A stretch of DNA of 62,893 nucleotides, filler included, from Lentisphaeria bacterium (GTDB lineage Bacteria > Verrucomicrobiota > Lentisphaeria > JABSQK01 > JAWLHB01): NCBI GenBank assembly GCA_041690595.1. It is 5 parts of 5 records of this genome, joined end to end, with 100 filler letters (N's around TTAATTAATTAA, not from the genome) between each part and the next. Parts side by side here need not be neighbours in the genome. Positions count along the whole stretch, not along the records: positions 45,719 to 62,893 come from JAWLHB010000074.1; 4 more parts are not named here. One strand, given 5' to 3'. This document shows positions 1 through 62,893 of this stretch, piece by piece. The notes beneath the pieces are model-generated. The model searched no databases, was not told the origin of the DNA, and was given only the letters and a program-made list of their open reading frames with translations. A program made the translations under genes and the position numbers. Numbering within the stretch: position 1 is the first letter of the stretch; every line of letters begins with the position of its first letter.

Positions 1-1
1 T

Positions 2-112
2 TTCTACCTTATTCCCATAGGCGGATTCATCTGGGGGATTGTTGAGATGGGCTTTCTACCCGGAAATCAACATAACGATCTGGACGCCAGGTCTGCTCGT
101 GCGTCAGGCTAA
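2..112 (+). CDS. 3' fragment of a DUF805-like membrane protein (partial at contig start)
   Basis: Frame reads FYLIPIGGFIWGIVEMGFLPGNQHND...*, resembling the DUF805 C-terminal 'LIP.IG.IW..VE.GFLPG' motif. Confidence 0.5.
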   Translation, partial: FYLIPIGGFIWGIVEMGFLPGNQHNDLDARSARASG

Positions 113-331
113 TGTGGCCAGCGCTGCCAGGATGCTTTAGAGCTTGAAGGGTATGAGGGGCGGATCCGGAAATTGCAGCTGACGACTTGACTTTTGAGTT
201 ATCTGTGCTATGCTCAATAGAGAGTGCGATGAGTTCTTCCCAGTGGGACCAACCGGAGAACGCTTTGGATTTTGACAGGATGATATACGATGTACAGAGT
301 TGGGGCACGGACCGAGGGATGTGGCGGCAGC

Positions 332-793
332 CGGGGACGCGGGGACGCGGGGACACGGGGACCGACCTTTCGACCGAGGTTTTTGGCGAGATGGACGCGG
401 CGACATGGGGACGCGGGGGACCGACCTTTCGACCGAGGTTTTTGGCGAGATGGACGCGGCGACATGGGGACGCGGGGGACCGACCTTTCGACCGAGGTTT
501 TTGGCGAGATGGACGCGGCGACACGGGGTACACGGGGACCGACCTTTCGACCGAGGTTTTGGCAAGATGGACGCGGCGACACGGGGACCGACCTTTCGAC
601 CGAGGTTTTGGGAAGATGGACCGAGGTTTTGGGAGGGGGCGAGGCGGAAAGAGGCAACTCAGGCGACTGGCGTGCCCAGGATGGGGCCGCGGCTGCGGCC
701 GGGGACGCGGGGACGCGGGGACCGACCTTTCGACCGAGGTTTTTGGGAAGAGGCGAGGCGAAAGAGGCCACTCAGGCGAGTGGCGTGGCCAGG
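332..793 (+). repeat. Tandem ~59-bp repeats plus two REP-like GCCACTC-AGGC-GAGTGGC palindromes
   Basis: Core ACCGACCTTTCGACCGAGGTTTT starts at 361, 420, 479, 538, 587 and 721; palindromes at 654-671 (imperfect) and 767-784. Confidence 0.9.
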
Positions 794-883
794 ATGGGGC
801 CGGGTCTGCGGGTCTTGGCTTGCCGTTGGGGCGGGGTGGAAGTATGCTTATGGAAGCTGGTAACCGCAACGAGGTGAGGGGTT

Positions 884-2746
884 ATGGATGTGACGTTTGA
901 TTGTCCGTACTGCGATCATCGGATCTCTGCCGATACGACGCATCTGCCGAATGGGCGGGTGAATTGCCCTGGGTGTCATGAGGTGGTGCTGGTGCCGGCG
1001 GGGGGAATCGAGCCGGGGATGAAGCTGGGGGATTTCCGGATCGAGCGGTGTCTGGGGGTCGGGGGGATGGGAGAGGTCTTTCTGGCGGTGCAGGAGGCGA
1101 TGGATCGGGAGGTGGCGCTGAAGGTGCTGCCGCCGGCGGTGACGGGGAATAAGGCGCTGGTGGATCGGTTTCTGCAGGAGGCGCGGATGGCGGGGAAGCT
1201 GGAGCATCCGAATATCGTGACGGCGTTTTATGCGGGTCAGGACAAGGGGTATTACTACCTGGCGATGTCGTATGTGGAGGGTGAGGATCTGGAGGCGCGG
1301 ATCAAGCGGGAAGGGCGGGTGCCGGAGGCGGAGGCGGTGGGGATCTGCGTGAAGGTGGCGCGGGCGCTGGATTATGCGTGGGAGAAGTATCGGTTGCTGC
1401 ACCGGGATCTGAAGCCGGCGAATATCATGATCGCGGCGGATGGTGAGGTGAAGCTGATGGATATGGGGATCGCCAAGGCGCTGACGGAGGATTCGAATCT
1501 GACGATGGCGGGGGTGCTGCTGGGGACGCCGTTTTATATGAGTCCGGAGCAGGCGAAGAATGTGGGGGAGCTGGATTGCCGGAGCGATATCTATGCGCTG
1601 GGGGGAACGCTCTTTCATCTGGTGACGGGATCGCGTCCGTATGACGGGCCGACGGCGATTTCGGTGGTGGCGAAGCATCTGAACGATCCGGTACCGTCGG
1701 CGCAGGTGCAGTGTCCGGATGTGAGCCTGGGATGCGCGCGGCTGATCGGGCGGATGATGGCGAAGGATCGGGAGCGGCGCCCGGAGAGCTGGTCGGCGCT
1801 GGCGATGCAGCTGGAGGGGGTGCTGGAGCAGGCGCCGCGGACGCTGCAGTTGAAGGTGACGGAGTCGCAGGAGCGGCGGCTGGAACGGGGGCCTGCCGCG
1901 GAGGCGGAGGTATCGGGGGCGACGCTGGCCCCGCTGGGGGGAACGATGGCGACGGAAGAAGGGACGATGGTGGGTCGGCCGCCGGTGCCGCGGACGGCGC
2001 AGGAGTATGTGGATAGCCTGCCGCCGAATCCGGCGATGCCGCGGAGCCTGAAGCTGGCGTTTGGGTCGATCATGGTCTTGCTGGGGGCGCTGCTTTTTGT
2101 GTGGGTGAGCAAGGAGGGGTATGAGTATGCGCAGCGGCGGGCGGCGGATAAGGCGCAGGTGGTCCAGTCCGAGCATGATCGGCGGATGGAGGAGCAGGAG
2201 GTGGTGAGTGATGTGGAGGCGCGGATCGCGGCGGAGCGTCGGCGGGTGGAGTTGACGCAGGAGGAGCGGATTCTGCAGCAGCGCCTGCAGGAGATGCTGG
2301 AGCATGCGCGGAGCTACAGGCGGGAACATCCGGAGGATCTGGAGGGGGCGCGGGAGATGTTGCTGAAGGTTCGCGAACGGGCGGCGGGGACGAAATTCGA
2401 GTTGATGGTGGAGGATGATCTGCGCGGACTGCGGCAACAGGGAGAACGGCTGCGGCAACGGCAGCTGCTGCTGGCGGGAGCCTGGAAGGTGACGGAGATG
2501 AGCGGGGGTGAGCCGCGGAAGGATACGGCGATGGATCGGCTGCAGTTGCGGCTGAATGGGAGCATGGTGATCACGACGCGGAATGAGGCGACGATCGCGG
2601 GTACGTGGCGGGTGGCGCGGCAGGAGCTGATTCTGAGGCGGGATGACGAAAGCGTGCTGGGGAGCTGGCCGTTTGAGGTGCAGGCGAATGTGCTGACGCT
2701 GCGCCCGCGGGAAGGGATCGAGATCACGCTGCAGCGTGATCGTTGA
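884..2746 (+). CDS. Hanks-type Ser/Thr protein kinase: N-terminal Zn ribbon, kinase, TM, coiled coil, C-terminal beta domain
   Basis: CPYC..CPGC; LGVGGMGEV, VALK, HRDLKPAN, DMG, GTPFYMSPE; hydrophobic span LAFGSIMVLLGALLFVWV. Confidence 0.92.
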   Translation: MDVTFDCPYCDHRISADTTHLPNGRVNCPGCHEVVLVPAGGIEPGMKLGDFRIERCLGVGGMGEVFLAVQEAMDREVALKVLPPAVTGNKALVDRFLQEARMAGKLEHPNIVTAFYAGQDKGYYYLAMSYVEGEDLEARIKREGRVPEAEAVGICVKVARALDYAWEKYRLLHRDLKPANIMIAADGEVKLMDMGIAKALTEDSNLTMAGVLLGTPFYMSPEQAKNVGELDCRSDIYALGGTLFHLVTGSRPYDGPTAISVVAKHLNDPVPSAQVQCPDVSLGCARLIGRMMAKDRERRPESWSALAMQLEGVLEQAPRTLQLKVTESQERRLERGPAAEAEVSGATLAPLGGTMATEEGTMVGRPPVPRTAQEYVDSLPPNPAMPRSLKLAFGSIMVLLGALLFVWVSKEGYEYAQRRAADKAQVVQSEHDRRMEEQEVVSDVEARIAAERRRVELTQEERILQQRLQEMLEHARSYRREHPEDLEGAREMLLKVRERAAGTKFELMVEDDLRGLRQQGERLRQRQLLLAGAWKVTEMSGGEPRKDTAMDRLQLRLNGSMVITTRNEATIAGTWRVARQELILRRDDESVLGSWPFEVQANVLTLRPREGIEITLQRDR

Positions 2747-2774
2747 AGGGCGGCTTAACTTGATGGGAGGGGCG

Positions 2775-4388
2775 ATGGAAGCGGAGTCGAGGAATGGACG
2801 GAGGCTGGTGGCGATTGGGGCGTTGCTGTGGGTATGCTTCTTTCTGCTTTACCTGTTGACGGCGCGGGCGCGGCTATATGCCGGCGACGATATGTTCTAC
2901 CTGAACCTGGCGCGCAACTGGCTGAAGTACGGGACGGTGCAGTTCGGCTTTTCGGCGGAGGAGCTGGCGATCAGCAAGTACAGCCTCGGGCAGGTGCTGC
3001 TGAATCTGCCGATTGCGCCGGCGCTGGACGTGGTTATGAGCGATGGAGCGTCGTGGCGGGCGTTTTTGTTGGCAATGCTGGTCATCGGCGGCTGGCAGGC
3101 GGGGCTGGGGGCTTGCCAGATCGTGCTGATGTGGCGGGTGGCGGTGCTGGCGGGGCTGCGGGAGCGGATCGCGCTGGCGACGGCGCTGCTGTATGGGGTG
3201 GGGACGATGGTGTGGCCGGGGGCGCAGCGGGCATATGCGGATCAGAGCCTGGCGCTGCTGCTGCTGGTGGTCTTCTGGGGAATGCTGCGCTTTGGGAGGT
3301 CGCGGCGGTGGGGGGATCTGCTGATGGCGGGAGGGGCGTCGGGTTTCGCTCTGCTGGTGAAGCCGACGTCGGTGCTGTTTGCGATGGTGCTGACGCTGGC
3401 GGTGGGGGGGATGCTGCTGATGCAGGAGCGGGGGGAGTGGCGGGGGATCTTGCGGCGGCGGCTGGAACTGGCGGCGTGGATTGTGCCGCATCTGCTGGGG
3501 GTAGCGGGGGTGATGGGCTATAATTTCTGGCGGTACGGGGCGCTGCTGGAGTCGGGGTACAACAGCTCGTACGATGCGGCATTTGGTTTCAATACGCCGC
3601 TGCTGACGGGGTTGTTCAGCATGCTGCTGAGTTCGGGGAAGGGGGTGTTGTGGTACAACCCGATTCTGATTCTGGGCTTCTGGGGGATGGGCAGGTGGTG
3701 GCGGAGCTGGCGGCTGGGGTTGCTGGCGATGCTGGGCTGCCTGGGGTCAACGCTGGCTCTGCATGCGCCGTTCTGGGCGTGGCATGGCGACTGGTACTGG
3801 GGGCCGCGCTACCTGATGCCGGTGCTGCCGCTCTGGTTCCTGTCGGTGGGCTTTGCGCTGGAACGGCTGGCGGGACTGGCGGGGGAGTGGCAGCGACGGC
3901 TGGCGGCGGGAATCGTGGCGCTGCTGACGGCGCTCTCGATCGGGGTGCAGCTGATCGGGACTTTCAGCATCAACAACGAGTATTTCCGCTTTACGGCGGA
4001 GGAGCTGGTGCCGCTGATCTTCGCGCAGGAGCAGTGGAAGTCGCCGGCGGGACCGGTGACGAATCCGGCGCTGCTGATGCATTATGTGCCGGACTTTTCG
4101 CCGCTGCGGGTGCAGGCCTGGATGATCCGGGTGATGGCGGCACCGGAGGGGAAATGGCAGGAAGTCTATCGCCGCCCCCCCTGGCGGAACCATACGCCGG
4201 AGTGGATTCCGGAACCGCCTCGGGCGAAGCCGTTCACTTTTCAGCCGTGGTGGCTCTTCACGCTGACGCAGCCGGTTCCGGAGAAGGGGTGGCCGACGGC
4301 GCTGGCGATCGCGCTGGCGATAGGGCTGGCGGTCGGCGGCTGGCAGCTGCGGCGGACGGTGGGCTTGAATCGGGCGGAGAAGGGATAG
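2775..4388 (+). CDS. Multi-pass GT-C (PMT/ArnT, GT39-like) glycosyltransferase
   Basis: About 12 TM helices, N-terminal GDD loop, 'ALLVKP', 'WGPRYLMPVLP'; GGAGG before ATG 2775 (ORF open from 2736). Confidence 0.75.
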   Translation: MEAESRNGRRLVAIGALLWVCFFLLYLLTARARLYAGDDMFYLNLARNWLKYGTVQFGFSAEELAISKYSLGQVLLNLPIAPALDVVMSDGASWRAFLLAMLVIGGWQAGLGACQIVLMWRVAVLAGLRERIALATALLYGVGTMVWPGAQRAYADQSLALLLLVVFWGMLRFGRSRRWGDLLMAGGASGFALLVKPTSVLFAMVLTLAVGGMLLMQERGEWRGILRRRLELAAWIVPHLLGVAGVMGYNFWRYGALLESGYNSSYDAAFGFNTPLLTGLFSMLLSSGKGVLWYNPILILGFWGMGRWWRSWRLGLLAMLGCLGSTLALHAPFWAWHGDWYWGPRYLMPVLPLWFLSVGFALERLAGLAGEWQRRLAAGIVALLTALSIGVQLIGTFSINNEYFRFTAEELVPLIFAQEQWKSPAGPVTNPALLMHYVPDFSPLRVQAWMIRVMAAPEGKWQEVYRRPPWRNHTPEWIPEPPRAKPFTFQPWWLFTLTQPVPEKGWPTALAIALAIGLAVGGWQLRRTVGLNRAEKG

Positions 4389-4394
4389 TTCAGT

Positions 4395-5303
4395 ATGGTT
4401 ATGCTGAAAGAACGACAGCTTGGCTCGACAACGTTGCGACCTTCGGCGCTCTCCATGGGGTGCGCGTGGATCGGCAGCGTGTCGGACAGTGACCGGGAAG
4501 CGATCGATGCGGTGACGAGCGCCTTCGACCTGGGGATCACTTATTTCGATACGGATCCATCGTATATGGATGGGAAGGGGGAAGAGCGGCTGGGGAGCGC
4601 GCTGCAACGCCTGCCTCGAGAGAAGATCCTGGTCTCGACGAAGGTGGGGACGCGGCCGGGGATGGCGCAGGATTTCTCGGAGAAGGCGGTACGGGAGAGC
4701 CTTCGCCGGAGCCGTCGGAGCCTGGGGATCGAGTATCTGGATCTGGTGCTGATCCACGATCCGGAGGAGATCGAGCCGGTGCTGGTGCCGGGAGCGGCGC
4801 TGGATGTGCTGGTGGCGATGCGGGAGGCGGGGGAGATCGGGGCGGTGGGGATCGGCTGCCGGGAGCACACCTACCATCAGGCTGCCATCGCGACGGGAAA
4901 GGTGGATGTGGTATTGAGCTTTCGGGACTACACGCTGCTCGATCAGTCGGCGGCGGTCGACACGATACCTCTGGCGCAGCAGCATCGGATCGGAATCATC
5001 CTGGCGAGTGTACTGGATATGGGCACCCTGACGGGGGAAGAGCCGGAGACGGGCAGCCGCGTGCACGCTATGTGGAATTGGTGCCGGGAGCGTGGCTACA
5101 GCATTCGGGATCTGGCGATTCAGTTCGCGCTGGCGCTGCCGATGGATGGCTGCATCCTGGTGGGGCCGGCCACGAAGGAGCAGGTGCTGGAGGTAGTGCG
5201 CTCGGCGGAGCGGGAGATACCCTCGGAGGTGTGGCAGGCGTTCCATGCGGCTTTCGGCCTCAGCCCCGGGGCACCCGCGGGTACGGAGCAGAGCGACTTT
5301 TGA
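4395..5303 (+). CDS. Aldo/keto reductase
   Basis: 'GITYFDTDPSY', 'STKVG', 'YLDLVLIHDP'. Confidence 0.9.
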   Translation: MVMLKERQLGSTTLRPSALSMGCAWIGSVSDSDREAIDAVTSAFDLGITYFDTDPSYMDGKGEERLGSALQRLPREKILVSTKVGTRPGMAQDFSEKAVRESLRRSRRSLGIEYLDLVLIHDPEEIEPVLVPGAALDVLVAMREAGEIGAVGIGCREHTYHQAAIATGKVDVVLSFRDYTLLDQSAAVDTIPLAQQHRIGIILASVLDMGTLTGEEPETGSRVHAMWNWCRERGYSIRDLAIQFALALPMDGCILVGPATKEQVLEVVRSAEREIPSEVWQAFHAAFGLSPGAPAGTEQSDF

Positions 5304-5455
5304 ACTTGTGGCAACTTAGTTGTAAATCCCCGCGGGACCGCTCCTATTATAAGGAGAGGGCATGTGGTCCGCGACCTTGTGCAACCGGCAGCGGTATCGC
5401 GTGTCTCAATGAGCGTGACGGTGACGCCGCCAAATCCTTTTTTATGAGGTTCGTC

Positions 5456-6982
5456 ATGTACAGATCCGTTTTCGTGCTCTTCACCATGCTGTTGACGGCG
5501 ACACTGGTCACCGCCGGCTTGCTCGACGAGATGGGCATCGACAGCACCGCGAGTCAGAAGGTCAAGGAGCAGGAGTTCGCGCCGAAGCCGAAGATGGCGC
5601 CTCCCGCCCAGCACAGCGGCGCGGAGTCGATTCCACCGCTGCCACTGCCGGCGGTTCCGCTCCGCCGCACGGAGAAGAAGAATCCGCCGCGGCCGCCGGT
5701 GCTGATGGCCAAGCTCGCCAACAATGACCGCACCGACTGGGCGACGAGCCCCGAAGACGCGGACAACCTGCTCAAGTTCATGGCCAAGGAGCTGAATGTC
5801 AATTTCAGCACGATCAACCTGCCGGAGAGCCAGATTCCGGCGAATGCCAGCGAGATTCCGGTCCTGTACCGGAGCGGGATCAAGCCGTTGAACTGGACGC
5901 CCCAGATCCGGGAACGGCTGCGGAGCTACCTGCTCAGCGGGGGGACGCTGATTCTCAATGCCTATTGCGGGCATCCGGACTTTGCACGATCGGCGATGGA
6001 GGAGATCCAGAACCTCCTGCCGGAACGGACCCCCTACCGCCTCTCGGAAGATCACCCGCTTTATCACTGTTACTACGACATCGACAAGATCCGCTACCGG
6101 CCGCTGGCCCTGGAGGCTGGAGCCAGGCACGATGTGCCCTCGGCGATCGGTATCGACATCAACACGCGGACGGCTGTCTTCTTCTTCCGCTACGACCTGG
6201 CCTCGGCGTGGGACAACATCCCGGACAACATCCGCCACTGCATCGGGTACGACCTCGGCACCAGCAAACAATTGGGTTCGAACCTGATGGCGTATGTGAC
6301 GGCGGAGCGCAATACGGCCACGTCGCTGGCGCAGGCGATGGAGTTCGTCGACGCGGGGAAGGAAAAGTCGGGCAAGTTCATGATCGCGCAGGCGCGCTAC
6401 CATGGCCTCTGGAAAACGCGCGACAATGGGCTGAGCATGCTGCTCAACGTCTTCCATGAGAAGACCTCGACGCCGGTCCGCTTCGAGAGCCGGGATGTCG
6501 ATCTGGATTCGCCGGAGTTGTTCGAGGTGCCCTTTGTGTACCTGACGGGGCAGATGGATTTTCAGTTCACGGAGAAGGAGCGGCAGGGGTTGCGCAGCTA
6601 CCTGGCGCGGGGCGGCATTCTGATGGCGGAGGCCACCTGCGGGCGCCCCTCCTTCGACATCGCCTTCCGCCGGGAGATGAAGGCCATCCTTCCGGAGGCG
6701 CCGCTGGAGCGGCTGCCCGCGGAGCATCTGGTCTTCCGCTTCCCCAACAACATCCAGGCCGTGACGCCGCGGCCGGCGCTCGCGATGCAACTGAAGGCGA
6801 ACGGGCAGATCCCGCCCTTCCTCTATGGGGCCACGATCGACGGGCATCTGGCCGTCATCTACTCGCCCTTCGATCTGAGCGGCGGCTGGAGCCTCGCGCA
6901 AGGGCCGTACAATCAGGGGATCGCCGCCAACGATTCGCTGGCCATGGGCGTCAACATGCTCACTTACGTGCTGACGCAATAA
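5456..6982 (+). CDS. Exported protein with two DUF4159 domains
   Basis: Signal peptide; two copies of 'LRSYL..GG.L' / 'L..DHPLY' and terminal 'GVNMLTY'; GAGGT RBS. Confidence 0.8.
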   Translation: MYRSVFVLFTMLLTATLVTAGLLDEMGIDSTASQKVKEQEFAPKPKMAPPAQHSGAESIPPLPLPAVPLRRTEKKNPPRPPVLMAKLANNDRTDWATSPEDADNLLKFMAKELNVNFSTINLPESQIPANASEIPVLYRSGIKPLNWTPQIRERLRSYLLSGGTLILNAYCGHPDFARSAMEEIQNLLPERTPYRLSEDHPLYHCYYDIDKIRYRPLALEAGARHDVPSAIGIDINTRTAVFFFRYDLASAWDNIPDNIRHCIGYDLGTSKQLGSNLMAYVTAERNTATSLAQAMEFVDAGKEKSGKFMIAQARYHGLWKTRDNGLSMLLNVFHEKTSTPVRFESRDVDLDSPELFEVPFVYLTGQMDFQFTEKERQGLRSYLARGGILMAEATCGRPSFDIAFRREMKAILPEAPLERLPAEHLVFRFPNNIQAVTPRPALAMQLKANGQIPPFLYGATIDGHLAVIYSPFDLSGGWSLAQGPYNQGIAANDSLAMGVNMLTYVLTQ

Positions 6983-7192
6983 GCTGTTCCCGCACTGAAT
7001 GTTGGGAACGGATAGGTATTTGACGATGGGCGCGATGGCACCCTTCGCCAGAACGGCTACATTTGGCATCGTGTTGCACTCTGTCTCCTTTCGAGAGATG
7101 CCGGATGCCTGCAACCGCGACGGGTGACGACGACTTCGGGTTGGCCCGCCGCACCACCTTCAAAGATCTCATCCGCGAAAAGGAAAAGCCGC

Positions 7193-8203
7193 ATGGACGT
7201 CAAGAATTTCATCATCGTTGGCGAAAACATTCACTGTACGCGTATCGTGAAGCGGGGCGGCATCAAGATGACGACGCTTGGCGATGGCACCGAGGGTGTC
7301 CTCTTCGAGCGCAACGGGAGCGAAGCGGTTCTGCCGGTGCCGGCCGGTTTCGGCGAGTTCTCGCCGGCGTATGAAAAAGGCAAGTGCAAGCACGTCCAGC
7401 TGGCGATCTACCAGATGCTTAACGGCAACGCGGAAGCGCGGCAGCTCGGGCAGGATTACCTCTGCTATGTCGCCGAACGACAGATCGAGAACGGCGCCAC
7501 CTTCCTCGACGTCAACGTCGATGAATACACCTCCGACTCCAACAGCAACAACGCGGTCATGGAGTTCGTCGTCAAGTTCCTGAGTGAACGGTACGACGTG
7601 GCGCTCAGCATCGATTCGTCGCATCCCGAGACGCTGGCCGCGGGACTGAGCCATTGCCGTACCGACATACGTCCGCCAATGGTCAACTCGGTCAGCCTGG
7701 AGCGGGTGGACTCGATCGACGTGGTGAAGCAGTTCCATGCGGACGCCATTGTGAGCGCGGCCGGCGAACACGATCTGCCGAAGGACGATGAGGGGCGCAT
7801 GGCGAATTTCCGCCGGATCATGGCACGACTGGAGCAGGTTGGCATTGCCCGCGAGAAGCTGCATCTGGATCCCCTCGTTCTTGGGGTGGGCACCGGCGAT
7901 CACCTGCAGGGCAAGTACTTCCTCTCGGCCACGACTCGGGCCAAGAAAGAGTTCGAGGGCGTGCACCTGAACGGCGGCCTCAGCAATGTCTCGTTCGGTC
8001 TGCCCAACCGCAAGCTTCTCAACATGGTCTTCGTTCGCCTCTGCATGGAAGCGGGCACCGACGGCGGCATCATCGACCCGGCCAGCATCTCGCTGGCTGA
8101 AGTCGCCGCCATGGACACCGAGGCGCCCGATTACCAACTGGCCAGGGCTGCCCTTACGGGCGACGACGAGTACTGCATGCAGTACGTCATGGCAATGAAA
8201 TAA
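7193..8203 (+). CDS. Pterin-binding methyltransferase (AcsE / MetH folate-domain-like)
   Basis: 'IIVGENIH', '[10 protein letters not shown]', 'LSIDS', 'MVNSVS', 'LDPLV', '[16 protein letters not shown]'. Confidence 0.85.
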
Positions 8204-8229
8204 CTACCCGGCTGCAAAGGAAGACCATC

Positions 8230-10005
8230 ATGGCTGCACTCACTCTCGACCCGACCCAACTCAAAGACTGGCAAATCGCCGAAGCTGCCGAAAACCACAT
8301 GCGCTCCATGGCCGCTCTCGCCGAGGAACTCGGCCTGCAGGGCGATGAACTCATTCCCTGTGGACGCAATCTGGCGAAGGTCGACTACCGGCAGGTACTG
8401 GATCGCCTCGGCCCCAACAGCCCCGCCGGCAAGTACATCGACGTCACCGCCATTACGCCGACGCCGCTCGGCGAGGGCAAGACAACGACCTCCATCGGGC
8501 TGATCCAGGGGCTGGGCAAGCTTGGCAAGCGCGTGGTCGGTGCGATCCGCCAGCCCAGCGGCGGCCCGACCTTCAACATCAAGGGATCGGCGGCCGGCGG
8601 CGGATTGGCGCAAGTCATCCCTCTCGCCCCCCTGTCGCTGGGGCTGACTGGTGACATCGACGCCATCAACAACGCCCACAACCTCTGCATGGTCGCCCTC
8701 ACCGCGCGCATGCAGCACGAAGGCAACTACGACGATGCCCGTCTGGCGAAGATTGGCCTGCCTCGACTGGACATCGACCCAGCGCGCGTAGAGATGAAGT
8801 GGGTCATCGACTTCTGCGCCCAGTCGCTGCGCAACATCATCATCGGTCGCGGCGGCAAGATGGACGGCTTCGAGATGGAATCGGGCTTTGCCATCACGGT
8901 CTCCAGCGAGTTGATGGCGATCCTCGCGGTTGCCCGCGACCTGCGCGATTTGCGCGAGCGCATCGCCAGGATGGTGGTGGCTTACAGCCGGAAGGGCGAG
9001 CCAGTCACGGCCGCCGACCTCGAGGTTGACGGAGCGATGACAGCCTGGATGATCAACACGCTCAATCCCAACCTGATGCAGACGATCGAAGGGCAGCCCG
9101 TCTTTGTCCATGCCGGCCCCTTTGCCAACATCGCCATCGGCCAGAGTTCGGTGATTGCCGACCGCATCGGCACCCGTCTCAGCGACTATCACGTTACCGA
9201 AAGCGGCTTTGGCGCGGATATCGGCTACGAGAAGTTCTGGAACCTCAAGTGCCGCTATTCCGGCTTGCAGCCCAGCGCAGTCGTCATTGTGGCCACGATC
9301 CGGGCGCTCAAGATGCATGGCGGCGGTCCCGCCGTAAAGCCCGGCATCGACCTGGATGCCGCCTATACGTCGGAGAACCTCGGGCTGGTTGCGGAAGGCT
9401 GCGAGAACCTCATCGCCCACATCGAGACGGTCAGGAAGAGCGGCGTCCGCCCAGTTGTCTGCGTCAATGGCTTCTATACCGACACCAAGGCCGAGATCGA
9501 TCTGGTGCGGCGGGTTGCCGAAGAGCATGGCGCTCTGGCTGCCTACTCGCAGCACTGGCTGAAAGGCGGAGAAGGCGCACGTGAACTCGCGGAAGTGGTC
9601 ATCGCCGCTGCCGAAGCGAAGAACGACTTCAACTTCCTCTATGACCTGAAGATGCCGCTGCGCGAGCGCATCTCCATCATCGCCCGCGACGTCTATGGCG
9701 CCGACGGCGTCACCTACGAAGCCAAGGCGCTCGACAAGGTCAAGGCCTGCGAGAAGGATCCAGAGACCGCCAAGCTTGGCACCTGCATGGTCAAGACCCA
9801 TCTCAGCCTCTCGCACGACCCCGACCTGAAGGGTCGTCCCAAGGGATGGACACTGCCCATCAACGACGTCCTCGTCTACAAGGGGGCGGGCTTCGTGGTC
9901 CCGGTCGCCGGCACGATCAAGCTCATGCCCGGCACCGGCTCGAATCCGGCCTTCCGCCGCGTCGACGTCGATGTCGACACGGGCAAAGTACGCGGCCTCT
10001 TCTGA
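8230..10005 (+). CDS. fhs: Formate--tetrahydrofolate ligase
   Basis: '[15 protein letters not shown]', '[20 protein letters not shown]', 'HAGPFANIA', '[13 protein letters not shown]'. Confidence 0.97.
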
Positions 10006-10058
10006 CCCTCGCGGAACCTCTTCCTCACCGGACGGGCAAGTCACCGTCCGGTGAGGCT

Positions 10059-10868
10059 CTATCGGGCAGCCAGCCGGAGAAGCTCCTGGCCGGAGTCACC
10101 GCGCTGCATGTGGGCATCCGGCAAGGCAAAACCATTCATGAAGACCCGTCGCCAGTGGCGCGACGTGTTCGGTTTACTGCCATGCAGGGTGTACGGCCCA
10201 TAGGCGATCGCGTCCCCGGCCGCCAGCATCGGCGCCACCGCTTTCGCCAGTTCCGTCTTCGCGGCCAGCACCCGATCGCGATTCTCCTCGGTCAACCCAA
10301 GGTCTCCGAGCCGATGGCTTCCTGGAATCAGCTCCAAAGGTCCATTCCGCGCCGTCACGTCATCGAGCATCAAGGCGATTCGGACGAAGCTGCCGCGCCC
10401 ATTGACATCGCGGAAGCCGCCGCTCCCTGTGCCCAGATGTGCCACTCCCTGATGCCAGTGGAAGGCGGTTTCCTCCCGCGGCGACCTGTAATCCGCCTGA
10501 TTGACCAGCCGGATCATCTCCGAAGAGCCAAGCAGCTCGGCTGCCAGCGCCAGCAGGCGGGGATCGCGCCCGAAGCTGTCCAGCGCCGGGGCGATCTTCC
10601 CGCACCCAGCCACGTGGCGGATGTAGTAGCAGCCCCCATCGAGAGAGCGCCGATAGGTGAACCGCGCCCGATGATCCTCCACGCTGAAGACCGTGCCGGG
10701 CGCTGGGACCTCATGCGCCGCCACATACTGCTCCAGCACCTCCTCCGCGACCTCATGCAATCCATCGAAGGCCGATTGCAGTTCCTCCACCTCGACACTG
10801 TCGAAGAGCTGAGTCACGATCACATATCCGTTCTCGCCATACCTCTCGACGATATCCAGAGTCTTCAT
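10059..10868 (-). CDS. PhyH-family Fe(II)/2-oxoglutarate oxygenase with HxG motif (possible halogenase)
   Basis: 'WHQG', 'IALMLDDVTARNGPLELIPGSH', 'LHGSKPN..RHWRR'. Confidence 0.85.
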   Translation of the reverse strand: MKTLDIVERYGENGYVIVTQLFDSVEVEELQSAFDGLHEVAEEVLEQYVAAHEVPAPGTVFSVEDHRARFTYRRSLDGGCYYIRHVAGCGKIAPALDSFGRDPRLLALAAELLGSSEMIRLVNQADYRSPREETAFHWHQGVAHLGTGSGGFRDVNGRGSFVRIALMLDDVTARNGPLELIPGSHRLGDLGLTEENRDRVLAAKTELAKAVAPMLAAGDAIAYGPYTLHGSKPNTSRHWRRVFMNGFALPDAHMQRGDSGQELLRLAAR

Positions 10869-11143
10869 TCCAGCCTCCTCGCGTTACCGTTACCCTACGC
10901 TTCTTCTCGTAACATTGGCAATTCCAGACTTGCCTGAATGGTAATTCCAGCCAAATCCCCGCCCCCAGAACACATGTCCAGCGCTTCCACCTCTTACTGC
11001 AGACACCTGCCCAGCTCCTGAAAATACCGTTCTTGCCGATTGGCCAGATTCTGCTTTTCTTCCCACAACCTGCTGCCGCGCAAGGCTTTACAAACTATAA
11101 GAACGGCTCTAAACATAGCCCCTGTAAAAAAACTTCGCCTTTT

Positions 11144-11186
11144 TGTTGCATCATCACTTGCAACATTACCCAGTTATCCTTATAGT
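11144..11186 (+). promoter_or_regulatory. Sigma70-type promoter TTGCAA-17-TATAGT overlapped by palindrome TGTTGCA-N8-TGCAACA
   Basis: -35 at 11158-11163, -10 at 11181-11186, palindrome 11144-11165, in an AT-rich intergenic region. Confidence 0.6.
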
Positions 11187-11192
11187 GATTAT

Positions 11193-11320
11193 AGAAAATG
11201 GGGCACGTCAACGTGTCGATTCCCCACGACACAGTGCCCCGGGATAAAGATCCCACCCCTGACAGCGCAATGCTGTCACCTCCCCACTGAGCGGCCTTTC
11301 CCCAGGCCGCTCTTTTTTTT
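11193..11320 (+). ncRNA. Candidate structured small RNA (three hairpins plus terminator)
   Basis: Stems 11200-11240, 11241-11254 and 11260-11278, then the terminator; promoter directly upstream; flanking genes are on the minus strand. Confidence 0.55.
11289..11320 (+). terminator. Intrinsic terminator
   Basis: GAGCGGCCT-ttcccc-AGGCCGCTC followed by T8. Confidence 0.85.
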
Positions 11321-11361
11321 GCCCTGAAGATGAATCCCATCAGCGCCGGAATGGTAAGCGG

Positions 11362-12498
11362 TCAGAGCTGCAACACCTGGCGGAGGATCCGCACCATGGC
11401 GTGATTGGCAGCCCCGTCCTTCACGGCGAAGCGCACCGACTGCCGCAGATCACTACCCATGTTGGTGGCATCGCGCACATAGAGGCCATGCTCGCGGCAG
11501 CGCTGAACCAACTCTGCCGCACTAAGCAGGTCATGACGCAGATGACACAGGATGAAATTGGTCGTGCTGGGGATCCGCTCGAAGACGCCCAGACTATCGA
11601 GCTCGGCTTCCAGTGCACCCCGCAGCTCATGCGTTTCCCGGTAGCGCTCCCGGTAATACTCGGGATCCTCCAGCGCCTTCACCGCCGCCACCTGACCGGG
11701 AAGACTCACCGCCCAGGGAGGCGAAATCGACCGTAGCCGTGCCGCCTCCTCCGCACACATCACCAGGTACGCCGCCCGCACTCCACTGAGCGCATAGACC
11801 TTCGACATCGACTTGCAGACGATCACGTTCGGCAACCCCGTCGCCACCTGCTCGACAGACTCCGCCGCCCCCACGTAGTCCACATACGTCTCGTCGATCC
11901 AGAGTCGCGTCTCCGCGGGAAGTTCGCGCAGCAGCGGCTCCAACTCCGCGCGGCGGAAGTGCGCGCCGGTCGGGCTGTTGGGATTGACCAGCACGATGAA
12001 GTCATACCTGCGGGAAAAGGCCTCGCGCAACGCCCTCGCGTTCAGCCGATAGCCATCGTCCGGCGGCAGGTGCAGCCGATCCACCCGGCAGCCGATCACC
12101 CGTTCCAGGATGTGCCGGTATTCGCCATACGACGGGTCCAGCACCAGTGCCCGTGAACCTGCCTCCAGCCATTCGCGCAGGCAGAGATAGATCAGGCTCG
12201 ACGAACCGGCCCCGGGAATGACGCATTCCACCGGCACCCCACGAACCGCCGCTATGGCGGCGATCATCCCTTCGCACTCCGTCGGCGGCGACGTCCGCAA
12301 CAGCCAGTCCAGATGCGCCCGCAACGTCTCCGCCACCCGCGGCGAAGGCGGAAACCACGCATCGAGGACATCCGCGTTGATGACATGCTCGCGCCGCGTC
12401 AGATCATCGAAGCGAGGGCCGATCGCATCGAAAAAGGCGCCGCCATGCATGCAGACAGCGACAGATGGATGCGTCAACTCATGGGAGAGGTCAGCCAC
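11362..12498 (-). CDS. PLP-dependent class I/II aminotransferase (HisC/CobD-like)
   Basis: 'LVNPNSPTG', 'IDETY', 'KSMSKVYALSGVRAAY'; AGGAGA RBS. Confidence 0.88.
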   Translation of the reverse strand: MADLSHELTHPSVAVCMHGGAFFDAIGPRFDDLTRREHVINADVLDAWFPPSPRVAETLRAHLDWLLRTSPPTECEGMIAAIAAVRGVPVECVIPGAGSSSLIYLCLREWLEAGSRALVLDPSYGEYRHILERVIGCRVDRLHLPPDDGYRLNARALREAFSRRYDFIVLVNPNSPTGAHFRRAELEPLLRELPAETRLWIDETYVDYVGAAESVEQVATGLPNVIVCKSMSKVYALSGVRAAYLVMCAEEAARLRSISPPWAVSLPGQVAAVKALEDPEYYRERYRETHELRGALEAELDSLGVFERIPSTTNFILCHLRHDLLSAAELVQRCREHGLYVRDATNMGSDLRQSVRFAVKDGAANHAMVRILRQVLQL

Positions 12499-12615
12499 GG
12501 CACGTTTCTCCTGTTAATCGGTCATGGTCTGCAGTACCATACCCCCTGCCGGCGCGGATGCGATCTATAGTAGGTGCATTCTCACGCTCAATCATGCCAC
12601 AGGAGGCAGATCCCC

Positions 12616-14385
12616 ATGTCCATCCCCCGCCAGCTCATCATCATCCTCTTCGCACTCGCTCTGCCGCTGCTGGCGGAAGAGGATATCGGCCGGATTCTCT
12701 TCGTCGTCACCAATCACACCGAACTGGGCACAACCGGCAGGCAGACTGGCTACTTCCTGTCGGAAGTCACGCATCCGCATCACGTGCTCCACGAGGCCGG
12801 CTACAAGATCGACTTCGTGAGCCCGCAAGGCGGAGCCGTCCACATGGACCCCAAGAGCCGCAATCTCGATGATCCCATCAATCGACGCTTCGTCGCTGAC
12901 AAAGCCGTGATGAAGCGGTTGGAGACCACCCTTTCCCCGGCGCAGGTGGAGCCGAAAGCCTATCGCGCCATCTTCTTCGCCGGCGGCCACGGTGCCATGT
13001 GGGATTTTCCGAATAACGAGCGGCTCGCCGACATCACCGCGACCATCTATCAGGCAGGCGGGATCGTCGCCGCCGTCTGCCACGGTCCAGCCGGACTGGT
13101 CAACGTCACCCTGGAGAACGGTCGCCACCTCCTCGCCGGCCATCGCGTCACCGGCTTCACCAACGCGGAAGAGGAGGCCGTCAAGCTCACTGGCCAGATG
13201 CCCTTTCTCCTCGAAACGAAACTGAAGGAGCGCGGCGCCCACTTCATCGGCGCCCCCGATTTCCAGGAGAACGCCGTCGTCTCCGGCCGCCTTGTCACCG
13301 GCCAGAATCCCGCCTCCGCCACCGCCGTCGGCTCGGCCATCAAAGCCTTGCTCGCCGGCACCAGGCCCACGCTCGATCTGGTGGCTGAATCGCCGCACCA
13401 GTGGACCGGCATCGCCCTCTCCCAGCAGGGCCGCACCTTCGTCAACTTCCCACGCTGGAGCGACAGCATCCCCATGTCCGTTGGCGAACTCCAGGCCGAC
13501 GGCACCCTGAAACCCTATCCCAACCAGCTCATTAACAGCTGGGAAGAAGGCAAGGATCCAGCCGACCATTTCGTCTGTGTGCAGAGCGTTGTCGTCGACA
13601 ATCGCAATCGCCTCTGGATTCTCGACCCCGCCAACCCCCGATTCAAGGGAATCGTCGCCAGCGGACCAAAGCTCATGCAGGTCGACTTGGAAAGCAATCA
13701 GCCCCTCCGCACCTACCGCTTCGTGCCTCCTGTGATCCATCCGGACAGCTATCTCAATGATGTCCGCGTCGATACCGAACGCAACATCGCCTACATCAGT
13801 GATTCCGGCCGTGGTGCCATCATCGTCCTCGACCTCGAAAGCGGCAAGGCCCAACGGCGACTCGACGGCCATCCATCCACCTCCGCCGCCGACATCGACC
13901 TCATCATCGGCGGCAACCCCTGGCGACGCCCCGACGGCTCACGGCCGCAAGTGCACTGCGACGGCATTGCCCTCACCGGCGACGGCGATACCCTCTACTA
14001 TCAGGCGCTCACCGGCCGCCACCTCTACAGCATCCCCACCATACACCTGCGCGATGCCGCACTCGGCGACGAAGAGCTGGCCGACCATGTCGAGCTTCGT
14101 GTCGAAGCAGGCGCCTCCGACGGCCTGATCATCGGCCCGGACGGCTCCCTTTATCTCTCCTCCCTCGAGTATGATGCCGTGCGACGCTGGAAGCCCGGCA
14201 TGGACTATCCAGAGATCCTTGTTCAGGATTCTCGCATTTCCTGGCCGGATTCTTTTGCCTTCGATTCGGATGGGTGGCTATATTTCACCACCAGCCAGAT
14301 TCACCATGGACAGGCGCCGCCGGAACCCTACCGTATCTACAGGGTCAAACCATGGACAAAAGCCACCCCAACCTCGACCCCATGA
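12616..14385 (+). CDS. Exported DJ-1/PfpI domain fused to a major-royal-jelly (yellow/MRJP) beta-propeller
   Basis: AGGAGG RBS, signal peptide, 'GYFLSEVTHP', 'FAGGHGAMWD', 'AVCHG', 'VTGQNP'; then 'FVNFPRWS', 'LWILD', 'SYLNDVRVD', 'WPDSFA'. Confidence 0.85.
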   Translation: MSIPRQLIIILFALALPLLAEEDIGRILFVVTNHTELGTTGRQTGYFLSEVTHPHHVLHEAGYKIDFVSPQGGAVHMDPKSRNLDDPINRRFVADKAVMKRLETTLSPAQVEPKAYRAIFFAGGHGAMWDFPNNERLADITATIYQAGGIVAAVCHGPAGLVNVTLENGRHLLAGHRVTGFTNAEEEAVKLTGQMPFLLETKLKERGAHFIGAPDFQENAVVSGRLVTGQNPASATAVGSAIKALLAGTRPTLDLVAESPHQWTGIALSQQGRTFVNFPRWSDSIPMSVGELQADGTLKPYPNQLINSWEEGKDPADHFVCVQSVVVDNRNRLWILDPANPRFKGIVASGPKLMQVDLESNQPLRTYRFVPPVIHPDSYLNDVRVDTERNIAYISDSGRGAIIVLDLESGKAQRRLDGHPSTSAADIDLIIGGNPWRRPDGSRPQVHCDGIALTGDGDTLYYQALTGRHLYSIPTIHLRDAALGDEELADHVELRVEAGASDGLIIGPDGSLYLSSLEYDAVRRWKPGMDYPEILVQDSRISWPDSFAFDSDGWLYFTTSQIHHGQAPPEPYRIYRVKPWTKATPTSTP

Positions 14386-14395
14386 ACGCCACCAC

Positions 14396-15412
14396 ATGAC
14401 GCGCCATCTTCGCCACCTCCTCTCGGCCATCCTCGGGCTGCTCTCCATCGCGCTGATCGCGCAGCAGCCCGTTGAAGGCGACGCGAGCGCCATCGAGATG
14501 AAGAAAGTTGGCCCCTACTCCGTCCGCATCGGACAGATGGTGCAGGACCGCAACCTCTTCAGCATCTACCCCACCGCCATCCCCTCCCTCCTTCAGGAAC
14601 TGCGAAAGCTCACCAGCGTCAACATCGATCCTGAGCCCATCATCATCTCCTCCTTCGCCGATCCCATCCTCTTCGAGCTCCCCTTCATCTACGTCAATTT
14701 CGGCCAGCGCGAGGATTGGACGCTCGCCCCAGAGGAAATCGAGAACCTCAAGGCCTACCTCGAGCGCGGCGGCTTCCTCCTTGTCGACGCCGGTATCACC
14801 GCCGAATTCCTCCGCGACACCCCCTTTGCCGCCCAGCATCACAGCTTCGCCGAGTGGCGCGCTCGGCCAGAACTCCAGGAGGTCATGAAACAGGTCTATC
14901 CCGAGAAAAGTTTCGAGCACCTCCCGCGAAGCCACCCAGTCTATTCGATCTTCTACAGCGGCCTCCCCGATGCCACCATCCTTCCGGAAACCGTCCGCGA
15001 GTACGTCGTCAACGAAAAATGGCCGCAGGGCACCTACTCCATGGTCGGCATGAAGGTCAACGACCGACTGGCGGTCCTCGCCACCCCCATCATTGCCATG
15101 GGCTGGGGAAAGAATCAGCTCGGCACATGGACAACCACCATCGGCTTCCGCATTCGAGAATCCGCCCCCGACCTCGATGCGAGTCTGCGCACCGCGGCCT
15201 ATGGCGGCGAGCGGTTCGCCGTCGAGCGCGAAGATGGCGCCGAAGATCTGATCTACTGTCAGCAGCCCGGAACGCCGGCCTGGATACACGAGGAGCGGGA
15301 AGGGCGCTACCGCGTCTTCCGCTACTACCACAGCAGCGAGATCAACGAGTTCGCTCATCAGTTCTATACCCAGCTCGGCATCAATATACTCCTCTTCGCC
15401 ATGACCCACTGA
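14396..15412 (+). CDS. Exported DUF4159-domain protein
   Basis: Signal peptide; 'LKAYLERGGFLLVD', 'LPRSHPVYSIFY', 'LGINILLFAMTH'. Confidence 0.75.
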   Translation: MTRHLRHLLSAILGLLSIALIAQQPVEGDASAIEMKKVGPYSVRIGQMVQDRNLFSIYPTAIPSLLQELRKLTSVNIDPEPIIISSFADPILFELPFIYVNFGQREDWTLAPEEIENLKAYLERGGFLLVDAGITAEFLRDTPFAAQHHSFAEWRARPELQEVMKQVYPEKSFEHLPRSHPVYSIFYSGLPDATILPETVREYVVNEKWPQGTYSMVGMKVNDRLAVLATPIIAMGWGKNQLGTWTTTIGFRIRESAPDLDASLRTAAYGGERFAVEREDGAEDLIYCQQPGTPAWIHEEREGRYRVFRYYHSSEINEFAHQFYTQLGINILLFAMTH

Positions 15413-15422
15413 GGGGGCCGGA

Positions 15423-15899
15423 ATGCAGGCCGCTCTCCTGGCAATCGACGTCGGACTTCGCAGCGGCCTCGCCTGGTATGCCGCCGACGGTCGCCTCCTC
15501 GCCTATCGCTCACGCCACTTCAGCAATCGCGCCGCCCTCCGCCAGGCCGCCTGGCTGATCCTCCGCGACGAACCCAACCTGCAATGGGTCGTCCTCGAAG
15601 GCGGCGGCCCACTCGCCGACATCTGGAGCCTGGCCGCTCGTCGCCGAGAACTCCAACTCCTGCAACTCGCCGCCCATGACTGGCGTGCCGACCTGCTCCT
15701 CCAGCGCGAACAGCGCTCCGGCGCCAAGGCCAAAGACGTCGCCGGCACCCTCGCCCGCCGCGTCATCGCCTGGTCGCACGCCCCCAGCCCGACCTCCCTG
15801 CGTCACGATGCCGCCGAGGCCATACTGGTCGGCATCTGGGCCGTGCAGCATCTCGGCTGGCTACCCAGTCTGCCCCCCGAGCTTCAGCGCGGCCAATAA
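15423..15899 (+). CDS. RNase H-fold (RuvC-like) hypothetical protein
   Basis: 'LLAIDVGLRSGLAW', 'VVLEG', 'HDAAEAILVG'. Confidence 0.55.
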   Translation: MQAALLAIDVGLRSGLAWYAADGRLLAYRSRHFSNRAALRQAAWLILRDEPNLQWVVLEGGGPLADIWSLAARRRELQLLQLAAHDWRADLLLQREQRSGAKAKDVAGTLARRVIAWSHAPSPTSLRHDAAEAILVGIWAVQHLGWLPSLPPELQRGQ

Positions 15900-15937
15900 T
15901 CCCCCCCTGCGCCCCTCACCTTGCTTCTCCCTTCGGC

Positions 15938-16441
15938 ATGACAAATGACCCTCGCAGCGTTACCTTAGCCCCTGCAACAGGGGGACCCATGCAGCAGGCG
16001 ACGCGAAAATTCATCGGCTTCATCACCTTGAGCGCGCTCAGCTTCGCGGTCAACATCGGCATCACCGCCCTCTGCCACGAGCTTCTCCACCTGCCCGAAG
16101 AACTCGCCTATGCCATAGCCCTCGTCACCATCTTCTGGCAGAACTTCCTCCTCTGCCGCTACGTCGTCTTCCGCAGCAGCCATCGTCCATTCTGGCCCCA
16201 GGTCGGCGCCTTCACCGCCGCCACGATCCAGTTCCGCCTGGCCGAGTATCTCGTCTGGCTTCTCCTCCTCCACCTCCTCCACCTGCACTACCTCGTTGCC
16301 GTCATCCTCGTCAGCGGCTTCTTCACCATCCTCAAGTTTTTCTTTCTCGGCAACCGTGTATTCCCCGGCACCGGCGATACCATAACGCAATCTCCCCAAC
16401 AGAGGCCGCATGAAGCTGATCATTCAGATCCCCTGCTTTAA
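15938..16441 (+). CDS. GtrA-family flippase-like membrane protein
   Basis: Four TM helices, 'NFLLCRYVVF'; sits upstream of a GT2. Confidence 0.75.
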   Translation: MTNDPRSVTLAPATGGPMQQATRKFIGFITLSALSFAVNIGITALCHELLHLPEELAYAIALVTIFWQNFLLCRYVVFRSSHRPFWPQVGAFTAATIQFRLAEYLVWLLLLHLLHLHYLVAVILVSGFFTILKFFFLGNRVFPGTGDTITQSPQQRPHEADHSDPLL

Positions 16442-17381
16442 TGAGGCGGAAAGCCTACCGCTCGCCCTCGCCAACCTTCCGCGAAAGCTCGACGGTATCG
16501 ACAAGGTCGAATGGCTCATCGTCGACGATGGCAGCAACGATGGCACCGCCGACATCGCCCGCCAACTCGGCGTCGACCATGTCATCGTCCATCGCCGCAA
16601 CCGCGGTCTCGCCCGCGCCTTCATGACTGGACTCGAGGCTGCACTCCAGCGCGGCGCCGACATCATCGTCAATACCGATGCCGACAATCAGTACGATCCC
16701 CGTGACATCCCCCTCCTCGTGCAACCCATCCTCGCGGGAGAAGCCGACATGGTCATCGGCAACCGCCAGGTAAGCACCCTCGCCCATTTCTCCCCCATCA
16801 AGCGCCTCCTGCAGCGCCTTGGCAGCGCCACCGTCCGCCGCGTCAGCCGCACCTCCGTCGAAGATGCCCCCAGCGGCTTCCGCTGCCTCACCCGTGATGC
16901 CGCCATGCAGCTGCACGTCTTCAGCGCCTATACGTACACGCTCGAGACCATCATCCAGGCCGGCCACAAGGGCATGTCCGTCATCTCGGTGCCCATCCGC
17001 ACCAACCCGACCCCGCGCCCCTCCCGCCTCGTGCGCAGCATCCCCTCCTACGTCTGGCGCTCCATCGTCACCATGGTCCGCATCTTCGTCACCTACCGGC
17101 CCTTTGCCTCCTTTGCCGCCCTCGGCGCGATCATCTTCGGCGCCGGCTTCCTCCTCGGCCTGCGCTTTCTCATCTACTTCATCCAGGGCGATGGTCAGGG
17201 CCATGTTCAATCCCTTATCCTCACCGCAGTCCTGCTCATCAGCGGCTTCTATGTCTTCCTCGCCGGCATCCTCGCCGACCTCATCTCCGTCAACCGCAAG
17301 CTCCTCGAAGAACTCAGCTGGCGACTCTGGCGACTCGAGCAGCACCAAGACGACAAACCCAACGGCGACGGCAATGGATGA
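16410..17381 (+). CDS. Glycosyltransferase family 2 (DPM/GtrB-like)
   Basis: 'IQIPCFNEA', 'VDDGSNDGT', 'NTDADNQY', two C-terminal TMs. Confidence 0.93.
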   Translation: MKLIIQIPCFNEAESLPLALANLPRKLDGIDKVEWLIVDDGSNDGTADIARQLGVDHVIVHRRNRGLARAFMTGLEAALQRGADIIVNTDADNQYDPRDIPLLVQPILAGEADMVIGNRQVSTLAHFSPIKRLLQRLGSATVRRVSRTSVEDAPSGFRCLTRDAAMQLHVFSAYTYTLETIIQAGHKGMSVISVPIRTNPTPRPSRLVRSIPSYVWRSIVTMVRIFVTYRPFASFAALGAIIFGAGFLLGLRFLIYFIQGDGQGHVQSLILTAVLLISGFYVFLAGILADLISVNRKLLEELSWRLWRLEQHQDDKPNGDGNG

Positions 17382-18012
17382 CCCCATCGTCGTCGGCAAC
17401 TACTTCAACAAGTACGAGAGTGGCAACCCCCTCGTCCGCCGCCTGATGCAACGCTTCGCCCGCGGCTTCGACGAACTTGCCGCCCTCTCCGGCGCCACCC
17501 TCGCCCATGAAGTCGGCTGTGGCGAGGGATATCTCTGCGAGCGTCTCCTCACCGCGGGATTCCACGTAAAAGGCAGCGAACTTTCCCCCGACGTCGTCGC
17601 CGTCGCCAAAGCCCGCCTCGCCCACCATCCCGGCCTCATCGGCCTCAAAGCCGCCTCCATCTACGATCTCCAGCCGCGCCAGGATGCCGCCGGCCTCATC
17701 GTCTGCTGCGAAGTTCTCGAACATCTCCCCGACCCCGATGCGGCCCTCGACATCCTCGCCGGCCTGGCAGATCCATGGCTCCTCACCAGCGTCCCGCACG
17801 AACCGTGGTGGCGCATCCTCAACGCCGCCCGGGGCAAGTACCTCGCCCACCTCGGCAATACCCCCGGCCATCTCCAGCACTGGTCCCGCACCGGCTTTCA
17901 GCGCTTCCTCAACCAGCGCTTCGATATCGTCGCCAGCCGCCCCGTCTTTCCATGGACCATGTTCCTCGCCAAGACCAAAGAAAAGGGCGGCTCCCAGAGA
18001 GCCGCCCCATAG
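17374..18012 (+). CDS. Class I SAM-dependent methyltransferase
   Basis: 'HEVGCGEGY', 'CCEVLEHL', 'SVPHEP'; ATG overlaps the GT2 stop. Confidence 0.85.
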   Translation: MDDPIVVGNYFNKYESGNPLVRRLMQRFARGFDELAALSGATLAHEVGCGEGYLCERLLTAGFHVKGSELSPDVVAVAKARLAHHPGLIGLKAASIYDLQPRQDAAGLIVCCEVLEHLPDPDAALDILAGLADPWLLTSVPHEPWWRILNAARGKYLAHLGNTPGHLQHWSRTGFQRFLNQRFDIVASRPVFPWTMFLAKTKEKGGSQRAAP

Positions 18013-18050
18013 TTCGATTAGTCGGTAATCCTCAATGACCAGTCAGGTGA

Positions 18051-18401
18051 TCAGGCCTGCACTTCCGATTCCTCGGTGACGGTCACCATTTCCAGTTCTG
18101 ATACGGACGTGTGATGGTGATCATGAACACGATCGAGATGCTTGCGAAGTTGCGTGTTCACCTTCTCGCTCGCTTCCGCGAACGCTACCGGCAACTCATG
18201 CGCCTTCGTTCTCGATTCGATGCTCAGGTTCTTGCCGCGGAGCACGATTTCCGCTGAATACCAGGTCTTCTGCATATCAAGCACGACCCGGGCGGAAGTC
18301 AATTTATGATACTCGGATTCGATCTTACCGAGCTCGTCCATGATCAAAGCCTTGGTGGCTTCGTCTAAATCGAAATGTCGGCTGGCGATGATCTTTTCCA
18401 T
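18051..18401 (-). CDS. hpf: Ribosome hibernation promoting factor (RaiA/HPF)
   Basis: 'IIASRHFDL', 'SARVVLD', 'KVNTQLRKHLDR'; follows lptB. Confidence 0.75.
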   Translation of the reverse strand: MEKIIASRHFDLDEATKALIMDELGKIESEYHKLTSARVVLDMQKTWYSAEIVLRGKNLSIESRTKAHELPVAFAEASEKVNTQLRKHLDRVHDHHHTSVSELEMVTVTEESEVQA

Positions 18402-18474
18402 CGTTGGCTCCTTGGGGGTTTTGTGTTCGTGTGGTGTGAAAGGGCATGGCTACTCGGCCGTGCCCCGGCGGGCC

Positions 18475-19266
18475 CTATACCGCAAATTGCGGGCCCAGAT
18501 AGACATCTCTTGCCTGCGCGTCATTGATCAGGTACTCGCGATTGCCCTCGCATAGAATTTTACCCTCACAGATCAGATAGGCTCGATCCACGATCGCCAG
18601 CGTTTCCCGCACGCTGTGGTCCGTGATCAGAATGCCCAACCCCATCTCCTTCAACTGCGCTATGATCTCCTGTACATCGTGTACCGCGATCGGATCCACC
18701 CCGCTGAACGGCTCGTCCAGCATCAGAAAACTTGGATTCGTCACCAGCGCCCGCGTGATCTCCAGCCGACGACGCTCCCCACCGCTCAGCGTGATCGCCT
18801 TCTGCCCCGCCAGCCGTGCCAACCCAAGACTGTCCAGCAGATGCCGAAGACGCTCTTCGCGCTCCTCCCGCGTCAGATCCAGCGTCTCCAGAATCGACAT
18901 GATGTTGTCCCGCACCGTCATCCGACGAAAAATCGAGGGTTCCTGCGACAGATAGCCAATCCCCAGACGCGCCCGCCTGTACATCGGCAGATCCGTGATC
19001 AGCTCCTCGCCGAAGTGGATCGCTCCAGAATCCGGCCGGATCAGCCCCACGATCATGTAGAACGTCGTCGTCTTGCCGGCACCATTCGGACCAAGCAGCC
19101 CCACGATCTCTCCAGCGTCGATCTTCATCTCGACACCGTTGACGACCGGCTTGCCCCGATAGCTCTTCACCAGCCCCTCTACTCTGACCAGTGGATTATG
19201 CAACATAGATCCTGTTATCGTTGCCGCTGGCGCGGCGATAGTGGCATGATCAGTGAGTGTATGCAT
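18475..19266 (-). CDS. lptB: LPS export ABC transporter ATPase (alternative starts 19293 and 19206)
   Basis: 'GLLGPNGAGKTTTFYMIVGL', 'LSGGERRRLEI', 'LDEPFSGVDPIAV', 'ITDHSVRETL'. Confidence 0.95.
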   Translation of the reverse strand: MHTLTDHATIAAPAATITGSMLHNPLVRVEGLVKSYRGKPVVNGVEMKIDAGEIVGLLGPNGAGKTTTFYMIVGLIRPDSGAIHFGEELITDLPMYRRARLGIGYLSQEPSIFRRMTVRDNIMSILETLDLTREEREERLRHLLDSLGLARLAGQKAITLSGGERRRLEITRALVTNPSFLMLDEPFSGVDPIAVHDVQEIIAQLKEMGLGILITDHSVRETLAIVDRAYLICEGKILCEGNREYLINDAQARDVYLGPQFAV

Positions 19267-19882
19267 CGCTTCCAACGGCAGCTTTGCCGTCACCTGCTTT
19301 CAGCGCATCCACCATGCTCCCCTGCTCGTTGTCGCTACGGTAAAATTCGATTTTCGGTTTACCACCGTCCGTGTAAACCCGCTCCTGCGCGCGATTGAAA
19401 ATGACATCGCGGGCACCCGTTATCTTCGAGTTGCCCTGAATAAGAATCGGCTCCCCCGTCAATACCACCAACCCCTTGTCGACATCGTAGTTAGCTTCGC
19501 TCCCCGTCGCCACCACCTTGTCCCGCGTGATGACCACCTTGCCCGTCGCCACGATCCGCTGCACCACATCGCGACCCTCAGCCTCCGAATACACAAAATG
19601 GATCACCATCCGGTTCGCCCGCAGGTCGATGTCCTGATCCACCACATGCACATTCCCCTCCAGATGCGCCAACTTGTTCTTCATGTCATAGTCAAGGGTA
19701 TCGGCCGTGATCTCCGTCGGCGGTATCGCTGTCTCCAGCTCCTTCTCACCCTCGACCGCCGCTGGCGGCGTGGCTCCTGCCGCCACCGGCTTCTCCTCTC
19801 CACGCACGACCAGCGTCGCCAAAAGTAGAAGTGTACTGCCGGTAACCAGAACCCGATTGCGCCTGTGTGATGTGCTTCTCAT
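19250..19882 (-). CDS. lptA: LptA/OstA-family protein
   Basis: Signal peptide; 'TEITADTLDYD', 'LEGNVHV', 'IVATGKVVIT', 'LTGEP'; gene order. Confidence 0.8.
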   Translation of the reverse strand: MRSTSHRRNRVLVTGSTLLLLATLVVRGEEKPVAAGATPPAAVEGEKELETAIPPTEITADTLDYDMKNKLAHLEGNVHVVDQDIDLRANRMVIHFVYSEAEGRDVVQRIVATGKVVITRDKVVATGSEANYDVDKGLVVLTGEPILIQGNSKITGARDVIFNRAQERVYTDGGKPKIEFYRSDNEQGSMVDALKAGDGKAAVGSDAYTH

Positions 19883-19893
19883 GACGATGTAAT

Positions 19894-20346
19894 CTACTCC
19901 TTTAATCCGCGATTGCCAAATTCCGGGCTCTCCGTTCGGGACAACTGGATGCGCACATTGCGACGCACCAGCAACTGATGCTTCTCCAGATCGAGGTCGA
20001 AGCCGTCCCCCGTGATCACCATGCCCTTGCCGTGGACGGCGACGCCGCTGTGGCTGCGCACGATGCGCGCCCCCCTGTCGAAGCGGCAGGCCGGGCTGCG
20101 CACGATCGTCGTCCGATCCCCTTGCCGAAGATTCGCCTGCACTACCTCCAGCGTCACCCGATCCCCCAACACCACCGCCTTCTCGCCGAACAACGCCCAG
20201 TCCAGCTCACCCTCCGGCGTATACTCCACCACCTTGAAATTGTCGACAGTCATGGAGTTGCCGCCAAAACCGCTCTGGCCCTGCATGCCCACTGTCAGCA
20301 AGCCACACACCAACCCCATCACCATTTTCCGCGTCATCGTATTCAT
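19894..20346 (-). CDS. lptC: LptC-like protein
   Basis: N-terminal TM and beta-jellyroll pattern 'GMVITGDGFDLDL'; upstream of lptA-lptB. Confidence 0.7.
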   Translation of the reverse strand: MNTMTRKMVMGLVCGLLTVGMQGQSGFGGNSMTVDNFKVVEYTPEGELDWALFGEKAVVLGDRVTLEVVQANLRQGDRTTIVRSPACRFDRGARIVRSHSGVAVHGKGMVITGDGFDLDLEKHQLLVRRNVRIQLSRTESPEFGNRGLKE

Positions 20347-20565
20347 TGCTCCTTAGACGCCACCGTCTGGTTAAATATTCATGCCGCCAACCCACTTGTC
20401 AACTGCCATCGCGCGATTGTCGCGACACCATTTTTCCCGTGGCGCCATCCATTCCCGCACCTTGCTCGCCAGCGCTGACGAATCAGGATTCTTCGCGCCC
20501 TGATTGAGGCGAAGTTGTCCATTGCAAAGAATTATTTCTTCGCAATGGCCAGTTTTGGTTGCAAA

Positions 20566-20665
20566 NNNNNNNNNNNNNNNNNNNNNNNNNNNNNNNNNNN
20601 NNNNNNNNNTTAATTAATTAANNNNNNNNNNNNNNNNNNNNNNNNNNNNNNNNNNNNNNNNNNNN
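20566..20665. other. Artificial contig linker
   Basis: N-run with central TTAATTAATTAA. Confidence 0.99.
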
Positions 20666-20763
20666 TGCTCATCCTCATGATCTCCTGTAGGGGGTTCAAG
20701 TCACAGGAGATACTGTGCGCACGAGCAAGCGAATATTCACCATGGGGTATTTTTGACGCTTAC
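20666..20763 (-). mobile_element. Left end of a putative IS66-family element
   Basis: Minus strand begins GTAAGCGTC at 20763; AGGAG plus ATG at 20678; contig breaks here. Confidence 0.55.
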
Positions 20764-20897
20764 AGGATGAGGACGATATTCAGGGGCGCGTCGCCTGCTT
20801 CCGCAGCGAAAAGTTGGCCAGGCAGCGCCTGCAGGCAACAGAGCCCAGCCAGCCCGCGCCCTACCGTCCCGATGAACTCCCGCCGCGTGCTCATCAT
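20764..20897 (-). pseudogene. 5' end of a Tat-exported sulfatase-like gene, interrupted
   Basis: MMSTRREFI...PLNIVLIL then a stop supplied by the inserted sequence; ATGA overlap with the upstream gene. Confidence 0.6.
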
Positions 20898-23161
20898 GGC
20901 GCTTCGATCGCATCCTTGAGGGCGGCGAAGATGGCTCGGCTGCTGCCGCGGGTAAACCAGTCGCCGTCGGGGGTCGTTCGCAGATAGACCCACAGCTCGT
21001 AGAGGTTGAGCGCGTCGAGGCCGCCAGCCCGGCACAAACGGAGCCGTTCAACTGCCCATTCGGCGGTGCGTGGCTGGCTGCGCGGGTCGCCGACGGCGGC
21101 GATTGCATGCACCGGGATGCCGCGGCGGCGGCAACGCGGCAGAATCTCGCGTTCGACGAAGGGGTTGCCCGGGGCCAGATACTTGAGGTTGATGCCATCG
21201 ACAATTCCCTCGTCGATCCAACTGGCCCAGTCCCAATGGATCTGGGTATAGGTGTCGTGCTCGGGCGGCGTCTTCATGCGGGCTTCAACATGGACTTCGA
21301 GCCGCTTGCCGGCGGCGCCGAGGAGGGCTTTGGCGTCGCGCAGGAAGCGGGTGTGGAACTCGCCGCGCAGGCGCCGGATCGCAGCGTAATCGGCGACGGT
21401 CGGCTCGGGCTCCCGGTCATGGCGCTCGCGGAAGGCGGCAAGGACTGGCTCGGCGTACATGTAGGCGAGCCACTCGGCGTTGCCGTGGTGGTGGGCAATG
21501 CGGATGTCGACCCCGTCGGCACCGGCGGCGATGGCGCGGCGAATCCAGTGATCGAGCCAGAAGGCGCGCACCTGGGGATGGCTGGGGTCAAGCATCGGCA
21601 CGTGGTAGGGTTCATGACCGAAGCGCACGCCGAGGACGCTGCCGCCAAGCTCGCGGCGGAAGGTCATTCCTTCGGAGCGGTCGGCCCAGCAGGCGGAACC
21701 GCCATCCTGCGCAAAGTCGAAGCCGTTGGCACGGAAGTCCCCGCCCCGAATGGAGCGATGCAGGCCGACAGGGTAAGCTGCCTCGGCCAGCAGAAAGTCG
21801 CGGTTGCCGAAGCAACCTTGGCCCTCGCCCGCGGGGAAGACGATGGCGGCATGGCGGCCGGTCAGCGCGAAGCCGCTAAGGCGTAGCCGACGCACCCGGT
21901 TGGTGCCGGTCAGCGGTTGGTTGCCGGCGGGAGTGTAGGCGGCGTGGGGACGCTCGACCACCTCGTCACGCACCGTCAGGCCAGTCACAGGCTGATAGTC
22001 GCGGTTGTCGTCACTGATCAGCAGGCGGATGGCGGCTGGATCGAAGGGCAGCGGCGCATCGCTGTCGCCGTAGAGGGTCAGTTCGGTGATCGGCGCGGAC
22101 GGTGTGGCGCCCATCCAGGCGGGATTCCGGCGGAAACAAAGCTCCGGGTGCTCGCGGGGAAATCGTTCGCCAGCGCCGAGGTCGTACGGCTTGGCGATGG
22201 TGAAGAACTCCAGCCCCTCCTCGTGGGCGAGGCGGCAGGCGACGGCCATGATGTCGCCGCCGAAGGCCTCGCGGGTGAGCCGGTAGTTGGCGGCCATACG
22301 GGCGTAAACAGGGGAATCGCCCGGTCCCCAGCTCTCGCGGCCGGGATAGTCGAGGAAGTAGACGCGGCTCATCCCGTGGGACTTGAGGAAGCGCAGCTCG
22401 TGGCGCAGGGTGTCAGGAGTGTAGGGGCCGCCGACCATCTCGTCGGGCCAGTCGTAGGTGCCATGCAGCTTGACTGCGGGAGATGATGCCGGCTGTGCTG
22501 GCGCTGGGGGCGGAACCCTATCGTCGAGCAGGAGCCAGCCGCAACTGGTGGCATCGGGAAAGCCGCTGCCGGTGCAGGTATTCCAGGTGGCGCTCTCGTT
22601 GTGGCGAAGCTGGGTGCGCATGACATTGAAGCCGATCGGGCCGTTGTAACCGGGCTGGCGGATGGCGTCCAGCGCGAAGCGGAAGCAGACGACCCAGGCG
22701 AGGTCGGCCTTGAGGTGCTCGAAGTGGAACGAGGCGCTCCAGTCGGGAGCCACAGTGAGGTCGGCACGGCCGTCGCGGTAGGGCCAGTGGTGGTTGGACC
22801 AGGTGGCGTCGCCGGGACCGGCCCCAAACTGGAGGAAGCCGATCTGGTCGCCGCATGGCCCGATCATCACTTCGACGCAGTGATTCCCCGCGCCGATGTC
22901 GGCAGGTCGCTGCTCGCCGGTGCCGAAGTATTCGCCGGCCTCCCAATAGAGGACGGAGACGAAGAGCTCATGGCCGTCGCTGGCGACGTCGAACCAGCTC
23001 TCTGCCGAGGGATAGGCGACCTGCTCGACGATGCGGAAGTCGCCGTGGACGCCGTCCTGAGCGAAGAGGCGGCGGACGACCTCGTCGCGGTCGAAGTGTG
23101 CGATGCGGCGGGCGGTACAGTGGCGCGGCAGAAGACGCTGGCGAAGCTGCAGGTCGTTCAT
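20894..23161 (-). CDS. Putative glycoside hydrolase (N-terminal CBM9/DOMON-like domain plus TIM-barrel GHL-like domain)
   Basis: 'IGFNVMR', 'LDPSHPQVRAFWL', 'GADGVDIR', 'WDWASWIDEGIVDGI'. Confidence 0.6.
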   Translation of the reverse strand: MNDLQLRQRLLPRHCTARRIAHFDRDEVVRRLFAQDGVHGDFRIVEQVAYPSAESWFDVASDGHELFVSVLYWEAGEYFGTGEQRPADIGAGNHCVEVMIGPCGDQIGFLQFGAGPGDATWSNHHWPYRDGRADLTVAPDWSASFHFEHLKADLAWVVCFRFALDAIRQPGYNGPIGFNVMRTQLRHNESATWNTCTGSGFPDATSCGWLLLDDRVPPPAPAQPASSPAVKLHGTYDWPDEMVGGPYTPDTLRHELRFLKSHGMSRVYFLDYPGRESWGPGDSPVYARMAANYRLTREAFGGDIMAVACRLAHEEGLEFFTIAKPYDLGAGERFPREHPELCFRRNPAWMGATPSAPITELTLYGDSDAPLPFDPAAIRLLISDDNRDYQPVTGLTVRDEVVERPHAAYTPAGNQPLTGTNRVRRLRLSGFALTGRHAAIVFPAGEGQGCFGNRDFLLAEAAYPVGLHRSIRGGDFRANGFDFAQDGGSACWADRSEGMTFRRELGGSVLGVRFGHEPYHVPMLDPSHPQVRAFWLDHWIRRAIAAGADGVDIRIAHHHGNAEWLAYMYAEPVLAAFRERHDREPEPTVADYAAIRRLRGEFHTRFLRDAKALLGAAGKRLEVHVEARMKTPPEHDTYTQIHWDWASWIDEGIVDGINLKYLAPGNPFVEREILPRCRRRGIPVHAIAAVGDPRSQPRTAEWAVERLRLCRAGGLDALNLYELWVYLRTTPDGDWFTRGSSRAIFAALKDAIEAP

Positions 23162-23164
23162 CCG

Positions 23165-23298
23165 TCAGCTCCAGAATCGGGGGAATTGTTTGCGGTACTC
23201 GACGAGCAAGGCATCGCCGATGTCGCGGAGTCACCCTCGGCGGCGACTGCCCAGACAGCCAGCAAGCCGACGCCGAGATGAAGCAATCGTCGTGTCAT
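23165..23298 (-). pseudogene. Internally deleted gene remnant (signal peptide joined out of frame to a C-terminus)
   Basis: MTRRLLHLGVGLLAVWAVAAEG in one frame; LRDIGDALLVEYRKQFPRFWS* with GC3-rich codons in another. Confidence 0.45.
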
Positions 23299-23312
23299 GT
23301 GAAGATTCCAGA

Positions 23313-23996
23313 CTACAGGTCGTCGCGGTCGCGTTCGAGGATGTCGTTGTTGGGCCAACGGGCGATGGAGGAGTAAGCGAAGCTGCCAGCGTGACCGTCC
23401 AGGAAGCCGAGGTTGCCCTTCTGGTCGTGACGAAAAACGGCGCCCTGCTTGCTGGCGTCGAGTGCGATCCATGAGGGATGCGTCCAACCCCACTGTGCCC
23501 CTTGGCTGCTGCCTTCACCCCAGAATGAAATACGCTCGGCGCGCCGCACCGTGGTGAGCCGCACGTAGTAAGCCCCGTACGAGGGCGTGGCGTTGTTCTG
23601 GTAGCTCATGTACGAAAGGACGTGATACCCCCCGGTGTAGGCCCTGGAGTACGTGGGACTCTCCTCCGGCCGCACCAGATTCGGACAGGTGAAGCCTGCC
23701 TTCACCAGGGCCGGGAAATAACCGCCCGGTGGACGGGACAGGTAACCGCGCAGCATCAACGCCGGCACGGGGCCTTTCTCGCCATTATGCGCACCCCAGT
23801 AGGGATGGGCGAAACCGTCGTTGTCGCCAGCATACATCAACGTGGTCGCCACGAGATTCTTGACGGTGCCCAGGCACTTGGTGGTCCGGGCCTGCTCCCG
23901 AGCCTTGGACAGCGCCGGCAGCAGCATTGACGCCAGAATGGCTATTATCGCCACAACGACCAGGAGTTCGATCAGGGTGAACGTACGCTTCTTCAT
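23313..23996 (-). CDS. Prepilin-type N-terminal cleavage / H-X9-DG protein (DUF1559-like)
   Basis: '[30 protein letters not shown]...C' and '[15 protein letters not shown]'. Confidence 0.92.
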
Positions 23997-24000
23997 GAGG

Positions 24001-25203
24001 TCACTCTTTGACTTGGGGGTTGAGACTGCTCAGCAGGGCATCCTGTTTGACGACCCAGTAGGCATCGTCGAGTCGGCCACGGAGTTCGCCCAGCTCGCGC
24101 CGCATGGCGGCAATGCGACCGCGAGGCGGGACGGCTTCCGCGGACAACTCCTTCTCGATGGCGGCCAGCGCGGCCTCCTGCTCTGGCACTACGGTCTTGG
24201 CGTAGTGGCCGGAGTTGGGCACCGGCTCGTTGGCCAGGATAGCCTTGACCTGGTTGCACAGGGTGCGCACCGCTTTGGCTTCCTCGCGCACCTGCACGTC
24301 GAAGCCGACCTGGCTGGCCTTGCCGCCGGCGAAGACCAGGTAGCCGTCGGGCGTCTGGATCATCAGTGTCCGCTTCTCCAGATCGGGGTACGCCAGCCGC
24401 AGCCCGGCTTCGAGGCTCTTGGGCTCGTCATCGACGAGGATGAAGCGGCCGTAAAGACGCGGGTCGTGATGGCTGTCGTCGTGGGTCGACCAGGTGACGA
24501 ACTGCCACCAGTAGTTCGTGCCGTCGCCGGCGCGCGAGTCGGCCCAGTCGAACCAGCAGGGGTTGATGCCGAACATGGCCCCGACCTTGGGCGTCACTTG
24601 GATGTCCGCCAGCGCGATACGCATCTCGAAAGCCCAGTGATCGTCATGGAGCTTGGCCGCCACGTCCCAATCGGCATCGAGACCATAGTCGGAATTCTCC
24701 AGAATCCCCCAGCCGAAGTCGTAGTGCCAGATCATCATCTTCTCGTTCAGCGGATTGATGATCGCTTGGAAGCGTGTGGCGTGGTCGAGATTGCCATCGA
24801 TGTGAATTTCGACACACTCGCGGGCATAGATCGCCGCTGCCCGGTTGCTGACGTTGCGCACCAACTCCTTCATGTCGTTCGGGTGAAGCTGGTGGTAGCA
24901 ACGGGCCGCCAGATAGAGGTAGGTGTCGTCCCAGGCAGCGCGCAGGTCGATCTTGCCGGGCACGAAGTCTTTGCCCAGGTTGGCCCGCTGGCGTCCGTAG
25001 TTGGTGACGCCCCAGTCGCTCAACGGCTGAGCTCGCGTCCAGATCGGCTCGTCGAGCTGTCCGTCGATCGTCGGCGCCTCGGCCGTCTTCACCAGCCAGT
25101 AGACCTTGAAGTTGTCGGCCGCCGTGGCATCGATGAATTTGGGCGTTGCGGCTTGGCCGATCATGGTACTCAGCAGGCAAAGCAGCAGCAGACAGGGCTT
25201 CAT
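24001..25203 (-). CDS. Exported CBM9-like sugar-binding domain protein
   Basis: '[12 protein letters not shown]', '[11 protein letters not shown]', 'CVEIHID', 'WAFEMRI'. Confidence 0.75.
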
Positions 25204-28200
25204 CGGGTCACCTCCAGGTTTTTCTCGATAGCACGCCCGGTGGTGACGTCGGTGACGACGACTCGCCAGGTGCCGACAGGATCGTTGTGGGCGAGCGGCA
25301 CGGTGACCGCCACTGCGCCGTCCTTCCCCTCCAGCTTGATCAGCGGCCAGAGGCGCGTGCCATCCGGCCTGAAAACATCGACGCGTACGGTGTGCTCCGC
25401 CGTCGTTCCGAGCTGCGCTTCGAGGCGGACATCGCTGCCGGCGGCGGCGCTGGCGGGCAGGTCAACGACCAGCGCCCCGGGTTCTTCGGGCAGCAGCGCG
25501 TAGAGGTAGGTGCCCAAGCCGGTCAGCGTCACTGGGATCTTGTCGGTTCGGCCCAGCGCCTTGCCTGCCCGCATGTCGTAGACCGCATAGGGCTGGTCCA
25601 ACTCGATGGTGCCAGCGATCGGGTACTGCTCGAACTCATAGGAGTTCTTCTCGATGCTCAGGTAGTCGATGGCGCCGCGCCGGAAGAGGGCGATCTCGGC
25701 CCCGGCGGCTGGCCCATACGCCTCGGTGACGATCCGGAAGCGCGGCACGATCCCCGCTTCCGCCAGCAGCCCGAGGTACAACTCGCGTAACGGCTCCGCC
25801 GCGTGGCGTCCGAGGAGGATGTTGTAGGTGGTCGGCGAATGATTGAGGAAGATCGTCCGGCCTTCGCCGACCCGATTGACCAATACCGCCGGCGTCTCCC
25901 CGAGCGTTGCTCGCGCTTCGGCGCCGGAAGCTGTGACGCTGCCGTCGCCGCGCAGGTTGGCGATCTGGCGCTCGCCCCAGGCGAGGTCGGCTTTCAGTGG
26001 CACTGCCGCGCCAGGGGCCTGCCTGATGCCGAAGAGAGCGTCCAGCCGGCCTTGCGGCAGTGGCTTGCCGGCCCAGTCGTGGGTGGCGCAGCGCAAGTCG
26101 GCCAGGACAGTGCCGCCGGCCCGGACGAAGCGCTCGATGGCGGCCACTTCGTCGTCGCTGAGGATCTGGGTGTAGGGGAGGATCAGTAGCTTGAACTCAC
26201 CGCTATCAAGGCCGCCCGCCTCCACCTCGGCAGTCCATGTGTATCGGTATTGCAGGCCAAGATCCTCGATGATCCGCTGGAAGCCGACCTGGGACGATTC
26301 GAGGCTGCCGAGCTCCTTGTGGAAGGAGCCGAGCGCCCCAGCCCTCCGGCTGTGCAGGATGGCGATGCCGTCGTGCTGCCGCTCCGCCTGGATCAGCGCC
26401 CGCGCCAGGCCGCTCTGCATCTCTCGGATGGTCTCCAGCATGTAGCCGGAGCGTCCTGGATTGATGCTCAGGTCGCCCTCGATGCCGCCGACGATCATCG
26501 ACCAGAACCAGATGAAGTTGCCGCCGGTGAGGACAGTCTCCCACGCCTGGTTGGCGCGCGCGGCCTCGGGCACCGCCTTGCCGCCGTAGACGCCGATCGT
26601 CTGCCCGCAGTACTTGTGCGGCACCGACCGAATGATCTCCAGATCGCGGTCGCCCTTGTAGGGCATGCTGGCGTTGATCCTGGTCAGTACTTCGGGGATG
26701 ATGTTGCCGATCGAGGCCGCGCCCATGCCGATGCCGATCTCCCGGCTTGTGGCCGACCGCACCCCGGAGCCGGCGGCCTCCATGTTGCGAAGGAAGAGCT
26801 CCTCCAGGTAGGTGACCTTGTCGAGCTTGGCGGAAAACTTGCCGGCGGCCAGCAACTCGTCGATCAGGTTGTTGCCGATATCGGTGAAGGCGCTCAACTC
26901 GGTGCCCCAGGCTGCGTTCAGAGACGCGATGCTGCCATACTGCGCTTGCATCGCCTTCTGGAAACCGAGCAAGCATGGGCTCGGCGCGGTTGCCGTGGCG
27001 ACGACTGCCAGGTCAATGGCATCGAAGCTGGCGAAGGCGGTGCCGTGCGCCCGGTTGAAGGTGGCGATATCCGCATAGTTCTCGCGCCAGGCCGCGGCCA
27101 GCAGCGGCAGCTCCTCGGGCAGCGGGGCGATTCCCGCGACCGTCGCCAGCGTCCCCTGCTGCATCATGTAGCGGAAATTGCCGAAGGGCCGGGGAATCCC
27201 GTGCGCCTTGGCGTAGGCATTCATGTCACCGGCGTAGTGGGCCGCCAGCTTGACGACGTAGGAGCGCACCCAGTTGGGCGGCGACGCGCAGAAGTCGCTG
27301 GCGACGCCGCTGTCGTCGCCGATGGAGAAGAAGGCCAACCCGTATGGATCCATAAGGCGGGTCATGTGGGCGAAGGCGCCGCTCAGCGCGGCCGGATAGG
27401 TGTGGCTGGAGATGCAGCCGCCGGTGTAGCTGTTGCAGTGGGTCGTCCAGATGCGGTATCCAGGTTGCAGGCCGCTGGCCATCGCCTGATCCAGGTACGG
27501 CGCGACCCCGTCAACCCCAAGTTCGACCGTGGTGATCCCCAACTCGCGATAGAGATCCAGCCGCCGCTTGCCGTTGAGGTTTTTCGCTTCCCCGTCTGTA
27601 TACACGAACAGGTCGTCCTCGACCGGGCGCGGCGTGAAGACCGGCACTTGGGCGGTGGCGACGACAACATCGCCTTCCATCAACTCCACGGTCAGCAGGT
27701 GGCGCAACTCGCGGGTGCGGTCGAGCGGCAGATCGAGGCTGGCTCGGCCGTTGGTGACGGCGATACCGCCTTGGCGCAGCAGCAGCCGCTCCTCAGCATC
27801 GCTCAAAGAGGCGGTCAGCGTGCTGCCGACTGGCGCGTTGGTGACGGTCACCGTTCCGGTCAACCGCTCGCCGGGTGCGAATGTGGGCTTTGCCAGCTCG
27901 ATGGCGTCGATGGCCGCTGCCGCCGCCACAGTAAGATGGGTCGACGCCCATTCCACCGTCTTGCCGTCGCGCCGCAGCCAGACATCGGCAAAGTAGCGGC
28001 CTGCCGGCAGTCCGGGCAGCGCCAAGGCCAGCTTCTCGCCCGCCGGCAGCGGTACGGTCTGCTGATATCTGATCTCGTTGCGGTGGGTGCGCAGAACCAC
28101 AAGCGCCTCGCCAGCGAAGGAGGCGGAGAGTGTGCCGTTCAGCGTTGAGGGCGATCCGGGCGAGGTCGTGGCCGGCGGATCGAGGGTCAACCGGACTGCT

Positions 28201-29045
28201 GGCGGCATGCCCGCTGCTTCCAGGATCAGCTTCGCCGCCAGGCTGTAGAAATACTCGTTCTGGGTCAGCTCCTCGGGCGACTGGTGGCGGCTCGGGTGCA
28301 TCGCCGGACCGCCGAAGTAGTTGGCCCCGCCCGGCGCCACGTTGAAGACCAGCCCCTTGCCCACCCGGTAAGCGGCAATCGGCGCCAGCGTATAGGGCTC
28401 GGCCGGATAGCGCACGGTCGTCGGCAACATCACGCCGCGCATGTCCGGCACAGCCTTGCCGACCTCGGCGGCGACCGCTGGCAGCGACAGACCGGTCAGT
28501 GGCAGTACTTGCGCGGGGATCGCCGTCTCCGTGAAGGCGGTAACTCCCTGGTAGCGCCAGTTGGTATTCCAGCGATTGGCCATGAAGGTCACTACGCCAG
28601 TGCCGTCCGTCACCTTCTCCAGCACTCGGAAATGCAGCTCGCGGGGTAGGTTGATCGGGTGGAAATCGACGAAGACGACGACCTGCCATGGCTGGGTCAG
28701 CAGTTCGGTCAGCTCCGCCGTGGCCGCCGGGAGCAGCCGGATGCCCTCGTGATAGTAGTCGGTCTCGGGCGCGAAGATCCACGGCTGCGAAGTATAGAAC
28801 ACCTCGAAGTCCAGATCCATGCGCAGGGTCAGGGCGTAGCTGTCCCAGGCGCTGACCTGGTTGGCGATAAAGAGCACCCGCGGCTTACCGCCGGCGTAGT
28901 CGCGGCACCAGTCGATGTGTGCAAAGCTACGTGTTCCTGGTTTGGGCAAATTCTCTGCTTCTGGACGTGCCCCCGAAGCCATCCCTGCCACCAGCAACCC
29001 GATCAGCCAATACCAACATGCCTGGCGCATTATTCCCATCCTCAT
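25200..29045 (-). CDS. Large exported GH42-like protein with beta-galactosidase trimerisation domain
   Basis: 'YGSIASLNAAWGT', 'IAILHS', 'KLLILPYTQILSDDEVAAIERFVRAGGTVLAD'; C-terminal Ig-like domain. Confidence 0.75.
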   Translation of the reverse strand: MRMGIMRQACWYWLIGLLVAGMASGARPEAENLPKPGTRSFAHIDWCRDYAGGKPRVLFIANQVSAWDSYALTLRMDLDFEVFYTSQPWIFAPETDYYHEGIRLLPAATAELTELLTQPWQVVVFVDFHPINLPRELHFRVLEKVTDGTGVVTFMANRWNTNWRYQGVTAFTETAIPAQVLPLTGLSLPAVAAEVGKAVPDMRGVMLPTTVRYPAEPYTLAPIAAYRVGKGLVFNVAPGGANYFGGPAMHPSRHQSPEELTQNEYFYSLAAKLILEAAGMPPAVRLTLDPPATTSPGSPSTLNGTLSASFAGEALVVLRTHRNEIRYQQTVPLPAGEKLALALPGLPAGRYFADVWLRRDGKTVEWASTHLTVAAAAAIDAIELAKPTFAPGERLTGTVTVTNAPVGSTLTASLSDAEERLLLRQGGIAVTNGRASLDLPLDRTRELRHLLTVELMEGDVVVATAQVPVFTPRPVEDDLFVYTDGEAKNLNGKRRLDLYRELGITTVELGVDGVAPYLDQAMASGLQPGYRIWTTHCNSYTGGCISSHTYPAALSGAFAHMTRLMDPYGLAFFSIGDDSGVASDFCASPPNWVRSYVVKLAAHYAGDMNAYAKAHGIPRPFGNFRYMMQQGTLATVAGIAPLPEELPLLAAAWRENYADIATFNRAHGTAFASFDAIDLAVVATATAPSPCLLGFQKAMQAQYGSIASLNAAWGTELSAFTDIGNNLIDELLAAGKFSAKLDKVTYLEELFLRNMEAAGSGVRSATSREIGIGMGAASIGNIIPEVLTRINASMPYKGDRDLEIIRSVPHKYCGQTIGVYGGKAVPEAARANQAWETVLTGGNFIWFWSMIVGGIEGDLSINPGRSGYMLETIREMQSGLARALIQAERQHDGIAILHSRRAGALGSFHKELGSLESSQVGFQRIIEDLGLQYRYTWTAEVEAGGLDSGEFKLLILPYTQILSDDEVAAIERFVRAGGTVLADLRCATHDWAGKPLPQGRLDALFGIRQAPGAAVPLKADLAWGERQIANLRGDGSVTASGAEARATLGETPAVLVNRVGEGRTIFLNHSPTTYNILLGRHAAEPLRELYLGLLAEAGIVPRFRIVTEAYGPAAGAEIALFRRGAIDYLSIEKNSYEFEQYPIAGTIELDQPYAVYDMRAGKALGRTDKIPVTLTGLGTYLYALLPEEPGALVVDLPASAAAGSDVRLEAQLGTTAEHTVRVDVFRPDGTRLWPLIKLEGKDGAVAVTVPLAHNDPVGTWRVVVTDVTTGRAIEKNLEVTR

Positions 29046-29165
29046 GAATCATCCACAGAGTTCGAATGCTGTATTATAGACTACCGCAAAATAATAAGCA
29101 AGCAGAAATTAGAGGACATTTCTATCATTGGGAAGTGCAGGCGACCCACTGCTGTATCAGTCAGC

Positions 29166-32100
29166 TCAACGAGCCATCGGCAAGGAGCCGGATCCAGATG
29201 TTGCTCTCTCTGCCTCCGTTACGTCTTCGACGATCAGCTCCTCGATGAAGAAAAGCGCCTCACCCTCGTCGTAGACGCGCATCAACAGGGGCGCCAGGGT
29301 CACGACCTCCGCGGGCAGTACATTGGCGGCGCCCGCGGGCCCGATGGTCGTCTCGAAGTCGCTGAATCCATCGGTTGGCCCTTCCATCATCAGCGACCAG
29401 GCCCAAGTCTTCCCGGCCGTCGTTTCCACGTTCTTGCCTGCCACATCGCCGGCATAGGACGAGAGGTAGACACGGTGATTGCCGGGGATGCTGACGCGGG
29501 CGCGCACACGCATGGTGGCTTGCGGATCCACGACCAGCGAACCACGCGCAAGCAGTAGCGCGTGGCGCCACTTACTGGTGGAGGTATCCAGACAAACGAC
29601 CTGTTGGCAGGATTCTCCCTGCAGCCCAAGCGCAGCCAACTCCGGGGATCCCGGCAGAAGGGTGACGCGAAACTGGCTGTCGACAGGCTGCTCAGGGAAA
29701 ATATCGGCCCCGCGCAACCTTACTTTGGGGCGGTGGATGCTCTGCGGCGCCCCGTCGGCGGGCGGTGCCTCGATCAGCCTTTCCTCTCCGTAGGTAATCT
29801 CACCGGGTTCCAGGAGCGTGAGCGTGGCTTTGCCGCCGACGACTCTAGCCATTCCGGCGGTTCCCTGAACGTGCAGATCCCCCTCGCGGAAGTCAATTGG
29901 CTCGTCCGACATGAAGACATAGTCGGTGGTGTCGCCAGCCGCTATTCTGAATCCCCGGCCTTCGGCGATGGCTGTAACAACCGGGGCTGCTGTGCCTTTC
30001 CGGCGCGGGATTATCAGGGTCAGGAGGCGATCGAAGCGTGGCACCTGCATGACGATGCCTGTCTGTGTCGCAGGTACGCGGCCACGGTACTGCCCCTCGG
30101 CGTTGAGACCGTATGGCTCGCGGGTCTTCTCCTCGCTTCCCAGTGTGGCATCCGGTGGCAGGTCGGCAAAATGAATGTCGGCGTCCATATGCTGGAGGCC
30201 CGTCAGGACGGCATGCCGTTCATGGATCTGCAGCTCCTGCCCTGTCAGCCACAGGCGCCAATCGGCTGGGGCGGCGGTTGAGAGCGCATCGTGGATGACG
30301 AAATAGTTCAACCCTTCGGGGGCGGCCGCCTTTACGAGCATGGCTCGGCGCGTCCACGCATCCTTCACGCCGCGCACGAAATCCGCTTGCGCCGTTTCGC
30401 GAAAGGTCTCCACGTGCATGAGGTTGCGGGCGGGCGCTGCCGGCGAGTCAAGCATGCTGTGGTCGGCGCCTGGCGCATATCCGGTATAGCCGAAGTCGTC
30501 GGCGATGATCTCGCCCTGGCCCCAGAGGGTGATACTGCCGGAATCCATGTCGTAGTGGCTGTGACCGTCACCGGCGATCATGTAAAGCATGGTTTCGTGT
30601 GGCGTGTTGTAATGATTGCGCAAGATCACCGACGTGCCGGTCCAGTGGCGGCTGGTGAAGGTCGGCTCTACCGGTTCCACATCGTTGGCCATAAAGAGTT
30701 TTCGGTACCCGGCGAAAGCGGGGACAAAGCCGCCGACCGCCTGGTGAACCTCGTTGCCCTGCTGCAGTTGCATCCACTTCATCCAGCCGGCAACCTCGGG
30801 ATCGCGCTCGCGATAGAGATGCGCAACAATGGCGAAGAGGCCCGGGGCCGCGGAGAATCTGTAGACGTGGCCGACGGGCGGCGTGTGGCGCCAGTCGCGG
30901 ATACGGGCGTCGCGCGGGGTTGCCGAGTGCACCCACCAGAGCGCGAGGTTGCGGATCCCCGGATGGAAGAGCGTCTCGCTGTCAGCGCCGCTGGTGTAGG
31001 CCCGGTAGGCGGCACCCAGTACAATGTCGTAGATGAGGTACTGATAATCGAGAGACTCCAGCTGATCGCCCCGAAACTGGCCGTCTTCAGTAGCCCAGGT
31101 ATCGAGAAATGTCACCTGCAGATCGCGGCTCGCCTTCTGCAGCCAGCCTTGCTGCTCGGGGTGGGCCGGGAGGACACCGGCGAGCGCGGCCCGCACGCCG
31201 TAGGCGCAGGCGGTCATGTTGGGGAAGCCGGCATAACCTCGCTCGGGAGAGCAGAAGGCGTCGCTGTTGAAGATGTAGGAGAGAAAGGCCAGGTGCCCCT
31301 GCAGGCGCGTGCGCTCCGCCTCGGTCAGACTGGGGCTGTCGTAGACCAGCGAAAGCACATTGCAGGTAGTGATGAAGCCGCGGTAGTGGTGCGGTGCGTA
31401 GCCGATGGTGATGACATTATCCTCGAACCTGCTGAGCTGGTCCAGCCGGATCTGCACATCGTTGATGACCAGATCGATCAGCTTGCGTTCGAGCTCCGTG
31501 TCGCCCGTTGCCAGGTAGGCGGGAATCAACTCCTCGGTGGCATGAATGGTTGCCTGCAGTCGGCGCAGTTGCTCCAGCCTCTCTGGAGAGAGCGAGTAGT
31601 TGCGCATCAGCAGGCGCTGATCATTAGGGCTGAGGAAAGGCGTGCCGCTCCGCTGGGGCGACTCCCAGGCAAGCACGTAGTCCTTGATGCGATCGAGAGG
31701 AAAGTCGCCGTAGCGCATTTGCTGGACCTGCGCCTGTGCAGGTACTCGCCGATCCTGCTGCCAGTTTTCGCGATCGACATCCGCGGGGGCGGCTCCAATC
31801 AGGTATTCGCGCTCGCCTCGCTGCAGTTGCCACGCCATGCTCAGGCCGCCGTCCGCCTGGCGTTGCAGCCAGGAGCTGACCTCGGCCCGCTGGTGGTCAG
31901 GACGTTTCGGGTCCACCCAGAGTGCTGGATTCGTGGCCGCGACTAACAGGCTGTCGTTCCACGCCTCATCCACAAGGCTGAAGGAGGAGACCCGGGCCGG
32001 GTGCCCTCCCCAGTGGACCCACGGCTCAAGCAGCAGCACGTTTTCGGTCTTGCTCAGATTTCGGACCAGGTACTTGCCGTCGTGCGCCTTCTCGCCATCG

Positions 32101-32834
32101 ATGTCGTGACGCGAGGAAGCGCGCATCAGCGCGTATGCGGGGGCAAAGCCGTCGTCCGCGCTGAAGATCCACTCAACGGACCGTGGCACGGTGCATTCGA
32201 AGCGCTCGTGTATCTTGACGACTGGTTCGTCCGCCAGCAGCTCGCAGGTGATGATCCAGGTGTCGCCGTTGTCAAACTGCAGGCGAGTGACCGTCTTCGC
32301 GCGGACCGGTCCATCTTCCTCCATCAACGTCACGCAGCTGGTCAGCCCGGCAGGCTCGGTGAACTGCGTCGTACCCGTCCACGCGCCGGACGTCAGTTTC
32401 CAGCCCAGGATCGGCCCCTGCCGCGGATCGTTGGGCAGGCCCTTCAACAGACGAACGCCGGTTCGGTCATTGGCCAACTCGATATAGCTCGCGGTCTCGG
32501 TGACGGTCAAATCGGTGCTGGCAGACGCCACACCTTCCGCAAAGATGTAGCGGCTGGTGCTGTAGGGCTGCACATCCGCCTGAAAAGCGATCCGCCCAGT
32601 CTGTGGGTCAAGTTGGTAGACGACCTCGCGGCCGTTGCCATCCGTCAGCTTGTGGCCGGCGATGGCCTTCATGGTCGCAGCATTGAGTCGATACTGCACC
32701 AGCTCGTGCTGCCAGTGCCGACCGATGTAGTCGCTCAGCTCAAACTCCGGAACCTCTGCAGCCGCAACCGTCCAGCCGGCAAGCAGGAGAGCTACCCAAC
32801 AGCTCAGGGTAATGTATCTGATGGTGGTCATCAA
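29166..32834 (-). CDS. Exported heparinase II/III-like (polysaccharide lyase-like) protein
   Basis: Signal peptide, helical toroid region, 'GHSHYDMDSGSITLWG', 'WTRRAMLV', 'YFVIHD'. Confidence 0.65.
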   Translation of the reverse strand: MMTTIRYITLSCWVALLLAGWTVAAAEVPEFELSDYIGRHWQHELVQYRLNAATMKAIAGHKLTDGNGREVVYQLDPQTGRIAFQADVQPYSTSRYIFAEGVASASTDLTVTETASYIELANDRTGVRLLKGLPNDPRQGPILGWKLTSGAWTGTTQFTEPAGLTSCVTLMEEDGPVRAKTVTRLQFDNGDTWIITCELLADEPVVKIHERFECTVPRSVEWIFSADDGFAPAYALMRASSRHDIDGEKAHDGKYLVRNLSKTENVLLLEPWVHWGGHPARVSSFSLVDEAWNDSLLVAATNPALWVDPKRPDHQRAEVSSWLQRQADGGLSMAWQLQRGEREYLIGAAPADVDRENWQQDRRVPAQAQVQQMRYGDFPLDRIKDYVLAWESPQRSGTPFLSPNDQRLLMRNYSLSPERLEQLRRLQATIHATEELIPAYLATGDTELERKLIDLVINDVQIRLDQLSRFEDNVITIGYAPHHYRGFITTCNVLSLVYDSPSLTEAERTRLQGHLAFLSYIFNSDAFCSPERGYAGFPNMTACAYGVRAALAGVLPAHPEQQGWLQKASRDLQVTFLDTWATEDGQFRGDQLESLDYQYLIYDIVLGAAYRAYTSGADSETLFHPGIRNLALWWVHSATPRDARIRDWRHTPPVGHVYRFSAAPGLFAIVAHLYRERDPEVAGWMKWMQLQQGNEVHQAVGGFVPAFAGYRKLFMANDVEPVEPTFTSRHWTGTSVILRNHYNTPHETMLYMIAGDGHSHYDMDSGSITLWGQGEIIADDFGYTGYAPGADHSMLDSPAAPARNLMHVETFRETAQADFVRGVKDAWTRRAMLVKAAAPEGLNYFVIHDALSTAAPADWRLWLTGQELQIHERHAVLTGLQHMDADIHFADLPPDATLGSEEKTREPYGLNAEGQYRGRVPATQTGIVMQVPRFDRLLTLIIPRRKGTAAPVVTAIAEGRGFRIAAGDTTDYVFMSDEPIDFREGDLHVQGTAGMARVVGGKATLTLLEPGEITYGEERLIEAPPADGAPQSIHRPKVRLRGADIFPEQPVDSQFRVTLLPGSPELAALGLQGESCQQVVCLDTSTSKWRHALLLARGSLVVDPQATMRVRARVSIPGNHRVYLSSYAGDVAGKNVETTAGKTWAWSLMMEGPTDGFSDFETTIGPAGAANVLPAEVVTLAPLLMRVYDEGEALFFIEELIVEDVTEAERATSGSGSLPMAR

Positions 32835-32929
32835 CTCATCCTTGTGCGCAAATTACGTCGGAAGTTCTGTGGTAAGAGGTTGATGATCCACAGCAAGTTT
32901 ACAATCTAAGAGTGGCTTCATCGCACTAT

Positions 32930-32960
32930 ATGCTAAGCAGGATTGACGGCATTGTCAATC
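32930..32960 (-). promoter_or_regulatory. Promoter TTGACA-17-TAGCAT overlapped by palindrome GATTGAC-N6-GTCAATC
   Basis: -35 at 32958-32953, -10 at 32935-32930, palindrome 32941-32960. Confidence 0.55.
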
Positions 32961-32999
32961 GGGGGCTCAGCGTTTGCCGATGGCGGTGAGGCGATACTT

Positions 33000-33099
33000 N
33001 NNNNNNNNNNNNNNNNNNNNNNNNNNNNNNNNNNNNNNNNNNNTTAATTAATTAANNNNNNNNNNNNNNNNNNNNNNNNNNNNNNNNNNNNNNNNNNNN
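33000..33099. other. Artificial contig linker
   Basis: N-run with TTAATTAATTAA. Confidence 0.99.
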
Positions 33100-33878
33100 G
33101 TCCACTCTGTCTTCCCCTCATCATAATACCAGCCATCGGTCTGCAGCACCTCCGCTTCTTCCTTCGGATAGTACTGCTTGTACAGCTCCTCCCGCTGGCG
33201 TTCATAGTCAGCCAGGAAGAGGGTGCGGGCTGGATGCCACTGACCGTCGCGCGCCATGTAACCGTTCTGCTTGTACATCAAGCCGCTGATGAGTGGCCGC
33301 TGCTCCTCCTCAAATCTTGCCCGCTGGCGCTCGAACTGCTGCGTCTGCACTTTGATGAAGCGCTTGATGTAGCCATCCTGAACGTCACGCAGAAAGTGCG
33401 CCTGATCCTGTGAGACGATGTCGGCCATGGGGATGATCTGATCTCCGATCCGGATATTGTTGCGGGAGATGGCGTACAGCGTACCGGTGATCTCCTTGGG
33501 TTCCGGTCCTTGCTTGCGCGCCCGGATAGTGACGCGCTCCCCCTTCTTGTAGAGGCGGAACAGCTCTTCCGCTTGATTGACGATCTCTGCCCGCCGGCTC
33601 TCGGGATACTTCTCATCGAGAACCCTCTGCAGCTCATCCTGAATCATCTGTTCGACTTCTTCCAGGGCAGCGGTGGGAGGCAGCACCGGCAAGGTGTACT
33701 CTTCATGCTGTTCGGCGAATTTTGCCGGAGGCATGACCTGATTCAGAACGCCGATGAGATTGCGCTCGATATCGTATTTCAGACTCTCCATCGCTGCTTC
33801 GCGCTCGGAAGCCAGGGCCGCCATCATCGTCAGCGCCCAACACATCAGTATCGTCAGAAAAGATGGTCGTCGTAGCAT
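33100..33878 (-). CDS. Hypothetical exported protein (3' truncated by contig end)
   Basis: GAGG RBS, signal peptide MLRRPSFLTILMCWALTMMAALA, long ORF with typical codon usage. Confidence 0.7.
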
Positions 33879-33933
33879 GACCTCTAATCTCCGCTCGTTG
33901 GTAATTGTTGTGCAGACTGCTTTTTCCATTGCC

Positions 33934-34731
33934 TCAGCTTCCCAACGGGAAAGGCAGTCGCTGAAATTCCCCGCCACACAGCGTCGTCAAGATACTACCC
34001 ACACGTTGAATCGCCTGTAACCGCCCTTCCATCATCGCTGAAAGAAAGAGCTGCGACAACACCGTCAACCACACTTCCTGATTGCCGCATGGATGCAGAT
34101 GATCATGACGGGGCAGGCGGGTAATGCGCCAAGACTCCGCCGGCTCCACCAGGTGTCCCCGCGCGTCCAGCAGGCAGTGCTTGCCCTTGAAGAGAACCAT
34201 CGTTGCATTCCACCCGCGCTGGCGGCCGAGATATCGCGCCAGAACCGACAGCAGTATCGGCGCTCCCATTCGCTGCACCAGCATGTCCTCCACAAGATAG
34301 AGGTCGGCCCCCAGAATGTCCTCACCCGTATAGGTGAAGCCTTCGCTCCGCAGGAACGAGGTCAGCCTTACCGTATTCAGATCCTGCGGCAGGCGCGTCA
34401 GCAGATCCTCCAGCATCTCGGTGATCGTTACCGGGTTCATCCGGGGATTGTACTGATAGTTGATCTGTACAAGACCGTCCCATACCGACATTGCACCCCG
34501 TTCAACCTGCTGAATCAGATCCGATCGCATCCGCCGGAGGTTGAGGATGTTGCTCAGCTGGTGTATGCGGCTGCGCAGCACGGGATTCGCGGCTTCCTGG
34601 AACTCGGCGACGAGATGCTCTGCCTCCTGATGATGGAGCAATTGCTCCATGGCCAACGTCGATACCTGTGTATCTTCGTCTTCCAGAAGGTTGATCAGAG
34701 CATCCAAAGTGGGTTGTTTAAGCTTCGCCAT
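33934..34731 (-). CDS. Transglutaminase-like / SirB1-family protein
   Basis: 'LDALINLLEDED', 'YLVEDMLVQRMGAPILLSVL', 'FKGKH'. Confidence 0.6.
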   Translation of the reverse strand: MAKLKQPTLDALINLLEDEDTQVSTLAMEQLLHHQEAEHLVAEFQEAANPVLRSRIHQLSNILNLRRMRSDLIQQVERGAMSVWDGLVQINYQYNPRMNPVTITEMLEDLLTRLPQDLNTVRLTSFLRSEGFTYTGEDILGADLYLVEDMLVQRMGAPILLSVLARYLGRQRGWNATMVLFKGKHCLLDARGHLVEPAESWRITRLPRHDHLHPCGNQEVWLTVLSQLFLSAMMEGRLQAIQRVGSILTTLCGGEFQRLPFPLGS

Positions 34732-35320
34732 TAGCCGGTACGACTGGTCGCTCGTTCTTGTATTCCACACGGTATCTCAGCACCTGCCTAATATACCCGC
34801 GCGTGGAATGGATTGATATGTCGTCAATTACAAATTTTACGTGCTTGTGAGCCATGTCGCGCGCTCGACTGGGGCCGGCGTTGTAGTGAATCAGCGCCAG
34901 CAGTTCCGCATCTGGATGGCTGGCCCACTGCCGTAGACCCCGTGCCAGGTACCATGTTCCCACTTCGATGTTCAGGGCGGGGTCGTGCATCACGCCCGGC
35001 CCGCTGATTGGGCGTTTGCGGATACGCGCATAGTCGCTCCAGGCACCGGCCGTGATCTGCATCAGCCCGATCTCGCCCGCCGCGCCCACCGCATCCGCAT
35101 CGAACGCGCTCTCCTGTCGTATCACCGCCTTCACCAAGGTCGGATCGATCCCATGACGAATGGCAGCCGCCTCGATCAGACTGTCATAGCGGTCGTCACC
35201 ACCCGCCGAGTTCCGCTGCTGCAGCCAGACTCCCGCGCCCGCCACAAGAAGGAGGGCGAATGATGCCAACCACCACCGCCAGGACCACCTGCCCGGGATA
35301 TCGTGTCGCTGTATGTTCAT
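34718..35320 (-). CDS. Lytic transglycosylase (SLT domain), membrane-anchored
   Basis: 'LVKAVIRQESAFDADAVG..GEIGLMQI', 'YNAGP'. Confidence 0.9.
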   Translation of the reverse strand: MNIQRHDIPGRWSWRWWLASFALLLVAGAGVWLQQRNSAGGDDRYDSLIEAAAIRHGIDPTLVKAVIRQESAFDADAVGAAGEIGLMQITAGAWSDYARIRKRPISGPGVMHDPALNIEVGTWYLARGLRQWASHPDAELLALIHYNAGPSRARDMAHKHVKFVIDDISIHSTRGYIRQVLRYRVEYKNERPVVPANGEA

Positions 35321-35534
35321 GTCGGCTTCCTCCGCATGCCGGCCTTCCCGACTGCCTGCTTCCGCCCACAGTATACTCACTCCCGGCCGTTTACGCAAGC
35401 TTGCTCCGGCCTCTTTCACAAATGGGGTCAGCCTGTGCGGGCGCGGCAAAGCTGCCCCTGCCTTGCTGTCCGCATGGCGAGACGCTTGTCGACGGCATGG
35501 TCGCCAATCACTCCCGATGCACGCCGGCAGATCC

Positions 35535-35852
35535 TTACGACTGGAGGCTGATGACTTCCTGGTAGGCCTGTACCAGCTTGTCCCGGATTTCCTTCATCAG
35601 CTTGAAGGTAAGGTCGGCTTCCTCAAGCTTGAGGACCACATCGTGGAGGGCCTGATTGTCCCCGGTGGCCAAAGACTTGATGGAGTCGTCGGCGACCTTC
35701 TGCGCCTGGTCGACATCCTGAATGAGCCGGCTGAACATCTCCTCGAAGGAGGCTCCGCCGGCAGCCGGGGTGGCGGTGGACTGGAGGCGGTCAGCCGACG
35801 CCGCCTGCTGCGCCTGTTGTAGTGCGGAATTGAGTTGGACGGGATCGATCAT
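35535..35852 (-). CDS. fliE: Flagellar hook-basal body protein FliE
   Basis: 'LHDVVLKLEEADLTFKLMKEIRDKLVQAYQEV'. Confidence 0.92.
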   Translation of the reverse strand: MIDPVQLNSALQQAQQAASADRLQSTATPAAGGASFEEMFSRLIQDVDQAQKVADDSIKSLATGDNQALHDVVLKLEEADLTFKLMKEIRDKLVQAYQEVISLQS

Positions 35853-35875
35853 GTTATTACCTCGAGGGTGGCTTG

Positions 35876-36304
35876 TCAGCCGCCCTGTCTCAGGATGTCA
35901 ATGGTGCGTTCGGCCATGCTTCGGCCTTGGCGAAGGACGGAAAGATTGGCTTCGTAGCTGCGACTGGCGGTGATCATATCCAGCATTTCTTCCATCGGCG
36001 AGATGTCGGGCGTCTGCACCATGCCGTTACCGTCGGCATCGGGATGATGCGGCGCATAGATCTGTTTGGGCGCGCGGCTGTCTTCGATCACATCGGCAAC
36101 CCGCACGCCTGCCAGCTTGCTTTCGAATCCATCATCGCCGCCCATGGAGGCGCTTTCGAGAATGACCTGCGAACGCTTGAAGGGCTGCCCGTCGGCGGTG
36201 CGCGTCGTGTGGGCGTTGGCGAGGTTGTGCGCGGCCACTTCCATGCGGGTGCGCTCGGCGGAAAGACCGCTGCCGCAGGTTGTTGCTCCAGGTATGAGAT
36301 CCAT
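35876..36304 (-). CDS. flgC: Flagellar basal-body rod protein FlgC
   Basis: 'SGLSAERTRMEVAAHNLANA', 'PHHPDAD..G.V', 'ASRSYEANL'. Confidence 0.95.
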   Translation of the reverse strand: MDLIPGATTCGSGLSAERTRMEVAAHNLANAHTTRTADGQPFKRSQVILESASMGGDDGFESKLAGVRVADVIEDSRAPKQIYAPHHPDADGNGMVQTPDISPMEEMLDMITASRSYEANLSVLRQGRSMAERTIDILRQGG

Positions 36305-36332
36305 GTCGGGCTCCTTCTAACGTGTGCGCGGG

Positions 36333-36680
36333 TCAGCTCATCGCCAGTCGGGCAATGCGCATTTTCGTAGCGAGCGCCCGGGTCAGCAGCTGGTGATAGA
36401 CGCTGTTCTGTACCAGATCGTTCATCTCGTTCCCAAGCTGGACATTATTCCCATCAGCTCTGGGCGGTGATGTCATGTCATCCTGCAATTCCCCCTGCAC
36501 CGCCGCAAGTCCTTTCATGTCGCGGCTTTCCAGGTGCTGGGCCAGGGTCTGTTCAAAGACCAGCTTCTGGCGAAGATAGCCAGGGGTGTTGGCATTGGCG
36601 ATATTGCTGGCAATAGCCTGCTGTCGCTGCATGCTCAAGTCGAGCAGTTTGCTCAACAGGACGGTTTCACCATTTTCCAT
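36333..36680 (-). CDS. flgB: Flagellar basal-body rod protein FlgB
   Basis: 'RQQAIASNIANANTPGY', 'RADGNNV'. Confidence 0.93.
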   Translation of the reverse strand: MENGETVLLSKLLDLSMQRQQAIASNIANANTPGYLRQKLVFEQTLAQHLESRDMKGLAAVQGELQDDMTSPPRADGNNVQLGNEMNDLVQNSVYHQLLTRALATKMRIARLAMS

Positions 36681-36738
36681 AGCGTAGCTCCTCGGGCAGG
36701 GATTGCCCGTTCATACCGCAGGATTCGTACCAGCAGTC

Positions 36739-37227
36739 TCAGCTTGCCGCTTCCGCATATTCGGGGGCGACCATGTGATCCCAGATGCGATAGCGCAGGT
36801 ACTCTTCGGCGTCCTCGATGATCAGCTGCCTGGCTCGATACGTCCGCACGTTCACCACGATCGGGCACATCAGGTTGGCCGTTATGTCTTCGCTCTTGGG
36901 CGCGAGAGTTACCAGGGAGAAAAGCCACGCGTCCCGCTGCGAGGTCAGCTCCAGCGATTCCACAAAAGCATCCGGCAGCGTTGCCGAGAACGTAGGGCAG
37001 ACGACAAATGGCTCGACACAGACAAAGCTGAGGTCGGCAATGCCGATTGCGCGCATGTAGAAGAAGGGTTCGATGCCCGGTTGGGTGGCGAAAGTCGCTT
37101 CCCGAAGAACGGTGAAACCCGGGATTCCCTCCGCGAAACGGACGGTCGTACGCGCCTGTTCATGCGCCGATTGCTGGCTCAGGGCCAACCCCAGTGGATT
37201 ACTGCTGGAGAGTTCTGGCATCTTCAT
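36739..37227 (-). CDS. fliW: Flagellar assembly factor FliW
   Basis: 'FAEGIPGF', 'SFVCVEPF', 'ITANLMCPIVVN', 'ARQLI'. Confidence 0.88.
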   Translation of the reverse strand: MKMPELSSSNPLGLALSQQSAHEQARTTVRFAEGIPGFTVLREATFATQPGIEPFFYMRAIGIADLSFVCVEPFVVCPTFSATLPDAFVESLELTSQRDAWLFSLVTLAPKSEDITANLMCPIVVNVRTYRARQLIIEDAEEYLRYRIWDHMVAPEYAEAAS

Positions 37228-37291
37228 CGGTAGGTCCTCGTGTTGGTTTTGACTTGCCGGCCTGCACGTACAGACCGCACGCCGCCATTAC

Positions 37292-37307
37292 TGCAACAAC
37301 CGTGCCA
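37292..37307 (-). promoter_or_regulatory. Sigma54 (-24/-12) promoter of the fliW-flgB-flgC-fliE operon
   Basis: TGGCACGGTTGTTGCA on the minus strand, 65 bp upstream of the fliW start. Confidence 0.75.
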
Positions 37308-37726
37308 GCACCCTCGATCGCCCGGCTTCAGCCTCAGAGGCGGTCGACCTCCGGTAGTTCCGCCGGTGACGCCGGTACTTTCTGCCGCCCATCCGGCAGG
37401 ATTTTCCCGCCCCACCCACCTGCCGGCGATCCTGCCATGAACCCGGCCTCATCATCATAACAGCCTCAATATCAAGGGTTTAGCGACGCCTTCACGACCA
37501 TCTGGAGGCAGGCGGGCACGGCTCCTGCGTCTACGGCTGGCGGCGCAAGCCACCACTGAACGAGCCAACCATCGTGAAGACGATAGAATCATCGAGTCAC
37601 CACATACAGGGAGCCAGAGAAGGAACGAGTCGAGACGTCAGGGACCGGATCATGAGATTCCGGCAACGCTTGTAAAACACTGGGTCGACAGGGACGTCGA
37701 TCCCGAATGTCATGGAGGACAACACT

Positions 37727-38671
37727 ATGTCTCTTTACGTCAGCAACAACACTACCGCTTTCAGCGTGCTCGCCAATTACTCGAACAACATGTCCGGGTT
37801 GCAGAAGAGCATGACCCGTATGAGTCGCGGCACCAAGGAAACTTCGGACGACCCCTCGGGGGTAGGTATCAGTGAACGCATGCGCAGCCAGATTCGTGGC
37901 TCGAACAGTGCGCGTACCAACGTCGAAAATGGCGTCTCCCTGATCCAGACCGCGGATTCCTGGCTGCAGCGCATCAACGACATGCTCGGGCGCATGCATG
38001 AACTGGCGGTTGAAGCGAATGACGGAACGAAGACCAACATCGACAGAGGCAACATCCAGGAGGAATTCAAGCAACTGCAGGAAGAGATCACCCGCATCAC
38101 CTCCCGCAATACCTCAGCGGCCAAGTACAATGGCCTCTATCTCCTGCGCGGTGGAAGCGGCAACGCCATCGATAACGGCGACGGCGTCAGCTCGGGAACC
38201 GTGAAGCTCCAGGTTGGTTCCGATACCAACCAGACCTTCTCGCTCGCGCTGGCCAACCTCCAGGTGACCAACTCCGCCACCATCGGAACGGTGCATACTT
38301 ATACGTACAGCACCAACCACACGGTGACCGGATCGACCCATACCACCGTCACCTGGTCCAGCGTCATCGACAGCACCAAGTCCAGCGTCGCGTCCGCGAA
38401 CACCATCGGCATGATCCAGAGGGCCATCGACCATGTGTCGAACTCCCGCTCGCGTCTCGGCGCGCAGCAGAGCCGCCTGGAGCATACACGCTCGGGACTG
38501 CTTGCCCATGAAGACAACATGCGGGCAGCCGAGAGCAAGATCCGCGACGTTGACATGGCCAAGGAGTCGACGGAGCTGGCCAAGTACCAGATCCTCAACC
38601 AGGTAGCCAACGCCATGCTTACGCAGGCGAACCAGCTGCCGTCCTCGGTCACCCGTCTGCTTGGCGGTTGA
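37727..38671 (+). CDS. fliC: Flagellin
   Basis: 'SDDPSGVGISERMRSQI', 'GVSLIQTAD', 'LGAQQSRLE', 'ESKIRDVDMAKE'; GGAGG RBS. Confidence 0.96.
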   Translation: MSLYVSNNTTAFSVLANYSNNMSGLQKSMTRMSRGTKETSDDPSGVGISERMRSQIRGSNSARTNVENGVSLIQTADSWLQRINDMLGRMHELAVEANDGTKTNIDRGNIQEEFKQLQEEITRITSRNTSAAKYNGLYLLRGGSGNAIDNGDGVSSGTVKLQVGSDTNQTFSLALANLQVTNSATIGTVHTYTYSTNHTVTGSTHTTVTWSSVIDSTKSSVASANTIGMIQRAIDHVSNSRSRLGAQQSRLEHTRSGLLAHEDNMRAAESKIRDVDMAKESTELAKYQILNQVANAMLTQANQLPSSVTRLLGG

Positions 38672-38705
38672 TCTCACACCCTGGCGGCCCCGCCGCCTGA
38701 AGCAT

Positions 38706-38745
38706 GAGGGGAGCATCCCGAAAGGGGCGCTCCCCTCAGCCCTTT
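38706..38745 (+). terminator. Hairpin terminator after flagellin
   Basis: TGAGGGGAGC...GCTCCCCTCA stem with an internal GAAA-loop hairpin. Confidence 0.65.
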
Positions 38746-38752
38746 GTGGGGG

Positions 38753-38852
38753 NNNNNNNNNNNNNNNNNNNNNNNNNNNNNNNNNNNNNNNNNNNNTTAA
38801 TTAATTAANNNNNNNNNNNNNNNNNNNNNNNNNNNNNNNNNNNNNNNNNNNN
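38753..38852. other. Artificial contig linker
   Basis: N-run with TTAATTAATTAA. Confidence 0.99.
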
Positions 38853-39121
38853 AGCACGATGTTGGCAAGCGCCCAACCCGCCGATTCCTCTTTCTCGTCC
38901 TTCTCCTTCATGAAGACCGGCAGAAAGCTGGGGCCGATCGCCTCCTCGCCAATCAGGTACGCCGAGTAGATGATCCCCTCGAACGCAAACGCATAGACCG
39001 CCGCATAGGTGGCCTGATCCATGTAGTTGCCGGCGACCATCGCCTGAATCAGGCCGAAGAACTTCAGAATGAGATGTGCGATACCCACGACGATGCTGGC
39101 GCGGATGATCCGCTCCCCCAT
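38853..39121 (-). CDS. murJ: Lipid II flippase MurJ/MviN, N-terminal fragment
   Basis: 'RIIRASIVVGIAHLILKFFGL', 'IGEEAIGPSFLPVF'. Confidence 0.65.
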
Positions 39122-39538
39122 CGTTCTCTGCCTGCCCGGATGATCCGTTTCCACCAAGAAAGTGCCCTTTATTCTGCCATGCCCATTGCCCCGCCCCGCC
39201 ACATCCAGTCGCGCCTCGAGCTTCGGGGGCTCGTCATGGACTACTAGGAAACGTCACCAGACCGAGAGTTCCAGTCGATTCCCTTTTCCTCGATCTCCAT
39301 CCGGTTTCAAACGTGGATCTTGACAAACCCCATGCTCACCACCATATTGCACGGCATGATCCGTTTGCGGTATCGAGGTTTCTTCGAGCCCTCGTATCTG
39401 CACTTGGCGGCAGGGTGGAGATTACGTCAACTGTCGCCAATCCATCACTGACCGTGAGTCCTCTCGCGGCAGAACGAGTGCGGGTTTGTTTTCAATCGCC
39501 GCCTTCACGGCGGATTATGTGCGAAGCTGAGGGACTTG

Positions 39539-40816
39539 ATGACCATTCACGCTGAACAAACGATCACCAGGAACGAACGAACTTCCTCGTGTTTGCTCAT
39601 TGTCGACGACGAAGCCGGCGTGCGCATCATTCTGCGCGACCTGTTTGAAGGATACGATTACGAGGTCATCGAAGCCGCCGATGGACAGGAAGCCCTCAAG
39701 ATGCACCTGGAGCATTCGGTCGATCTGGTCATCACCGACGTCAACATGCCGACCAAGACTGGCCTCGAATTGCTCCATGAGTTGCACCAGCGCGACCCCG
39801 AGCTGCCCGTCATCATGATCACCGGCAAGCCGACCGTCGAAGCCGCCGTTGAATGCATCCGTACCGGCGCCACTGATTTCATCACCAAGCCCTTCGATCT
39901 TCTGGAGATCGGCAAGCGCGTCGAGACCGCCCTCGAGGAGCGTCGCAGGTCGTGCTCCGAGGCGCTCTCAGGCACCCTCATGCTCAACTATAGCGATCGC
40001 CGTTCCACCTCCACCGAATACAAGATCGTGCGAGCCCTTGGACAGGGCAACATGGGTACCGTCTATCTCGTTACCCGCGACCCCGACGATGGCCGCCAAT
40101 ACGCCATGAAAGTTCTGCGCACCGCCGGCCTCGCGGGCGAACAGAAATTCTCTACCCTCGAGCGCTTTCGCCGCGAAGCCGAATCCGCCCGCATGGTCGA
40201 GCACCCCAACGTGGTCGTCATTCACGACTACGGAACGGCAGCCAATGGCCAGGACCCCTACATTGTCATGGAATACATCGAGGGACGCTCCCTCAAATTC
40301 CTGATCCGTCATGGCGGCCTGGATCTCAACGCCAAGAGCAAGATCCTCTGGCAGGTGGCAAGCGCCCTGCAGGCCATTCACAAGGCCGGCATCTGCCATC
40401 GCGACGTCAAGCCGGGCAACATCATCGTCAATGACGAGCTGAACGCCAAGGTCACCGATTTTGGCATCGCCCGCTTGCCGGGCTCCGATCTCACCCTGAC
40501 CACCAGCTTCGTCGGTTCCCCTGCCTACATGTCGCCCGAAGCCTACATCTCGGCAAAGGTCGATCACCGGGCCGACATCTTCTCCCTCGGCGTCGTCGCC
40601 TATGAATTCTACCTCGGCCAGAAGCCCTTTGGCGGCGAGAATCTTCCCCAGATGATGAACGCCATTCGCACCCGCGAGCCCATTCCCCCCCACGATGTCG
40701 ATCCCACGCTTCCCGAAGAGCTGGTCGCCATGCTCTACCGCATGCTCGAGAAGAATCCCGATACACGCTATCAGGATCTCGAGGAAGCCATCGAGATTCT
40801 CCGCGCCTTCGCCTGA
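39539..40816 (+). CDS. Response-regulator receiver domain fused to a Ser/Thr kinase
   Basis: 'LIVDDE', 'ITDVNMP', 'FITKPF'; 'LGQGNMGTV', 'HRDVKPGN', 'DFG', 'GSPAYMSPE'. Confidence 0.92.
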   Translation: MTIHAEQTITRNERTSSCLLIVDDEAGVRIILRDLFEGYDYEVIEAADGQEALKMHLEHSVDLVITDVNMPTKTGLELLHELHQRDPELPVIMITGKPTVEAAVECIRTGATDFITKPFDLLEIGKRVETALEERRRSCSEALSGTLMLNYSDRRSTSTEYKIVRALGQGNMGTVYLVTRDPDDGRQYAMKVLRTAGLAGEQKFSTLERFRREAESARMVEHPNVVVIHDYGTAANGQDPYIVMEYIEGRSLKFLIRHGGLDLNAKSKILWQVASALQAIHKAGICHRDVKPGNIIVNDELNAKVTDFGIARLPGSDLTLTTSFVGSPAYMSPEAYISAKVDHRADIFSLGVVAYEFYLGQKPFGGENLPQMMNAIRTREPIPPHDVDPTLPEELVAMLYRMLEKNPDTRYQDLEEAIEILRAFA

Positions 40817-40826
40817 ACCTGCCGGC

Positions 40827-41630
40827 TCAGCTCTGCCGCCACTCGCTCAAGCATCCCTCGATGAAGCCGACAACCCGCAAGTGCTCCTCATGCCCTTTCA
40901 CCGTGATCGCCAGCGGCCCGCCAAACTCGATGTGAACCGGCTTGCTGGGATCCAGACTCCCGATGTCTTTGATCACGCGCCCTTTCGTCATCATATCCGT
41001 CTTCAACGCCACCGGGATCAGCTTCACATCCGCCGAACGTGCCAGTTTGCAGCCCAATGAGCTGAATTTGCTCGAATCGAACTCGATCATCCGCGTGCTC
41101 TGCGGGAAGATCACCAGCGAGATCCCGTCCAGCAGCAACTCCTTCCCCATCGACAGCACCCGCTGAAGATCCTGCCGCGGATTCAGGCGAGTTACCGGTA
41201 TCGCCCGCAACTCCGACAGAATCCTGCCGAAGAGCGGGTAGCGGATGAGGCTGTCCTTGACCACAAAGGTGCAAGGGCGGAATGGCATGACCAGGCAGGG
41301 CAGCACGATCGTCTCGATCGAACTCATGTGGTTGGCCGTTATCACCACCGCCCCGTCCGCCTCGGCAACATGCCGCAGCCCCCGGATGTGGAACATCCCA
41401 CCGACCCGCTCCAGACCCCGGATCTCGAGGTACGAGCTGCGAAGCACCGACTCCTGCGCGCTCATGCCCCGGAGAATGCGCCATACCGTGGCGAAGACGG
41501 TATACCCGAAGATTGTGTAGAAGAAGAGTATACGAATCCCCGGAAGGCTGACGATGGGCCAGCGGCTGCCCGGCGGAGTATCGTACTCGAGCTTGTCGCG
41601 AAGGTGCTGGATGAAAGTGTGGTAGCTCAT
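40827..41630 (-). CDS. Lysophospholipid acyltransferase (PlsC-like)
   Basis: 'ANHMSSIET', 'FVVKDSL..YPLFG', 'VIFPQSTR', 'LIPVALK'. Confidence 0.85.
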   Translation of the reverse strand: MSYHTFIQHLRDKLEYDTPPGSRWPIVSLPGIRILFFYTIFGYTVFATVWRILRGMSAQESVLRSSYLEIRGLERVGGMFHIRGLRHVAEADGAVVITANHMSSIETIVLPCLVMPFRPCTFVVKDSLIRYPLFGRILSELRAIPVTRLNPRQDLQRVLSMGKELLLDGISLVIFPQSTRMIEFDSSKFSSLGCKLARSADVKLIPVALKTDMMTKGRVIKDIGSLDPSKPVHIEFGGPLAITVKGHEEHLRVVGFIEGCLSEWRQS

Positions 41631-41813
41631 ATCGAATGGGGGAAGGGCGGTTTGTTTGGTTACACGCGCAATGTACGCCGGCACCGACGCCTGTCAATGC
41701 CCCTCCCTCGCTTTACCCAGCATCGCGGACTCCCGCGGCAGGCGTTGCATTCGACAGGCGCGAAAGGTATATTGCGACTTCACCTCGATGCTTCAGATCT
41801 GGTCGGATGATTT

Positions 41814-43022
41814 ATGAAAGACGGGCTCCTCATTCATGCGGATTATTGCCTCACCCCCAAGACGATAATCCACAACGCCGCAATCGTAATCCAGGACGGC
41901 AGAATCCTGGCCGTAGGCGGTGTATCCGCCTTCATCCATATCGAAGACTACCACGTCATCGAGATGCCCGATTGCTATCTCATGCCCGGCTTCATCGACA
42001 CCCATCTCTATGGCGCCGGCGGTTTCGATTGCATGCATGCGGACAAGGATCCCGACATCACCGGCATGGCCCGCATTCTGGCCGAACACGGCGTCAGCTC
42101 CTTTATCCCCACGACACAATCGTGCGGCCCCGAAAAGCTCCTGGCCGTCGTCGAAGTCCTGGCCGACCTCTGCGATCGCGAGACGGGTGGGGCGGTGCCC
42201 GCCGGCATCACCATCGAGGGGCCCTACATCAGCATGGCCAAGCGCGGCGCCCATCCCAAGCAGTATCTGCGCTCGATCGACCTTGAAGAAGTCCAGGATG
42301 TGTTGAACGCGGGAAAAGGCAAAATCCGCATCTGGACCTTCGCCCCCGAGCGTGAGCATGCCCTCGAACTCATCGCCATGCTCCGCGAGCATCAGGTCAG
42401 TCCATGCTTGGGACACACCGTAGCCGACGAACACCAGGTTCGCGCCGCCATCGCGGCCGGTGCCAACCGCTGCGCCCATCTCTACAATGGCATGGAATCC
42501 CTGCAGCAGCGCCGCGTCGGCCTCTCCGCCCTCGCCCTGACCAATGAAGACATCTGGGTCGAGCTGATCACCGACGGCGTCCATATCCATCCGGGCATGA
42601 TCGATCTCGCCTGCCGCAGCAAACCCAAAGAGCGCCTGATCGGCATCAGCAACTCCACGGAAGCGGCCGGATTGGCTCCCGGTGTCTATAAACTCGGCGA
42701 CGAGACCATTGTCGTCGCCGACGGTCGTTCCACCCTGCGCGGCGGCACCCTCGCCGGCTCCGTCAGCTTCCTCGATGGCAACTATCGCTACCTCCTGGGC
42801 AATACCCACTTGAGCCCTCAGGAAGCGGCGGCCTGCTTCACCCTCAATCCCGCACGCAGCATCGGGCTCAGTGATCGCGGCGAAATCAAGCCCGGCAAGC
42901 GCGCCGATGTCGTGATCATGGACCACGAGAACCAGGTGCAGATGACGATTGTCGCCGGCAAGATTGTCTACGACCGCGAAAATCGCGCCGCTGCCGCCGG
43001 TATCGCCGAAGCCTCCGCCTGA
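41814..43022 (+). CDS. nagA: N-acetylglucosamine-6-phosphate deacetylase
   Basis: 'PGFIDTHLYGAGG', 'EGPYIS..KRGAH', 'HLYNGM', 'DGVHIHP', 'LAGS'. Confidence 0.92.
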   Translation: MKDGLLIHADYCLTPKTIIHNAAIVIQDGRILAVGGVSAFIHIEDYHVIEMPDCYLMPGFIDTHLYGAGGFDCMHADKDPDITGMARILAEHGVSSFIPTTQSCGPEKLLAVVEVLADLCDRETGGAVPAGITIEGPYISMAKRGAHPKQYLRSIDLEEVQDVLNAGKGKIRIWTFAPEREHALELIAMLREHQVSPCLGHTVADEHQVRAAIAAGANRCAHLYNGMESLQQRRVGLSALALTNEDIWVELITDGVHIHPGMIDLACRSKPKERLIGISNSTEAAGLAPGVYKLGDETIVVADGRSTLRGGTLAGSVSFLDGNYRYLLGNTHLSPQEAAACFTLNPARSIGLSDRGEIKPGKRADVVIMDHENQVQMTIVAGKIVYDRENRAAAAGIAEASA

Positions 43023-43036
43023 ATCCCCGCCAACCG

Positions 43037-44449
43037 CTAATGCATCGGCGCCGTCATCCGCTGGTAGCGGGCGATCTCCTGCTCGATCCGCGTGGGCGTC
43101 CAGTCAAGCTCCTGGGCCATCCATCTCGCCACCTGTCGCGCCGCCTCCGCGGGCTCTTCGAGATAGTAGTGCCAGCTGCTCCGCCGCACCATGATATCAT
43201 CCAGATGTCTCACCCACTCATGTCGGCAGTAGTAGGCGACCGGAGCCCGTTCGAGGTCGGGCGGAAGTACCCCCGAGAAGTCGGCAGACTCCACCAGTGG
43301 CTCCCTCGCCGTTCGACAGGGGAGCGCCGCGAAGTCGTGCTGTCGGCAGATCTGGTCGACGGCTCCCTGCGCCATCGCCCGATACGTGGTGAGCTTCCCC
43401 CCGGTCACATCCCACCAGCCCGGATGCGGTTGCGTGATCTCGTGCCCCCGGGAAATGTCCGAAGGATGCCCCTTCGAATCTGCCACGAGCGGTCGCAATC
43501 CCGCCCACGTGGCACGAACATCTCCCGCCGTAAGCCCGATCCCAGGTAAGGCCTGGTTGACAACCTTGAGGATGTAGGCGATATCTTCCGCCGTGGCGCG
43601 CGGCGTCTCGACCGGCCCGGCGTAATCCGTGTCGGTGGTGCCGATGATCAGGCGCTTGCCCCAGGGGAGGAGAAAGAGGATGCGGCGCTCCTCTGTCAGC
43701 ACCACGGCCTCTTCAATTGGCAGGCGCTCATGGTTGATGACCAGATGAATCCCCTTTGTCGGTCGCAGCCGTACCGCGCTGTGGACGAGCCGATCGCCCC
43801 AGGGGCCCGTCGCATTGACAATGCACACGGCACGGACCGACCGCTTGCCTGACGTCGAGTCCTGCAGATTGCACACCCATTCCTCTCCCTCACGGTTGGC
43901 CCCGGCGAAGCGGGTATAGTTGGCGATCTCGGCGCCATGGCGCACCGCCGAGTGGAGAGTGTCGAGGACCAGGCGCGCATCATTGGTAAGCGCATCGTAG
44001 TAGAGGACTGCACCGGAAAGATCCGTCGGGTCGAGACCCGGCAGCAGCCGCAGGACTTCATCCCGCTTGAGCCCCCGCGAGGCCGCGAAGCTCTGGTCGC
44101 CTGTCATCAGGTCGTAAAGCTTCACGCCGAGGTGCAGCTTCCATTTGGTCCAGGGCGTATGGCGGCGGGTCGGAAAGAGAAAGGGGAGTGGCTTCGAGAG
44201 GTGCGGCGCGATCCGCGTCAGAATCGCCTTCTCCCGGCTGGCCTGGAGAACCATGCCGAGCTTGCCCTGCGTCAGGTAGCGCAACCCACCATGCAGCAAG
44301 CGGCTCGACCGGCTGCTCGTACCGAAGGCGAAGTCGTATTGCTCCACAAGCAGCACCCGCAGCCCGCGCATGGCGGCATCACGCGCTATCCCCGCGCCCA
44401 CGATACCCCCACCCACGATCACCACATCATGACGCGCTTCGTCCTTCAT
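43037..44449 (-). CDS. glpD: FAD-dependent glycerol-3-phosphate dehydrogenase/oxidase
   Basis: 'IVGGGIVGAGIARDAA.RGL', 'GTSSRSSRLLHGGLRYL', 'GGKLTTYR'. Confidence 0.92.
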   Translation of the reverse strand: MKDEARHDVVIVGGGIVGAGIARDAAMRGLRVLLVEQYDFAFGTSSRSSRLLHGGLRYLTQGKLGMVLQASREKAILTRIAPHLSKPLPFLFPTRRHTPWTKWKLHLGVKLYDLMTGDQSFAASRGLKRDEVLRLLPGLDPTDLSGAVLYYDALTNDARLVLDTLHSAVRHGAEIANYTRFAGANREGEEWVCNLQDSTSGKRSVRAVCIVNATGPWGDRLVHSAVRLRPTKGIHLVINHERLPIEEAVVLTEERRILFLLPWGKRLIIGTTDTDYAGPVETPRATAEDIAYILKVVNQALPGIGLTAGDVRATWAGLRPLVADSKGHPSDISRGHEITQPHPGWWDVTGGKLTTYRAMAQGAVDQICRQHDFAALPCRTAREPLVESADFSGVLPPDLERAPVAYYCRHEWVRHLDDIMVRRSSWHYYLEEPAEAARQVARWMAQELDWTPTRIEQEIARYQRMTAPMH

Positions 44450-44569
44450 GGCCTCTACGATACCCTTTCTCCACCTTCACTGCAAAATAACACTCTCCCT
44501 CCAATTGCCATCGCCATCCCCCCGCGTGCTCTCAATACCATTAGCCTCAGCCTCCACAGGCCCAACAAC

Positions 44570-45210
44570 GTGGGGGAGAGGTTCTCCGAACCGCGACGGA
44601 GCCGCTCTCTGAGCGGCGACCTGCTGCTCCCGCGCTCCCTGGGCACGCCACTCGCCTGAGTGGCACCGGCGTTGGGCGTTGCCCCTTCCCAACCTCCATC
44701 ACTCCTCCCGCGCTCCCTGGGCACGCCACTCGCCTGAGTGGCCTCCCGCGCCTCGCCCCTCCCCAAAACCTCGGTCAATTCCTCGGTCGCATTCCTGGGC
44801 ACGCCACTCGCCTGAGTGGCCTCCCGCGCCTCGCCCCATCCCAAAACCTCGGTCAATTCCTCGGTGCCGGCACATCGATACCCCGAACCGCGACCATCTT
44901 CCCAGTGGGGCAGACATTCCTGTCTGCCTTCAGACCTCACTACGCCAAACATCCAAGCTTGCCGAGGTGGCCGCAATCATCCTGATGGCGTTGGCCTCTA
45001 TTACTTGGGCCTGCAGCCAAGGCTTGCCCGCACTTTGCGCTCTCTGTGTTCTTTGTGGTCAATGCCTTGAGCTCCTTCGTCTCCCTTCGAGTTCTTCGTG
45101 GTCTCCACACCGCCCCATCTCCGTGCCTCCGTGCCTCCGTGGTTCATAACCGTCCGTCCCCGTGGCCCCCTTCTTTCGTGCCACGTTCCGTCCTCCCCGC
45201 GTCCCCGCTC
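44570..45210. repeat. Cluster of several REP-like palindromes and short tandem repeats
   Basis: GCCACTCGCCTGAGTGGC at 44647, 44725 and 44803 (78-bp period); GCCGCTC-tct-GAGCGGC; GGCAGACA-ttcc-TGTCTGCC; CTCCGTG x3. Confidence 0.85.
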
Positions 45211-45618
45211 TGGCGGTTCTTCCGCTGACGGCGGTGGTTTGTACGGCCGCGATTTTGGCCGCGTCGCCGGTTTTTTTTGATGTTTTTCAAGAATTTTTCG
45301 CGGCAAAATCGGCCATTTAAATGTATAGCTCCGACTATGGATTTAATCGTCAGGGCGTCGTAAGTGCCTCCGGTAGCGATAGTTAAAAAGCATACTGAAA
45401 TGATCATGTTAACGAGACAAGGTGGCAAAGTAAAGTAATGGAACGGTTTTCAGGCCTGAAAATATGCTTGACAGCGATTATCGGCGATGATAGCCTATTG
45501 CGAATTGCCTGAAGTGTCTATATGAGTACCTCAATGGGACAGGATACGGGTAGAAGGTAGAGTTCATGGTTTATAAGCATTCCAGGTTCAGCGTCTGTTT
45601 ATGGACCGTCATTGTCGC

Positions 45619-45718
45619 NNNNNNNNNNNNNNNNNNNNNNNNNNNNNNNNNNNNNNNNNNNNTTAATTAATTAANNNNNNNNNNNNNNNNNNNNNNNNNN
45701 NNNNNNNNNNNNNNNNNN
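45619..45718. other. Artificial contig linker
   Basis: N-run with TTAATTAATTAA. Confidence 0.99.
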
Positions 45719-45870
45719 TGGCCGCAGCCTTCGATGTGAGCGAGCGGGTCTCCCTGTTCGCCCGGGTGGAGAACCTGCTGGACGAGGAGTACCTGGCGGC
45801 GCGCCGCCCAGCCGGCGTCCGGCCCGGGCGACCCCAGACGGCTCTGGTCGGGGTGAATCTCAGCTTCTGA
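45719..45870 (+). CDS. C-terminus of a TonB-dependent receptor (FecA-like), partial
   Basis: Frame from 45721 reads ...SLFARVENLLDEEYLAARRPAGVRPGRPQTALVGVNLSF* (terminal Phe). Confidence 0.8.
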
Positions 45871-46025
45871 TCCGCACGGAACGGTCGCGCCGGCTCGATT
45901 CGGGCCGGCCGCCTTCCGCATGGCGCATATCCTACAGACCGGCTGCCGCAAATTTAGAGACGATAGCTCTGCAGCTGTGTGCAACTGAGGATTAGTTGCA
46001 ATGACGTGCCTCGGTCTCTAAGCTG

Positions 46026-46265
46026 ATGAGCCGGCGTGAGAAGCAGATACGCAAATTCCTTGCTGAGGGAGCTCAGCTAACTTGGGAGGATGCAGTTCGG
46101 TTTCTCGCGGCTTTCAACTTTGAGCAGCTTCCACCGGGAAAGGGTTCCCGGCGAAAGTCCGTGCACAGAGTCACTGGAAGGCTAGTCATCCTTCCGCATC
46201 CCAGCAATCGAATCAAAGGGTACATGCGCTCCCAGATCATAGAAGCAGCAATATGGCTGTATTGA
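46026..46265 (+). CDS. hicA: HicA-family toxin
   Basis: 79 aa basic protein, 'GKGSRRK..H', 'PHPSNRIKGY'; overlaps hicB. Confidence 0.8.
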   Translation: MSRREKQIRKFLAEGAQLTWEDAVRFLAAFNFEQLPPGKGSRRKSVHRVTGRLVILPHPSNRIKGYMRSQIIEAAIWLY

Positions 46266-46642
46266 AGCACCGCGGCTATGTCGGATCGGTCGAATTGTCG
46301 ATCGACGACGAGGTACTTTTCGGCAAACTGCAGTTCATCGATGACCTGGTGACCTATGAAGCGACCGACATCGCTGGCTTAAAAGCTGCCTTCGAAGATG
46401 CGGTTGAAGACTATGTTGAGACCCGCAGATCCCTTGGGCGAGAACCGTCGCAAACGTGCAAGGGGTCATTCAACGTTCGGATTCCACCGGAGCTGCACAA
46501 GGCTTTGGCCACGAAAGCGCTAGAAGAACGTCGAACGTTGAATGACATCATCAAAGCCGCTTGTTACGCGTATGTTGACAGGCGAAAGCCGCATGCCCTC
46601 GACGAAGAGTCACAATGCTGCACCCGCTCAATGTCGGGATAG
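46253..46642 (+). CDS. hicB: HicB-family antitoxin (RHH C-terminus)
   Basis: 'YVGSVELSIDDEVLFGKLQFIDDLVTYE', 'GSFNVRIPPELH'. Confidence 0.93.
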   Translation: MAVLKHRGYVGSVELSIDDEVLFGKLQFIDDLVTYEATDIAGLKAAFEDAVEDYVETRRSLGREPSQTCKGSFNVRIPPELHKALATKALEERRTLNDIIKAACYAYVDRRKPHALDEESQCCTRSMSG

Positions 46643-46699
46643 AGCGAGGGAAAGCCCTTGATCGCGCCCAACCGGCCTGAAACCCGTACTTTTGCCTGA

Positions 46700-46715
46700 T
46701 AGTGCCCAGGGCGGG
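46700..46715 (-). other. att remnant (displaced tRNA-Leu 3' end) bounding element B
   Basis: TAGTGCCCAGGGCGGG matches 52991-53006 at 15/16 positions. Confidence 0.7.
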
Positions 46716-46793
46716 CGGCTTCAGGCCAGTATAACCGAGGGCTCTGGGGCAGAATTGCCTACCCACTGTTAAACCGGCCTCGGGCGTTGCTGT

Positions 46794-47051
46794 CTATTGG
46801 AAGAAGGCGTATTGAACGACCAGAACAAGCACCCCGATAACCACACCGACGACCACCTTCTTTATGACTCCGTCGGCAGCGCCGCTGGTGTGTCGGAAGC
46901 CCTCACCACCATTCCGAGCCGCACGTAAGGTCTGGGCTTCGAAATCTACATCCCCATCGACGCGCACTCCATCGCCTCCATTGTCGTACACCTCGATACG
47001 TCCGATGCTTATCTTCGGTTTTCCATTGTCTTTCATACGCTGATCTGGCAT
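46794..47051 (-). CDS. Small C-terminally anchored membrane protein
   Basis: Two 'NGG.G' repeats (beta-helix-like) and TM VVVGVVIGVLVLVVQYAFF. Confidence 0.6.
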   Translation of the reverse strand: MPDQRMKDNGKPKISIGRIEVYDNGGDGVRVDGDVDFEAQTLRAARNGGEGFRHTSGAADGVIKKVVVGVVIGVLVLVVQYAFFQ

Positions 47052-47079
47052 CGCCGCCGGTCCAAATAAGTCTACACGT

Positions 47080-47376
47080 CTACTGCTGCAATGACGAAAC
47101 GAAAAACGGCCCCGAAGGGCCGTTCTGTGGGAAGGGGGAGGGAACTTGCCAGGAGATGCTGCCCGCCCTGGCCGCCCGGCGGATAGCCCGCCGCCCCTCC
47201 GGGACCAGCTCCGCCACCGCTGCTGCCGTCGGCTTCTGCTTCTTGCGCTTCAGGGCTGCGATGGCCTTGTGGACAGCCTCCGTCCGCGCCGCCTGATCCT
47301 TCCCGAGTTCCTTGTCCACCTTGACCGGCTTCAGCACGTCGTCTGCGGTGGGGTAGGTGTGGGTTGCCTTGGCCAT
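47080..47376 (-). CDS. Small basic putative DNA-binding protein (KfrA-N-like HTH)
   Basis: GGAG RBS; 'AIAALKRKKQKPTAAAVAEL'; 3' end uncertain because the ORF runs through a terminator. Confidence 0.55.
   Translation of the reverse strand: MAKATHTYPTADDVLKPVKVDKELGKDQAARTEAVHKAIAALKRKKQKPTAAAVAELVPEGRRAIRRAARAGSISWQVPSPFPQNGPSGPFFVSSLQQ
47101..47124 (-). terminator. Intrinsic terminator with UUCG tetraloop
   Basis: AACGGCCC-TTCG-GGGCCGTT-TTTC. Confidence 0.8.
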
Positions 47377-47496
47377 GTTGGGTCTCCGTTGTGGCTGTAG
47401 GTTCAGCTTCAGTCAGGTCCGGAGACTGGCCAAAGAGGGTTCCCGATACCGATTCCGAATAGCGGCGCTACTGTGAAGGAGCCAGCGCGAACAGAG

Positions 47497-48927
47497 TCAT
47501 GCCTTTGCCGCCCGCTTCTGCGACTTTCGCTTCTGTGGTGCCTTTTGTTTTGAAGTTGCCGGCGATTTCTTTGAGGAGCTAGAGACATTTCTAGAGTCCA
47601 AAAGCATGTCCAGGACTTCCGGAAGAATCTTCTCTGCTGAACCTTGGGCTGAAAGAATTCTCGATTCATCAAAGCCATCGATTCGGGCAGAGTAAAGGCG
47701 CCGAAGATTCCGTACCAATCCCCAATTCGGATCGCACACGATCAGTCGCTGGTTAGACTTCCGTGTCATCGACCGCTCAACGATCTTGTTTATGTAGGTA
47801 TCGGCTTCCGAAAAGGAGAAGCCAACTACGATAATATGATCTGCTGTTTCGAGGCTTATTCGTGCTGTGTTCCAAAGGTTGATTAGGTTCGGAAAAATGA
47901 TGAACTTCAACCCCATCGGCGGGATGAGAAGCGGGCGACGCTGTCCTCCACAATTCTTGCAGATTCCGATTACCGCAAAGCTCGTAGTGTCGCTTTCGTA
48001 CGCTGCCTTCAAATCCAAGAGTGAAAAATCCCGGACATCGTGGCATGAATCGCAGTAGGACCAGTTTATGGACCCATGAATCTTGACCAGATCAATCGCA
48101 CTGTCATTAGCAGCGCCCGTCTCATCGATGTAGGTATTTACGGGAACGTTGGCCCGAATCAGGGCTTCATCTACGCAGCCATCATAGTTAGTGGTAACAA
48201 TTGATGATTTTGGGTGCTTTTTAACGAAATTGACTACTGCTTCGTGTCCAGCGTTGGGACGTGCCGGAATCATCGTGCCCGTGAGTAGCCCGAATAGAAC
48301 CTGTAGTGTGTCTTGAAGAAGAGCGATCGAAGAGGCGTTTACCCGCGGTGGCGATCTGCGCCGGCCCAATGGGCCAGATTCAACCTCCGAGCTACTGGCG
48401 CGAAAGAGAAAATAGTCAAGCAGGTCCGTGACGCTGCTACTCTTTGCAGCAAAATCAGCCAAATGAGCGGCGGTTAGTAAATCCTCAATGTTGTCGATCT
48501 TGTGCTCATTGCACCAGTCGGCCAGCCTATCTAGATCTTCTCTACCGATCTTACCCGCCCTCCTCAGCAATTCCGGGAGGAGATTGGCCACGGTTGGAAT
48601 AGAAGATGGTTCTGGAGCAGATGCTCCCGCGCCTAGCAATAGACACACTCGGTTCGTGGGCTTTAGGGTCAACTGCTTAATCTGACCATCGATCGCATCG
48701 ATTTTCTTGATCTCGCGCTCGATTCGCTTAACCACGCTCTCGGGAGCGATTTCAGTACTTATAATCTCGGCGTAGTTAGCTTCCCAAAGATTCTTCCATT
48801 CTGGGTGTAGGGGTTCGTCGCTGTGCTCAGTGAGCATCTCGTACAATGATCGAACTACTCGAAAGGGATCGCGGCTCCGTCGAGCCCCTTCAAGTAGACG
48901 GCTTTGTTGCCGGGAGATATCAGCCAC
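47497..48927 (-). CDS. SIR2-family protein (putative NADase, defence candidate)
   Basis: 'LLLGAGAS', 'IVTTNYD', 'LVKIHGS', CDSC/CKNC, 'IIVVGFSFSEAD'; visibly lower GC than neighbours. Confidence 0.9.
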   Translation of the reverse strand: MADISRQQSRLLEGARRSRDPFRVVRSLYEMLTEHSDEPLHPEWKNLWEANYAEIISTEIAPESVVKRIEREIKKIDAIDGQIKQLTLKPTNRVCLLLGAGASAPEPSSIPTVANLLPELLRRAGKIGREDLDRLADWCNEHKIDNIEDLLTAAHLADFAAKSSSVTDLLDYFLFRASSSEVESGPLGRRRSPPRVNASSIALLQDTLQVLFGLLTGTMIPARPNAGHEAVVNFVKKHPKSSIVTTNYDGCVDEALIRANVPVNTYIDETGAANDSAIDLVKIHGSINWSYCDSCHDVRDFSLLDLKAAYESDTTSFAVIGICKNCGGQRRPLLIPPMGLKFIIFPNLINLWNTARISLETADHIIVVGFSFSEADTYINKIVERSMTRKSNQRLIVCDPNWGLVRNLRRLYSARIDGFDESRILSAQGSAEKILPEVLDMLLDSRNVSSSSKKSPATSKQKAPQKRKSQKRAAKA

Positions 48928-49001
48928 AGGCCAGCCCTACCCCATTCGTTCAATGTCATGTGATGATAGCCAATTTCCGCATTGACCGCAGTCTAAGAGG
49001 G

Positions 49002-49658
49002 CTATGGGAGCTGATGTCCAACCTCAACCTGGAGCGCCGCGAGCAACGACTGCGACTCCCCGAATACCTGGGCGGCGTCCAGATCCCCGTAGGCGAGGAA
49101 CGTGCCGAACATGTTCTCCCGGCTTGCCTTCTTCACGGCCTCCAGCCGGTTGCTGCCGGCGATGCGGAAGTTCTGAACCCACAGGCCCGGCTCGATGCTG
49201 CCGTCTGCCACGCCCGCGGTTACCCGCAACTGCTGCGCCAGGGCGATGGCCTTCCACGCCTCCAGCGTGCGCTGGGCTGCCTCTACGTACTGGTCGGCGG
49301 CAGCGGCCTCCGCCGCGTCGATGGTGCGGAAGTAGTGGGTGCGGAGCACTCCCTTGGCGCGGTCCAGCTCTTGCTCGGCGTCCTGCAGCCGTTGGGCCAG
49401 CCCATCCCGCATCGCCTGTAGCTCCGTGCCGCTGAGGCCTTCATACGCCGGCAGGGGTGAGGCTTCCCCCAGGGCTACCGCCGCCGCGTTTACCCGCCTT
49501 TGCGCCGTATACGTCTGGTAAGAACGCTGTTCCTCTCGCAGGTTGGCCTGCGCGGTGCGGATACGTGTGACCTCCTTCTCGGCAGACTGCTTCTGCTGGG
49601 CCAGTTGGCGCAGGCGAGCCATGTCAGTGTCGGCAATGTAGTCGCGCAGGGTTTTCAT
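49002..49658 (-). CDS. Alpha-helical coiled-coil hypothetical protein
   Basis: Heptad-rich A/Q/E/R sequence; ATGA overlap with the upstream gene. Confidence 0.75.
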   Translation of the reverse strand: MKTLRDYIADTDMARLRQLAQQKQSAEKEVTRIRTAQANLREEQRSYQTYTAQRRVNAAAVALGEASPLPAYEGLSGTELQAMRDGLAQRLQDAEQELDRAKGVLRTHYFRTIDAAEAAAADQYVEAAQRTLEAWKAIALAQQLRVTAGVADGSIEPGLWVQNFRIAGSNRLEAVKKASRENMFGTFLAYGDLDAAQVFGESQSLLAALQVEVGHQLP

Positions 49659-51292
49659 CGTTCTGGTCTCCGGTTGTAGATGAGTTCTCCTGTCGCCGCG
49701 CCGCCGACTATGGTGCCGCGCACGGCGGGGTTCCGTATGGCCTCCGACATGAGCAGCAAGCGGCGCTGATGGGGCGTCAGGCCCAACATGATCTGCCGCA
49801 TTGGCTCTGTCGTGACCGGGTTCGCCAGGGGCAGCATCCGCATGACCTGCCGGGTCTGGTTCAGCACGCTGGTGACGGAGTTATCGGTGGGGACGTAACC
49901 GTCATAGATGGCGGCTGCCTCGGCGGCTTCGCGCTGCATCGGTGCGTTACCTGTCGCCGTTCCCATCTTGTCGACGCGCTTGTCCGCATTCCGACTGCCA
50001 CGGGCGAGATCGTCAGGTGTGATGTTGCCGCCCTGGGAGGCGGGACGACCTTTGTAGCCAGCGGCGCGGCGAACGGCTGCGAACCTGGCAAACTGGCCAT
50101 CCACGAACTGCAGGAACTTCTGCACGCCCTCGGGCATGGCCGCTCGCAGCCGTTCCCGCGCCATCTGGTAGAACTGCGCCTCCTGGGGGTACTTCTTGCC
50201 GCGCAGGCGGGCGGCTTCGCGCAGCGTCGTGTCCAGGGAATCTATGGCCCGACCTGGGGGCGTGGAGCCATGCTTGGCAAAGGTCTGGTAAGCCTCGTCG
50301 AGCGTCTTCCCCACGCGGTTCGCCAGCTTGCCGGGCAGGGTCTCCGTCGCTTGCCGCATGATGCTTCCGAAGTCGTCGGCGAGGTCGCGCTGCATCTGAA
50401 TGGGGCGGGACCACACTTGCTCGTATGCTTCGCGGAACGCCTGCTCCAGCGCCTTCACACCTTCCTGGCCCGGTGGAATCCGCAGGTTCGGGTTCGGGCT
50501 GGCCGCTTGCAGCATCCGCTGGCTCCAGGCGTCCGCGCTCTCTTGTTGGAGCCGAGCTACCTGACGCGCCGCGCCGGGCGTAGTGGCGAGCACCTGCTCC
50601 GCTGCTGGCGCCATCCGCCCGCTGGCCGCTTGGCCGGGGGTAAGGGGCACGTTGTCCTGGAGTAGCTGTTGAGCCTGTGGAGACCGCCTAATGCCCCTGG
50701 CGTACTTGCCCACCGCCCCGGCTGCTGCGCCGCCTACAGCCGCGCCCAGCGCCCCCTGGGCGGCGTTGCGGGTTCGGCTTTCCCCTTCACCGGGTGCGCG
50801 TATGTACTCCATGCCCGCGCTCGCCGCTACGTCACCGGCTGCTGTCAGGCCGCGTTGCCCGCCAAGCGTTCTGGTCAGAATCTTTGGCGCGTACTTCGCG
50901 CCCCTGGCGACCGCGCCACCGGGAGCGGCGAGCATTGCCACGTCTGCGGCCATCCGGCCCGCCGTCGCTGCGCCGCCCCTCACGGTGTCGGCCCGGATCA
51001 GCTCTGCCTTCTCGGGTTCGCTCAGGTCGGTGAACAAGTCCTTTGCGCCGAGCACCATCTCCCGCGTGCTCGCGCCGATGCCGGACATGAAATCACCGAC
51101 GGCGGGGGCGTTCCTGTTCACCCAGTCAATCGGGCCGATGCCGGTCTCCGGCTTCTTCTGGCGGGTGCGGATTGCCGCCTGTCGGATACCGCGTTGCTCG
51201 TGCAGCCGCGTGAGCTTCGCCTGTAGCTGGGCCTTGGTCGTTCCTTCGGACACGTTGCGGATGATCGTGCCATCCGGCATGCGCACGTCCAT
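49655..51292 (-). CDS. Phage DNA-transfer/ejection-like protein
   Basis: N-terminus MDVRMPDGTIIRNVSEGTTKAQL; Gly/Ala-rich membrane-insertion-type segments; 'VPLTPGQA'. Confidence 0.6.
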   Translation of the reverse strand: MDVRMPDGTIIRNVSEGTTKAQLQAKLTRLHEQRGIRQAAIRTRQKKPETGIGPIDWVNRNAPAVGDFMSGIGASTREMVLGAKDLFTDLSEPEKAELIRADTVRGGAATAGRMAADVAMLAAPGGAVARGAKYAPKILTRTLGGQRGLTAAGDVAASAGMEYIRAPGEGESRTRNAAQGALGAAVGGAAAGAVGKYARGIRRSPQAQQLLQDNVPLTPGQAASGRMAPAAEQVLATTPGAARQVARLQQESADAWSQRMLQAASPNPNLRIPPGQEGVKALEQAFREAYEQVWSRPIQMQRDLADDFGSIMRQATETLPGKLANRVGKTLDEAYQTFAKHGSTPPGRAIDSLDTTLREAARLRGKKYPQEAQFYQMARERLRAAMPEGVQKFLQFVDGQFARFAAVRRAAGYKGRPASQGGNITPDDLARGSRNADKRVDKMGTATGNAPMQREAAEAAAIYDGYVPTDNSVTSVLNQTRQVMRMLPLANPVTTEPMRQIMLGLTPHQRRLLLMSEAIRNPAVRGTIVGGAATGELIYNRRPER

Positions 51293-51999
51293 CAGGGCAG
51301 GTCCTCAAAGTCGATTACTTCGGCCTCCGGCTGTCGCTGACGCCGGGCCGGGGGAGGGGGAGTACTGACGCCACCGGAGCGCCCGCCGCGCAGGTTCTCG
51401 TTCTCCTTCTCAGCGTTCTCGGCAATGATCCGAAGGCGCGTAACGGCGTCCTCGGCACCGATGCCGGGGGCGAGGGGCGACCACTTTTGCGTCTCCGTGA
51501 TCTCGTAGCCGGTGAGCGCTGACCCGAACTCGCTGTTGCGAATCTGGCCGATCAGCCGGTTCATCTCAGCCCGCAGGGCACGCTCGTCCTCGTCGTAGGC
51601 GGCGTACTCTACGAAGTCACCCGCGCCGGGGACGAGAAGGGTAGTGACGATGGATTTGCGCTCGGCCCCTGGCGCGAACAGCACGCCGCTGCGACAGAGA
51701 AGCAAGCCGGGAATTACGCTGGGCGCGTCCGGGGGTGGGCTGACCACCACATTGCCAAGCGGCTCGGCAACGGCGGCGGATTCCACCTTGCCCGCCGCCT
51801 GCAGGATGATATCTGCCAGATATTCGTATGATATCGCGGCGATATCGTTGGCGTCCCGCTCGGAGCCATCTGGTCCGGGGGGAATGGCAACGACTGCCGT
51901 GCCCTTGCCCTTCGGGTACTCCCACTTTGGCGGCTTGTTTTTCCACCAGTAGTCGGCGACCCGGTACACTGTGCCCTCGGGCTGCTTCTTGTTGGACAT
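51292..51999 (-). CDS. Hypothetical protein with ejection-protein-like C-terminus
   Basis: 'IRNSEFGSALTGYE', ends 'VIDFEDLP*' with TGATG coupling to the next gene. Confidence 0.55.
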   Translation of the reverse strand: MSNKKQPEGTVYRVADYWWKNKPPKWEYPKGKGTAVVAIPPGPDGSERDANDIAAISYEYLADIILQAAGKVESAAVAEPLGNVVVSPPPDAPSVIPGLLLCRSGVLFAPGAERKSIVTTLLVPGAGDFVEYAAYDEDERALRAEMNRLIGQIRNSEFGSALTGYEITETQKWSPLAPGIGAEDAVTRLRIIAENAEKENENLRGGRSGGVSTPPPPARRQRQPEAEVIDFEDLP

Positions 52000-52010
52000 C
52001 TGGTGAGCCC

Positions 52011-52816
52011 TTACGCGCCGGTTGCGCGGGCTGTACGGCGCGGTTTGCGGCTGGCAGCCATCCGCCTGTACTTCTCTGTCCCGTCAGCTTCAGGGCGGTA
52101 GCCGAACAGCCACTCCGCGAGGCTGTCGATGGGAACGCGGCGGGTGTTCTTGGTCAGCCACTCGGCTTGCAGGTGGCCGTCCGGATTGCTTGGTAGACGG
52201 TCCATCGCGTGCCGAGGCCCAAGGCAATGATTTCGCTGACCTCGAACGCGACTTGATCTTTATGGGAAGGCGGGCGCTGGAGTTCTTCAAGAAGATGGTC
52301 CGCCTCTACAATGCCCGCCACCCGGTCGCGCCACTTGCGCAGGTCCTCCGGGTTTAGCTTGTCCAGCTTCAGCTTGGCGATGGGGTCGTAGAACACCTTG
52401 GCGTTGAACCGCTTGCGGGCGTCGGCCTCGGTGCCGTCCCTGCCTTCGCGCTCGAGGTTCCGCAGGTACTTCTCGCACGCGTCCTTTACGGTGATGGCGC
52501 GGGTGCGTCCATGGGCGTCGAGCTTTTCCCACCACTCCAGGGCCTTATCCCAGGCTTCGTCGTGGCCGTTGTAGGTGGGGTCGGTGGGATCGAGGGGCAT
52601 CAAGGTTTCCTGGAACCGCTGCCCGGTCTCAGCATCCCGGTGCCGTACCTTCCACCACTCCCCACCGGAGAGCGTGCGGCAGTATCCCAGGTACAGGCCG
52701 GGGCGGTTCATGGGGTACCAGTAAGGCTCCGTGCGGGGCGGCAGCTTCTTCCTATCGGTGCTGGTGCGGATGGGCCAGTTTCTCTGTCTTTGTTTTCTCA
52801 CTTTGTTGGTCTCCAA
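52011..52816 (-). pseudogene. Truncated tyrosine integrase (arm and core-binding domains) joined to a frameshifted Xis-like HTH
   Basis: 'KKLPPRTEPYW...GLYLGY', 'ITVKDACEKYL', 'LRKWRD'; no R-K-HxxR-Y catalytic domain; HTH split by a frameshift near 52181. Confidence 0.7.
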
Positions 52817-52990
52817 ACGTTAGGCAAGTCATTTGCTCCACTGTTACCACTGTTATCCACTGCTATTGCTGTTACGTACTGCGGCAAGCGCAGGCTAGCC
52901 TGCACCAACAACAGGAGCAAGAAAAATCAATGGAATCAGTGGCTTACTTGGTTGCCTATGCTTGGCTACGTTTGGCTACGATAGGGGACG

Positions 52991-53044
52991 TGGTGCCCAG
53001 GGCGGGACTCGAACCCGCACGCCTGACGGCACTGGAACCTAAAT
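52991..53044 (-). other. att site: displaced 3' half of tRNA-Leu (54 bp)
   Basis: Matches 62796-62849 at 51/54 positions; similarity ends at the anticodon loop. Confidence 0.92.
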
Positions 53045-53178
53045 GCGCTATGCCACTGATTTTGCATGCTTATCTGGTCTTGCGTCGCCTATTTCTGCGG
53101 CGTCTAGGCTTGCCAGGATAGGCGAGGGCGGGCGTTGTCGGCGCATGATTGGCCCAAAACTGACCCACGACTCTATCT

Positions 53179-54012
53179 CTAAGGATCTATGGCTTCAAAG
53201 TACGCGACCAACTCATCGGCTACACTCGGTTGCACTCGGAGCACCCACTCAACATCGCTGAGTAGCGCAATGGTGGCTAGGTCTTCGACGAGGGAATCGT
53301 ATTTGAAGCGCCAAGAGTTGGTGTAGTACCACTGATCGACCTTATGCGGCGACGATGAAGGCGTCTGAAGTTCATCGTAGGTCCGTAGCAGCCTCCCAAG
53401 GCGCTCTAGATGTATGGTCAGTAGATCGACGTCAGCTTGCAACACACCAACCCCGTCGACGGAAAAATTGTCGATGGCCAAACTGATTTCATGGGGTAAT
53501 CCCTCAACGCTCAATCTGGTATGTCGCAACCGCTCACGCAGAGGGGAATGTAGCCCTCTCTCAACTGCGAGAACGTCATCGATAAACTGAGATTGGATGC
53601 GAATTGCCTTGTCTAGGTCGTTCAGCTTCTGGTCGCGCGCCTGCTGTTCAGTCTGGCGCACCATGATGGTTGTCTGTGCCCGTTGCGTTTCGAGTGCTGC
53701 ATCGCGTGCTTCCCTGGCAGCCATCAGTTCATCCGATTGCATGCGGTTGGCGTCCCGAGTTTCTTCCAACTCTCGGTGTTGCAGAGCCACCGTCAACAGC
53801 AAACCCATGAACGCCAAGAAACTGAAGAAGGGATTCAGAGTTCCACCTAGATAGTCTCCGAACTGACCCCAGGCCTCCGGTCTGATAGAAAGAGGTTCAC
53901 CCCAATGAATGACGACGTAGGCGCCCAGAGTGGAAACAAGCGCGAGGAACCCGAGCGCAAGCAATACTCCCAGGATCAACAGGACTTGCCTTGAACCAAT
54001 TTTCCTTTGCAT
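53179..54012 (-). CDS. Two-TM plus coiled-coil protein with putative abortive-infection-type N-terminal motif
   Basis: 'WGQFGDYLGGTLNPFFSFLAFMGLLLTVALQHREL'. Confidence 0.65.
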   Translation of the reverse strand: MQRKIGSRQVLLILGVLLALGFLALVSTLGAYVVIHWGEPLSIRPEAWGQFGDYLGGTLNPFFSFLAFMGLLLTVALQHRELEETRDANRMQSDELMAAREARDAALETQRAQTTIMVRQTEQQARDQKLNDLDKAIRIQSQFIDDVLAVERGLHSPLRERLRHTRLSVEGLPHEISLAIDNFSVDGVGVLQADVDLLTIHLERLGRLLRTYDELQTPSSSPHKVDQWYYTNSWRFKYDSLVEDLATIALLSDVEWVLRVQPSVADELVAYFEAIDP

Positions 54013-54276
54013 CAACGGCAACTTCCCCCAGCCAGCCTTACAACGCTTCATTGTCTCCGACGGCGGTTGTTCACGCACGAGTCGCCGCGAAGATCTCCTA
54101 CAGCAGGGCCTTGACGATTCTTCCACACTGCCTTTCGCGCCACCTGCCAGAGTCGCGGCCGAGGCTCTTCTAAGTGGTGGGACGGCCCGGAGAGACGGGC
54201 ACCGATCCTGCGAAAACGTCAAGCCAGCACGGCGTAGACGTTCCAGGGCGTTCGTCTCCAAATCTCCACTTTACCG

Positions 54277-54705
54277 TTAATAGGCTTGAAATACGCCGAA
54301 CACGAATGCGAGTCCTGCCAATAGTGGAAGCCAAACTCGCAGCTTACGAATTGTCTTTCCGAGCTTCTCGATCTCTGGTGTGTATGGCCATTCTGAAGTA
54401 CCCCGCCCTTGGAACTCCTGTTCCCAAGCGACCTTTTGGTCCCGAGCGTATTCGATGCGCTCCGCATACTGCTTCGACATTTCCTGAGTGAGCACAAGTT
54501 GGACCACCAAAAATGAGACCGCCAACGCAACTGAGACGATCGCCCAGTCAGAGTTCAGGATTCCGTGGTTCTCGTGGATCACCCAATTGGCCGCGATCAG
54601 CCCGTATGCCAACTGAACCGACCTAGTCTCAAGGAGACCTGTCCAGTGATTGAACCCCTCAAGTAGCTCGGTGGTTCCTTCGGCGGCCTCGTTGAACTTT
54701 GACAT
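54277..54705 (-). CDS. Small multi-TM hypothetical protein
   Basis: Two to three hydrophobic spans; starts 6 bp after the HU-like gene. Confidence 0.7.
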   Translation of the reverse strand: MSKFNEAAEGTTELLEGFNHWTGLLETRSVQLAYGLIAANWVIHENHGILNSDWAIVSVALAVSFLVVQLVLTQEMSKQYAERIEYARDQKVAWEQEFQGRGTSEWPYTPEIEKLGKTIRKLRVWLPLLAGLAFVFGVFQAY

Positions 54706-54711
54706 CTCGAA

Positions 54712-55119
54712 CTAGCGGCCTCCGCCGATACCGTTTCTATTCGCAGCTTCTTTCAGCCTCTTCAATGGGGTGATTCGCACCCTAGTCGTTGCGGGCTTCG
54801 CAGGGATGACGATCTCTTCGCCCGTTGCGGGATTGCGGCCCATACGCTTCTTGGTGGCCGGCCGCTTCACCGCACGCACTCTCAGGAGACCCGGCAACGT
54901 GAACTCTCCAACTCCTGGCCTCTTAAGTTGCCGCTCCATGAGGTTCTCAAGCTCGCTCAGAACTGCAGCCACCTGACTGCGTGACAAGTTGGTGCGATCG
55001 GCGATTTCCTCCAGAATGACCGAGCGTGTCATCTTCTGCGCTACGGGAGCATTCGCAGTCGCCTCCGCGGTTCTCTTTCCCGTTGTCGGCTTCCTGGCAG
55101 GTGCCTTCTTCGTTGCCAT
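54712..55119 (-). CDS. HU/IHF-family histone-like DNA-binding protein with basic N-tail
   Basis: 'GEFTLPGLLRV', 'RPATKKRMGRNPATGEEIVIPAKPA', 'PLKRLKEA'. Confidence 0.9.
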   Translation of the reverse strand: MATKKAPARKPTTGKRTAEATANAPVAQKMTRSVILEEIADRTNLSRSQVAAVLSELENLMERQLKRPGVGEFTLPGLLRVRAVKRPATKKRMGRNPATGEEIVIPAKPATTRVRITPLKRLKEAANRNGIGGGR

Positions 55120-55536
55120 CCGCTTCCCTCTGTTAACTAAAGGCGCGACAAATCTACCACCTAGCGAACGTGTCGGGCGATAGGCGGCTTCGGCAGGATG
55201 AACCCGAAGCAACTCCCTCCGCAGTGACCGTCGACGATGCTCCGGGGTAGAGCGACCGCGTTGCTGCACCGCATCGCGCAGGGTCGGGCAGTAGCCGAAA
55301 ATATCCTCTGCGGTGCGGTAGGTTTGCGCTTTCAATTCCTTTCCTGCCTTTCGGAAGTTGGATGCCCGCCACGCGGCTGGAGAGCCCAAGCGTCACACCT
55401 GGGCAAAAACCACTGCGGGCTGTCGGCTGTTGTTCTGGAATACCGGACACCTGCCGACTGGTCCGGTCCCGGCTCGCGTTTTTCCTGACGGCTTCTTCTG
55501 CGGGCACCGTCAGCCACGAACCGGGCCCTAGCCCGC

Positions 55537-56766
55537 TTAAGTCGTTACACCAGACATAACCACGAAGGACGCCGGGCGAACCGCCAGGAAGTCCACTCGG
55601 GCCACGCCGATGATTTCCACTAGCAGATTGCTCGCCATGCTCGTGGTGGCATCGAGAATCCGAATCGTCGGATTCATCCGCACGCCCATGACGAAGTCCC
55701 GGAAGTTCCCCATCTCAATGTGGTAGTTCTCGGGAGACGTCACCGTGTCGGCATTCGTGCTGACGAACTTCGGAACGTCCGCCACAGCCGAGGGCATTTG
55801 CAGCGGCGTGTTATCCGAGGAAATGCCGGTTTTCAGCTTGGCATACGTCTTCCACACGTTCGGATGCCAAATCATCCCGGTCAGCTCGTCCAGGCTGTTA
55901 TTGGCGTTCAGGAAGGTTGCGATAGCGTTCAACACCTCATCCCAATTGGTCGGCGTCCCGACGTTGGTCTCGGTGCCCACACCTGCCGTTTGCTGAATGC
56001 CGGGAATCAGCGCCGGGGAACCGCCCGCACCTTGGATACCTGCTTTGTCGATAGCGGCTCCGAAGGCTCGGGTATACGCTCGGGTGATCTGCTCGCCAAA
56101 GTTCGGCACGTCTTGAGTTGCCTCAAGCGAAACCTGAGTCCGAACCGCCACCGTACGCGCAGTCAGCACTCGGCTTGCGAACGTCGGATCCGTTGCGCTC
56201 AGCGAGGCACCTTCGGTATCCCGCCAGGCAAAGGTCGGGTCGCCGGTTTGATGGGAGTACGTCAGCGTTTGTGCCTGCATCGGCACGGTCATGGTACCGG
56301 CTCGCATCAGGACACTCTGCGCCCGCGCCATGTCGATCCATTCATTGACGAAACCGGCAGGGACCAGCACGCCCGTGGATGTCGTGGCAACCGACTTCTG
56401 ATCGGCTACGAACTCCAGGGCCTCTTTATCCTCACAAGCGTTCCCCAGCACCAGCGCACGCGCCCAGCGGTCCAGAGACACGGCAGGGGCTTCTTTCGGC
56501 TGCAACTCGGGGATGTCGGCCAGCTTCACGTCGCTGGGGACGATAAAGCCTTTCTTGTCACCGCCCATCGGCAGCTCGGTGTAAGGCTTGGCTTTCTTAT
56601 CCTCGATCGCCATGGGGATGCGACCGCCCGCAGCCTCGATGGCTTCAATGCGGCCTTTCAGTTCTTCGTTTTCGCCCCGGAGAGTCTGAATCGACTTATC
56701 CTGAGACTCAGTGAAATGGGTGATGGTCTCGAAGATCTTTTCGACTTCTTTGAGTACTTCAGACAT
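55537..56766 (-). CDS. HK97-fold major capsid protein
   Basis: N-terminal coiled-coil delta-like region, 'TGVLVPAGFVNEWID', 'IDKAGIQGAG', 'GNFRDFVMGVR', 'RVDFLAVRPASF'; GAGG RBS. Confidence 0.9.
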   Translation of the reverse strand: MSEVLKEVEKIFETITHFTESQDKSIQTLRGENEELKGRIEAIEAAGGRIPMAIEDKKAKPYTELPMGGDKKGFIVPSDVKLADIPELQPKEAPAVSLDRWARALVLGNACEDKEALEFVADQKSVATTSTGVLVPAGFVNEWIDMARAQSVLMRAGTMTVPMQAQTLTYSHQTGDPTFAWRDTEGASLSATDPTFASRVLTARTVAVRTQVSLEATQDVPNFGEQITRAYTRAFGAAIDKAGIQGAGGSPALIPGIQQTAGVGTETNVGTPTNWDEVLNAIATFLNANNSLDELTGMIWHPNVWKTYAKLKTGISSDNTPLQMPSAVADVPKFVSTNADTVTSPENYHIEMGNFRDFVMGVRMNPTIRILDATTSMASNLLVEIIGVARVDFLAVRPASFVVMSGVTT

Positions 56767-56943
56767 GGAATAACCTCACATATAGATCTAGCGTGTGAGG
56801 CTTGCGGGCGGGAGTTTTTCGGACGCGCGCGAAGCCTCGCCCTGAACTCGCCCCGGTCTTTGTCGCGCTGATCGTTTGCGATCTACCGCGCCTAAGCGAT
56901 TCAGTCAGGCTCCCGCGCCGTTCGTTGCGAACGTGAGGAACAG

Positions 56944-57138
56944 TCATATTGTCCCTGTATTCTCGGGGCGACGCAACTTCTGCTCCAGCTCGGAAAGCCG
57001 CTGTTTTAGCTCGTCAGATTCGGCCTGACGCTCGCCCACGACTCCGCGCCATCCGACAGAAAGCAGCTTACGGGCTTGCCGATGGCTCAACCCGGCCTCA
57101 CGCAACACTCTCTCGATTTCAGGGCGCGTAGGTTCCAT
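56944..57138 (-). CDS. 64-aa protein resembling the C-terminal tail of HK97-type prohead proteases
   Basis: 'PEIERVLREAGLSHRQARKLLSVGW' plus coiled coil; GGAGG RBS. Confidence 0.6.
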   Translation of the reverse strand: MEPTRPEIERVLREAGLSHRQARKLLSVGWRGVVGERQAESDELKQRLSELEQKLRRPENTGTI

Positions 57139-57375
57139 TCAGTGCGCAACCTCCCGGTTCTGCTCGACAATGGCTTTAGCTGCCCGCCTGAGCCTCGCAG
57201 CGGCCATCTCAGCGCCGTATCTCTTCCGCAGGATCTCGGCAGCGCCAGACAGCAAGGCGTCTGCTAGAAGCTCTGGACGCGTCTCTAGCAGGGCCTGGTT
57301 TGTCACCCGCGTTAGTCCCTCAATGTACGTGTGGAGAACGGCTCGCTCGGTAAAAGTCATGTCGTCGTCGTTCAT
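57139..57375 (-). CDS. Hypothetical protein (78 aa)
   Basis: GGAGGAG RBS; ATGA overlap with the upstream gene. Confidence 0.65.
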   Translation of the reverse strand: MNDDDMTFTERAVLHTYIEGLTRVTNQALLETRPELLADALLSGAAEILRKRYGAEMAAARLRRAAKAIVEQNREVAH

Positions 57376-57653
57376 TGGCTCCTCCGCATCAGTTCCTCCC
57401 GCGCCGGGCAATCGTGGGTCAGCGGGTCCGCCTCCCACGGTGCTCGGCGTAGTTCACGCTTCAGCGCCCTGGTGTGCTCCAGATAGGCCGCGCATTCCGG
57501 GCAGTGGACGTTCGATTGAAGGCAGGCAATCTCTCCGTAGAGACAGGCGTCATAGCGACCCTGGTACTTGAGAGCTTCGCGGAAATGGTGAACGGCCTCG
57601 TCCGTAACTCCAGCCTGAATGTTCCTGGTCCTTCGGGTGCGCTTAGTGGGCAT
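57372..57653 (-). CDS. Hypothetical protein with Arg-rich N-terminus and Cys cluster (93 aa)
   Basis: MPTKRTRRTRN...; 'HCPEC'; RBS GGAGGGAG. Confidence 0.65.
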   Translation of the reverse strand: MPTKRTRRTRNIQAGVTDEAVHHFREALKYQGRYDACLYGEIACLQSNVHCPECAAYLEHTRALKRELRRAPWEADPLTHDCPAREELMRRSQ

Positions 57654-57849
57654 GGAACAGCGCCCTCCCTTCCTTGCTGTCCGCGTCGGGCAAACCGGGC
57701 ACCAGCTCACCGAAGAACTTCCACCCCACATAGGCGCTATGGCCCGGCGTTCCACGGCTCGGCACGTCGCCGTGTTCCCTTAGCCGATAGGCCCAGTCGG
57801 GCATGTCCTCGACGCGGTTGCGCGTCCGACGTGACCTTTTTGTTGGCAT
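57643..57849 (-). CDS. Hypothetical protein with Arg-rich N-terminus (68 aa)
   Basis: MPTKRSRRTRN...; starts 3 bp after the terS stop. Confidence 0.65.
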   Translation of the reverse strand: MPTKRSRRTRNRVEDMPDWAYRLREHGDVPSRGTPGHSAYVGWKFFGELVPGLPDADSKEGRALFHAH

Positions 57850-57852
57850 CTT

Positions 57853-58197
57853 CTAGTCTCCTTTCCACGCGGGAATGCTGGTGCCGGCAGGTCGGCCAAC
57901 GCGGTCTCGGATCGGCTCCAGGTCGAGATTCAATGCCTTTAGGGCCTGTAGGAATCCGTTTCTGGCGTCTTTCTCCAGCGCGCAGGCTGGGTTTACCTTC
58001 ACCTGGTTGTATCGGTCAGTCACCACCTCGCCGTGCTCGCGTATGGTTTCCTGCGCCGCTCTCATCCGGTCCAGACACTCGGCCGCAGTCGTGAGAAGCG
58101 CGATTCCTGCGGCATCGTCGATTTGGTACTCGTCGCGCAGCTCGCGCCAGAGCTTCCCGCCGTCTTTGCCTAGCTGTCGTGGTGTTTTCTTGCTCAT
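57853..58197 (-). CDS. Terminase small subunit (P27 family)
   Basis: 'PRQLGKDGGKLWREL', 'AQETIREHGEVVTDR..QVKVNPA', 'LKALNL'. Confidence 0.85.
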   Translation of the reverse strand: MSKKTPRQLGKDGGKLWRELRDEYQIDDAAGIALLTTAAECLDRMRAAQETIREHGEVVTDRYNQVKVNPACALEKDARNGFLQALKALNLDLEPIRDRVGRPAGTSIPAWKGD

Positions 58198-58394
58198 GAG
58201 GTCTCAAGATGGTTTGGCAGACTCAGTTCCGGGGCTACGAAAGGACACCGACGATTTCCCGTTTGTAGGTAGCCGTACCTTGGTACCCCCTGGTGCAGTG
58301 CAACATCGCTTTGCCTCTCCGTGAACTCTCTGCTGACAGCGTAAAAATGCGGTTAGCGCGCCGGTTCGCTGTGACTGAGCCGATGGCGTCATAC

Positions 58395-58601
58395 CTACCC
58401 CCGCTTCCTCTGTGCCTGCTGAGTCCGTGCCGTCAGTAGAGCGATTGCGTCGCGCTCGCTGGTCTCACCTGACTCGATACTCTGTAGAGCGTGGTGGCTG
58501 AGTCCTTCGCTAGCCTCGACGGTTGTCCGGCCCATGTCCGCCAAGCGACGGATCAGTGACGCGGCGTTGGGGTAGATCGCTCGGATCTCTCGTAACCTCA
58601 T
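58395..58601 (-). CDS. Hypothetical protein (68 aa)
   Basis: AGGAGA RBS before ATG 58601; MRLREIRAIYPNAASL... Confidence 0.5.
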   Translation of the reverse strand: MRLREIRAIYPNAASLIRRLADMGRTTVEASEGLSHHALQSIESGETSERDAIALLTARTQQAQRKRG

Positions 58602-58690
58602 GTGGTGGGGTTCTCCTGACGTGGTTCGATGGGAACGCGAAAGGTTCGGTCGTCGGCTGGGACTGTGAACGTGCGGTCCTCGCACACCAG

Positions 58691-58804
58691 GGGGACAGGG
58701 GACAGTGTCGGGGGTTTGCAACGCGTGCAACGGATCGTTCCTATATCCACGTATCGCGCGCGCGCGGAACGTCGATAAGTAGTGAACCCGTTGCATCCGT
58801 TGCA
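58691..58804. repeat. Iteron-like inverted repeat array, putative replication origin
   Basis: TGCAACG at 58717 and 58726, inverted CCGTTGCA at 58788 and 58797, central (CG)6, GGGGACA x2. Confidence 0.6.
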
Positions 58805-58807
58805 GAT

Positions 58808-60202
58808 TCATTCCAGCCAGGGCTCCGGTTCGATTTCTGGCCTCAATCTCAGGCCATCCCAGTGACGGCCGCCCTTGGAGCGGCTGTTGCCTCCGTGGAA
58901 CCCAGCGGCAGACAGCCTTTCTCCGAATGCCTTTTGCGTCCCTACCTTTTCGTTGGCTCCCTCGGCGTAGCGCCGCCAGGAAGCGAACAGCCGGCCGGGC
59001 GTTTCCCACAGATTCGGGCCACGCTCGCAGCAGTCCTCTAGCCACTGGTCGAACAGGTTCTCGGCTGCGAAGTATTCGGCGGTCGCGGCCGTGACCACCT
59101 TCGGCGGATTCAGCCCATCACGCTGGTAGGCCAAGGCACCGTCCACGATCCACCGGAGGATTCCCGGCCCTTCACGGAGCAGCTTGTCGCCCAGAGCCGG
59201 GTCGCGGTGCTCGCCCTTGAATGCCACCGTGAACGGCAGCAGGTGCAGCCGTCGCTTGATGGCCTCGTCGACGTTGCGGAGCCTCGGTTTGTGGTTGCCC
59301 GCGATCAGCAGCTTGAACTTGGGCTCGAAGGTGAAGAAGTCCGCCCGCATGAATCGGGCTGTGATTGGGTCGCCCCCGGTGAGCGCTTTGATGCGGCTCT
59401 CGGCCCAGGCTCGGCCCTCCTCGGTTTCCTGGGCGAGCACCAGGCGGGCACCGCGGAGCATTGCAAGGTCTGTCGGGTGCCGCTCCGTCTTCGACTCGAC
59501 GAAGGTCTCCATGCTGGCAACGGTGGCGTAGTCGCCCAGCACCTTCTGCAAGGTGTTGAGGAACGTACCTTTGCCGTTGCCGCCGGAGCCGTACAGGAAG
59601 AACAGCGCGTGCTCTCGCGTCGATCCGGTGGCGGCGTAGCCGGCGACTCGCTGGAGGAAATCGACATATTCGGCATCGCCCCCGGTCACTTGCTCGAGGA
59701 ACCGCTGCCAAGTGGGACACTCACCGGCAGGGGCCATCGCCGTGGATTTCGTCAGGTACGCCTCGGGGTCCGGGTCGTGCAGTTCTCCGGTGCTGAGGTC
59801 CACGATTCCCGAGGGCGTGTTCAGCAGCCAGTCGTGCCGGTCCCACTGGTCAGAGGTCGCCGCGTATCGCCTATCAGACTTCGCCAGACGCTCTACAGCG
59901 GCAATCACGTTGGCCTTGAGCCAATCCCTGTCGCCGTCGGTGCTCGCCCGGACGTGGCCCCGTATCCGGTCGTAGACGGCCAGGGTGCCGTCCTCCTTCC
60001 AGACGCTCCCGCTCCAAATCAGCCAGCGACCCCATAGCGCCACGTAGCGCTGCATGGGGTTGGCCGTGCAGAACGTGAGGGCGAGACCGTCTTCGGTCAC
60101 TTCGTTGCGTTTCGCCTTCCGCTGCGCTGTGCTCTCCAGCCGCGCCAGGGCTTCGTCGTAACGCTCCTGAGCCGCCAGGGCGGGCGGTAGTTCAGATCCC
60201 AT
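58808..60202 (-). CDS. P4/D5-family primase-helicase (D5_N plus SF3 helicase)
   Basis: 'WLLNTPSGIVDL.TG', 'LYGSGGNGKGTF', 'IKALTGGDPITARFMR', 'AGNHKP'. Confidence 0.93.
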   Translation of the reverse strand: MGSELPPALAAQERYDEALARLESTAQRKAKRNEVTEDGLALTFCTANPMQRYVALWGRWLIWSGSVWKEDGTLAVYDRIRGHVRASTDGDRDWLKANVIAAVERLAKSDRRYAATSDQWDRHDWLLNTPSGIVDLSTGELHDPDPEAYLTKSTAMAPAGECPTWQRFLEQVTGGDAEYVDFLQRVAGYAATGSTREHALFFLYGSGGNGKGTFLNTLQKVLGDYATVASMETFVESKTERHPTDLAMLRGARLVLAQETEEGRAWAESRIKALTGGDPITARFMRADFFTFEPKFKLLIAGNHKPRLRNVDEAIKRRLHLLPFTVAFKGEHRDPALGDKLLREGPGILRWIVDGALAYQRDGLNPPKVVTAATAEYFAAENLFDQWLEDCCERGPNLWETPGRLFASWRRYAEGANEKVGTQKAFGERLSAAGFHGGNSRSKGGRHWDGLRLRPEIEPEPWLE

Positions 60203-60611
60203 ACGCCGCCCCCGTCACTCTGTTGATGCGCATCACAGCCTGCTGGCAGCGCTCCAGATCGTTGTCGCTTACTGCATCGCCCCGGAGGAGTTGCCCAACC
60301 ACGCAGCCGCACACCATCGCGTCGTGCCGAACGATCTCCAGCGCATCGCGGGCACTGAGCCGGTGCTGGTCCCGCCTGGTGCTCCGGTGCGACTTGTCGG
60401 GGAATAGGTCGGTCATCTCCAGGCCCACGGCCTGCACCACGTCCTGAGCGCTGCACCCGGCGAAGCACCGCAAAAGCACCGTGCCGGCGTCTGTTTCTCG
60501 AACGGAAAGACTCGGGCTCCGGTCCTTGTGGGACGGACAGCGGGCGAGGTACTGGCCACGTCCGCGATCCCGAACACCCTCCAGGCGGGCGAGAAGGGCC
60601 TCGGCGCTCAT
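60192..60611 (-). CDS. Stand-alone primase-type (CHC2) zinc-finger protein
   Basis: 'ARCPSHKDRSPSLSV', 'LLRCFAGC', 'GLEMTDLF'. Confidence 0.85.
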   Translation of the reverse strand: MSAEALLARLEGVRDRGRGQYLARCPSHKDRSPSLSVRETDAGTVLLRCFAGCSAQDVVQAVGLEMTDLFPDKSHRSTRRDQHRLSARDALEIVRHDAMVCGCVVGQLLRGDAVSDNDLERCQQAVMRINRVTGAAYGI

Positions 60612-60868
60612 TCGTCACCCCCGTACACCGGCTTGAGGTACTGCACGACAACACCGGGAAACTTCAGCTCCAGGTGGCGCAGGGCCTCGTCTCGGGTCGC
60701 TCCGGTGGGGAACATCACCCGCGCAGCATTGCGGCGGGCGAGCTTGTATTCCCACACTGGGTGAAGCTGCTGGGCTAGGAGTTGATGAAAACTTGGGGCG
60801 GGGGCGGTAGAATCAGCGGTGCCAACCATGTGATTCTGCCGCGCCGGCCCTTGTGGCCGGCTTTCCAT
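60608..60868 (-). CDS. Hypothetical protein
   Basis: Translationally coupled between the xis-like and Zn-finger genes. Confidence 0.55.
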   Translation of the reverse strand: MESRPQGPARQNHMVGTADSTAPAPSFHQLLAQQLHPVWEYKLARRNAARVMFPTGATRDEALRHLELKFPGVVVQYLKPVYGGDE

Positions 60869-61099
60869 TCAGGCCGCCCTCTGCTTCGTCCGCTGCCGCC
60901 AAAAGTCGATGTACCGCGACCGCGACAGGAGAACCCGCTTGCGCTGCTCACCGCATCCAGTCTCGATGATGACCCCGGCTTCGCGCCAGGCGTCGCGGTA
61001 GCAGCTCAGCTCGTACTTGAACGTCTTTTCGGTGCGGAAGATGTCAAGGTTCTCCCGAACCGCGATCTTCCAGTACTTGTAGTCGTCGGGGTGATCCAC
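60869..61099 (-). CDS. Excisionase/AlpA-like winged-HTH protein
   Basis: 76 aa, 'EAGVIIE..GEQRKRVLLSRSRYIDFW'; GGAGG RBS; PICI position upstream of the replication genes. Confidence 0.55.
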   Translation of the reverse strand: MDHPDDYKYWKIAVRENLDIFRTEKTFKYELSCYRDAWREAGVIIETGCGEQRKRVLLSRSRYIDFWRQRTKQRAA

Positions 61100-61212
61100 A
61101 GAGGGCCTCCCTTGCTCGTTGGTTTCCGCGTGTTAGCGGGCGATGAGCAAAGGATGGCCAATTAATGCGGGGTAGGGCAGATGGCAATATGGCCCATGTC
61201 AATTGACAGGTG

Positions 61213-61524
61213 TCAGAAGTCGAGCAGCCCCTTGTCTCGGTAGTTGGAAATGGTTGCGCGCGTCACCTTCTGCCCCAACTTCTCCGACTCGAGCGCAACC
61301 CTGCGCACGCTGGGGACGATACCCTTGGCTTTCACAGATTCCAGGGCCTTGCGTGCTGCTGCCAACTTCCTCGGCCCCTTGGGTGCGTCCTTGCGCTCTA
61401 CTGGCGGCGGAGGTACACCAAGATGTCGTTCAACTGACTTGATGTACTTCTCGATCTCGGCTCCGGCCTTCTTCGTCTCTCGGTCAAGGTCAGCTAAGTG
61501 CTCGTAAAAGGTCTTCTTTGCCAT
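61213..61524 (-). CDS. Putative regulator with C-terminal HTH
   Basis: 'ALESVKAKGIVPSVRRVA....VTRATISNY'; directly after int. Confidence 0.6.
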   Translation of the reverse strand: MAKKTFYEHLADLDRETKKAGAEIEKYIKSVERHLGVPPPPVERKDAPKGPRKLAAARKALESVKAKGIVPSVRRVALESEKLGQKVTRATISNYRDKGLLDF

Positions 61525-61528
61525 TGGT

Positions 61529-62593
61529 TCACTCTCCCGCCAGCAACGCGGCCTCGGCCGCGAGATCTTCGTCGACTTGCATGTACCGCATCGCCTGCTC
61601 GGCCGTCTTCCAGCCGCCGGCAGCCCGCATCTGCGCCAGGGTGGCTCCGCGCTTCCCCAGCTCCGTGGCGAATGTCCGCCGGATCGCGTGAATGGTGAGG
61701 TACTCCCCGTTCTTGTCAGGCTGTTCGAGGTTGGCGTCCTCCCGCACCTTCCGAAAGATCGGGTCTACCTTGAATGTGAATACGCGGGGTTCGTCGTCTC
61801 GTCTGTGCTGTTGCTCGTGGGCTTGGAGCAACTTGTACAGGTCGGGCTTGATGAACACGGTACGCGGGGAGCCGCTCTTGGAGTCGGGGATGTACAGGCT
61901 CGCTCCGAGCCCTTCACGGTTGGATTCGTTCACGTTCTCCCACAGCAGCCCGCATAGCTCGCTCTTGCGGAACCCCGTGGCGCGTAGGAGCCGCAGGAAC
62001 AGCCCCAGGGGGGCCATCTCCTCGTCGGCCTTCTCCAGTAGGGCCTGCCACTCCTCCGGCGTGTAAACGCGCCTGAGCTTCTTGCTGGAGCCCTGGGCGC
62101 GCTTGACTGACTTCATGGGGTTTGCGGCGACGATCCGGCCGGCATCCTCGGTGCGGCCCCACTCGAACAACTGGTTGAGCACCACCTCGTATTTCTGCCG
62201 GTTCTGGTGGCCCCAGCCCTGGCGCTTGATCTCGCGCTCGATCAGGGCAGGGGTGAGCGCGTTGAGCTTGTAGGAGCCGAACATCCGCTTGAGCACCTCG
62301 ATCCGGCATTTCCGCTCGGCCACGGAGGAGGGCTTGAGTTCCCGGCGGCCGGTCATGTCGCGCATGGGACTCGCCAGGTACAGCTCGCTGAGCTTCTCGA
62401 AGGTGATGCGCCGGCTGTTGCTCGAGAGCGGAATCTCGCCCTTGCTCAGCAGGGGTAGGACCGTGGTGTCTATGTACCGCTGCGCCTCGGATTCGGACTT
62501 GAAGCGCTCGTTGATGTTGACGCCCTTGGCGGGCCGGCGGATGCGGACGCGCCAATACGCGCCTTCCTGTCGCGGTATGATGTATCGAGCCAT
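61529..62593 (-). CDS. int: Tyrosine integrase
   Basis: Catalytic R (TGFRKSEL), K (SKSG), HAIRR, GGW, Y (AMRY); next to the tRNA. Confidence 0.95.
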   Translation of the reverse strand: MARYIIPRQEGAYWRVRIRRPAKGVNINERFKSESEAQRYIDTTVLPLLSKGEIPLSSNSRRITFEKLSELYLASPMRDMTGRRELKPSSVAERKCRIEVLKRMFGSYKLNALTPALIEREIKRQGWGHQNRQKYEVVLNQLFEWGRTEDAGRIVAANPMKSVKRAQGSSKKLRRVYTPEEWQALLEKADEEMAPLGLFLRLLRATGFRKSELCGLLWENVNESNREGLGASLYIPDSKSGSPRTVFIKPDLYKLLQAHEQQHRRDDEPRVFTFKVDPIFRKVREDANLEQPDKNGEYLTIHAIRRTFATELGKRGATLAQMRAAGGWKTAEQAMRYMQVDEDLAAEAALLAGE

Positions 62594-62795
62594 GGTGATC
62601 TCCTGTGCAGATCGCTGTGGTCAGAACCCCGGTTGGCGTTGGCGCGCCGCCGGGGTTCGCTTTGTCTAGAGCCTTGATAGTGAAGTAGAAGGCGGATTAG
62701 GTCAACGGAAGGTTGACCCAAAATTGACCCACTCGGCGCTGTCTCGGCGGTTCATGTGGAGGCGGGGATCGGGCTGAAGGTCGCATTTTTACTGA

Positions 62796-62880
62796 TGGTG
62801 CCCAGGGTGGGACTCGAACCCACACGCCTGTCGGCACTGGAACCTAAATCCAGCTTGTCTACCAGTTCCAACACCTGGGC
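62796..62880 (-). tRNA. tRNA-Leu (anticodon TAG)
   Basis: GCCCAGG/CCTGGGC acceptor stem, CTGGA-TTTAGGT-TCCAG anticodon arm, long variable arm, GGTTCGAGTCC, CCA end. Confidence 0.97.
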
Positions 62881-62893
62881 GATGCGTCGAAGC

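Follow-up and report, generated by a model that had tools for sequence, protein, structure and literature searches.

A very likely, uncatalogued family of C-rich small RNAs in the order Lentisphaerales

A short transcription unit in the genome of a Lentisphaeria bacterium (GCA_041690595.1) can be regarded, together with its relatives, as a real RNA gene with high confidence. These loci very likely constitute an uncatalogued sRNA family restricted to one order, the Lentisphaerales. Across 20 loci, the RNA core is preserved amid differing flanks and neighbours, which upholds the first-pass annotation of the unit as an orphan, self-punctuated and uncatalogued C-rich sRNA. Comparison of the sequences favours, with reasonable though incomplete assurance, a chaperone-independent base-pairing repressor of mRNAs, similar to RsaE, sX13 and FoxI. 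Most relatives are probably read by an RpoE/SigW-like ECF sigma factor, and the window clade by means of a sigma-70-type promoter.

The functional kind (C-rich, anti-Shine-Dalgarno) is already well known; the family itself is uncatalogued. Two features lift it above the routine, the clade-wise split between ECF and sigma-70 promoters and a seeming want of the known chaperones. The lineage, for which no paper on regulatory sRNAs was found in an open-access library, thereby gains an sRNA family that is defined and can be aligned; the family also offers a short conserved bait for studying sRNA action where the usual chaperones were not found. The occurrence of ECF-type and sigma-70-type promoters on one RNA core also makes it a natural case of regulatory rewiring.

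Locus and predicted transcript

The promoter, stems and terminator claimed for the unit were each located in the window (the whole stretch of 62,893 nucleotides that was analysed), confirming its coordinates as 11158-11320 (+). Positions 1-20565 of the window map to contig C9, and the remainder consists of N or falls outside this contig. The unit is antisense to both adjoining genes, as had been proposed, since both lie on the - strand. The features are as follows.

10059-10868 (-): PhyH-family dioxygenase gene, divergent upstream neighbour, not conserved
11158-11163 (+): -35 hexamer TTGCAA of a sigma-70-type promoter, with a 17-nt spacer to the -10 hexamer
11181-11186 (+): -10 hexamer TATAGT, in the same register as the N(G/A)TC box of other members
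11193-11320 (+): predicted sRNA of about 128 nt, putative start 7 nt past the -10 box
11200-11240 (+): variable 5' hairpin with an internal loop and the apical loop AUUCCCCA (11219-11226), outside the family core
11200/11234 (+): stem GGGGCAC/GTGCCCC
11213/11227 (+): inner stem GTGTCG/CGACAC
11241/11250 (+): stem GGGAT/ATCCC
11250-11259 (+): C-rich element 5' of the core hairpin; in the window copy only, part of it pairs with GGGAT (11241-11245)
11260-11278 (+): core hairpin TGACAGC/GCTGTCA (11260/11272), loop variable and not C-rich
11279-11288 (+): single-stranded linker CCUCCCCACU, the likely seed
11289-11320 (+): intrinsic terminator GAGCGGCC/GGCCGCTC with loop UUCCCC (11298-11303) and U8
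11289-11312 and 11313-11320 (+): terminator stem and T8 tract, respectively
11362-12498 (-): class I/II aminotransferase gene, CobD/HisC-like PLP enzyme, convergent downstream neighbour
62799-62880 (-): tRNA, the only Rfam gathering-level match in the window

The same-genome paralogue displays an identical spacing from the -10 box to its putative start, AGAAA. Between 10500 and 12000, one promoter-like and one terminator-like site were recorded, both belonging to the sRNA unit; the chance expectation is 0.4 and 1.0, respectively, so that each alone is at about the chance level. The region 11190-11325 folds with -57.2 kcal/mol as compared to -31.9 ± 3.3 kcal/mol for 200 dinucleotide shuffles (z -7.76), none of which was equally stable. 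The predicted accessibility in the window RNA is 0.97 for the linker 8-mer, 0.94 for the 5' loop 8-mer and 1.00 for the terminator-loop 6-mer. The models nearest to the aminotransferase are CobD and HisC, with scores under their cut-offs. In a 603-aa ORF at 12574-14385 (+) of the window, a DJ-1/PfpI domain is joined with a beta-propeller domain of the major-royal-jelly type.

Distribution of the family

BLAST of the 181-nt unit revealed a second copy in its own genome (G000:C20:28843-28919, 95% identity over the 3' 77 nt) and partial matches in genomes of the same order, and an HMM search of the whole source genome returned exactly two copies, that of the window and this paralogue (L026). A covariance model, R1, built from nine copies (the training rows), detected 12 firm copies of 62-87 bits in 10 of the 15 genomes of the order, three of them absent from the training set; within the order, the next-best score was 22.5 bits, and in a class sample of 151 genomes it was 28 bits. 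A tight pattern yielded nine matches in metagenomes, representing eight loci, all of 64-81 bits; two of these duplicate known copies, leaving six new loci. The metagenome rows were picked by a pattern that fixes stem letters, and the 5' arm of the hairpin, which it did not demand, is carried by all nine matches. A loose first pattern had matched at least 119 stretches, 80 of which were scored, with one member (L140, 87 bits, in a carrier labelled uncultured Lentisphaerales bacterium). L140 has the same letters as L023 and was counted once; the next of the 80 reached 33 bits and was without C-runs.

The rebuilt model, R2, adds a divergent pair, L033 and L197, in an 11th genome (G009). Both are treated as candidates only, because L033 was added by eye and the 32 bits of L197 barely exceed the background of the phylum, which reaches 31. 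The 45 bits of L033 with R2 are circular, as it scored 20 bits with R1 before being so added, and the place of L197 in the family rests on its likeness to L033 and on its promoter. Common to the pair are a long 5' extension that forms two hairpins and the linker CCUCCUCC, which lacks one base of the cuckoo RNA motif. Altogether, 20 distinct loci (12 firm, two candidates and six from metagenomes) were compared.

No copy was detected in four of the 15 genomes of the order (83-93% complete). Outside the order, the best R2 score in a 151-genome phylum sample was 31 bits, and such matches resemble plain terminators; no match to the family occurred among 72,556 plasmids and 50,697 phages, and none in viral contigs. 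Genomes carry one or two copies. The neighbouring genes and their orientation change from family to family, and the position of the RNA is kept within family f5 and within genus g2.

Several features were recorded around individual copies. In two loci of different subtypes, a divergent gene for queuine tRNA-ribosyltransferase (69% identical; L037:291-1421 and L192:1-666) stands upstream of the RNA and may mark an older location of it. At L192:980-1105, the 63-nt core is duplicated in tandem with two differences between the copies; a transcript that passes the first terminator would contain both modules, and an assembly effect is also possible. A tRNA gene (L031:735-806) converges on an RNA copy from about 180 nt downstream. 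A strong terminator right after a gene at L199:1501-1588 (G000:C19:78811-78898, -), with a 15-nt C/U-rich loop of CCCUCCUCUCUCC type, scores 27 bits with R2 and is a possible 3'-UTR element.

Anatomy and conservation of the RNA

The conserved core comprises the 3' ~70 nt, in which a C-rich strand is followed by a hairpin, then by a C-rich linker and finally by a terminator with a CCCC loop and U-tract. Its identity to the window copy is 67-97%, as compared to 38-56% for equal-sized flanks, at a locus GC content of 36-68%. The hairpin arms read GRCAGC/GYTGTC in 18 of the 20 loci, and the letters of the family terminator stem, GAGCGGYC/GGCCGCTC with a C-run loop, are unchanged or G-U variants in the same proportion (18/20). 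The terminator loop contains at least four C in a run in 19/20 loci, a run of at least three C occurs inside the 12 nt 5' of the hairpin in 18/20, and the linker carries CCUCC in 16/20 and lacks it in four. The terminator stem also recurs alone, without the rest of the RNA, at L048, L053 and L209, and may simply be a favoured terminator.

The 5' part varies in length from a few to about 70 nt across the family. The long 5' hairpin of the window copy is missing in the paralogue L026, L186 has a 5' fold of matching shape, built from different stem letters and closed by a UCUCCCCU loop (UCCCC), and L188 displays a smaller 5' hairpin with a UUCCC loop. The GGGAT/ATCCC hairpin was not seen in other window-type copies. 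Thus, the almost entirely folded unit of about 125 nt described earlier is borne out by its fold z-score, but what the family keeps is the 3' core, the long 5' hairpin being a variable add-on.

The fold z-scores of the 16 predicted transcripts tested range from -3.7 to -9.5 (60 shuffles each). In the pair counts, 97% of cells are paired and eight of the 15 pairs are invariant; G-U-tolerated changes occur at two positions (in seven and five rows), and the compensatory cells number two, both in the divergent row L033. The covariation score of 0.091 is equalled by that of a control slid by +3 (0.092). The structure is therefore backed by its stability, wobble changes and lineage-specific stem extensions, and not by covariation. 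Of the check proposed at first pass, homologues could be gathered (20 loci) but their covariation is weak. The near-invariant stem letters are unexplained by a pure pairing model.

Promoters and sigma factors

The sigma-70 pattern (TTG-16/17-TAnnnT with at least eight of 12 consensus matches) is present in all seven window-type copies, in one of the 13 others and in two of 32 control loci, which are weak non-member matches. The ECF pattern, (A/G)(A/C)AAC-N16/17-N(G/A)TC, occurs in 12 of the 13 non-window-type copies and in none of the seven window-type copies or the 32 controls. It was derived from these same loci; L187 and L197, found after the motif was first noted, both carry it. AAC at -35 and CGT/GTC at -10 are given as ECF hallmarks in PMC8103513; this hallmark, which is expected of ECF-dependent sRNAs of the MicA/RybB/FoxI/GsrN type, is displayed by the same 12 copies and is absent from the window's own.

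The paralogue on G000:C20 has the promoter TTGCAT-17-TATAGT. In the window copy, TTGCAAC-N16-TATAGT keeps AAC in register, which suggests a replacement of the -10 box. Sigma-54 and sigma-28 readings were also considered and, by eye against the consensus, do not fit.

A survey of 21 ECF-sized sigma genes in five relatives revealed one orthologous group (61-74% identical) with a member in the source genome; the gene next to the sigma gene on its downstream side has, as judged by eye, a zinc-binding motif of anti-sigma type. The nearest models are SigW and RpoE, with scores under their cut-offs. The element GGAAC-N16-TGTCnAA lies at or upstream of the candidate gene's own start in all five genomes examined, its -10 box overlapping the presumed ATG in four. 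In G004, the candidate is the sole full-length ECF-sized match among six sigma matches. The -35 elements of the sRNA (GCAAC, GAAAC, AAAAC) differ from the GGAAC of this group, so that the match, which suggests a sigma factor of this kind for the relatives, is close and inexact.

In the source genome, genes for a zinc peptidase and a trypsin-PDZ (DegP-type) protease are each preceded by a similar motif, and one for a glycine-zipper protein by the ECF motif of the sRNA type. The genome-wide excess of the motifs upstream of genes is small as compared to spacer controls (7 vs 1 and 4; 5 vs 0 and 2). These ECF-type motifs, 5' of the DegP-type protease, the neutral zinc peptidase and the glycine-zipper protein (L252, i.e. 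G000:C21:131397-133064, L253 and L254), mark a possible envelope-stress regulon. A second orthologous ECF group (L221, L225, L231, L218 and G000:C34 near 57940) carries TGAAT-N17-CGTCnAA about 30 nt 5' of the start in five of five genomes, a clean autoregulatory promoter.

Anti-Shine-Dalgarno pairing and proposed mechanism

Shine-Dalgarno (SD) use is evident in the source genome, where AGGAG is enriched 9.7-fold and GGAGG 4.9-fold 5' of 4667 ATG starts; the starts are from a purpose-made caller (5426 genes), and some are wrong. The 16S rRNA is unassembled in this genome, and its 3' tail, GAUCACCUCCUUU, was hence taken from two relatives of the order. The window linker with its preceding bases shares UCACCUCC with this tail, and 8 nt are common to the tail, the window-type copies and L028. 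Of 5020 genes, 91 have a 7-mer complementary to the linker in their SD window, as compared to 31-51 in four control windows; for 8-mers, the counts are 18 as compared to 4-8. The earlier claim that the unpaired patches resemble anti-SD sequences thus holds for the linker, the complement of which is about two to four times enriched in SD windows, but not for the other three of the four C-rich patches, which are hardly so. As the linker is also predicted to be 97% open as an 8-mer, it is the likely seed. Shuffled C-rich seeds prefer SD windows too (46-92 vs 30-72, as compared to 115 vs 57-96 for the real seed), and the preference is therefore largely compositional.

Among the top 16 predicted targets in the one genome scanned in full, no common function was found, including no envelope or stress theme, and 30 sampled GGGGAGGT-ATG loci, out of 135 matches counted across the order, had no shared gene. 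Adenylylsulphate kinase, the best predicted site with a 9-nt complement, was rejected as a conserved target, the site being present in one of 12 orthologues. Hfq was found in none of the 15 genomes, eight of which are at least 90% complete, and neither ProQ nor Jag/KhpB in any of five. SpoVG, a lead from PMC4959528, in which Lentisphaerae occurs only in a reference, was likewise rejected as a partner (0/15 genomes).

These observations are consistent with an independently transcribed, trans-acting regulatory sRNA of about 70-140 nt, present in two copies in the source genome. The conserved two-hairpin 3' scaffold would keep two or three C-rich strands open, and the variable 5' part may often contribute another. 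The linker (CCUCCCC in the window) would pair with the G-rich SD regions of several mRNAs and block ribosome loading with no need for Hfq, and the CCCC loops may bind G-runs in the manner of sX13. In most of the order, transcription by the RpoE/SigW-like ECF sigma would make the RNA a repressing arm of a stress response, and the window clade would use its sigma-70-type promoter in the same register. As judged from the sequences, transcription, base-pairing action and repression are each probable.

A more elaborate combination can be put forward tentatively, with the odds against it: the family would be the RNA arm of an RpoE/SigW-like ECF stress response in an order of the PVC lineage in which no Hfq, ProQ, Jag/KhpB or SpoVG was found, its letter-conserved stems would bind a novel RNA chaperone, and one clade, that of the source genome, would have moved to a sigma-70 promoter by swapping the -10 box in register and adding modular 5' hairpins with C-loops.

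Other explanations of the locus

A protein-binding or decoy RNA, in which the stems and C-runs form the site of a specific protein (a chaperone, nuclease or ribosome-associated factor) and the likeness to the 16S tail reflects mimicry instead of an mRNA seed, is possible but doubtful. It would account for stem letters that stay unchanged or G-U variant in 18 of the 20 loci over 36-68% GC with compensatory change almost absent, for the lack of a detected conserved target, for the 8 nt shared with the 16S tail in window-type copies and L028, and for the two similar modules, each a C-run with a GA..GC hairpin, and the tandem core of L192. However, the metagenome members were chosen by a pattern that fixes these very letters, the same terminator stem stands alone elsewhere and is perhaps just a favoured terminator, and no linked candidate protein gene was found. 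CsrA is present in four of five genomes; it prefers GGA, and the loops here are without GGA.

A cis-acting leader (attenuator or riboswitch), the terminator of which controls the downstream gene, is very unlikely. It is suggested by family f5, where in four of five genomes the RNA precedes a gene for a PatB-family C-S lyase in the sense orientation, and by the paralogue L026 with a sense gene 85 nt downstream. Gene orientation largely refutes it, as the window, L186 and L191 have a convergent gene downstream and the gene in this place is not the same from family to family; in addition, the patB start of L032 is about 550 nt away, and inspection found no conserved competing antiterminator pairing. 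A conserved link to aminotransferases was also rejected, the window gene being no orthologue of the PatB genes, with which it has about 25% identity in short stretches.

It is still less probable that there is no RNA gene at all and that the locus is instead a dispersed repeat, a miniature mobile element or a common terminator flanked by chance sequence. Window-type copies do stand in differing neighbourhoods and the terminator stem is recurrent, but there are one or two copies per genome, the orientation from promoter to U-tract is fixed in 19 of the 20 loci, the position is kept in f5 and genus g2, and no match was found in the plasmids, phages and viral contigs searched. Several copies also terminate nothing else, as no sense gene precedes them.

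A short peptide gene, either of 30 codons (11198-11290) or with an internal 6-codon frame, is scarcely credible. The longer ORF does exist, 5 nt past the predicted start, and the shorter one occurs in five of seven near-identical window-type loci; but the 30-codon frame is found in one of 19 loci examined, which refutes this earlier alternative as the function of the family, and the 6-codon frame in none of 12 other loci. Moreover, any ORF of at least five codons is lacking from this region in L191 and in the f2-g2 copies, and the lengths of linker and loop differ by non-multiples of three.

That the RNA is a remote member of SuhB/MmgR (RF00519), its best Rfam match at 25.3 bits, in which hairpin, CCUCCC and terminator follow one another in the same way, is equally hard to credit, since the gathering score is 41, none of the 15 genomes of the order passes it, unrelated loci score 21-26 bits, no other member of the sRNA family is in the best 15 listed, and Hfq, needed there, was not found here; as a positive control, the model scored over its cut-off in the panel of Caulobacter (one of 14). 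An ordinary GC-rich terminator, as judged by its fold, at 17970-18044 (-) of the window scores 25.8 bits with the SuhB model, equal to the sRNA.

Comparison with known RNAs

Both 6C and RsaE are included in Rfam. The search with Rfam 15, which took in 6C, RsaE and Acido-Lenti-1 (RF01687), gave tRNAs as the only gathering-level matches both in the window and in 15 member loci. No such match fell on the sRNA, in agreement with the first reading, which did not recognise the family. Acido-Lenti-1 is the Lentisphaerae motif listed in PMC2864571. In the open-access literature on Lentisphaerae, no paper describing such an sRNA was found; an uncurated motif in the supplements of large surveys is possible.

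The UCCC-motif sRNAs of the RsaE type in Staphylococcus aureus bind SD regions by this motif and block initiation; their expression is Hfq-independent and for some under alternative sigma factors (PMC2790875). As described there, they resemble the present RNA in having several unpaired C-rich motifs and their own terminator, but they belong to another phylum and have no sequence or Rfam match to it, and the stems here are conserved letter for letter. The Hfq-independent sX13 of Xanthomonas, with about three stems and CCCC/CCCCC motifs, is reported to pair with G-runs near start codons rather than with a strict SD, which fits the linkers without CCUCC (PMC3771888). Its C-runs lie in apical loops, whereas two of the three conserved C-runs here are in linkers, and sX13 is discussed there as residing at the polA locus, whereas the locus here moves.

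Two sRNAs under ECF sigma factors offer a parallel for control. FoxI of Fusobacterium nucleatum is sigma-E-dependent and represses at the SD in a species without Hfq (PMC9546586). GsrN of Caulobacter, which acts through a C-rich loop at G-rich sites of mRNAs, undergoes Hfq-dependent processing and activates katG (PMC5869019). As far as these accounts describe them, neither is homologous to the present family, in which the ECF link is motif-based and does not extend to the window copy.

MmgR/SuhB (alpha-r8), the nearest Rfam model, is similar in size and in its order of hairpin, anti-SD stretch and terminator. It is, however, alphaproteobacterial, NtrC-controlled and Hfq-dependent according to its descriptions (PMC7143759; bioRxiv 10.64898/2025.12.09.693200), and the score of 25 against the required 41 bits is no better than background.

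The cuckoo RNAs (alpha-r14, CcsR) carry CCUCCUCCC in every hairpin loop on hypervariable stems (PMC4615179). They are likewise modular, C-rich anti-SD RNAs of which several copies are possible, and the linkers of G009 carry CCUCCUCC; in the present family, however, the loops of all 20 loci are of GCAAU and UUCCCC type with none reading CCUCCUCCC, the stems hardly vary, and it is the linker that carries the anti-SD sequence. Of the two likenesses noted at first pass, that to RsaE stands as one of C-rich class, while the RNA is built unlike the cuckoo RNAs in both stems and loop motif, so far as these are described. The present sRNA family is thus a member of none of RsaE, sX13, FoxI, GsrN, MmgR/SuhB and the cuckoo RNAs.

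Follow-up and report, generated by a model that had tools for sequence, protein, structure and literature searches.

Element B, a 6.3-kb stretch (46700..52990) flanked by two copies of the 3' end of tRNA-Leu, one of 54 nt and one of 16 nt, is probably a defective deletion derivative of a family of capsid-less, terminase-carrying satellites that bring their own ejection proteins. It sits on a 17,175-bp contig in the 8.1-Mb assembly of a Lentisphaeria bacterium, an assembly in which no 16S gene was found. The window analysed, 62,893 nucleotides in all, consists of five contigs with N spacers between them. The case is built on gene content, homologies, synteny and a truncation. All ORFs of the element were found on the minus strand, with the sizes and order given in a preliminary description of this DNA.

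The ends of element B

The junction att site (52991..53044, minus strand) is the displaced 3' half of tRNA-Leu(TAG), 54 nt with 94% identity to the tRNA at 62796-62849. It serves as the right end of the adjoining element A and the left end of element B. The distal att site (46700..46715, minus strand) repeats 16 nt of the tRNA 3' end and agrees with 52991-53006 at 15 of 16 positions. The 16-bp repeat described earlier at 46700 and 52991 does exist, but its copy at 52991 is part of the longer half-tRNA. Matches to the 16-nt repeat number only three in the assembly, all on the contig of element B.

Tandem CCACTGTTA repeats (52838..52865, plus strand), two exact (52838 and 52847) and one with a mismatch (52857), occur near one end, and a single arm-type site, an exact motif match, is found at the distal end (46763..46771, plus strand); the motif is indeed present at both ends, as first reported. 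Exact copies in the 17-kb contig number three, compared with 0-2 in 500 mononucleotide shuffles. When one mismatch is allowed, the count over the whole window (9 seen, mean 5.2) is not above chance. The tandem repeats are probable integrase arm-binding sites, since they are located between att and the integrase start, like the annotated arm repeats of P4 attP. A sequence resembling the IHF consensus (52934..52946, plus strand) lies beside att and may function as such a site.

The truncated integrase and the deletion

The tyrosine integrase of element B (220 aa, 52154..52816, minus strand) matches positions 99-219 of the 611 in phrog_1 (E 2.4e-7). Arm-binding and core-binding domains extend to about residue 167 and are followed by an unrelated tail; nine of ten homologues aligned with it continue into the catalytic domain. 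Both the PHROG match and the alignment bear out the earlier view that only the N-terminus is left. Searches by tblastn of annotated phages and of plasmids with this protein returned nothing. Integrase homology and codon signal both stop near 52320, and between 52210 and 52320 the best reading frame in a codon log-odds scan flips to the plus strand, modest evidence that marks this segment as a probable deletion scar. The neighbouring 64-aa ORF (52011..52205, minus strand) has coding-like codon use and may be the end piece of a gene otherwise lost. It had been labelled xis, a name that finds no backing in Pfam or PHROG (no match at E<=0.1), and it has no significant match among the genes of the two fuller relatives discussed below.

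Pfam, PHROG and profile searches found no capsid, terminase or replicase gene in element B. Because the integrase ends after the core-binding domain and no replicase or terminase is present, the element cannot move unaided. It is very improbable that faulty assembly accounts for the missing block. The contig is short and belongs to a metagenome-assembled genome, possibly mis-binned, but no repeat that would cause a collapse is reported at the junction, and the remainder of the contig is coherent.

The ejection-type genes

Three overlapping late genes are retained. The 235-aa protein (51292..51999, minus strand) is, by profile matches, a homologue of the penultimate ejection gene product (P22 gp20 position); in alignment its N-terminus is about 80-90 residues shorter than in two relatives. 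The 545-aa protein (49655..51292, minus strand), whose start codon and the stop codon of the 235-aa gene overlap, is all-helical (model pLDDT 81.6) and is placed by family and phage context with the last ejection gene (P22 gp16 position). At E<=0.001 its relatives number 447. PHROG gives no match to the window protein itself, and 3 of 60 family members match phrog_26400, annotated as 'DNA ejection protein' (E 2.7e-13 at best). In viral loci this family closes the virion module, as the last ejection gene of podophages. In one such case (L063), a profile that includes the 235-aa protein matches the phage gene that precedes the ejection gene (E 1.4e-10). Sequence comparison thus supports both proteins as homologues of podophage ejection-position proteins.

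The ejection module of P22 architecture has the order gp7-gp20-gp16. The 235- and 545-aa genes share homology with the final two of this module in uncultured podophages; element B lacks the gp7-position gene as well as the nozzle, adaptor and tail fibre. As a lead towards possible homology to the P22 proteins themselves, there is an atlas neighbour carrying PF26808 (Phage_P22_gp16) at 0.95.

Of 41 genomes from the order and class of the host, only one (G000) has the 545-aa protein, and the family profile gave a match in 1 of 400 gammaproteobacterial genomes, in a copy at a contig start, a place that tells nothing about head genes. The 545-aa protein and the ejection protein of one fuller relative (L135) gave nothing in tblastn of annotated phages, word-index protein searches with the 235- and 218-aa proteins gave only the queries, and PDB searches by sequence and by fold gave nothing significant. 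A first genome scan produced 463 pattern matches, none of them related. Patterns from the clade of the fuller relatives found no relative in IMG/VR; a fourth pattern hit 5 loci there, all larger ejection-position proteins from full phages.

The 218-aa coiled-coil protein

The third late gene (49002..49658, minus strand), linked to the 545-aa gene by the same kind of start-stop overlap, encodes a 218-aa helical-hairpin coiled-coil protein (model pLDDT 60). Homologues occur in both fuller relatives, L068 and L135, and the family serves as a marker of capsid-less elements. The L068 homologue is 25% identical (pairwise E 5e-10); it gave nothing in tblastn of annotated phages. The 218-aa profile was found in none of 401 genomes in the class of a Novosphingobium-labelled genome. 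In 400 genomes of the gammaproteobacterial class it gave two weak matches, the better of which (E 7.6e-6) lies in a Mu-like, transposase-rich stretch and was not counted. In the atlas the 215-223-aa family appears as 30 unnamed clusters. Fold searches returned generic coiled coils only. The nearest named atlas cluster was Psu (20% of members at 0.92, low recognition); hhalign probabilities against Sid/Psu are 0.1-0.2% with a 3-row profile, and an identity as Sid or Psu is not supported.

Fuller relatives

The 235/545/218-aa block recurs in the same order in L068 and L135, two unrelated contigs from other samples. Their gene order is primase, TerS-like gene, TerL, a 281-295-aa gene, the ejection pair, a small gene, the 218-aa homologue and cargo. 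Between TerL and the ejection pair there is no portal, capsid or tail gene, only a single ORF of less than 0.9 kb. Both contigs carry a primase/helicase and a large terminase (TerL matches phrog_38, E 3.5e-85 in L068 and 2.4e-75 in L135); the gene in the TerS position matches only phrog_15261, of unknown function. The primase families differ, that of L068 being VapE-like, and the TerL proteins are 53% identical, a pattern such as a modular family would show. Patterns from the TerL pair found 22 viral loci, with a best identity of 32%. Profiles made from L068 and L135 only, when run against the 519 ORFs of the window, picked out the 218-, 235- and 545-aa proteins alone (E 3.4e-14, 2.7e-10 and 1.2e-64).

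Two points tell against the descent of element B from such satellites: the small gene (100-109 aa) is absent from it, and TerL, TerS and the 281-295-aa gene have left no remnant in it, so their presence in its parent would be an extrapolation from the relatives. The 281-295-aa family, like the 218-aa family, was found in none of 126 viral loci. 'Scaffold-like' is only a label for that gene, given for its position and a weak match, whose score was equalled by the best of 300 shuffles. Also against the satellite reading, L135 has a weak Hoc-like match (E 0.0015), and relatives with DNA context number only two, both partial contigs (10.9 and 12.1 kb) with integrase, att sites and ends outside view, so head genes may occur outside the sequenced part; AlpA is not in view in either.

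These relatives change how element B is best described. The preliminary description proposed to look for the coupled ORFs in short att-bounded elements that have neither capsid nor terminase, and to see whether they occur outside full prophages. They do recur outside them, in two contigs without portal, capsid or tail genes where phages have these; a terminase is present. Element B is capsid-less and replicase-less as first described, but a type without replicase and terminase is not supported, since both relatives have primase and TerL. Between a satellite family and its remnant, the two options left open in the preliminary description, 'remnant' fits better because both relatives carry primase/helicase and large terminase and the integrase of element B is catalytically dead.

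It is unlikely that element B is what remains of an ordinary podophage prophage after loss of all the genes from the integrase to the ejection genes. In 68 of 71 viral loci the 545-aa family does stand in a full virion module, close to head, tail or first-ejection markers, and in one gammaproteobacterial genome (L177) it occurs with an integrase at a prophage-like end that has no 218-aa gene. No such markers are found in L068, L135 or element B, however. In phages a tail-fibre gene usually comes after the last ejection gene; in element B this place is taken by the 218-aa family, seen only in the capsid-less contigs and in none of the 126 viral loci. By BLAST, the closest relative of the 545-aa protein with context is that of L068 (37%), above phage copies (24-30%); the L135 copy is 29% identical. 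In the FastTree tree of the family the 545-aa protein has P0002 and P0003 as its companions, and a sister relation to the capsid-less L068/L135 clade is not resolved; to that extent the tree favours the prophage origin and counts against the satellite reading. Homologues are not confined to prophages, however, and the recurrence of the block in L068 and L135 without head or tail genes, with the absence of the 218-aa family from viral loci, argues against a plain prophage relic.

Proposed history

From these data we infer a satellite lifestyle, the loading of proteins into helper particles, a role for the 218-aa protein and an order of insertion. An intact member such as L068 or L135 would replicate with its own primase/helicase and package its DNA with its own TerS-like protein and TerL. 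The helper would be a short-tailed phage of P22 architecture, the source of portal, capsid and tail, while two of the ejection proteins would be supplied by the satellite itself. The 218-aa protein would probably act on the helper capsid; its gene is directly followed by cargo. Element B would have integrated at the tRNA-Leu 3' end, and element A, arriving later at the same tRNA, would have pushed it outward. One block (the middle of the integrase, the replication and terminase genes and the 281-295-aa gene) would then have been lost, leaving an immobile element with its late genes and SIR2 cargo. Stops are absent from all three late ORFs; in an old relic this would be unexpected, and it counts against this history.

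It is somewhat less likely than not that the family is an undescribed one that takes empty podophage heads and tails and substitutes its own packaging motor and two ejection proteins for those of the helper, so that the satellite controls DNA delivery, including envelope crossing and the evasion of exclusion systems directed at the helper's ejection proteins. Element B may then still supply proteins in trans or poison helper particles.

There is little likelihood that element B is a functional minimal element that offers only late proteins and SIR2 and relies for its excision, copying and packaging wholly on a fuller relative, on element A or on a helper acting in trans. Both att ends and the arm-type repeats are retained, the adjoining element A has an intact integrase and primase, and P0002 (79% identity) and P0003 (40%, encoded on a 211-kb contig) show that a B-like lineage exists. 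Yet a second element with this layout was not found, and the integrase of element B ends in a scrambled stretch. Element A has the 54-nt half-tRNA as its att site and no CCACTGTTA repeats at its ends; its integrase therefore probably uses another crossover than that of element B.

Comparison with known satellites

The satellites described so far intervene in capsid size, packaging or tail choice. A family with TerL and its own ejection proteins would, if real, add DNA delivery to the steps that satellites take over, and would provide a direct test of which ejection proteins are exchangeable and what they specify. Element B, probably a broken copy, is for that reason valuable as a pointer to the family; L068 and L135 are the better objects of study.

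P4 has tRNA-Leu as its target. P4-like elements resemble element B in a late operon that has a coiled-coil gene at its end and cargo behind it, and in arm repeats beside int (PMC10085698). Pfam and PHROG searches gave no matches to alpha, delta, epsilon or AlpA in element B (eight ORFs were scanned for AlpA-type regulators). P4 is not known to have terminase or ejection genes, unlike the L068/L135 family, and cf-PICIs share with the relatives of element B their own large terminase but encode capsid, portal and head-tail joining proteins; these are absent from element B and the sequenced parts of L068 and L135, which have ejection genes instead (PMC10085698). PICMIs are similar in size (about 6 kb), with few genes and no recognised capsid remodelling genes; they need int, alpA and primase and integrate at fis, whereas element B has none of these genes intact and uses a tRNA-Leu site (PMC10803314). 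Of the features of Gram-negative PICIs, an intact tyrosine integrase, a primase-replicase and a small terminase were not found in element B.

DNA-transfer-like genes in a satellite are already known from a published PICI. This element, EcCIMP1 (19,963 bp), is found in E. coli MP1 and has the podovirus Kapi1 as its helper; after its primase it carries three genes (CDS 017-019) similar to DNA transfer proteins and shared with the helper, for which its authors propose a packaging role (PMC11773190). Compared by description, the likeness to element B lies in tRNA integration, absence of capsid genes, a podovirus helper (proposed for element B) and DNA-transfer-like genes. EcCIMP1 differs in its intact integrase, AlpA and primase, with no identifiable terminase, whereas element B lacks early genes; the L068/L135 type differs from it in having a TerS-like gene, TerL and a 218-aa family gene (PMC11773190).

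Cargo genes

The SIR2 gene reported earlier is confirmed. It encodes a stand-alone SIR2-domain protein of 476 aa (47497..48927, minus strand; Pfam SIR2_2 E 5.7e-8, PADLOC SIR2 models with E down to 1e-12), a candidate anti-phage NADase, and its low GC3 (0.54, compared with about 0.8 in the core) marks it as cargo. At the same place L068 has defence-like cargo, an AAA ATPase and a PDC-S32/AbiJ-like gene. Such cargo, with the intact and translationally coupled late ORFs, would suit an island that lost mobility and was then domesticated for defence: the ejection pair and the coiled-coil protein would be kept to spoil incoming or assembling podophage particles, through mismatched ejection proteins and interference with the capsid, and SIR2 would add a further line of defence. 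This is unlikely as an account of its own, but it is compatible with the deletion derivative as a later stage. Recent deletion explains the intact ORFs equally well, and the number of promoter-like sites (0 found, 1.7 expected) argues against such an island.

Two small genes complete the element. The 85-aa protein (46794..47051, minus strand), also cargo, has a C-terminal hydrophobic segment and no family match. The basic 98-aa protein (47080..47376, minus strand) had been called HTH, a label without support, since neither Pfam nor PHROG gives a match at E<=0.1. Its codon use is core-like (GC3 0.84), and a G+C-rich hairpin with a T run, which the terminator scan did not report, can be read from the sequence in the last codons of its gene.

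Late genes of element B

ORF calling in element B bore out the gene order and sizes of the preliminary description; along the 235-, 545- and 218-aa genes, each stop overlaps the next start. The 545-aa protein has 447 relatives at E<=0.001. It has no PHROG match itself; phrog_26400, 'DNA ejection protein', is matched by 3 of 60 scanned members of its family and likewise by the phage copies in viral loci L064 and L025. As judged from sequence, it is an ejection-family protein. Its model (pLDDT 81.6) has no match in the PDB, and its fold matches (19 at E<=0.001) come from uncultured tailed phages and are uncharacterised.

Viral contigs follow the order scaffold, capsid, adaptor, nozzle, acetyltransferase-like, virion protein and ejection genes, with the 545-aa family last, before the tail fibre. 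The family occurs in 71 of 126 viral loci, and a head, tail or first-ejection marker accompanies it in 68 of those 71, a count for which the marker seeds were drawn from the same loci (a few of the hits are self-hits, and only some seeds were PHROG-named). A homologue of the 235-aa protein is encoded directly upstream of a phage ejection gene (L063, E 1.4e-10). Of 60 viral loci recovered by a motif scan for the 545-aa family, 55 have members on profile comparison and the remaining 5 have larger proteins in the same position. Five phages (L086, L108, L110, L126 and L127) have a last ejection-position protein of 755-956 aa where complete; it keeps the same short motif yet falls outside the family profile.

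The 218-aa protein is modelled as a helical hairpin (pLDDT 60), and fold searches returned generic matches only. A language-model search placed it among 30 unnamed clusters of the 215-219-aa type, the top three mostly from Pseudomonadota; its nearest named neighbour is a Psu-bearing cluster (0.92, low recognition). Like P4 psu, its gene closes the late operon with cargo next. Identity with Sid or Psu is not supported, profile comparison with both P4 proteins being negative. That it binds capsid is a guess.

Apparently capsid-less relatives

In pattern searches, true relatives of the three-gene block made up 1 match among 176 from metagenome contigs (L068) and 1 among 8 from genome contigs (L135); the family is rare among sampled genomes. 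Both contigs have the order primase/helicase, TerS-position gene, TerL, 281-295-aa gene, 310-323-aa gene, 545-552-aa gene, 100-109-aa gene, 215-223-aa gene and cargo. The gap from TerL to the ejection pair is below 0.9 kb, where phages place portal, scaffold, capsid and tail genes. Against 519 window ORFs, profiles of just the L068 and L135 proteins found exactly the 218-, 235- and 545-aa ORFs; those of TerL, TerS, the 281-295-aa gene and the small gene matched none of the 519. The 218-aa and 281-295-aa families occur in 0 of 126 viral loci.

The suggested check, whether the three coupled genes recur in att-bounded elements, was borne out in part: they recur without head or tail genes in L068 and L135, but these are partial contigs (10.9 and 12.1 kb) with no integrase or att within them, which counts against the capsid-less reading. 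So do a weak Hoc-like match in L135 and an 85-row FastTree tree (65 database proteins, B's included, picked from 137, and 20 locus proteins), which joins B's 545-aa protein with database proteins P0002 and P0003 in a polytomy containing the L068/L135 clade and a phage clade. That B is a plain prophage relic seems rather unlikely.

The Hoc-like (head decoration) match in L135 belongs to a 132-aa ORF that, with a 176-aa ORF, follows the 223-aa gene (9437-10362); the contig sits in a genome with an Alicyclobacillaceae label, possibly not that of its true host. Defence-like cargo follows the 215-aa gene in L068, and SIR2 has the equivalent place in B; B as a domesticated defence island is an unlikely reading. 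The L068 cargo (8633-10777, opposite strand) comprises an AAA ATPase (PADLOC HEC-03B, E 3.7e-55) and a PDC-S32/AbiJ-N protein, and this is a defence hotspot position.

Ends and integrase of element B

B is a real element. Its contig, C74, measures 17,175 bp (window 45719-62893); the assembly totals 8.1 Mb in 99 contigs. Along the minus strand, C74 has tRNA-Leu(TAG) (62880-62796), element A (53045-62795), the tRNA 3' half repeated as a 54-nt copy (53044-52991), element B and then B's distal att, which repeats 16 nt of the tRNA end (46715-46700). At <=1 mismatch the att 16-mer has three sites in the whole assembly, every one on C74. Three exact copies of CCACTGTTA each lie less than about 150 nt from one of B's two ends (0-2 in 500 shuffles); with one mismatch tolerated, the count for the window falls within chance expectation. 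The position of the copies suggests integrase arm sites. The 16-mer's confinement to C74 and this clustering confirm the proposed element ends. Misassembly as the source of B's layout is highly improbable.

The integrase of B matches phrog_1 at positions 99-219 of 611 only. Homologues were found in 11 of 400 genomes (a Gammaproteobacteria sample); 10 were aligned, the eleventh being omitted with 44 residues matched only. Similarity stops near residue 167, past the core-binding domain, and the catalytic domain that follows in 9 of the 10 is missing from B, as the description of an N-terminus-only integrase had it. On this alignment the integrase is broken. In a codon scan its signal stops near 52320, the best frame of the next ~110 bp is on the opposite strand, and the 64-aa ORF follows; this end of signal with a strand switch makes a deletion scar likely, on modest evidence. 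Pfam and PHROG scans gave no support for labelling the 64-aa ORF an excisionase. B is probably defective; that it is a minimal element still working, with its movement provided in trans, is quite improbable.

Proposed origin

Gene content, homology, synteny and truncation of B are shown by the sequence. We moderately favour B as a defective derivative of a capsid-less satellite family of P22-architecture podophages, with the following insertion order and block loss. The intact family would be a satellite of such phages that copies its own DNA. Its own terminase would package that DNA into helper heads, whose shape the 281-295-aa and 218-aa proteins might alter. Of the ejection proteins, the last two would be loaded in the satellite's versions, with the first, like the tail, supplied by the helper. 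B would have been the first to enter the tRNA 3' end, followed by A at a site deeper in that tRNA. B would have lost a single block that starts in mid-integrase and stops just short of the late genes, and alone it could neither excise nor replicate.

P4, PICI, cf-PICI, PICMI and marine satellites are defined in the available text of PMC10085698, PMC10803314 and PMC9618062; the term 'ejection' is absent from that of PMC10085698 and PMC9618062. In EcCIMP1, a tested PICI with a podovirus helper, three CDS resemble DNA transfer and head proteins and no terminase is identifiable (PMC11773190, available text). A satellite with ejection-type genes has thus already been published. B points to a capsid-less satellite family with terminase and ejection genes. 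No description of one with TerL and ejection genes was found in the literature searched, mostly papers outside subscription journals; the supplementary gene tables of PMC9618062 and PMC11773190 are possibly relevant.

Element A and the host contig

Element A, a 9.8-kb tRNA-Leu island, is PICI-like. It has a full integrase, a small terminase, a lone HK97-type major head protein and a primase split into 139-aa and 464-aa ORFs; an HU-like protein is among its cargo, as are two unnamed membrane proteins. Neither a portal nor a large terminase was found in it. Small basic ORFs in A (61213-61524) and B (47080-47376), neither with a family match, resemble each other on visual inspection over a helix-turn-helix-like segment.

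The distal att of B (46690-46715) and the intact tRNA (62786-62811) have four extra bases and an A run in common past the tRNA 3' end, absent at the middle att. Either A's attP retained them as native downstream sequence, or they are what is left of a third element, similar to A, nearer the contig end. A hicA-hicB toxin-antitoxin pair (46026-46642) lies just beyond the distal att, followed by the end of C74, and may belong to the cargo of another element that is truncated there.

A second tRNA-Leu(TAG) in the assembly, on contig C25, has only 80% identity to the C74 copy. Among same-order genomes 13 of 14 match the C74 tRNA, 12 at 74-83% (C25-like) and one at 90%. Because its tRNA differs from the C25 copy and mostly from these genomes, C74 may be mis-binned; its tetranucleotide usage is only mildly atypical (19 of 429 windows lower). 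Direct repeats of 39-86 nt occur at window 316-811 and 44624-44865 (spacing 59 and 78 nt); the two families are mutually related in inverted orientation and are interspersed host-genome repeats.
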